Positions 1 through 32,000 of a DNA stretch of 32,000 nucleotides are shown here, in pieces. Made by a program: the position numbers and the translations under genes. The stretch comes from Synechococcus sp. A15-24 (GTDB lineage Bacteria > Cyanobacteriota > Cyanobacteriia > PCC-6307 > Cyanobiaceae). The notes beneath the pieces are model-generated. The model saw only the letters and a list, made by a program, of their open reading frames with translations, ran no database searches and was not told the origin of the DNA. The number at the start of each line of letters is the position of its first letter. Position 1 is the stretch's first letter. The stretch is from assembly GCF_014280195.1 (NCBI RefSeq), contig NZ_CP047960.1, positions 900,001-932,000 on the forward strand, written 5' to 3'.

Positions 1-28
1 TCTTGCATGGACTGAGAAGGAAGCCGCG

Positions 29-463
29 TTAAAGCATTTCAGGACGCAATCTGCTGGGCCGATAAGAGATCAGGAAGGCCTGTTGGCCGGCAGCCTCTGA
101 TTTCACGGCAGTGATCAGGTCTTCACCGGTGTTCCAGACCCAGACCTGGTCGTTATGGCTGTCGTGGTCGAGGCTGGTGCTTAGCGGTGGCCCATGTTGA
201 GCGCGCAGGCCTGCAAGCACCTCTGTCATGTCATCAATGGCGAACTCGTAAGCCAGCTTCGTCAGCCCTTGTTCTGGGTCGACTTCAAACGTGGCCTGTG
301 AAACGGGGAGTCGATCCAGAAACACATCTCTCTTGATGTAGCAACCGTCCTGCTCTTCGTTCAGGGCTTGGCCTTGACCCAGATGGATCGCCACTTGCTC
401 GAACGGCATGCCCCATGCCAGCCCTTCGACGCAGGCGTCCACCCTGCCAGCGCTGCAGAACAA
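29..463 (-). CDS. hypothetical protein, no family recognised (possibly disrupted)
   Basis: 144-codon ORF from TTG 463. The first ATG at 409 would give 126 aa (MPFEQVAIHLG...). GC is core-like. An in-frame TAA (476-478) separates it from a 14-codon ATG-initiated stub, MKVLHQLQNLLITA (479-520). Confidence 0.45.
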   Translation of the reverse strand: MFCSAGRVDACVEGLAWGMPFEQVAIHLGQGQALNEEQDGCYIKRDVFLDRLPVSQATFEVDPEQGLTKLAYEFAIDDMTEVLAGLRAQHGPPLSTSLDHDSHNDQVWVWNTGEDLITAVKSEAAGQQAFLISYRPSRLRPEML

Positions 464-723
464 AAGCAGCCCTACTTACGCCGTGATCAGAAGGTTCTGG
501 AGTTGGTGCAGCACCTTCATGCGGCGATCAATCACTGTTCAGATTTTGTTGGTTCGTAGGGCCGTTGCCTACTGCCTTTTGAGGACAAGCCCCTTAACAA
601 GTTCAATGTTGTGACGCCGCAGTTTGAGCAGTCTTGAAGCCCTTTAGCCCAGTTGAGGCTCGCCAGGCATCTAGGTGCACCTAAGCGAGGGTCTTCCTGG
701 TCAGTTTCCCTATACCCCCCGCC

Positions 724-1011
724 AGTTGTCCCAGGGTGGGGTTTTTGAGTGCCTGACTGGGATTTACCCTGGGACAACCCATTTTTTTCAGAGGAGTTGT
801 CCCAGGGTAGATGGGTACACCTATCTGTCTCAGAAGCGCCTGGGACATTTTCCGTCAATTCAGCCGATTGTCCCAGGGTTGTCCCAGGGTTGTCCCAGGC
901 CTACTTCCCTTGCAACGACTGGATTTAACCCTACCTGGGACAAAAATAATTCTCTGTCTCCCCGCGAGGCAGTCACGGCCCAATAAACCAAATTTCCGAG
1001 CCTTGTCCCGG
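724..1011. repeat. array of nine TTGTCCCAGG(G) boxes (iteron-like or integrase arm-site-like)
   Basis: Plus orientation: 726-737, 797-808, 868-878, 879-889, 890-899 and 1003-1011 (degenerate TTGTCCCGG). Minus orientation: 766-777, 839-847 and 934-943. The 14-mer AGTTGTCCCAGGGT is identical at 724-737 and 795-808. The three copies at 868-899 are head-to-tail with an 11-bp period. Confidence 0.85.
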
Positions 1012-1201
1012 TCGGTTCGGAATCGATCAAACCCTTCGCCTTAAGCCGCTGGAGCGATTTCCTGACCGCCGCGTCCACTTTCGGCCTACGGTTAGTGACT
1101 CCACCTCCTCGCGCCTCAGAGGCCCTTCTGCACGCAATAGAGCCCGCTCCTCTTGTGCGCTTCGATGTTTTGCAGATGTTGACCCGAGGGTTTAGCGCTG
1201 T
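860..1201 (-). pseudogene. possible remnant of a winged-helix DNA-binding protein gene
   Basis: The open frame between stop 1202-1204 and stop 860-862 has no ATG; the only listed start is GTG 1078. VRKSLQRLKAKGLIDSEPTGTRLGNLVYWAVT resembles the recognition helix plus wing of a MarR/ArsR-type wHTH. The C-terminal tail GQPWDNPGTIG is simply the translated TTGTCCCAGGG triple repeat. Confidence 0.25.
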
Positions 1202-1377
1202 TCAACATCTTTGGATCCCTGCAGGTGGCTTTCTGTTTGTTTAATAATTGATCTTGTTATGATGATTGCATCGATTTTTTGCATTGCTTGTGCTTCGAGT
1301 TGAGGTTGATGTTTAACTAATGTTGATTACCTCTTCCCTTGAAGCTTATTTGATACGGCCTTAACTGTAGAAAGCAA

Positions 1378-1749
1378 ATGACCTCACCTGTGATTGACGA
1401 TTTTTGTGTGGAAGATCTAAATGATGGGATCTATTCACTTAAGACTACCGAAATGTCTTCTGCTTGCTCAGTTGATAATGTGTCTGAGCTCGAGGAACTG
1501 GTGAGTCGAGAGTATAAGAATATTTGTTCTACATTGTGTTTAGATGACGATGGCGATCGACTCTTGCTGAAAGCTAAATGCTTAGCGCATGTTCAATTGC
1601 TTGGAGCTTTTTTTCATAATTACCAAAAATATTTATACAAGTCTTATGATCACGAGATGGCAAAGCATTTGTATGCTGATTGGTCTCGTCTAGGTATAGC
1701 ATTTAACGTAATTGCAAATGTTCAGAATTCCAGGTTGGGTGATGGTTGA
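1378..1749 (+). CDS. orphan hypothetical protein (acidic N-terminal half, 5 Cys)
   Basis: 123-codon ATG ORF in ~37-40% GC DNA, and the only long ORF on either strand here. No motif recognised. Confidence 0.55.
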   Translation: MTSPVIDDFCVEDLNDGIYSLKTTEMSSACSVDNVSELEELVSREYKNICSTLCLDDDGDRLLLKAKCLAHVQLLGAFFHNYQKYLYKSYDHEMAKHLYADWSRLGIAFNVIANVQNSRLGDG

Positions 1750-1948
1750 GCCTACATTGTTTAGTATGTATGTATAAATGTTGGAATTACTCGATGACCG
1801 CTTTTGTTATGACATGATCAGCAGCAACGCTGGTCTGTTTCTCCCGGTACGGAGTGGCACAGGCTTAAGAATTTCTTTGCGTGGGGTTTCGTTTTTTGCC
1901 TCTTTGCGCTTTCAGTAGTTGCTAATAATATTCAGCTCTAGCAATTCA

Positions 1949-2149
1949 ATGGCATCGACGTCTAAATCATGGATGCGTACCCGTGAACTTGCTGAATATC
2001 TCGGTATCCATAGGAATACGTTGGGTCGGATGATACGAGATGGTGTCTTGAGGGACGGATGCCATCGTTGCAAAATTAATCCCTTGTCTCCTCGAGGAGA
2101 ACATATTTGGGATAGAGATGCTGTTTTGATTGCCTTGAAAAGGCTCTAG
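1949..2149 (+). CDS. xis: excisionase / AlpA-MerR-type helix-turn-helix DNA-binding protein
   Basis: MASTSKSWMRTRELAEYLGIHRNTLGRMIRDGVL...HIWDRDAVL follows the short HTH_17-like pattern: ELAEYLG, then a turn, a recognition helix and a distal Trp. The ORF track starts at TTG 1919; ATG 1949 is preferred. Confidence 0.65.
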   Translation: MASTSKSWMRTRELAEYLGIHRNTLGRMIRDGVLRDGCHRCKINPLSPRGEHIWDRDAVLIALKRL

Positions 2150-2220
2150 TAAGCAATATTCGTTCCGTAGGTACGTTTTAGGGATGGTCTCTTTGGGGAG
2201 TCGTTGCTGCAGTGGTCCCA

Positions 2221-2241
2221 AAGTGGCTTACACAGCCACTT
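2221..2241. terminator. hairpin between convergent xis-like and orfD genes (possible bidirectional terminator)
   Basis: AAGTGGCT-tacac-AGCCACTT forms an 8-bp perfect stem. On the minus strand it is followed by TTTGGG. No strong U-run follows on either strand. Confidence 0.3.
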
Positions 2242-2269
2242 GTGGGGTTGATGCTCACTGTTGTTTGTT

Positions 2270-3295
2270 TCAGGTGTTTAGTTCTCCCCGAGCAATTCTT
2301 CTGTAAGTTGCAAGAACAATGGCTTTGGATGATTGATCTTTGCCATCACTTGTCTTGCCTTGGCAATATGAATTGTCGGCCAATGTGTCAAAGTCTATCT
2401 GCATAGCATGTAAGTTTTTGCAAACCTCCTCAGGCGTTATGCCTAGATGATCTCGCATGGCGTGGAGCTTCGAGCAGTTGACTAAAATTTCTTCTTTACT
2501 TGTTTCTGTAAATCTTTCACGATATTGCTTTGATCCCCCTCCATAGCCCATTAATGCTCCTCCGGCCATAAGTACAACGTATCCACCTGTCATTCCCATT
2601 CCGCCTGCGGCAAGTGAGCCTCCTCCCAGGAACGCGAGTCCTGCTGATGTTGCTGCGGCTCCTGTAAGTCCCATCATTCCGCCGATCATCCCAGCGGCAT
2701 AAGGAGCTACCAGAAGAAGTGCAAGAGCACCAGCCCCAACCCAGATCCACGTGTAATTTTCTCCGTTGACTGTCTTTACGATCTTCTTTGTGCATGCTTC
2801 ATAGTCATCCCGCATGCTTTTAAGCGTGACTGCCGAAAATGTACGCAAAACTGGAAGGTTGCATATGTATTTACAGTAATTATTGAAGTCAATATCGTCC
2901 GTTCTTAGTTTTTGGTATCGGGTGTCTCCCTCTGTGAATTCATGGAAAGGTGCCCATGTAGCTGCCTCAACGCAAAAAGCTGCTGTTTTGGTGTTATGTA
3001 AGTTTGCCTCGTTTAGAGCTTCGTGAAGTTTATCCTCATTAATCAGTTCGCCTAGTTCGAGAAGATCGCAGGTGGTTCTTTTCCATTGTTCGCACCAATC
3101 TGCCTTGAGTTTCCTGTAGCGATCTTGGTCTACTATGTCTGATGAATCTCTGAAAATATTTTTTAGAGATTGGCGGTTCGGAAGGATGCTTTCCTTTGAT
3201 GATGCCTTTAGAGCCCAGTACTTGACGGATGCCAGGAGCCGAACTTCTGATTGATCGAAGGCAAAGCTGTCAGATGCAGGAGAGATCGCGTTCAT
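2270..3295 (-). CDS. orphan membrane protein with central glycine-zipper segment
   Basis: 341-codon ATG ORF with GAGG 3 nt upstream of the ATG. Residues ~182-254 (nt 2534-2752) read WIWVGAGALALLLVAPYAAGMIGGMMGLTGAAATSAGLAFLGGGSLAAGGMGMTGGYVVLMAGGALMGYGGG, with 22 Gly in 72 residues and no charged residue. The flanking N-terminal (~180 aa) and C-terminal (~85 aa) domains are hydrophilic and contain Cys. Low GC. Confidence 0.7.
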   Translation of the reverse strand: MNAISPASDSFAFDQSEVRLLASVKYWALKASSKESILPNRQSLKNIFRDSSDIVDQDRYRKLKADWCEQWKRTTCDLLELGELINEDKLHEALNEANLHNTKTAAFCVEAATWAPFHEFTEGDTRYQKLRTDDIDFNNYCKYICNLPVLRTFSAVTLKSMRDDYEACTKKIVKTVNGENYTWIWVGAGALALLLVAPYAAGMIGGMMGLTGAAATSAGLAFLGGGSLAAGGMGMTGGYVVLMAGGALMGYGGGSKQYRERFTETSKEEILVNCSKLHAMRDHLGITPEEVCKNLHAMQIDFDTLADNSYCQGKTSDGKDQSSKAIVLATYRRIARGELNT

Positions 3296-3304
3296 GCCTC
3301 TGCC

Positions 3305-3387
3305 GAATTTCTTCTATTTACTTTAGGTTTGCGTTTTCCTTCTGTTGAATTTCTTCTATTTACTTTAGGTTTGCGTTTTCCTTCTGT
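3305..3387. repeat. perfect 41-bp direct repeat x2 (42-bp period) in the orfD upstream region
   Basis: GAATTTCTTCTATTTACTTTAGGTTTGCGTTTTCCTTCTGT occurs at 3305-3345 and again at 3347-3387, separated by a single T. The proximal copy ends 10 nt upstream of the orfD ATG (3293-3295, minus strand). Confidence 0.95.
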
Positions 3388-3452
3388 CGATCAATTGATA
3401 TCTTTTTGCTTTTGAATTGGTCTTGTAGGAATTAATGGTATTGGCTTATCTT

Positions 3453-3484
3453 AGCTTGAGCAAGCAAGTGTTCAAGCTTTTTTT
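3453..3484 (+). terminator. intrinsic-terminator-like hairpin on the + strand with no + strand gene upstream
   Basis: AGCTTGA (3453-3459), a 12-nt loop, TCAAGCT (3472-3478), then TTTTTT (3479-3484). The stem is AT-rich, so stability is moderate. Confidence 0.35.
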
Positions 3485-3582
3485 GAATATCTCTGACACG
3501 TGCGTCAATTTCTTTTGAGAAATTCTGCTTGGTAGTTTCCTGAAGGACCCTTGCTGAATTAGTCGCTTGCTTCTGTTTTTTC

Positions 3583-4806
3583 CTATCCGAAGACTTCTCG
3601 GATGATTTCGTTAGAGCGAAAACGGTGATGGTCGGAATATGTCTTGCGGAGCATGTCTTCAGAGGTTGAGAGAAGGCTAGCGATCTGGAGAACGTCTAGT
3701 TGTTTCACTTCTAAAAGCCGTCTCGCTGCGTTATGCCGAAGAGTTCTAAGTCCGATCAGCTCTCGATCTTTCTTCAAGCCACGTTCTTCTGATAGTTCTC
3801 GCCAGATCCAACCGTGGATTGACGCAAGCTCTTGTTCGGTTTTTCTCTGTTGATCTTGACTGGGTTTTTCATCCCATGGGCTTGCCGCGTCTCTTAGGCG
3901 TTGTGGAGGTGTGTTGAGTCGCTTGACGCCGATGGCCTCCAAAAGTTGCTTCCATGACGGGGATAGTTTGGATTGTCGATTCCTGCCGCGTTTGCTGTCT
4001 CGACAATCCACATAGACCCCAACGCCTACTTCCAGACTTCCTGGAGACGTCCATAACAGCCTGGAGGCCATCACCATGGCTCCACGCGCACCTGTGATAG
4101 CGACCCAAGATGTCAGCCAGGCAGCAGCGTGAGCTAAGTCGGATTCCGGAGCTCTATCCCAGAGGTTCAGGATCACTCGCTGGATCTCTGCCGGGTCTAC
4201 GGGTTTTCCCTGTCCAGCCTGTGGAGCTTGGTAGCCGTAGTCCAGGCCAGGATTGAGTTGCTTCCCGTCAGTGGCAATCCCATACAGCAAGCATGCGGAC
4301 GAGATCGCGTCTCTGCGGCTCCGCGCTTCGGCTGGCCAGCTTTGGATCCAACGCAGAAGGTCATCTCTGCTGGTGGCCCTGCAGTTGTTCTCTGAAAGCC
4401 ACTGAACACAGGACTTCAGCCATTTCACCCGTCGCGCAGCGTGCTTCTCAGAGTTCCCTGAGTGTTCGATTCGTCCTAAGGCTTGTCGTTGGTAAACCCC
4501 CAGCGAGCTGCCAACGGGTCCGCCCGCATTCCTTTGGAGGTTGTTGTCGAATTCGGCGAGTGCCGTATCAACAGCCGTTGAGATCACGACGTCACCGTCT
4601 TGGTATGACGCGTTTAACTTCAGCCACTTCTGGTCACCGCTTCCTTCAGGCCTGGTGTTGAAGGTCAGGTAGATCAACTCCTCTCCACTGGGCCTTGTCT
4701 TGCGCCGCAGTGACAGCCCGAAGCGATCAGAGTGCTTGGTGCGGAGATACTTGGCTAGGCCCTTCAGCCTTGCGCTGTTGCGGCGAAGCCCAGTGGCTGC
4801 TGTCAT
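3583..4806 (-). CDS. int: site-specific tyrosine recombinase (phage-type integrase)
   Basis: 407 aa. The C-terminal catalytic signature is visible: WVAITGARGAMV (box I Arg), LRTLRHNAARRL (HxxR) and RKTYSDHH (nucleophile Tyr). GC is intermediate (47-58% on spot counts). Confidence 0.88.
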   Translation of the reverse strand: MTAATGLRRNSARLKGLAKYLRTKHSDRFGLSLRRKTRPSGEELIYLTFNTRPEGSGDQKWLKLNASYQDGDVVISTAVDTALAEFDNNLQRNAGGPVGSSLGVYQRQALGRIEHSGNSEKHAARRVKWLKSCVQWLSENNCRATSRDDLLRWIQSWPAEARSRRDAISSACLLYGIATDGKQLNPGLDYGYQAPQAGQGKPVDPAEIQRVILNLWDRAPESDLAHAAAWLTSWVAITGARGAMVMASRLLWTSPGSLEVGVGVYVDCRDSKRGRNRQSKLSPSWKQLLEAIGVKRLNTPPQRLRDAASPWDEKPSQDQQRKTEQELASIHGWIWRELSEERGLKKDRELIGLRTLRHNAARRLLEVKQLDVLQIASLLSTSEDMLRKTYSDHHRFRSNEIIREVFG

Positions 4807-4807
4807 T

Positions 4808-4862
4808 CAGGGACAGAGTGGCTTGCACGCCTAACCTATCCCTGATTTGTCCCTAAAGCCAC
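4808..4862. promoter_or_regulatory. interleaved inverted 7-mers abutting the integrase start (candidate arm/operator sites)
   Basis: AGGGACA 4809-4815 pairs with TGTCCCT 4848-4854. GTGGCTT 4818-4824 pairs with AAGCCAC 4856-4862. The TGTCCC core matches the 724-1011 boxes. Confidence 0.4.
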
Positions 4863-4920
4863 TCGCACAAGGTTGTGCCCAGTTGCACAGCTTGAGACCA
4901 CGAGAGAGTTGAATCCAGTC

Positions 4921-6117
4921 ATGGCAGGAGATCTGAGTGCAACTGAGGGCATCTCGCGAGATGATCAGGGCTGGCCGTGGTGGCCGCTGCTGCCGCTCTA
5001 TCCCTATGGCCGCCGCCACACGCTGTTCAGTGAGTTGATCCCTGGCCAGCTCTGGAGTCTGGAGCAGCTGCAGGGGGTGTATTACGTGGCTGTTCCGGTG
5101 CGGCTCACCGTTGCCAAGGTGCCCGGTGGCTTGATGTTGGTGAACCCATTGCCGCCGACCGGTGAGGTTCGCCAAGCCATTGCCAGGCTGGAACAGCAGC
5201 ATGGGCCCGTGCGCACGATCGTGCTGCCCACCGCCTCTGGTCTGGAGCACAAGCTTCCCCTGGGACCCCTGGCTCGGGCGTTCCCCAAGGCTGATGTCTG
5301 GGTCTGCCCCGGGCAGTGGAGCTTCCCGGTTCAGTTGCCTCTGGCCTGGTTGGGCGTTCCGGCACGCCGCACGCATGTGTTGTTAGACGATGGCGTCCCC
5401 CATGGCGATGTTTGTGAGTGGTTGTCGTTGGGACCCCTCGACCTTGGCGTCGGTCGCTTCCAGGAGATCTCCTGTTTTCATAGTCCGTCAGGCGCTCTGC
5501 TGGTCACCGATGCCCTGGTGGGCATCAGTGTTGAGCCGCCTTCGCTGTTTGATCTCGACCCCACGGCGCTGTTGTTCCACGCCCGCGAGCGGGGTGATCA
5601 GCTTTTGCACGACACGCCCGAGGCGCGTCGACGTGGTTGGGCGCGGCTGGTGCTGTTTGCCTCCTACCTGCGGCCGGAACCGTTGGAGGTGCCAACCCTC
5701 AAGGAGGTGTTTCGCCATGCCTTTCGCCCCGGTCTGCGATCGGCCAAAGCCCACTTCGGGCTCTATCCCTTTCGGTGGAAGCCGGGTTGGGAGGCCGCCG
5801 CTGCTGAGTTGATGGGGGAAGCGGAGCCCAAAATTCAGGTGGCGCCGGTGTTGGAGCGGTTGGTGTTACCCCGTGCCAAGAAATCTCTGCTCGATTGGTT
5901 GGAGCAGCTGGGTCAATGGAGCGATCTGCGCTGGCTGGTGTCAGCCCACTACAGCGCTCCCATCGGTTTCACGACAGGAACGTTGGATTCACTTGTTCGG
6001 GATCTGACCGAACGCCCCTGGGCACCCAGCACCAGCAACTGGGAGTTTCTTGGATCGATTGATCAACGCTTGCTGGATCTCGGCGTAGTGCCTGAGCAAC
6101 CTCGTCTCAGAGGTTGA
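4921..6117 (+). CDS. DUF4336-family conserved protein (cyanobacteria/plastid lineage)
   Basis: 398 aa from ATG 4921. The strings GWPWWPLLPLYPYGRRHT, VLPTASGLEHK and CPGQWSFP fit this conserved family as I remember it. High GC3. The ORF-track start 4873 is a TTG inside the putative att region. Confidence 0.8.
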   Translation: MAGDLSATEGISRDDQGWPWWPLLPLYPYGRRHTLFSELIPGQLWSLEQLQGVYYVAVPVRLTVAKVPGGLMLVNPLPPTGEVRQAIARLEQQHGPVRTIVLPTASGLEHKLPLGPLARAFPKADVWVCPGQWSFPVQLPLAWLGVPARRTHVLLDDGVPHGDVCEWLSLGPLDLGVGRFQEISCFHSPSGALLVTDALVGISVEPPSLFDLDPTALLFHARERGDQLLHDTPEARRRGWARLVLFASYLRPEPLEVPTLKEVFRHAFRPGLRSAKAHFGLYPFRWKPGWEAAAAELMGEAEPKIQVAPVLERLVLPRAKKSLLDWLEQLGQWSDLRWLVSAHYSAPIGFTTGTLDSLVRDLTERPWAPSTSNWEFLGSIDQRLLDLGVVPEQPRLRG

Positions 6118-6460
6118 GTTCGTCGTCCGGCTCGATGGCCATCTGCTCATCAGCGAACAAGGTCTCTTCCAGCTCCTTGCGCTGCTCCATCTGACGCAGG
6201 AAGTAGCCCGTCATCATTGCTGAAGCAAGCATGTTTGCCAGGTTGTCGCGGTTGGCTGTGACCTTCACTTCGAAGTGTTCACCGGGGAGCATTCCCAGCA
6301 ACCCTTGGACGTTGTGGCGAATGATGTCCTGGATGTCGTTGCTGGCGGACTTCGCGACACGCTGCAAGGTGTCCGGTGTTTGCTCCTGCAGGTACTGGAT
6401 CAGGCTGTTCCCCGCTTGACCGTCGTTGCTGTCAGTGGTCAGGAACTCGGGGTTGAACAT
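6107..6460 (-). CDS. DUF760-family conserved protein
   Basis: 117 aa with the MMTGYFLRQMEQR motif characteristic of DUF760. It overlaps the convergent 4921-6117 gene by 11 nt. Confidence 0.8.
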   Translation of the reverse strand: MFNPEFLTTDSNDGQAGNSLIQYLQEQTPDTLQRVAKSASNDIQDIIRHNVQGLLGMLPGEHFEVKVTANRDNLANMLASAMMTGYFLRQMEQRKELEETLFADEQMAIEPDDELNL

Positions 6461-6508
6461 CCGTTGTGATCTACATCACGGACCTGAACATAACGCAAGC
6501 ACCCGTGA

Positions 6509-7102
6509 TCAACTGCCATCAGCAGGGGCGGGGATCCGTAAGGGACCGAACTGCTGCAACGGCCAGTAGCGCCAGATCGCTGTTCCGATCACGTTGCGCT
6601 CCGGCAACGGTCCCCACAGATGGGAATCCAGGCTGGCGTTGCGGTTGTCACCCATCACCCACAGCTGATCTTCGGGCACCTGAATTGGTGCCATGACGTA
6701 GTCCATGGATTCGCTGATCCAGGGCTCTTTGATCTCCTCACCATTGCGGCGCAGAACGCCGTTCTCCACCATCAACTGATCACCGGGCAAGCCCACCACC
6801 CGTTTGATCAAGGCCGCGTTGGGGTCGTATCCAGCAGCCACCAGCTGCTGCGGCGGTGCAAACACCACCACATCCCCGCGCTGCAGGTGCCGGTGCAGGC
6901 GTCGGGTCAGCCGAGGTCGGATCTTCTCCACCAGGATCCGGTCCTGCAGCTGCAGGGTGGGCAGCATCGACCCCGATGGAATCCAGCGCGGTTCCACCAC
7001 CACCCAGCGCAGTAACAGCGCCAGCAGTGCCCAGACGATCAGGTTCCGCCAGAACCCTTTGGAGCTCTCCTGGGCGGGGGGTGTGGTGGATGGGGGCGTC
7101 AT
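6509..7102 (-). CDS. lepB: signal peptidase I
   Basis: 197 aa from ATG 7102, with an N-terminal TM helix (LIVWALLALLL), the Ser box IPSGSMLPTL, the Lys box KRVVGLPGD and box E GDNRNASLDSH. Confidence 0.92.
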   Translation of the reverse strand: MTPPSTTPPAQESSKGFWRNLIVWALLALLLRWVVVEPRWIPSGSMLPTLQLQDRILVEKIRPRLTRRLHRHLQRGDVVVFAPPQQLVAAGYDPNAALIKRVVGLPGDQLMVENGVLRRNGEEIKEPWISESMDYVMAPIQVPEDQLWVMGDNRNASLDSHLWGPLPERNVIGTAIWRYWPLQQFGPLRIPAPADGS

Positions 7103-7201
7103 TGACCCAAGATCGCACCAGCCAGAACCACTGCACTGACCACTGCCCGCGCCAATCTGCAGGCGGCCCTGACGCTGCTGGACGGTCTGCGTCAGCAGGG
7201 C

Positions 7202-8839
7202 ATGACGCGGCTGGTGCTGTGTCCGGGCAGCCGCTCCGGTCCATTGGCGGCTGCTGCCGGGCTGTTGGCAGCCCGAGGTGATCTGGCGTTGACCACGGCC
7301 ATCGATGAACGGTCGGCGGCCTTCCTCGCCCTGGGCATGGCCACCTCCCGTGGTCGTGCTGTGGCGGTGGTCACCACCTCCGGCACAGCCGTCGCCAACC
7401 TGCTGCCGGCAGCCGTTGAAGCCGACCGTTCCACCCAGCCGCTGCTGCTGCTCACCGCTGATCGCCCCGCCCGGTTGAAAAATTGCGGTGCCAATCAGAC
7501 CGTGAATCAGGAGCAGTTTCTGCAGTCGGTCTGCCGTTGGCTGGGCCATGGAGCCCCGGAGGGACTGGCCAGCCAGCCGCCTCAAGCGCTTTTCGATCTT
7601 GCCCATGAGGCTTGGCGGCACTGCCACGGCCGCCCCCCTGGACCGGTGCAGCTCAACCTTCCGTTTGAGGAACCGTTGCATGGGTCCCCGGAGGATCAGC
7701 AGTCGGTGCAGGTGTCCGGCCTGCAGCGCTCGGCGCCAGCACCATCAAGTGATTCAACGCTGGGGGCAGCCCCTCAGCTCAATCCCAACCAAGCGGGCGT
7801 CGTGGTGGCCGGCCCCTGGCGTGGATTGGCTCCAGCCTTGCCGGCGTATCAGCAGGCTCTGCGGCAGTGGTTGGCCCGTAGCGGTTGGCCTTTGTTAGCG
7901 GATCCACTGGCCGCCATCCCCGCCGAGTGTCCTGGGCAGCTGGATGGCTGGGAGCTTCAGCTTGATCGCCTGCAGCTGGCGCCAGGCAGCCCCGTGCTGC
8001 GTCTGGGGCCACTGCCCGCCAGTCGGCGGCTGGAGGCATGGCTGCAGCGGCAGACGGGGCCGCAACTGCTGATCAGTGAGGGGGAACCCCGTGGTCTCGA
8101 CCCGCTGGGGCTTGCAGATCAATGGAGTGGCGGGCTGGCGGCCTGGTGGGCGGAGCAGAACCAGGACTCCACAGTCGCATCGACACCGGAGCCAGTGATG
8201 CCTCAGTCCGGGATGGCGGCTTTGCTGCGGCAGCGGTTGCCACTGCAGGGAGCCGTGAACGAACCGGCCCTGGCCCATTGGTTGTCGCTGTTGCTGCCGC
8301 CGCAGTTGCCGGTGATGCTGGCGGCCAGTTCCCCCGTCCGGGATTGGCTGATCTGGGGCGGAATCAAGGCTCAAAACCGCCGCTGCTTCAGCTTCCGCGG
8401 AGCATCCGGCATCGATGGAACGCTCTCGTTGGCCATGGGACTGGCCATGGAGCAGGGCCCCCTGGTGCTGGTGACAGGCGATCTGGCCCTGCTGCACGAC
8501 AGCAATGGCTGGTTGCATGGCGCCCAAGGCAGCCCGCCGCTCCTGGTGCTGCTGATCGACAACCAGGGCGGCGGCATCTTCCAGCAGCTGCCGGTTGAGT
8601 CGAAGCAGTTCGATCGCCTCTTCGCCATGCCCCAGCGGGTCAACCCACTGGCCCTGGCGGCTGCCCACGGCATCGACGGGCGACAGGTGGCCTGCCTGGA
8701 GGATCTGCCTAAGGCCCTCGAGTGGGGGCTGGCTCAGGGACGGCCTGCTCTGTTGCGGCTGGCGACGGACCGTGAGGCGGATGCCCGCTTGCGAACCCAG
8801 CTGCGCTCCGCTGCGCAGAATGCAGAACCTCTGCTCTGA
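7202..8839 (+). CDS. menD: 2-succinyl-5-enolpyruvyl-6-hydroxy-3-cyclohexene-1-carboxylate (SEPHCHC) synthase
   Basis: CPGSRSGPL lies near the N-terminus and the ThDP-binding motif [12 protein letters not shown] near the C-terminus. menB follows directly. The true start is probably upstream of 7202 (see finding). Confidence 0.9.
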
Positions 8840-8844
8840 AGCTG

Positions 8845-9714
8845 ATGGCCGAGTTGCGGCAGGTGCTCCCCGGTGACCCCGCAGCGGCGTGGACAGCCTG
8901 GGGGACTTACACCGACATCTTCGTGGACCGCTGCAGCGAGGGCATCGCCCGGGTGGCGATCAACCGCCCCGCCAAGCGCAATGCCTTTCGGCCTCAGACC
9001 GTGGTGGAGCTCTGCGATGCCTTCAGCCGCATCCGAGACGACCGCTCGATCGGTGTAGTGCTGTTCACCGGGGTGGGCCCCGCCGCCGATGGTGGCTTCG
9101 CCTTCTGTTCAGGCGGTGATCAGAGCGTGCGCGTTGACGGCGGATACGCGGGCGATGACGGCCTGCCGCGGCTCAATGTGCTCGATCTGCAACGGATCAT
9201 CCGCAGCCTGCCCAAGGTGGTGATCGCCCTGGTGGCGGGCTACGCCATGGGGGGCGGTCAGGTGTTGCACCTGCTCTGCGACCTCAGCCTGGCCGCGGAC
9301 AACGCTGTCTTCGGGCAGACCGGCCCGAAGGTGGGCAGCTTCGATGGTGGTTTCGGAGCCGGCTACCTGGCCCGGGTGGTGGGACAGCGCAAGGCGCGCG
9401 AGATCTGGTTCCTCTGTCGCCGATACGGCGCCGACGAGGCCCTGCGGATGGGGTTGGTCAATGCTGTGGTTCCCCTCGATCAACTGGAGGCGGAAGGGGT
9501 GCGCTGGGCCCGGGAGGTGTTGCAGCACAGCCCGACCGCGATCCGTTGCCTGAAGGCAGCGTTCAATGCGGAAACCGATGGCTTGGCCGGCATCCAGGAG
9601 CTGGCCGGCAATGCCACGCATCTCTTTTACCGAACCGACGAAGCGCTCGAGGGCCGCAATGCCTTCCTGGAGAAACGGCCCCCTGACTTCTCTGAAACCG
9701 GCTGGTTACCTTGA
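8845..9714 (+). CDS. menB: 1,4-dihydroxy-2-naphthoyl-CoA synthase
   Basis: 289-aa crotonase-fold protein with [17 protein letters not shown] and [20 protein letters not shown]. It starts 5 nt after menD. Confidence 0.93.
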
Positions 9715-9718
9715 GCGC

Positions 9719-10264
9719 ATGCTTCCGGTCACCCTCCCAGAACCACTGCCCCTGCTGCAGGCGGCCTCGATGGATTCGCTGATGGAAGCCCTGGCGTCGC
9801 TGCCGGAAGAACTGCGTGAGCAGAAGGATCGGCACATCGTTCTCTTGCGGGGGCGGCGTCGTCTGCTGCTGCTCGAGAACGGCAACCTGAGCCTCGCCTT
9901 CCCCGTAGCCACTGGCATGCCTGGTTGGGAGACCCCCACCGGCAACTTCGCGGTGTTTCAGAAGATCGATCAACCCGTCTGGGTGCACCCCGTCACCGGT
10001 GAGCGGCTGGAGGAGCAGGGACCAGACAACCCCCTGGGCAGCCATTGGATCGCCTTTCAACGCGATTGCCTCGGCCGCGATGCCCATGACGGCGATCGCT
10101 GGATCAAGATCAAGGGCTGCACCACGACCGGCTTTCACGGCACCCCCCACCGCTGGACCGTGGGCCGGGCCATCTCCCATGGCTGTGTGCGCCTCTACGA
10201 CGAGGATGTGCGCAGGCTTTATGGGCAGGTGAAGCTCGGTACCCAGGTGACCGTGCTGCCCTGA
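9719..10264 (+). CDS. L,D-transpeptidase (YkuD/ErfK family) domain protein
   Basis: Carries the HGTPH...SHGCVRL catalytic His/Cys signature. ATG 9719 is chosen because the ORF-track start 9566 lies inside menB. Confidence 0.85.
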
Positions 10265-10319
10265 GCCGGCAGATCGACGAATTCCCCTTAAAGTCGCCGC
10301 GCCAACGCCGATTTCATCC

Positions 10320-11861
10320 ATGCGCATCCTCTTCGCTGCCGCGGAATGCGCCCCGATGATCAAGGTCGGTGGCATGGGGGATGTGGTGGGATCGCTGCCC
10401 CCGGCTCTGGCCAAGCTTGGCCACGACGTGCGGCTGATCATGCCCGGCTACTCCAAGCTCTGGACCAAGCTGACGATCTCGGGCGAACCCATCTGGCGCG
10501 CCCAGACGATGGGTACGGAATTCGCGGTTTACGAGACGAAGCATCCCGGCAATGGGATGACGATTTATCTGGTGGGACATCCGGTGTTCGATCCCGAGCG
10601 GATCTATGGCGGTGAAGATGAGGACTGGCGCTTCACCTTCTTTGCCAGTGCCGCCGCTGAATTCGCCTGGAATGTCTGGAAGCCGAATGTTCTTCACTGC
10701 CACGACTGGCACACCGGCATGATTCCGGTCTGGATGCACCAAGACCCGGAGATCAGCACGGTCTTCACCATCCACAACCTCAAGTACCAGGGCCCCTGGC
10801 GTTGGAAGCTGGATCGCATCACCTGGTGCCCCTGGTACATGCAGGGAGATCACACCATGGCGGCGGCACTGCTGTACGCCGACCGGGTCAACGCCGTCTC
10901 CCCCACCTACGCCGAAGAAATCCGTACGGCGGAGTACGGCGAAAAGCTGGATGGTTTGCTCAATTTCGTCTCCGGCAAGCTGCGCGGCATCCTCAATGGC
11001 ATTGACCTCGAGGCCTGGAACCCCCAGACCGATCGGGCTCTGCCGGCCACCTTCAGCGCCGACGACCTCTCCGGTAAAGCGGTCTGCAAGCGGGTGTTGC
11101 AGGAGCGCATGGGTCTTGAGGTGCGTGACGACGCCTTTGTCCTCGGCATGGTCAGCCGACTCGTCGATCAGAAGGGCGTTGACCTGCTTCTGCAGGTGGC
11201 GGACCGTTTGCTCGCCTACACCGACACGCAGATCGTGGTGCTCGGCACCGGTGACCGTGGCCTGGAATCTGGCCTGTGGCAGCTGGCCTCCCGCCATGCC
11301 GGCCGTTGCGCCGTCTTCCTCACCTACGACGACGACCTCTCCCGACTGATCTATGCCGGCAGTGACGCCTTCCTGATGCCCAGTCGCTTCGAGCCTTGCG
11401 GCATCAGCCAGCTGTACGCCATGCGTTATGGCTCCGTTCCTGTGGTGCGCAAGGTGGGCGGACTGGTGGACACCGTTCCTCCCCATAGTCCAGCCGATGC
11501 CAGCGGGACTGGCTTCTGCTTCGATCGCTTCGAACCTGTCGACTTCTACACCGCATTGGTGCGTGCCTGGGAGGCCTACCGCCATCGCGGCAGCTGGCAG
11601 GAGTTGCAGAAGCGCGGCATGCAGCAGGATTACAGCTGGGACCGTTCGGCCATCGATTACGACGTCATGTACCGCGATGTCTGCGGTCTGAAGGAACCCA
11701 CCCCTGACGCCGCAATGGTGGAACAGTTCTCCCAGGGACAGGCTGCGGATCCCTCTCGCCCAGAGGATGATGCGATCACTGCAGCTCCCGAGGCGGTCAC
11801 CGCGCCGTCCGGCCCCAGCCGCAACCCCCTCAATCGTCTCTTCGGCCGCAGGGCCGGCTGA
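10320..11861 (+). CDS. glgA: glycogen synthase (ADP-glucose type)
   Basis: N-terminus [27 protein letters not shown] contains the KxGG motif. 513 aa with a Pro/Ala-rich C-terminal tail. Confidence 0.93.
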
Positions 11862-11863
11862 TC

Positions 11864-12511
11864 TTGCCCAATCTCCCGGCGCCCTACGTCAGCCCCTGGA
11901 AAGAGCTCGCCCGCAACCTGCGGGCTCTCTGGGCTGATCTGGGCCTGCGAGGCCAGGAGCTCTGGCGACGCAACCGGGAGGGGGATCTTTCGGTACCGGG
12001 GTTCTGGCCCAACAACCTGCTGCCCTGGTTCTGGCCTGCGGTTCTGGCCCTGGTGCTGGCCGCACTTGTGTCAGCTGGGGTTCTGCTGATGCCGCCGCCG
12101 CCGGAAGCGGTCAATCCCTCGCCACCGCCCCCGGTTGCCATCCGCGAACTTCCGGCCCCCGATCCAATCCCGGAAGAGGAGCCGGTGGTGATCATCCCTG
12201 AGCCAGAGCCGCCACCACCGCTGCGCATCGATCCGCTGCTGGAGCTGTTTCTGGATGGTTCAGCGCCCGAAGATCTGCTGCTGGCGGCCCAGCCCGATGG
12301 CGTGAACAACCGCCTTGAGCTGCGCCTTGCCGAGAGCTGGTGGGATCTGCCGGAAGCCCGCCGCCAGGAACTGGCGATGGAGTGGCAGGCCCGTTGCGCC
12401 GATCTGGGCTACGGCGAGCTGCGGCTGCTGGCGCGCGACGATCAGTTGATCGGGCGGTCAGCCCGGGTCGGCAGCGGCATGATCCTGTTCAACAATGTGG
12501 CGCCGGCATGA
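11864..12511 (+). CDS. hypothetical membrane protein with proline-rich linker
   Basis: TTG start 2 nt after the glgA stop. One TM helix (WFWPAVLALVLAALVSAGVLLM) is followed by PPPPEAVNPSPPPP...EPEPPPP. The stop overlaps the murF start (ATGA at 12508-12511). Confidence 0.6.
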   Translation: MPNLPAPYVSPWKELARNLRALWADLGLRGQELWRRNREGDLSVPGFWPNNLLPWFWPAVLALVLAALVSAGVLLMPPPPEAVNPSPPPPVAIRELPAPDPIPEEEPVVIIPEPEPPPPLRIDPLLELFLDGSAPEDLLLAAQPDGVNNRLELRLAESWWDLPEARRQELAMEWQARCADLGYGELRLLARDDQLIGRSARVGSGMILFNNVAPA

Positions 12512-13857
12512 CCCTGCGGATCCAGCAGCTCATTGATCTCTGGGGGGAACCGGAGGGGGCTGTGGTGAACCCGGATCAACCCGTTGGGACGGTCTGCACC
12601 GACAGCCGCCATCTGAAGGCCGGCGATTTCTTTGTTCCCCTGGTGGGGGAACGCTTCGATGGTCATCGCTTTCTCGAGCAGTTGCCGGCGTTGGGGGGGC
12701 AGGGGGCTGTGGTGTCGCTGGACTGGACAGCGCCGCTTCCTTTCGGATTGCTGCACTGGCGAGTGGATGACACCCTGGCGGCCTACCAACAGATGGCGTT
12801 GTTGCACCGCCGTCAGCTCGGCCTGCCCCTGGTGGCCGTGACCGGTTCCGCCGGCAAGACCACAACACGGGAGTTGATTCGGGCTGTGCTGGCGCCGCTG
12901 GGGGCGATTCAAGCCAGTGACGGCAACAACAACAACGACATCGGCGTGCCCCTCACCGTGTTGGGAGCGGGTTCGGACCATGCCGCTCTGGTGATTGAGA
13001 TGGGCATGCGCGGACCGGGAGAGATCGCCCGCTTGTCCCGCTGCACTGAACCGGATGTGGCTGTGATCACCAACATCGGCACCGCCCACATCGGGCGGCT
13101 GGGCAGTCGCGAGGCCATCGCCACCGCCAAGTGCGAGATCACGGCTGCCCTTCATCCGCAGGGGGTGGTGGTCATCCCCGCCGGCGACCCATTGCTGGAG
13201 CAGGCTCTCGCTGCTGTCTGGCAGGGGCGGGTGCTGCGGGTGCGATTGGAGGATGACCCGGACATCACTGCTGACCTGATCGGCGCCGTTCGGAACGATC
13301 GTCTCCTACTGGATGAGGCTTCTGTCCCTCTGCCGCTGGATGGTCGTCACAACGCCCGCAATCTGCTGCTGGCTCTGGCGGTGGGCTCCCATCTGGGGGT
13401 TGATCCAGCCAGCGCTGCGCAGTTGCAGGTCAACATCCCCGGCGGCCGCAATCGACGTTTGCAGCAGGGGGGACTCACGCTGCTGGATGAGACCTACAAC
13501 GCCTCGCCCGAGGCGGTGCTGGCGGCTCTCGACCTTCTCGCTGATCAGCCGGGCCGGCGTTTCGCGGTGCTGGGCACCATGTTGGAGCTGGGAGATCGCA
13601 GCATTGAGCTCCATCAGCAGGTGGCCGCAAGGGCCGCTGCACTGAAGCTGGATGGGGTGGTGCTGGTGGATGGCGGAGACGAAGGCCAGGCCATGGCCAA
13701 CGTTGCTTCCGGCCTGGATCGTCTGGCTCTGGTCGCAATGCCTGAGGCAGCAGCTGCCCCCCTGGGCCAGTGGCTACAGGCCGGTGATGTGGTGCTGCTC
13801 AAGGCCAGCCGCGGTGTCGCCCTGGAACGGTTGATCCCCTTGCTGCCGTCGGTTTAG
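12508..13857 (+). CDS. murF: UDP-N-acetylmuramoyl-tripeptide--D-alanyl-D-alanine ligase
   Basis: 449 aa from ATG 12508, with the [14 protein letters not shown]-loop and [12 protein letters not shown]. The ORF-track start 12340 lies inside the upstream gene. Confidence 0.9.
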
Positions 13858-15215
13858 GCCGGACGGTCTGCCCAGCCCTCCTTGCTCAACTGCTTCGCGC
13901 GGCCGATGGCCAGGGCGCCATCAGGCACATCCTTGGTGATTGTCGATCCTGCACCAACCGTCACCTTGGATCCCAGGGTCACAGGGGCCACCAGCACCGA
14001 ATTGGCGCCGGTCTTGCTCCCATCGCCGATCACCGTGCGGTGCTTACGCACACCGTCGTAATTGGCGGTGATCGTGCCGGCTCCCACGTTGACGTTCTCA
14101 CCGAGGCTGGCGTCGCCGATGTAGCTGAGGTGGTTGATCTTGCTGCCGGCACCCACCTGGCTTTTCTTCACCTCCACAAAGTTGCCGATGCGGCAACCAT
14201 CGGCGATGTCGGCCGCCGGACGCAGATGAGCAAAAGGTCCGATAGCAACGCCATTGCCCACCGTGGCCTCCCGGACAATGGAATGCAGCACGGAAACGTC
14301 GTTGCCGAGCTCGGCATTGTCCAGCAGGCTGCCGGGTCCCAGGCGGCAGTTGTCGCCGATGCGGCAGCTACCGCGCAGATGGGTTTGCGGTTCGATCACC
14401 ACATCGCGACCGAAGCGGCAGTCTTCACTGAGGGTGCAGCTGCCGGGGTCGACGAAGGTGACGCCCTCCGCCATCCAGTGGTCGCGCAGGCGCTGCTGCA
14501 GGACGGCTTCACATTGGGCGAGTTGCTTGCGGTTGTTGATGCCGTTCACCTCATCGGGATCGGCGACTTCCACGTGCATGGCCAGCGGCAGCATCGCCAC
14601 GGTGTCCGTCAGGTAGAGCTCCCCCTGGTCGTTGTCGGTGCTCAGCTTGGGCAGGACCTCCGCCAGCGCCTGCCAGTTGAAGCAATAGATGCCGGCGTTG
14701 GTGAGGTTGTTGCTGCGCTGCTCCTCGGAGCAGTCGCGATGCTCAACGATGGCGCTCACCTTCCCATCGGCATCGACAAACACCCGGCCATAGCCCGTCG
14801 GGTCCTCCAGGCGTGCCGTCAGCAGCGTGACATCGGCTCCGCTCTGTCGGTGGCCATTCGCAAGGGATTCAATCGTTTCCGCCCGGAGCAGGGGCACGTC
14901 GCCATTGAGCACCAGCAATTCACCCTCAAATCTCTGCAGCACCGGCAGCAGCTGTTGCACGGCATGGCCGGTGCCGTTCTGGGGTTGCTGCAGCACGAAT
15001 TCGAGTCCGCCGATGGCTGCTAGCTGCTCCTCTACCCGTTCGGCCTGATGCCCCACGATCAGCAGGCGACGTTCCGGCTGAAGGTTGGCGGCACTGGCGA
15101 GCACCCGTTCCACGAGGGTGGCACCGGCCAGGGGCTGCAGCACCTTGGGCAGCGCGCTTTTCATCCGGGTGCCTTTTCCAGCGGCCAGAACGGCGACGGC
15201 AAGCATCTCGGCCAT
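13854..15215 (-). CDS. glmU: bifunctional UDP-N-acetylglucosamine pyrophosphorylase / glucosamine-1-phosphate N-acetyltransferase
   Basis: [11 protein letters not shown] nucleotidyltransferase signature, with hexapeptide-repeat (left-handed beta-helix) sequence in the C-terminal third. Candidate starts are ATG 15215 or 15206, or TTG 15221. Confidence 0.92.
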
Positions 15216-15233
15216 GAACAAACCGGCCGGAAT

Positions 15234-16160
15234 CTACTGGGATTGGAGGGCAGCGTCCCCTCGCCAGCGTCGCTGCCAGGCATTGGTGGGTTCTAGGTCG
15301 CAAGCCTGTTGTTCAAGAACCCGTTTCTCGAGGATCTCGCTGGAGCTGGCCTCACCATCGGGATCGCGGAAGGGAACGGCGGCGCGGGTGAACAGATGCT
15401 CCATCTCCATCGGGCTGAGGGGACGCCAGCCAGGACCTTCCGCTGTGCATGAGCCGCCCGGTTGCACCGCCATCGTTCCGCTGCTCCAGCCGACCCGTTC
15501 CCCCGGGGCCGGCAGCAGTGAGTACAGCTGCAACCCGGCCCGTTGAAGACTGGCCCGCACCGCCGCCGACCGGCAGTAGGTGAGCAGCCGTCCCCCCGGC
15601 ACCAAGCGTGCGGAGAGTCCAGCGAGGAATTCCTCGGTCCATAGCTCGGGGCAGCGTTGGGGTGAAAACGCGTCCTGCAGGATCAGGTCGAACCTCTGCT
15701 GGTCCGGAATCCGCGCGAGCGCGGTTCTTGCATCTCCCCAGAGCTGATATCCGACATGCGGAGGATCGCTCCAGCCATCATTGGCCTGGATCCCCTCCAG
15801 TCGCTCCAGAACATCTGCTCTCCACAGGTCCCGGAATGTCGGTTGCTCGAGGGCCAGATCCAGCGGTCGCCGGTCCAATTCCAGGCCCCACCACTGCACG
15901 GCAGGGGCTGGCTCGGGCAGGTCTTCCAGAATCACCGCTGTGTTGTAGCCAAGGCCAACGCAAACATCGAGGATCCTGAGACGATCGGCAGCACAGAAGC
16001 GGTTCAGCTCAGCCGGTCTCGAGAACTTCGCCCGTGCTTCGTTCAGCGCGCCAGCTGAATTGTGGAACGCCTCTGCGAACCGCTCGCTTTTCAGGCTGAA
16101 ACTGCCATCGGCCGTGGGGTATATCCGCAGGCCATCGGCATCAGCAGCGGAGCCGGTCAA
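15234..16160 (-). CDS. MnmC-like SAM-dependent methyltransferase (tRNA mnm5s2U-type, DUF752-like)
   Basis: [13 protein letters not shown] is a SAM-binding loop and [18 protein letters not shown] resembles the D-G-F-A/S-P motif of MnmC/MnmD methyltransferases. The start overlaps the aroA 3' end by 20 nt. Confidence 0.75.
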
Positions 16161-17466
16161 GGTCGTCCCAGAAGCTGGGGTAACTCACGGCTGCAGCATC
16201 GCTGCGCTGCAGGGTCGAATCGCCAGACGCCAGCAATGAGGCCACCGCCAGGCTCATCGCCACCCGGTGGTCGGTTTCGCTGTCCAGAGCAGCGCCCGTC
16301 AACGGGCGTCCGCCGCGGATGGTCATGCCGTCCTCGTGCTCCTCGATCTCAGCACCCATGGCCTTGAGCTGGCGTGCCATCACCGCAAGGCGATCGGTTT
16401 CCTTCACCCGCAGCTCCGAGGCGCCGCTGATCCTGCTTTCGCCATCGCAGAAGCAAGCGGCGACGCTGAGGATCGGAACCTCATCCACGAGGCGGGGCAT
16501 GATTTCTTCGCCGATAGAAAACGGTTTTAACGGTCCATGGGTGATCTTCAGGTCGCCCACCGGTTCACCGGCCACATCGCGACGGTTCAGCACCTCAATC
16601 TGAGCATTCATCTGCTCGAGCACCTCGAGAATGCCTGTTCGGGTGGGATTGAGGCCGACGTTCTCAATGGTGAGGTCCGCGCCAGGCACCAGGGCACCGG
16701 CCACCAGCCAGAAGGCTGCTGAGCTGATGTCTCCCGGGACGACCACCTGTTGGCCCTTCAGGGTGTTGCCGGGGCGAACGGTGATGTGACGCCCCATCTC
16801 GCCCCCCACCTCCAGATCAGCACCAAAGGCCCGCAGCATCCGCTCGCTGTGGTCACGGGACTGGGCCGGTTCGATCACGGTGGTGGTTCCGTCGGCCGTA
16901 ATGGCCGCCAGCAGCAGGGCTGACTTCACCTGAGCACTGGCCACAGGCGTTCCGATCACCGTGCCACGCAGGCTTTGGCCCTGCACCGCCAACGGAGCGA
17001 GGTTGCCGCTCTCACGGCCCCGAACAACTGCCCCCATCGAGGCCAGTGGCTGACCCACCCGTCGCATCGGCCGGCGACGCAGGGAGGCATCACCATCCAG
17101 CACGAAGTGACGGCCGGCCCGTCCAGCCAGCAACCCCAGCATCAGGCGCATGGTGGTGCCGGAGTTGCCGCAATCGAGAATTTCAGCGGGTTCCTGAAGC
17201 CCGTCCAGGCCCACCCCCTCAACGGTGACGAGGCCGCCGGCCTCGATCGGGCTGATCCGCACACCCATTGCCCGCAGGCAAGCGGCGGTGCTGATGGGGT
17301 CTTCCGCCGGCAGCAGACCGTCGATGGTGGTGGTGCCCTCCGCGATGGCACCGAACAGCAGGGAGCGGTGGGAGATCGACTTGTCCCCCGGCACCTTCAT
17401 ATGACCCGACAGCGACCCGCCGGCCTTGAGTTCACGGGCAGGGTGATAAGGGCCGTTGGCGCTCAA
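16141..17466 (-). CDS. aroA: 3-phosphoshikimate 1-carboxyvinyltransferase (EPSP synthase)
   Basis: 441 aa with [21 protein letters not shown] at the N-terminus and LRVKETDRL. Confidence 0.94.
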
Positions 17467-17491
17467 GACTGATCCGTCGTTGGGCCCGATC

Positions 17492-19054
17492 CTATGGGCT
17501 GGTCTTCAGGCCCTGGATCAAGCGATCGAGGGCATAGCCGAACAGGCTCGGATCCGGTTCGTCCTGGCCCAGTCCATCCAGTCCGAGTTCGGACCAGCGC
17601 GCGGACACCCGTTCCTCCAGGTCGGCCGGACGGCTGAGCGGTTCCCCCCAGTCATGGTTTTTCTCCGGACCCACCTTCGTGGTGGCGTCGATGGCCAGAC
17701 GGCCGCCCAGTCCAAGTTGCTCGCTGGCGAAATCGAGGCTGTCGAAGGGGGTGTCCGCCAAGGTGAACAAATCCCGCTGAGGATCAACCTGTGCTGCGAT
17801 TGCCCACACCACCTGGCGCGGGTCCCGCACATTGATGTGCTTGTCCACCACCACCACGAACTTGGTGTACGTGAACTGGGGCAGGGCACTCCAGAAAGCC
17901 ATCGCTGCGCGTTTGGCCTGGCCCGGATACGCCTTGTCGATCGAGATCACCGCCAGCTTGTAGCTGAGGGCTTCCATCGGCAGGAAGAAGTCCGTGATTT
18001 CCGGAATCTGCTGACGCAGGATCGGGGTGTAGATGCGGTTCAGGGCGATGGCCAACATCGCCTCTTCCTTGGGTGGACGCCCACTGAAGGTGGTGAGGAA
18101 CACCGGATCCCGTCGCTGCGTCATGCAGTGGAAGCGCACCAGTGGTGAGTCCTCCACTCCGCCGTAGAAGCCCATGTGGTCGCCGAAGGGGCCGTCGGGC
18201 AGCACCTCGCCTGGGGTGATGGTTCCCTCCAGGACCACTTCACTGTGGCTGGGCACTTGCAGATCCAGGGTCTTGCAGGGGCTGAGACGCACCCCTTCTC
18301 CGGCGTAGATCCCTGCAAACAACCATTCACTCAGCTGCACGGGAATCGGGGTGGCGGCGGCCATCACCAGCAGCGGGTGCACGCCGATGGCAACAGCCAC
18401 CTCAAGCTTCTTGCCAATCGCTGCAGCCTTGCGCAGATGGCGGGCACCGCCCCGCACGCTGAGCCAATGCACGGTCATGGTTTTCACCGACTGCCTCTGC
18501 AGCCGGTAGACCCCCACATTCGGCACGCCGGTTTCCGGGTCTTTGGTGATCACAAGCCCCAGGGTGATCACCCCACCCGCGTCCCCTGGCCAGGGGCGGA
18601 TCAAGGGGATGTTGTCGAGGTTGACCGCGTCACCTTTGAAGATCTGCTGCCGGCAGGGGGGTGTCAGATCACGGTCGGGTTTGGCCTTCACCAGATCCCA
18701 GAACACTCGGGCGAACTGCTTGGTTTCGCTGAGTCCCTTCGGGGGGCGTGGTTGCTGCAGGAGGGCCAGCCTCGAGCCAAGGTCCTCCAGCTGCTCGACT
18801 CGTTCGAGACCCATGCTCCAGACCACCCGTTCCACGGTGCCGAGGGTGTTCACCGCCACCGGCATCGACGACCCGATCACTTTCTCGAACAGCAGGGCGG
18901 GTCCCCCCTGGGAGAGCACGCGGTCTGCAATGGCCGCCAGTTCAAGATCGGGGTCCACCGGTGCTGTGATCCGTTTGAGTTGTCCGCGCTGATCCAGCAC
19001 TTGCAGAAAACCGCGCAGGTCGCGGGTGGCCGGGCCAGATCGGAACAGGGCCAT
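17492..19054 (-). CDS. ubiD: UbiD-family aromatic acid decarboxylase (4-hydroxybenzoate decarboxylase-like)
   Basis: [35 protein letters not shown]...GGPALLFE closely parallels the E. coli UbiD N-terminus. ATG 19054 is preferred over 19120, which would overlap the divergent comB-like start. Confidence 0.88.
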
Positions 19055-19118
19055 GGAGGCGACGAGGAGATCACGGTCGATCTCGGTACTGTGTCGCACG
19101 CCGATGATGAGCGTGGCC

Positions 19119-19847
19119 ATGCAGATCTTCTATTTCCACGTTCCGGCGGAGATGCCGGCGGATGCCAGCCCTGATGCAGCGGTGGTGATCGATGTGCTGC
19201 GCGCCACCACCACCATCGCCTGGGCTCTGCACCACGGAGCGGAAGCGGTGCAGGCCTTCGCTGATCTGGAGGATCTGCGGGCGGCGGCCGAGGCCTGGCC
19301 TGCCGACCAGCGACTGCTGCTGGGCGAGCGCGGGGGGCAGACCCTGGCGGGCTTTGACCTGGGAAATTCCCCCGTGGCTGTTGTACCCGCAACCGTGTCC
19401 GGCAAACGCCTGTTCATGAGCACCACCAACGGCACCCGTGCCCTGGATCGGGTGCGTCAGGTGCCTTTGTTGGTGACAGCTGCTCTGCCGAACCGTGAAG
19501 CGGTGGCCCAGCGTCTGTTGAAGGAATCACCTGAAACCGTGGCCATTTTGGGCAGCGGTTGGGAAGGGACGTACTCCCTCGAGGATTCCCTTGCTGCGGG
19601 TGCTCTGGCGGCGCGCCTGCAGGAGCTGAGTCAAGCGGTGACGCTCGCCAACGATGAAGCCACAGCAGCTACGGCCCTGTGGCAGCAGTGGCGTCATGAT
19701 CCCGAAGCCTGTCTGCGTACGGCCAGCCACGGGCAACGGCTGATCCGGCTCGGTGACCATGACGACGACTTCCGCTGCTGTGCCGGCCTGGACCAGTTGA
19801 GTGTCGTTCCAACGCAACAGTCGCCGGGAGTGCTACGAGCGATCTGA
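19119..19847 (+). CDS. comB: 2-phosphosulfolactate phosphatase (ComB) family protein
   Basis: MQIFYFH...[13 protein letters not shown] is a typical family N-terminus. ATG 19119 is chosen over the ORF-track start 19026. Confidence 0.75.
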
Positions 19848-19881
19848 ACGCCTCTAAAGTCCGACTCATTCTCCAGATCCC

Positions 19882-20703
19882 GTGAACGACTTCCTGGCGG
19901 CTGCCGTGCAGCTCACGAGCAGCCAGGACCCGGAAATCAATTTCAATGCCGCCGAGGAGCAGATCGATCTGGCGGCTCGACGTGGTGCGGATCTGGTGGG
20001 TTTGCCTGAGAACTTCGCCTTCATGGGCGAGGACAGTCGCCGCCTGGAGCTGGCGTCTGACCTGGCCGAACGCTGCAGCCGCTTTCTGGTGACGATGGCG
20101 CGGCGCTACCAGGTGGTGCTGCTGGGCGGAGGATTCCCTGCGCCGGTGGGTGATGGCTCGAGGACGTTGAACCGGGCAGAACTGGTGGACCGGGATGGCC
20201 AGCTGTTGGCCCGCTACGACAAGATCCACCTCTTCGACGTTGACCTTCCCGACGGCAACACCTATCGCGAGTCGGCAACCGTGAATGCCGGCCAGGAGCT
20301 GCCGCCTGTGGTGGATGTTCCGGGTCTGTGCAAGGTGGGTCTGTCCATCTGTTACGACGTTCGCTTCCCTGAGCTGTATCGACACCTCGTGGGGGCTGGA
20401 GCCGATCTGCTGATGATTCCAGCCGCTTTCACCGCCTTTACCGGCAAGGACCACTGGCAAGTGCTGCTTCAGGCCCGAGCCATCGAAAACACCGCCTACG
20501 TGCTGGCTCCGGCGCAGACCGGCCTGCACTACGGGCGTCGCCACAGCCATGGTCACGCCATGGTGATTGATCCTTGGGGCACGGTGTTGGCCGATGCGGG
20601 TGTGTTGCCTGGGGCTGCGATTGCACCCGTCAACACGGCCCATCAGGGACATGTTCGGGATCAGATGCCGAGCCTGCGCCACCGCCGGCCGGCATTGTTC
20701 TGA
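19882..20703 (+). CDS. carbon-nitrogen hydrolase (nitrilase superfamily, Nit-like amidase)
   Basis: The Glu-Lys-Cys triad context is visible: GLPENF, YDKIHLFDV and GLSICYDVRFPE. GTG start. Confidence 0.82.
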   Translation: MNDFLAAAVQLTSSQDPEINFNAAEEQIDLAARRGADLVGLPENFAFMGEDSRRLELASDLAERCSRFLVTMARRYQVVLLGGGFPAPVGDGSRTLNRAELVDRDGQLLARYDKIHLFDVDLPDGNTYRESATVNAGQELPPVVDVPGLCKVGLSICYDVRFPELYRHLVGAGADLLMIPAAFTAFTGKDHWQVLLQARAIENTAYVLAPAQTGLHYGRRHSHGHAMVIDPWGTVLADAGVLPGAAIAPVNTAHQGHVRDQMPSLRHRRPALF

Positions 20704-20708
20704 CGTCG

Positions 20709-21803
20709 ATGTTGAGGGCGACGCCCCGCCGATGGCGCTGCTTTGCGGCAGTGGCATTGCAGCTCTGTTTGATGCTGCCCTCGCTGCCGGCTCAGGCGGC
20801 CAGTGCTCTGGCGGCCTGGGCGCTCACTGAGAACGGCACGCTGCAGTTGCGCACCAGCCGCAATGCAAGGCTTCAGGCCTTTTTTCAGGACGCCAGCGAC
20901 GGCCGCGGCACCCGCGTCTGGGTCGATTTTCCCGGTGAACTTCGCTTTCCCCGTCGGCTGACGGGCCGCGGCGCGGTCAAGGAGATCCGACTGGGCAAGC
21001 CACGGCCTGGGGCCACGCGTTTGGTGGTGGAGTTCCGTCCCGGTGTGAAACTGGATCCCAGTCAGTTGAAACTGAGGGGGACGGCCCCCGATCGCTGGGA
21101 GCTGAACTTCACCGGTCTGCCCACCCGTGGGCTCGATGATTTGGGCGAAGGGGATCTCTCGGGCCGCGCCACGGCCTGGCGACCTCCTGGCCGCTTCGCC
21201 CCAAGCCGTACGCCGGTGGATCCCTCAGGACTCCCCACCGTGACCCGCGGCCGCTACACAATCGTCATCGACCCTGGCCACGGCGGACCGGATCCAGGCG
21301 CAGTCGGCATCGGCGGACTGCGGGAGACCGATGTGGTGCTGGATGTGTCTCTGCAGGTGGCCGCTCTGTTGCGAGCCCGCGGCGTCGACGTGTTGCTGAC
21401 GCGCACCGGAGATGTGGATGTTGATCTGCCGCCGCGGGTTTCCCTGGCGAATCGCTCCTCCGCCACCGCCTTCATCAGCATCCATGCCAACGCCCTCAGC
21501 ATGCGGCGCCAGGACGTCAATGGGATTGAAACCTTTTTCTACTCGGACCCTCGATCCGGCCGGTTAGCCGGCTATTTGCAGCAGCAGATTATGGATGTGT
21601 CGCCTGGAACGCCCAACCGCGGTGTGCGCCGCGGCCGCTTCTTTGTGATCCGGCGGACGGTGATGCCGGCCGCATTGGTGGAGATGGGTTTTGTTACCGG
21701 AGCCATCGATGCCCCCCGACTCGCCAGGGCCGATCACCGGCGTCGCTTGGCCCTGGCCCTGGCCACGGGGATTCTTAATTACCTCCGCCAGGAGGTGCGA
21801 TGA
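20709..21803 (+). CDS. amiC: N-acetylmuramoyl-L-alanine amidase with signal peptide and AMIN-like N-terminal domain
   Basis: Signal peptide MLRATPRRWRCFAAVALQLCLMLPSLPAQA. Amidase_3 signature IVIDPGHGGPDPGAVG together with ISIHANA. Confidence 0.88.
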   Translation: MLRATPRRWRCFAAVALQLCLMLPSLPAQAASALAAWALTENGTLQLRTSRNARLQAFFQDASDGRGTRVWVDFPGELRFPRRLTGRGAVKEIRLGKPRPGATRLVVEFRPGVKLDPSQLKLRGTAPDRWELNFTGLPTRGLDDLGEGDLSGRATAWRPPGRFAPSRTPVDPSGLPTVTRGRYTIVIDPGHGGPDPGAVGIGGLRETDVVLDVSLQVAALLRARGVDVLLTRTGDVDVDLPPRVSLANRSSATAFISIHANALSMRRQDVNGIETFFYSDPRSGRLAGYLQQQIMDVSPGTPNRGVRRGRFFVIRRTVMPAALVEMGFVTGAIDAPRLARADHRRRLALALATGILNYLRQEVR

Positions 21804-22588
21804 GTCCGCGGCTTGGCTTTTTCGACAGCGGTGTCGGGGGATTGACCGTGCTTCGGCGGGTGCTGGAACGCCATGGTTCGGTGTCGTGTGTGTATCTCGG
21901 CGATACAGAAAGGGTCCCCTACGGCAACCGACCTCCGGCGGAGATTCGTCGCATTGCCGCTGAAGTGGTCGGCTGGTTGCGGGATCAGCAGGTGTCGACG
22001 GTGGTGATGGCCTGCAACACCACCAATGCCCTGGCGCGGGACGTGGCTGAGGGGCAGGCGGGTGGCCCGGTGATCGGGCTAATCGGTGCCGCGGCGGCCA
22101 TGGTGGAAACCCGGCGGGTGGGAGTGCTGGCGACACCAGCCACGGTGGCCTCGGCGGCCTACAGCGCCAGCATCGAAGCCCTCCATCCCGGAGCTCTTGT
22201 CGTGGAGCAGGCTTGTCCGGCTTTCGTTCCCTTGATTGAGGCCGGTGACTGCAGCAGTGACGAACTGAGACAGGTGGCCAAGGCTTATCTCGATCCCCTG
22301 TTGGCGGCCTCCGTGGAAACGATTGTGCTCGGCTGCACCCACTACCCATTGCTGATTCCTTTGTTGAAGCAGTTGCTGCCGGATGCCATTCAGTTGATTG
22401 ACCCTGCTCTCGGAGTGGCCCGTCAGTTGGATGCCGTTCTCGGTGTTCCCCGGTCAACACCCGGCGACACCCTTGAGCTTGGGCAATGCCGCTTTTGCGT
22501 CACTGCGGATCCTGACGGTTTTGCCAACCGCGCCACTCCCTGGCTTGGGGCCCGCCCTGAGGTTCATTTGCAACGGCTGCAGAGCTGA
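21800..22588 (+). CDS. murI: glutamate racemase
   Basis: GFFDSGVGGLTVL, MACNTT and GCTHYP (the two catalytic Cys contexts). ATGA overlap with amiC. Confidence 0.92.
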   Translation: MSPRLGFFDSGVGGLTVLRRVLERHGSVSCVYLGDTERVPYGNRPPAEIRRIAAEVVGWLRDQQVSTVVMACNTTNALARDVAEGQAGGPVIGLIGAAAAMVETRRVGVLATPATVASAAYSASIEALHPGALVVEQACPAFVPLIEAGDCSSDELRQVAKAYLDPLLAASVETIVLGCTHYPLLIPLLKQLLPDAIQLIDPALGVARQLDAVLGVPRSTPGDTLELGQCRFCVTADPDGFANRATPWLGARPEVHLQRLQS

Positions 22589-22625
22589 GGCCATCACCAC
22601 TAGGATCGCGGCGCCGAGAGGTTTC

Positions 22626-23597
22626 ATGATCACCGTCACCGAGCTGCTGCAACCGGTCGAAACCGATCTCGAAACTCTGCTCGGAGATCTGCGCAGCCTG
22701 ATTGGCGCCGGACATCCAATTCTTCAGGCCGCTGCCGAGCATCTCTTCAGCGCCGGTGGCAAAAGGCTTCGCCCCGGCATTGTTCTTTTGCTGTCCCGCG
22801 CACTTTCCGCTGACGGCCAGCTAACACCAAGGCATCGACGCTTGGCCGAGATCACCGAGATGATCCATACGGCCTCGCTCGTTCACGATGATGTGGTCGA
22901 TGAGGCGTCCACCCGTCGTGGTGTGGACACCGTCCATAGCCGCTTTGATGCGCGTGTTGCCGTTCTGGCCGGTGATTTTCTCTTTGCGCAGGCCAGCTGG
23001 CATCTCGCCAACCTCGATGACCTTGAGGTGGTGAAGCTGCTCAGCCGCGTGATCATGGATCTGGCGGATGGTGAGGTGAAGCAGGGTCTCTTCCGTTTCG
23101 ACACCGCGCAGAGCTTCGAGACTTACCTCGAAAAGAGCTATTGCAAAACCGCCTCGTTGATCGCCAACAGTGCACGGGCCGCAGGGGTTCTCAGTGGTTG
23201 TTCCGCATCTGAGCTGGATGGGCTGTACTGCTTCGGCCGTCAGCTGGGGCTGGCGTTCCAAGTGGTGGACGACATCCTCGATTTCACCGGCAGTGATCAG
23301 CAGCTCGGCAAGCCCGCTGCCAGCGACCTGGCCAGCGGCTATCTGACGGCCCCCACCTTTTACGCCATGGAGGAGCACCCAGGCCTGCAGGCCTTGATTG
23401 CCCGTGAGTTTGCAGAGCCAGGGGACCTTGACCAGGCCCTGGAGATGGTGCGCTCCTCCCGCGCCATTCCTCGTACCAGGGAATTGGCGGAAACCTTCGC
23501 TCGGGAATCCCGTGACGCCATTGCCTGGATGACCGACTCCCCCTGCAAGCGGGCCCTGCTGGAGCTTCCTGACTTTGTGCTCAGCCGTCTGTACTGA
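22626..23597 (+). CDS. sds: solanesyl (all-trans-nonaprenyl) diphosphate synthase
   Basis: 323-aa trans-prenyltransferase with the first Asp-rich motif LVHDDVVDE and the second, VVDDILDF. ATG 22626 is chosen because the ORF-track start 22398 lies inside murI. Confidence 0.88.
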   Translation: MITVTELLQPVETDLETLLGDLRSLIGAGHPILQAAAEHLFSAGGKRLRPGIVLLLSRALSADGQLTPRHRRLAEITEMIHTASLVHDDVVDEASTRRGVDTVHSRFDARVAVLAGDFLFAQASWHLANLDDLEVVKLLSRVIMDLADGEVKQGLFRFDTAQSFETYLEKSYCKTASLIANSARAAGVLSGCSASELDGLYCFGRQLGLAFQVVDDILDFTGSDQQLGKPAASDLASGYLTAPTFYAMEEHPGLQALIAREFAEPGDLDQALEMVRSSRAIPRTRELAETFARESRDAIAWMTDSPCKRALLELPDFVLSRLY

Positions 23598-24240
23598 CCA
23601 ACATGTCCAGAACGACACCAAGACTGTTGATGTGCCTTGGATTCACATCCATTGCTTGGGTTAGTCCATGTTCATTCAGCACCCAGACGTGGCACCCGGC
23701 TGACAGCGCAGCCGCTGTGCCTGCCTGAGAATCCTCCAGGGCCCAACAGGTCTTGGGATCAAAGCCAAGCCGTGACGCGGCCAGAAGGAATGGTGCAGGG
23801 TCCGGCTTGCCGGCTTCGAGCTCTGGATCGTCTCCGTGGACCCTGAGTTGGATCCGCTTCAGCCAGGGATGGGGTGCGGCTTTAAAGCTCACGGCTTCAA
23901 GGCTGCTGCTGGTGACCAAGGCCATCTGAATTCCTCGGTGATCGCAGTGCTCCACCAGCTCTTGAGCGAAGGGCATGGCCTTGGCGTTGGGAAGCAGCGC
24001 CCTCACGATCGGCTGCTGAACTGCCAGCAAGTCGTCTGATTCCACAGGACGCGGCAGCCAGCTGCTCACCAGGGCGGCGCAGTCGAGACGACGACGCCCC
24101 TTGAGTTGCAGCAACTGGTCGTTGCTGAGCTGCGCTCCGAAGTGTCTGGCGGCTTCGGACCAGCCTCGGCTGTGCAAGGGCTCCGTGTCGAGCAGCAATC
24201 CATCCAGATCGAACAGGCAGGCTGCGGGAAGAGCTGGCAC
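23581..24240 (-). CDS. HAD-superfamily hydrolase (subfamily IA, phosphatase/beta-phosphoglucomutase-like)
   Basis: Motif I is [13 protein letters not shown]; a motif II-like VTSS and a C-terminal EDSQAG are also present. Confidence 0.82.
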
Positions 24241-24320
24241 GCCATCCGGGAGCTCGGCAGGTTCCAGTCAAACGCGCCGTGGTTTCACCCTCTGTCCGAC
24301 GGATTGATACGGGTCATGGA

Positions 24321-26348
<2,028 letters not shown>

Positions 26349-26349
26349 G

Positions 26350-27072
26350 TCAGCTGGACCAGCTGCTAATCACCTCGGTCAACTGACGGATGACACCGAC
26401 TCGTTTCGGGTCATCCGCCCAGTCGCCAAGGATGCTGCGCCTCAACCCCGCACTGGCTGGGGTGAGGTGGTCGCCTGGTAGCTGCAACACCTCGGTGCGG
26501 TTCTGCGGTCGTTGCTCAAGGGCCTGCAGCAAGGCATCGCTCTGATCCAGTTGATCGCGGCCGAACCGCACCAGCAAGTTGCGTTCCTGCTGGTAGTGCC
26601 GGCTGATCAGCCGAAGGGTCTCCCCAGGTGACGGACTGAACTCTGTTTCAACCCCCAGCCGTGGGGCGATCTCCCCGAGCAGGGGGATCGATCGATCCGC
26701 CTGAAAATTGTTGAAACTGAGAGCCACCAAACCTCGGCTGTTCCTCCCCCCGTCCGGAGCCAGCAGCTGCAATTTGCAACCGAGGCTGTGACCGAGCCGC
26801 AGCGGCATCGGCAACGGGCCGTAACGCTCCTCGAGCTGTTTGCGTGCGGTCCGAAACTCGGACCAGGCCTCCCGGGCCTGGCTTTGATGATCAAACCCCG
26901 GCACATAGGCCCAGGCGTTGACCACCAGGCCGTTGTTGCTGAGATCTTCGAGCATTCGACGGTAACTCACCTGGGGCGTGGCAGCCAGGTAGCTCCCACC
27001 GATGAAATCCACCTGGCCGACGGGCCGTGATGGTCTCAGTTGCCAGATCTTTCCTTGTTGACGCCAATCCAT
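26350..27072 (-). CDS. DUF1350-family conserved protein (alpha/beta-fold-like)
   Basis: 240 aa. VDFIGGSYLAATPQVSYRRMLEDLSNNGLVVNAWAY...FDH matches the DUF1350 pattern as I recall it. Confidence 0.75.
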   Translation of the reverse strand: MDWRQQGKIWQLRPSRPVGQVDFIGGSYLAATPQVSYRRMLEDLSNNGLVVNAWAYVPGFDHQSQAREAWSEFRTARKQLEERYGPLPMPLRLGHSLGCKLQLLAPDGGRNSRGLVALSFNNFQADRSIPLLGEIAPRLGVETEFSPSPGETLRLISRHYQQERNLLVRFGRDQLDQSDALLQALEQRPQNRTEVLQLPGDHLTPASAGLRRSILGDWADDPKRVGVIRQLTEVISSWSS

Positions 27073-27078
27073 CTGTGA

Positions 27079-27534
27079 TCAGCCCTGGAGGGAGGCGATC
27101 ACCCGTTCCGCTTCTCGCACGTGGGCAGGACCATCCAGAAGGTTGCTGAAGATGTGCCGGATGACCCCTCCACCATCCACCACATAGGTCACCCGACCGG
27201 GCATCAGCCCGAGGGCCTTGGGAACCCCAAGGCTGCGGCGAAGACTGTTGTTCCGATCGACCAGCAGGGGGAAGTTCAGTCCATGGCGTGTCGCGAAGCG
27301 GCGGTGGCTGATGGCGTCATCACCACTGATGCCCCAGACCTCGGCTCCGAGTTCCTGAAAGGCGGCACTGCTGTCGCGAAAGCTGCAGGCCTGAATTGTG
27401 CACCCTGGCGTGTCGTCCTTGGGGTAGAAGAACAGCACCAGCCAGCGGCCACGCACCATCTCGGGAGTCCGCTGCTCGCCATCCTGATCATCCAGACAGA
27501 AGCCGGGCAGGGAGTCGCCGACGCCAAGGGCCAT
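27079..27534 (-). CDS. bcp: thiol peroxidase / peroxiredoxin Bcp (PrxQ type)
   Basis: FYPKDDTPGCTIQAC contains the peroxidatic Cys motif TPGCT with a resolving Cys 5 residues on. 151 aa. Confidence 0.9.
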   Translation of the reverse strand: MALGVGDSLPGFCLDDQDGEQRTPEMVRGRWLVLFFYPKDDTPGCTIQACSFRDSSAAFQELGAEVWGISGDDAISHRRFATRHGLNFPLLVDRNNSLRRSLGVPKALGLMPGRVTYVVDGGGVIRHIFSNLLDGPAHVREAERVIASLQG

Positions 27535-27618
27535 TGGCTTGATTTATCAGCAAAGACCCTAAGCAGAGAACCACTTGCACCGAGCGAGACAATCGACTTG
27601 GGGATTGGGAGCGTGCAA

Positions 27619-28389
27619 ATGGCTGATCAGTTGACCTTGTTGGAGGCGGTGCCGGAGCAGTGTCCTGAGCCGGAGGCTCCGGCAGGTCCTGCCACGCTTC
27701 TGATCATTGACACCGAGACCACAGGGCTGGATCCGGAGAAGGATCGTTGCCTCGAAGTCGGGGCGATTTTGTTTGATGTGTCGGCACGATCCGTTCTGGC
27801 GCAGCAGTCCTTTCTGTTGCCGGTGGAATCCAATGCGGCGGAACCGATCAACCGGATCCCCGCGTCGGTCACACGGTTGCCTCAGCCCTGGACTGGTGCA
27901 CTGCGCTGGTTGGATGAACTCCTCTCCGCCTCGGACGTGCTGGTGGCCCACAACGCTGCCTTCGATCGTCAGTGGTTTGGTCGGGATCCCTTGCCTGCCG
28001 TCAGCCATCCATGGCTTTGTTCGATGGAGGACTTGCGCTGGCCTGCCGATCGCCAGCTGCGTTCACGGCCTTCCGTGCGGGATCTCGCTCTGGCTTATGG
28101 CGTTCCGGTCTGGTCAGCCCATCGGGCATTGACCGATTGCATCTATCTGGCGGAGGTGTTCGCCCGTTGCGACGATCTGGAGACGATGCTGCTGCACGGC
28201 CTTGAGCCCCGCCAGTTAATGCGGGCCAGGGTGTCCTACGACGACCGCCATCTCGCACGGGATGCTGGATTCCGCTGGAACGATCCTGTGAAAGGGGCCT
28301 GGACTCGCCGCCTGAGCCAACGGGAGGTCAAGAGCCTCGATTTTCCTGTTGAGGTCGTTGAACCTGGTCCGGAACGCCGCGCTGCCTGA
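27619..28389 (+). CDS. DEDDh 3'-5' exonuclease (DNA polymerase III epsilon-like domain protein)
   Basis: Exo I is LLIIDTETTGLD, Exo II is LVAHNAAFDRQW and Exo III is HRALTDCIYLAEVF. ATG 27619 is used; the ORF-track 27121 extension is antisense to bcp. Confidence 0.85.
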   Translation: MADQLTLLEAVPEQCPEPEAPAGPATLLIIDTETTGLDPEKDRCLEVGAILFDVSARSVLAQQSFLLPVESNAAEPINRIPASVTRLPQPWTGALRWLDELLSASDVLVAHNAAFDRQWFGRDPLPAVSHPWLCSMEDLRWPADRQLRSRPSVRDLALAYGVPVWSAHRALTDCIYLAEVFARCDDLETMLLHGLEPRQLMRARVSYDDRHLARDAGFRWNDPVKGAWTRRLSQREVKSLDFPVEVVEPGPERRAA

Positions 28390-28485
28390 GCCGGGACGTC
28401 TGGTACAGATGCTCTTTTGCTTCAGCACTCCGAAGCGACTGGGGTGGTTTGGTTTGTTTGGCTGTCTCCACAGCAGGGTGAAGCC

Positions 28486-28734
28486 ATGGCCATTTTCATC
28501 CACCGTCGTCGTCATCCCATCCAGAACCGCTTGCGGCAGTGGCAGCAGGTGCGCACCTGGGCTCGGCTGATCCGGGAGGCCGAAGCGCTCTGGCATGTGA
28601 ACGTTCGTGCGTTGCGGCGCATGGGTGCTGAGGAACTCTCGCAGTTGCTGGAAGAAGTGCCTCCGGCTCAACGTCGCCGCATCAATCGTTGGTTGGATGG
28701 TTATTGCGTGTCCACACGATTGCGACGGGAGTAA
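28486..28734 (+). CDS. small basic hypothetical protein
   Basis: 82 aa from ATG 28486 (MAIFIHRRRHPIQNRL...). It has the best codon-position GC bias among three overlapping ORFs here. No family recognised. Confidence 0.5.
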   Translation: MAIFIHRRRHPIQNRLRQWQQVRTWARLIREAEALWHVNVRALRRMGAEELSQLLEEVPPAQRRRINRWLDGYCVSTRLRRE

Positions 28735-28815
28735 ACCGACTTGACCCGAATCAAGCGCCTTGATTCGTCAATGACATGAACGAGAACCAGCACGAGGCTT
28801 GGAGATTGAACTTTC

Positions 28816-28845
28816 CTTAACCTGGTCCTAACGACGGATTCGTTT
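28816..28845 (+). promoter_or_regulatory. Pho box (PhoB-type binding site) of the pstS promoter
   Basis: Three 8-bp direct repeats with 3-bp linkers: CTTAACCT ggt CCTAACGA cgg ATTCGTTT. The site ends 45 nt upstream of the pstS ATG. Confidence 0.7.
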
Positions 28846-28890
28846 TAAGTTGGCTACTCCTAGGACGCCAACTTCCCCATTAGGCCTCCC

Positions 28891-29865
28891 ATGAGCTTCG
28901 CTAAGAAGGCTCTTCTCGTCTCTTCCGTGCTTGCCCTTGGGGCTGGCATGTCCGCCTCCGCCGCAGAAAAACTGAACGGTGCTGGCGCTTCTTTCCCCGC
29001 CAAGATCTACCAGCGTTGGTTCGCTGATCTGGCCAAGTCCGGTGGCCCTCAGGTCAACTACCAGGCTGTCGGTTCCGGCTCCGGCCGTAAGGCTTTCATA
29101 GACCAGACCGTGAACTTCGGTGCATCGGATGATCCGATGAAGAAGAAGGACATGGCCAAGGTCAAGCGCGGCGTGGTCCAGATCCCCATGGTTGGCGGCA
29201 CCATCGCCTTCGGCTACAACAAGCCCGGTTGTGATCTGAAGCTCACCCAGGAGCAGGCCGTCATGGTCGCCATGGGTCAGATCCGTAACTGGCAAGACCT
29301 CGGCTGCCAGCCTGGCACCATCACCTGGGTGCACCGTTCCGATGGCTCCGGCACCACCAAGGCCTTCACTAACTCCATGCAGGCCTTCTCCTCCAAGTGG
29401 ACCCTGGGCACCGGTAAGTCCGTCAAGTGGCCTGCAGGCGTTGGCGCCAAGGGCAACTCCGGTGTTGCCGGTGTTATCCAGAACCGTATGGGTGCCATCG
29501 GTTACGTCAACCAGTCCTACATCAAGGGCAAGGTCGTTGCTGCTTCTCTGCAGAACAAGTCCGGTGAGTACCTGAAGCCCTCCGTGACTGCTGGTGCCCG
29601 CGCCCTGAACGGCATTCAGCTGGACAAGGACCTGGCTGGCAAGAACCCCAACCCCACCGCCAAGGGTGCTTATCCCATCGCAACCCTGACCTGGGTTCTG
29701 GCGTACAAGACCGGCAACGGCAAGGACGCCAAGGTTGTTCAGGAAGCCTTCAATTACATGCTGGGCGATGCTGCTCAGGACAAGGCTCCTTCCCTGGGCT
29801 TCGTGCCCCTGAAGGGCGACATCCTGGCCAAGGCCAAGGCTGCTGTGAACAAGATCGGCGAGTGA
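28891..29865 (+). CDS. pstS: periplasmic phosphate-binding protein of the Pst ABC transporter
   Basis: Signal peptide MSFAKKALLVSSVLALGAGMSASA, then GAGASFPAKIY and SDGSGTT. The codon usage looks highly expressed. Confidence 0.94.
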   Translation: MSFAKKALLVSSVLALGAGMSASAAEKLNGAGASFPAKIYQRWFADLAKSGGPQVNYQAVGSGSGRKAFIDQTVNFGASDDPMKKKDMAKVKRGVVQIPMVGGTIAFGYNKPGCDLKLTQEQAVMVAMGQIRNWQDLGCQPGTITWVHRSDGSGTTKAFTNSMQAFSSKWTLGTGKSVKWPAGVGAKGNSGVAGVIQNRMGAIGYVNQSYIKGKVVAASLQNKSGEYLKPSVTAGARALNGIQLDKDLAGKNPNPTAKGAYPIATLTWVLAYKTGNGKDAKVVQEAFNYMLGDAAQDKAPSLGFVPLKGDILAKAKAAVNKIGE

Positions 29866-29876
29866 TGACTGGCTGA

Positions 29877-29899
29877 GCCGTCGGTTGATCCGACGGTTT
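29877..29899 (+). terminator. rho-independent terminator 1 after pstS
   Basis: CCGTCGG-ttgat-CCGACGG followed by TTTT. Confidence 0.7.
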
Positions 29900-29910
29900 T
29901 GAACAGTTTC

Positions 29911-29937
29911 GAGGGGGCCCAAGGGCCCCCTTTTTTT
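29911..29937 (+). terminator. rho-independent terminator 2 after pstS
   Basis: AGGGGGCCC-aa-GGGCCCCCT GC-rich stem followed by TTTTTTT. Confidence 0.85.
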
Positions 29938-29973
29938 ATTCTTTTCTCACTCTTGGACAAAAGTTAGGCGGGT

Positions 29974-30003
29974 CTTAACCGAATCACATCCCGCCCTTTG
30001 CCT
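29974..30003 (+). promoter_or_regulatory. Pho-box-like site upstream of ptrA
   Basis: CTTAACCG aat CACATCCC gcc CTTTGCCT has the same 8-3-8-3-8 layout. The first repeat matches the consensus in 7 of 8 positions; the distal repeats are weaker. Confidence 0.45.
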
Positions 30004-30054
30004 GGGACGCATGTTGCGCTCCATACAGTTCGGATGTATCCGCGGAACATCTCA

Positions 30055-30690
30055 ATGGTTGCGATTCCCTCCCGTGAACTCTCCCCAAGACGTGACGGTT
30101 TCAGGGAATTGCTGGAAACCAACTACCAGAAACGCAACCTTGTTCATCTGACGGCGGGCAGTGTTGTCCCGTTGCTGAAGAACAGCATCTGGCTTGTTAT
30201 GCGCGGCATGGTCAAGCTTGGTGCCGTATCTGTGCATGGCGATGAGTTGCTGCTTGGGCTTGCCGGACCGAACGAGCCTTTTGGTGAACCACTGAGCACG
30301 GTGGAGGCCTATGAAGCGGTGGCACTGAGTGACTGTGACCTTCTCTGCTTGAGCACCAGTGAGGTGGAGCAGGCACCCCAACTCGCTCTGGCGATGATGG
30401 ATGCCATTGGTGCTCGTTACCGGCAGGCCGAGTACATGTTGGCTCTGCTCGGTCTGCGCCGCGTGGAGGAGCGGGTGCGCGGTTTTCTGGAAATGTTGGC
30501 CCAGGACTATGGCCAACCCTGTGACGACGGCTTGCGACTCAATCTGCGGCTGACCCATCAGGAGATGGCCAGTGCTCTGAGCACCACCCGCGTCACGGTG
30601 ACCCGGGTGATCGGTCTGCTGCGTGATGAGGGCTGGTTGAAGATCGATGCCCAGCGGCACCTGGTGATCGCCCACCTGCCACGTCGCTGA
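30055..30690 (+). CDS. ptrA: Crp/Fnr-family transcriptional regulator, PtrA-like (phosphate-stress regulator next to pstS)
   Basis: An N-terminal cNMP-binding-like beta-roll is followed by the C-terminal HTH LTHQEMASALSTTRVTVTRVIGLLRDEGWL. The position next to pstS is as described for marine Synechococcus. The start is ATG 30055; alternatives are 30034 and 29998. Confidence 0.8.
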   Translation: MVAIPSRELSPRRDGFRELLETNYQKRNLVHLTAGSVVPLLKNSIWLVMRGMVKLGAVSVHGDELLLGLAGPNEPFGEPLSTVEAYEAVALSDCDLLCLSTSEVEQAPQLALAMMDAIGARYRQAEYMLALLGLRRVEERVRGFLEMLAQDYGQPCDDGLRLNLRLTHQEMASALSTTRVTVTRVIGLLRDEGWLKIDAQRHLVIAHLPRR

Positions 30691-30711
30691 TTCCTGAGGA
30701 TTCAGGGCATT

Positions 30712-30738
30712 AAAAAGCCGGCACAGAAGTGCCGGCTT
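30712..30738. terminator. strong hairpin terminator between ptrA and tRNA-Pro (T-run on the minus strand)
   Basis: AAGCCGGCAC-agaa-GTGCCGGCTT forms a 10-bp stem. The A5 run on the + strand side reads as a T-run after the hairpin on the minus strand, downstream of the tRNA. Confidence 0.75.
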
Positions 30739-30782
30739 GTGACCTATCGCAGTGCGACGCGGTCGGGGTTTGGACGGTTGGA

Positions 30783-30859
<77 letters not shown>

Positions 30860-30870
30860 GATGCAAATTA

Positions 30871-31263
30871 TCACAGGGCATTCCGCCGCCTGAGTCGTTT
30901 CAGCATGCGAGTGGTCAGCTGATCTCTTGACTGGTTCCCGTACTGCAGAAGGCGCATCTCAGAGGCCATCTGACGCATCTCCTTGAGGTTCATGGCCGCG
31001 AGCCTCAGCTCTGGAAGCGTCCTCCAGGCCCGTGCTCGCATCGGCAGGGTGTTCGGTCCACCGGCCTGGCCGATGTTGATCGTGCCATCGGCCAGCCACT
31101 CAGGGATCAGCACCATCAAGACGGCGATGAGTCCGTAAAGCTCCACCAGCCCCCGTGGGAGTGGATGAAGCCGGCGTCGATCCGTCGGGTCCGGCGGAGC
31201 GCTCACAGCGATCCTCGGTGGAGGTAATGCCCACACCTTGCCACTGACCATTGGCGCATCCAA
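30871..31263 (-). CDS. hypothetical protein with one central hydrophobic helix
   Basis: 130 codons from TTG 31263; ATG 31251 would give 126 aa. Contains LVELYGLIAVLMVLIPEWL. No family recognised. Confidence 0.55.
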   Translation of the reverse strand: MDAPMVSGKVWALPPPRIAVSAPPDPTDRRRLHPLPRGLVELYGLIAVLMVLIPEWLADGTINIGQAGGPNTLPMRARAWRTLPELRLAAMNLKEMRQMASEMRLLQYGNQSRDQLTTRMLKRLRRRNAL

Positions 31264-31273
31264 AGCGCGGTGG

Positions 31274-31429
31274 TCAGATTTGCAATGACCTCGATGCTGG
31301 TGATGGTGGAGTCTCGCGCCAGATCAGTTCAGGACCGCGGCTGGCCTCTGGGGTGCGGGTTGAAAAGACCAAACCGATCACCAGCAGCACCGTCAAACCG
31401 ATCGCGATCAGAACCTGCCGTTCTGTCAT
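31274..31429 (-). CDS. possible small membrane protein (51 aa)
   Basis: ATG 31427-31429 lies 1 nt after the msrA stop. MTERQVLIAIGLTVLLVIGLVFSTR has one TM helix with a positive-inside flank. This is the tail of ORF-track entry 31274-31684, whose upstream part overlaps msrA. Confidence 0.4.
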   Translation of the reverse strand: MTERQVLIAIGLTVLLVIGLVFSTRTPEASRGPELIWRETPPSPASRSLQI

Positions 31430-31430
31430 C

Positions 31431-32000
31431 TCAATCGAGGCGGATCGGGGCATTGTCGCTGCGCAGCACACAGTGGTTGATGCTCCAGTCGTAGGCCGCC
31501 CAGACCGTTGATGGAAGGCGGTAATTGTTCCCGTCGAAGTCACCCAGAACGGTCTGAGTTGGCATGGCGGAGCAGTAGGGACGACTGCCGGGTTTGGCGA
31601 GGTATTGCTGGTGATAAGGCTCAGCGAAGGTAAACGCCTGATCCGCCAGGATCTCCGTGGTGATCGGTCCATACCCCCGTTCATTCAGGGCGTCCTGATA
31701 CGCGGTTCTGCTGGCCTGGGCCAGGCTCATCTGCTGATCTGTCGTGGTGTAGATCGCTGAGCGGTACTGGGTTCCTGTGTCGTTGCCCTGGCGGTTCCCC
31801 TGGGTGGAGTCATGGCATTCCCAGAACAGTTTCAGCAGATCACTGAAATCCACGGCTGGGGTGCTCCAGACCACCCGCACCACTTCGGTGTGGCCGGTTG
31901 TCCCTGTGCAGACCTCTTGATACGTCGGGTTGGATCGCTGACCACCGGCGTAACCCACGGCCGTGGTCACCACACCCGGAAGACGCCAGAACCCCTTCTC
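31431..32000 (-). CDS. msrA: peptide-methionine (S)-S-oxide reductase, N-terminus beyond the window edge
   Basis: [14 protein letters not shown] and YHQQYL are present. The frame stays open to nt 32000 (..[13 protein letters not shown]..), so the listed start 31973 is an artefact. Confidence 0.9.

Follow-up and report, generated by a model that had tools for sequence, protein, structure and literature searches.

A probable integrative island with a very unusual integrase at the DUF4336 gene of Synechococcus sp. A15-24

The window, a stretch of 32,000 nucleotides from Synechococcus sp. A15-24, covers a mobile island only in part, at the end that carries a very unusual integrase. The best explanation, to which we give a probability of roughly 80%, is that the DUF4336-proximal part of an integrative genomic island occupies bases 1-4994 (Table 1). 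The family of this island is apparently restricted to marine picocyanobacteria. The sequence-only reading had proposed an integrative island of the integrase and excisionase kind, with a tycheposon-like layout and a target other than a tRNA. The present analysis supports a site-specific island of this kind, but not the boundaries and the attachment site proposed with it. In agreement with the earlier description, the locus has no tRNA or tmRNA nearby, the sole tRNA in the window being tRNA-Pro at 30783-30856, and an Rfam search of 1-6200 gave no match. The far junction (attL) of the A15-24 copy is located outside the window.

Table 1. Features of the island end and the adjoining DUF4336 gene
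Feature	Position	Strand	Description
orf144	29-463	-	small gene, P'-proximal far side of island
left GCCCAGTTG copy	647-655	+	judged a chance match
(G)TTGTCCCAGG(G) box array	726-943		eight boxes
winged-helix remnant	860-1230	-	frameshifted
low-GC block	1245-3582		42.7% GC; orf123, xis, orf341 and intergenic DNA
orf123	1378-1749	+	acidic, 123 aa, directly upstream of xis
xis	1949-2149	+	66-aa excisionase-family HTH; open frame reaches back to TTG at 1919
orf341	2270-3295	-	variable cargo gene
two 42-bp tandem repeats	3299-3382	-	upstream of orf341; family D1, 95% identity
int	3583-4806	-	407-aa divergent tyrosine recombinase, inward-facing (predicted fold and motifs)
P arm	4807-4920		TGTCCC-type boxes and direct repeats
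replacement DUF4336 5' coding end MAGDLSATEGISRDDQGWPW	4921-4980	+	element-borne
att core TGGCCGCTGCTGCC (attR crossover region)	4981-4994	+	14 bp inside DUF4336, codons WPLLP
DUF4336 host body	4995-6117	+	Pfam DUF4336, E 8.6e-117

The attachment site within the DUF4336 gene

The DUF4336 gene is found in synteny with DUF760, lepB and menD in 80 loci. In every relative with upstream sequence recovered (KORDI-52, an MIT S9509-like contig, and MAG, Logan, JGI and ENA contigs), a homologue of int lies about 114 bp upstream of DUF4336 in divergent orientation; many genomes have no integrase at this site. Comparison of the window with loci L001 and L081 revealed an identity of 93-96% over 4401-4980, 100% in the core and about 74% from 4995 onwards. 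The 5' end of the gene at 4921-4980 is shared, at 29 of 29 bases, by 14 loci of different hosts that carry the integrase or its relics. This type of 5' end occurs only together with int or int relics, and integrase-free genomes have a different one. DUF4336 had been taken to lie merely beside the element; judging from these alignments, however, the element provides the first 20 codons of the gene. It presumably provides the DUF4336 promoter as well; a scan of 4807-4920 for sigma-70-like promoters found none.

The other side of the insertion is seen in 16 attL-type junctions from 10 other loci, which break exactly at TGGCCGCTGCTGCC. Each consists of a displaced 5' fragment, TGGCCGCTGCTGCC and a conserved arm of 110-130 bp, so that TGGCCGCTGCTGCC is followed by ACTTAGC at the junctions and by GCTCTA in the DUF4336 gene. 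All are on the DUF4336 strand and upstream of the gene, with at most three in tandem. Locus L110 ties such a junction to this type of element, as the junction is followed by a box array, a winged-helix gene, an orf123 homologue and xis. No attL or core-like sequence with up to three mismatches was found in 1-4900 of the window. The P arm, which is kept in all integrase-bearing loci, has the boxes GGGACA (4810-4815), TATCCCTG (4837-4844) and TGTCCC (4848-4853) and two direct repeats CCAsTyGCACA (4859-4869 and 4879-4889, 20 bp apart). The conserved P' arm carries both motif classes as well.

Alternatively, the locus may be a recombination hotspot, a replacement island kept up by homologous recombination between conserved flanking DNA, with the integrase as a fixed, non-functional or domesticated passenger and not the agent of insertion, which we consider improbable. 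An integrase is missing from most stacked islands, and direct repeats of about 100-150 bp of the host-type arm on their flanks could make homologous exchange possible; that they end in host-type and not int-bearing arm copies is unpredicted by simple serial integration. The int gene is mosaic: identity to L001 and L091 is 93% in its 5' third and about 70% in the remainder. In addition, the A15-24 copy is partly decayed, no excised circle (attP) was seen, and neither was an empty and occupied site pair from one population. However, the 16 junctions break at one exact position beside a conserved arm with structured repeat motifs, which is not what homologous exchange would yield. The integrase has kept its full length, shows 140 invariant columns when hosts are compared and is nearly always paired with Xis. 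The replacement 5' end accompanies int even between hosts with a divergence of about 25% in the gene body.

Integrase, excisionase and the low-GC block

The inward-facing open reading frame of int had been labelled a tyrosine recombinase. The label does not come from sequence libraries, as int has no match at E<=0.1 among Pfam, NCBIfam, PHROG and PDB sequence profiles, but from its predicted fold and motifs. The AF2 model (pLDDT 77) has XerH, Cre, IntI and Flp as its best Foldseek matches (probability 1.0, E 3e-4). Candidate active-site residues are R241, K272, R354, R357, T381 and Y390. The residues R241, R354, R357, H358 and Y390 are invariant in the family and fit the catalytic region of tyrosine recombinases. 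Distant relatives of int reach PF00589 below threshold, and the catalytic region can be aligned with one such relative. The proposed active site is non-canonical, with Arg in place of His II and Thr in place of His/Trp III; because of this departure we only infer that int is catalytic. The N-terminal domain, modelled as three strands and a helix, looks like an arm-binding domain. The family comprises 38 close homologues, or 39 representative clusters among 1.84 billion proteins. The int gene has a GC content of 55%.

The atypical composition noted earlier was confirmed. The block 1245-3582 differs markedly in GC content from the rest of the window (63.4%; 1-kb windows, sd 2.6, range 57-68%), and its tetranucleotide distance to the background is 0.737, versus 0.204 for background windows of equal size (sd 0.027, max 0.284). 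The GC content of 37-40% given before applies to 1200-2000 and 3296-3582, not to the whole block. The excisionase-type HTH gene was also identified correctly: xis matches Pfam HTH_17 with 29.7 bits (cut-off 27), TIGR01764 with 31.1 bits (cut-off 28.8) and PHROG 66, and Xis homologues are present in nearly all integrase-bearing loci. The two open reading frames described as motif-less, orf123 and orf341, indeed have no library match, yet they are not both cargo. The orf123 family, with only six homologues and no match in profile libraries, accompanies xis in other elements. In L110 an orf123 homologue (52% identical) is followed by an xis 87% identical to that of A15-24, and L115 has an orf123 copy of 87% identity. 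As a conserved partner of xis, orf123 is therefore a gene of the element, and only orf341 varies.

A decayed prophage or phage satellite, as opposed to a cargo-carrying island, is very unlikely. An integrase and an excisionase with low GC are typical of prophage ends, the only PHROG match above noise is Xis, and L001 has a satellite-like gene resembling a primase-helicase. However, no capsid, terminase, tail or lysis gene was found in the window or in the sister elements examined, the cargo consists of defence systems, and neither an integrase relative nor an attP- or attL-like sequence was present among the 2.9 million viral contigs (viral_contigs).

The left side of the island and the variable cargo

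The region 29-463 had been regarded as core, but it is island DNA. Bases 3-652 of the window are 83% identical to 7852-8505 of the WH 8017 locus (L018), where the orf144 homologue (168 aa) starts about 70 bp past an attL-type arm (7679-7808). With WH 8017 as the sole basis, we predict attL of the A15-24 copy some 170 bp to the left of base 1; L001 and the window have dissimilar left ends, and attL of L001 is truncated. Compared with its homologues, orf144 is interrupted by a stop codon, in frame and within the signal-peptide region, upstream of the start at 463. The homologue in L115 has an intact N-terminus and is likewise linked to the box array.

TGTCCC boxes cluster at both ends, as first described, with eight copies of TTGTCCCAGG in the array in addition to those of the P arm. 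The boxes start at 726, 797, 868, 879 and 890 on the plus strand and at 768, 839 and 934 on the minus strand, with spacings of 71 bp and 11 bp. In the whole 32 kb, TTGTCCCAGG with up to one mismatch has 10 matches versus 3.2 expected, and none of 100 shuffles reached 10. Locus L110 has a collinear array (6990-7230) with the co-varying box TTGTCCCATTGG. The array shares the TGTCCC core and the 11-bp tandem spacing with boxes of the conserved P' arm. From these sequence patterns, the boxes are probably protein-binding sites, either arm-type sites of the integrase or iterons. The winged-helix remnant gives weak PaaX/LexA winged-helix matches, and different portions of the intact L110 protein are matched by two of its frames (EGPLRREEVESL with ERPLRRSEIETM, and AAVRKSLQRLKAKGLI with SAIRKSLQRLEARELI). 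In L115 this stretch can be read in one frame; the frameshifted A15-24 gene is therefore a pseudogene. With this frameshift and the premature stop of orf144, the A15-24 copy is partly decayed.

The sequence-only reading was of a self-contained 4.2-kb element at 647-4885, with GCCCAGTTG as att core, between a core gene at 29-463 and DUF4336. This reading is already contradicted and barely credible. The 9-bp direct repeat is present at 647-655 and 4877-4885, its right copy lies in a local palindrome TGTGC-CCAGTT-GCACA, and BLAST homology to WH 8017 stops at 652. However, we reject GCCCAGTTG as att core, as such a repeat is no more than chance yields: the 125-bp int-proximal arm should have about 1.6-2.3 9-mers in common with the 3.6-kb interior, and related loci have 2-6 such random 9-11-mers each. 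The homologous stretch of WH 8017, AGCCCAGCTTCGG, keeps 6 of the 9 bases of the left copy. The right copy sits within the second P-arm repeat, and the family keeps the direct repeat CCAsTyGCACA and not the inverted half-site TTGTGC. Locus L115 is collinear across 652, making 652 a module boundary inside the island. Since orf144, left of the repeat, is island DNA, found beside the attL-type arm in WH 8017, the GCCCAGTTG pair does not bracket the element. The real junctions lie at TGGCCGCTGCTGCC, and identity steps at 4981-4994, not at 4885. No empty-site allele joining 29-463 to DUF4336 through a single GCCCAGTTG was found. Nor is 647 the left end, as WH 8017, the only genome sharing the 29-463 open reading frame, differs upstream of DUF4336, where 1.5 kb of other genes precede the gene.

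The only variable cargo in the A15-24 copy is orf341, which is absent from the corresponding position in L115. About 100 picocyanobacterial proteins of 331-345 aa make up its family, which has no Pfam match. The AF2 model (pLDDT 75, pTM 0.80) shows a helical bundle around a strongly conserved hydrophobic stretch rich in glycine and alanine, at about residues 186-262, and has no fold match in PDB or BFVD. The protein is an orphan glycine-zipper membrane protein. Twenty-seven of 29 family members weakly resemble the PADLOC phage-defence candidate PDC-M09A, in the central stretch only. From its context and this partial glycine-rich match to a candidate family, orf341 may be a membrane-acting defence effector. 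In addition, orf341 has its own duplicated repeat, promoter-like in sequence. A promoter scan picked out only the upstream 42-bp copy (TCGACA-17-TAAAGT, minus strand, 3390-3362), the -10 hexamer of which recurs in the downstream copy.

Cargo differs between sister elements. It consists of DrmA/B/C (DISARM) and an MmeI-type methylase, of type I R-M with PDC-S02 and RmuC, of MkoA-like, PDC-S02 and BrxA genes (a Mokosh/BREX-like set), or, in L001, of a DUF3854/P-loop replication protein, which is primase-helicase-like. With such defence genes in the sister elements, the defence context expected for this locus is borne out for the family.

Comparison with known systems and proposed mechanism

The closest known systems are the dusA- and prfC-targeting elements, in which a new N-terminus and a demonstrated new promoter keep the target functional (PMC8409611). 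The island resembles them in site-specific insertion, a few codons past the start of a conserved protein-coding gene, in an inward tyrosine recombinase next to attR with a separate directionality factor, and in an element-borne N-terminus, here the first 20 codons. Unlike in those elements, the target is DUF4336, the hosts are picocyanobacteria, the integrase matches no integrase profile, conjugation and mobilisation genes are absent, the islands stack in tandem, and the promoter is presumed.

Tycheposons are known from Prochlorococcus, with tycheposon-like insertions at tRNA-Phe in Synechococcus (10.1101/2020.12.28.424599, PMC8995045). Shared features are the marine picocyanobacterial hosts, the variable cargo, and repeated insertion at one site that builds a larger island and leaves partial target copies (10.1101/2020.12.28.424599, PMC8995045). 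However, the att site here belongs to a protein-coding gene and not to a tRNA or tmRNA gene, insertion leaves behind displaced 5' ends of that gene where tycheposons leave partial tRNAs, and the cargo seen is defence, not nutrient acquisition.

Similar to lambda-type heterobivalent integrases, int has a modelled N-terminal domain of three strands and a helix before the core-binding and catalytic domains, both arms carry short repeated boxes distant from the core, and the excisionase is a small HTH protein. The island differs in having two motif classes of putative binding sites, an extra array of eight boxes about 400 bp inside the element, and the apparent replacement of His II and His/Trp III by Arg and Thr. 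As for the cargo, orf341 and PDC-M09A are of similar length and have a central glycine-zipper stretch that is similarly placed relative to their ends. The prediction of PDC genes was based on their location within BREX, DISARM and type I R-M systems, the same systems that fill the sister elements. However, the match is limited to 35-106 residues, of biased composition, and leaves the N- and C-terminal domains unmatched, and PDC-M09 is a predicted multi-gene candidate, whereas orf341 has no identified partner gene.

Membership in the family, the fixed position, the variable cargo, the junction sequences and the boundary between element and host are observed directly, whereas catalysis, the roles of the motifs, the promoter and the orf341 function are proposed. 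On this basis, we suggest the following mechanism. The divergent tyrosine recombinase, aided by Xis, would recombine a circular element at the 14-bp TGGCCGCTGCTGCC, which lies in the conserved DUF4336 gene, some 20 codons from its start. The int-side arm would bring a replacement 5' end that comprises the first 20 codons and, presumably, a promoter, so that DUF4336 would be intact after insertion. The original 5' end would be displaced to the far junction, next to the conserved P' arm. The TGTCCC boxes and TGTGCAAsTGG repeats on both arms are likely binding sites of the int N-terminal domain and of Xis. Cargo slots would flank xis on either side and be filled, in sister elements, mostly with anti-phage defence. 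The related copies at the same DUF4336 site carry anti-virus defence systems.

Composition and layout of the locus

The window matches 80 picocyanobacterial loci in the synteny of DUF4336, DUF760, lepB and menD. It consists of high-GC marine Synechococcus DNA, with a GC content outside the locus of 63.4% (sd 2.6 in 1-kb windows). At about position 1245 the GC content drops sharply, and the block 1245-3582 has 42.7% GC and a tetranucleotide distance to the background of 0.737, compared with 0.204 (sd 0.027) for background windows of equal size. The atypical composition proposed by the sequence-only reading is thus borne out by computation. The same reading had seen neither a tRNA nor a tmRNA at the junctions; indeed, none was found near the locus, and an Rfam search at E<=1 over 1-6200, repeat-rich regions included, returned no match. 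The features of the locus, together with the junctions of stacked islands in related loci, are listed in the table.

Features of the DUF4336 locus (window positions) and island junctions in related loci (positions of each locus)
Feature	Position	Strand
orf144	29-463	-
Array of eight TTGTCCCAGG boxes	726-943	
Short winged-helix ORF	860-1078	-
orf123	1378-1749	+
Excisionase-type gene (xis)	1949-2149	+
orf341	2270-3295	-
Two 42-bp tandem repeats	3299-3382	
407-aa ORF (int)	3583-4806	-
Spacer	114 bp between int and DUF4336	
DUF4336	real ATG at 4921	
Stack junctions, L018 (WH 8017)	2289-2489, 5393-5597, 7600-7808	
Stack junctions, L012	210, 2239, 5646	
Stack junctions, L013	6024, 7991	
Stack junctions, L021 (WH 7803)	4526, 6122	

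Two further regions of the window deserve mention. The only tRNA gene, tRNA-Pro GGG at 30783-30856 (-), lies near a segment of about 1.8 kb (28400-30200) in which GC falls to 54-57%, and this segment may be a further small flexible region associated with a tRNA. The 390-aa ORF at 6509-7681 (-), listed as a signal-peptidase gene, overlaps the start of menD and is about twice as long as the gene called in relatives (196-205 aa, Peptidase_S26); it is probably an over-extension in GC-rich DNA.

Attachment site and far end of the island

Comparison of DUF4336 among the related loci revealed two kinds of 5' end. All int-bearing loci and relics carry ATGGCAGGAGATCTGAGTGCAACTGAGGG... (MAGDLSATEG...), a 5' end found only with int or its relics and near-identical across hosts. 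The int-free genomes have the other start, which in many cases directly follows a fragment similar to a chromate-transporter gene 3' end. The element-type and displaced 5' ends are similar in length, at 20 and 19 codons, respectively. Against the related loci L001 and L081, the window shows 93-96% identity over the 5' third of int, the spacer and the first 20 DUF4336 codons and 100% over the 14-bp core TGGCCGCTGCTGCC at 4981-4994, and directly after the core the identity is about 74%. The far junction of another related locus, L110, reads from host DNA through the int-free 5' end up to TGGCCGCTGCTGCC and then into unrelated DNA, which starts with two TGTCCC boxes and two TGTGCAAsTG repeats, followed by a box array, an intact winged-helix gene, an orf123 homologue (52% identity) and xis (87% identity). 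Scanning the loci with a P' arm model built on the L110-type arm yielded 16 attL-type junctions (a displaced DUF4336 5' fragment, the 14-bp core and the conserved P' arm) in 10 loci, all on the DUF4336 strand and all upstream of the gene. As many as three stand in tandem (in WH 8017 and MIT S9451), and such junctions are also present in WH 7803 and Prochlorococcus MIT 0707. All junctions break at one point, immediately after TGGCCGCTGCTGCC, with ACTTAGC following at the junctions versus GCTCTA in the gene. Therefore, based on the 16 breaks and the step in identity, the boundary between element and host is placed at 4981-4994, which makes the first 20 codons of DUF4336 element DNA. The core covers codons 21-25 and thus falls within the early coding sequence of a conserved gene, to which the element supplies a new in-frame N-terminus. 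No match to a sigma-70-type promoter was found in 4807-4920.

Similar to dusA- and prfC-type elements, the island has its att core in the 5' coding region of a conserved gene and provides a new in-frame N-terminus. Experiments on dusA-specific elements, and on SXT, which targets prfC, have demonstrated such 5'-end replacement (PMC8409611). However, the recombinase here is not of the DusA-associated or SXT integrase families, and int showed no detectable sequence relationship to any of the profiled integrase families.

A 9-bp direct repeat, GCCCAGTTG, had been taken to bracket the island as its att core, and this assignment does not hold. Chance alone is expected to produce 9-mers common to the arm and the interior, the sister loci each having 2-6 of them; WH 8017 keeps 6 of the 9 bases of GCCCAGTTG in its homologous stretch; the related locus L115 is collinear with the window across the left copy; and the real junctions lie at TGGCCGCTGCTGCC. 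A palindromic core, TGTGC-CCAGTT-GCACA (4875-4889), was also rejected, as family members do not share its left half-site; the conserved feature is instead a direct repeat, CCAsTyGCACA, with copies 20 bp apart.

Neither a second core nor a far arm is present within the window. Positions 3-652 are 83% identical to WH 8017 DNA that starts about 45 bp past an attL-type arm, which identifies orf144 as island DNA, and not as part of the core genome to which the 29-463 region had been assigned. From this match, the attL of the present island is predicted about 170 bp left of base 1. A left end common to the window and L001 was considered and discarded, since the similarity was not significant (219/500 shuffles scored as high). 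The copy shows signs of decay: the winged-helix gene is frameshifted in the window and is a single frame in L115 and L110, and orf144 contains a stop within the signal-peptide region, where WH 8017 and L115 have none. The genes int, xis, orf123 and orf341 are intact. L115 shares 88% identity with window 149-2049, followed by a deletion in xis and unrelated GC-rich DNA after 2240, indicating that orf341 is variable cargo and orf123 belongs to the conserved part. Of the two cargo genes originally proposed, only orf341 is thereby retained.

Recombinase, excisionase and arm motifs

Attempts to name int from sequence profiles failed. The 407-aa protein matched nothing at E<=0.1 in Pfam (PF00589 included), NCBIfam, PHROGs or PADLOC, and a profile of 15 family members found no match among PDB sequences. 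Three distant relatives (P0178, P0179 and P0182) match PF00589, all below its cut-off, P0178 just below. The AF2 model (pLDDT 77) revealed a core-binding and a catalytic domain, the two-domain organization of tyrosine recombinases. In Foldseek searches against the PDB its top matches were all tyrosine recombinases, namely XerH (5jjv, E 3.3e-4), Cre (4crx), IntI (2a3v) and Flp, with a probability of 1.0 for all but Flp. The TM-scores to the PDB recombinases are low (0.32-0.38), as expected where domain orientations differ. Residues R241 (in TGAR), K272, R354, R357, H358 and Y390 are invariant in the family and align with the stretch of P0178 that matches PF00589 below cut-off. Manual alignment with the catalytic R-K-H-R-[H/W]-Y set placed an invariant Arg (R354) at His II and a Thr (T381) at His/Trp III. 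The assignment of int as a tyrosine recombinase comes from the predicted fold and from candidate catalytic motifs, not from sequence profiles. The family is very small, with 38 close homologues and 39 representative clusters among 1.84 billion proteins in an exhaustive profile search, and the clusters have no annotation. As int is invisible to the profile libraries tried, island surveys built on those libraries will miss the family.

The gene itself is a mosaic: identity to L001 and KORDI-52 (L091) is 93% over the 5' third (4401-4806) but only about 70% over the remaining two thirds, and L081 shares about 91% identity with the gene as a whole. This pattern suggests recombination within int.

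The xis product scored 31.1 bits against TIGR01764 (cut-off 28.8) and 29.7 bits against Pfam HTH_17 (cut-off 27) and is, by profile, a member of the excisionase family, in line with the excisionase-type HTH gene described earlier. An Xis homologue is found in nearly all integrase-bearing loci, and this co-occurrence is the evidence for its putative role as directionality factor with the cognate integrase. The MIT S9509-like locus (L094) has two Xis-like genes about 600 bp apart (15450-15608 and 16212-16388), which may represent two elements in tandem. Its integrase is only 59% identical, its spacer sequence differs, and an arm of the common type was not detected within 10 kb.

Both arms carry two classes of motif: TGTCCC(T/A)G boxes, which are often spaced by 11 bp, and (C/T)TGTGCAAsTGG repeats, whose copies are separated by about two helical turns. 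The eight-box array, which is itself far beyond chance, shares with the arms the TGTCCC-box core and the 11-bp tandem spacing. In the L110 array the flank CCCATTGG replaces CCCAGGG throughout, in both orientations. Such a change through the whole array suggests a protein with sequence-specific binding, and not chance or a simple hairpin. The N-terminus of int is predicted to form three strands and a helix, the shape of an arm-binding domain, and from the model we infer that it may bind the arms. This domain and the adjacent winged-helix protein are candidate binders of the array and arm motifs.

Island family, cargo and implications

All int homologues with upstream contig, including those in the complete KORDI-52 genome and the MIT S9509-like contig, occupy the same site and are divergent from DUF4336, with a conserved spacer of about 114 bp between. 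The content behind int varies by locus, and in many other genomes DUF4336 stands without an integrase; Prochlorococcus MIT 0707 has integrase fragments at the gene. The integrative island proposed from the sequence is supported by this shared site, the varying content and the int-free genomes. Sister loci carry DrmA, DrmB and DrmC with an MmeI-type methylase (DISARM); type I R-M with PDC-S02 and RmuC (KORDI-52); an MkoA-like helicase with PDC-S02 and BrxA; a 924-aa DUF3854/P-loop replication-type protein (L001); or strings of small ORFs. The cargo occupies the stretch between int and xis (in KORDI-52, and orf341 here) or the DNA beyond xis. Among the 2.9 million sequences of viral_contigs there was no int relative and no attP- or attL-like pattern, and a viral origin was therefore rejected. 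The loci L001 (CAXQPR010000123.1), L039, L054 and L079 show clear picocyanobacterial synteny, yet their MAGs are named Salipiger bermudensis, Klebsiella or Bradyrhizobium, probably through binning or labelling errors in the public records. The initial observation was largely correct. There is good support for an integrative island at the locus; the analysis corrects its attachment site to a precise position and leaves it one orphan cargo gene.

Upstream of DUF4336, integrase-less islands were observed in tandem stacks of two to four. Each stacked island opens with a displaced DUF4336 5' fragment, followed by the 14-bp core and the conserved arm; several of the fragments include the chromate-transporter-like 3' piece, indicating that the host-type arm was duplicated. 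Most stacked islands have no integrase, and they end in copies of the host-type arm (the chromate-transporter-like 3' fragment and the int-free 5' end), not in the int-bearing arm. Simple serial integration of int-bearing circles does not predict such ends, which could arise by mobilisation in trans, by capture of flanking DNA or by homologous exchange. The far junction of L001 is truncated just after the start codon.

Relics are also found. L020 retains the int-side arm and a MAGDLSATEG-type 5' end (9996-10098) about 290 bp upstream of DUF4336, which there (10376 onward) has a third type of N-terminus (MNSRAD...), with a copy also at the attL-type junction at L020 1516. In L008 (2934-2991) a minimal relic consists of int-side TGTCCC boxes fused to the DUF4336 start, the integrase being gone. 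In L012 (9540-10043), another minimal relic, all element genes are deleted, and just some 500 bp separate a displaced 5' fragment from an element-type 5' end downstream of it.

The likeness to tycheposons that had been proposed holds for layout and stacking: both have an inward-facing integrase, Xis, variable cargo, an optional replication module and stacking at one site. However, tycheposons integrate beside tRNA or tmRNA genes and leave partial tRNA copies, whereas the att core here is in DUF4336, and the comparison fails at this point.

The orphan gene orf341 was described as an ORF without recognised motif, and it has no Pfam match; its model matched no solved or viral structure. Its family, found in marine and freshwater picocyanobacteria, comprises about 100 proteins with lengths of 331-345 aa, all without Pfam match, with an almost invariant central Gly/Ala-rich hydrophobic stretch (GAAATSAGLAFLGGGSLAAGG.GM.GGY...MAGGA), around which N- and C-terminal helices are predicted to pack (pTM 0.80). 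The PADLOC profile PDC-M09A matches 27 of 29 family members with partial coverage, in the central stretch only (best single-protein E 3.3e-11). PDC families are candidates inferred from their embedding in BREX, DISARM and type I R-M systems. PDC-M09 is a candidate system of several genes, and the neighbours of the orf341 homologues in L111 and L113 match none of its profiles. The homologues lie in flexible regions beside transposases, BrnA, a TaqI-like gene and a CARF-related gene. In L111 (5339-7493), L113 (2008-4956) and L114 (5754-7963), from freshwater and other picocyanobacteria, they are found among small unannotated ORFs, with Fic, nucleotidyltransferase, BrnA, transposase, TaqI-like and CARF-related genes nearby. 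A conserved partner gene was sought and rejected, as the neighbours differ among these three loci and none is common to them. Directly upstream of orf341 a 42-bp segment is duplicated, the copies being identical but for two bases. The only promoter-like match of the region is a -35/-10-like pair in the orf341 orientation that overlaps with the upstream copy; its -10 hexamer recurs in the downstream copy. As sister cargo slots hold DISARM, type I R-M and BREX/Mokosh-like genes, orf341 is a reasonable candidate for a new cyanobacterial anti-phage function. More specifically, context and architecture tentatively suggest a membrane-inserting effector of abortive-infection-type defence, although we hold this to be somewhat less probable than not.

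A literature search of incomplete coverage found no paper naming DUF4336 as an integration target or describing the hotspot. The fullest reading, to which we give a probability of roughly 0.3, is that the locus would be an undescribed and still-active integration platform of marine Synechococcus, where the orphan recombinase stacks defence islands serially at the 14-bp core of DUF4336 and mobilises integrase-less ones in trans via attL-type arms, and that a new family of anti-phage effectors, acting on membranes, would begin with orf341.

Flexible genes of marine Synechococcus sit in islands, and island loading is understood mainly for tRNA-linked elements. The present locus gives a mechanistic handle at a protein-coding target: its 14-bp core is defined, its arms are conserved, it has a dedicated integrase and Xis, and natural before-and-after junctions are plentiful. 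The island model is open to direct test through Int/Xis recombination and the KORDI-52 junctions, and the system is a possible site-specific integration tool for organisms with few genetic tools. In addition, the unannotated cargo in its slots is a source of defence candidates.
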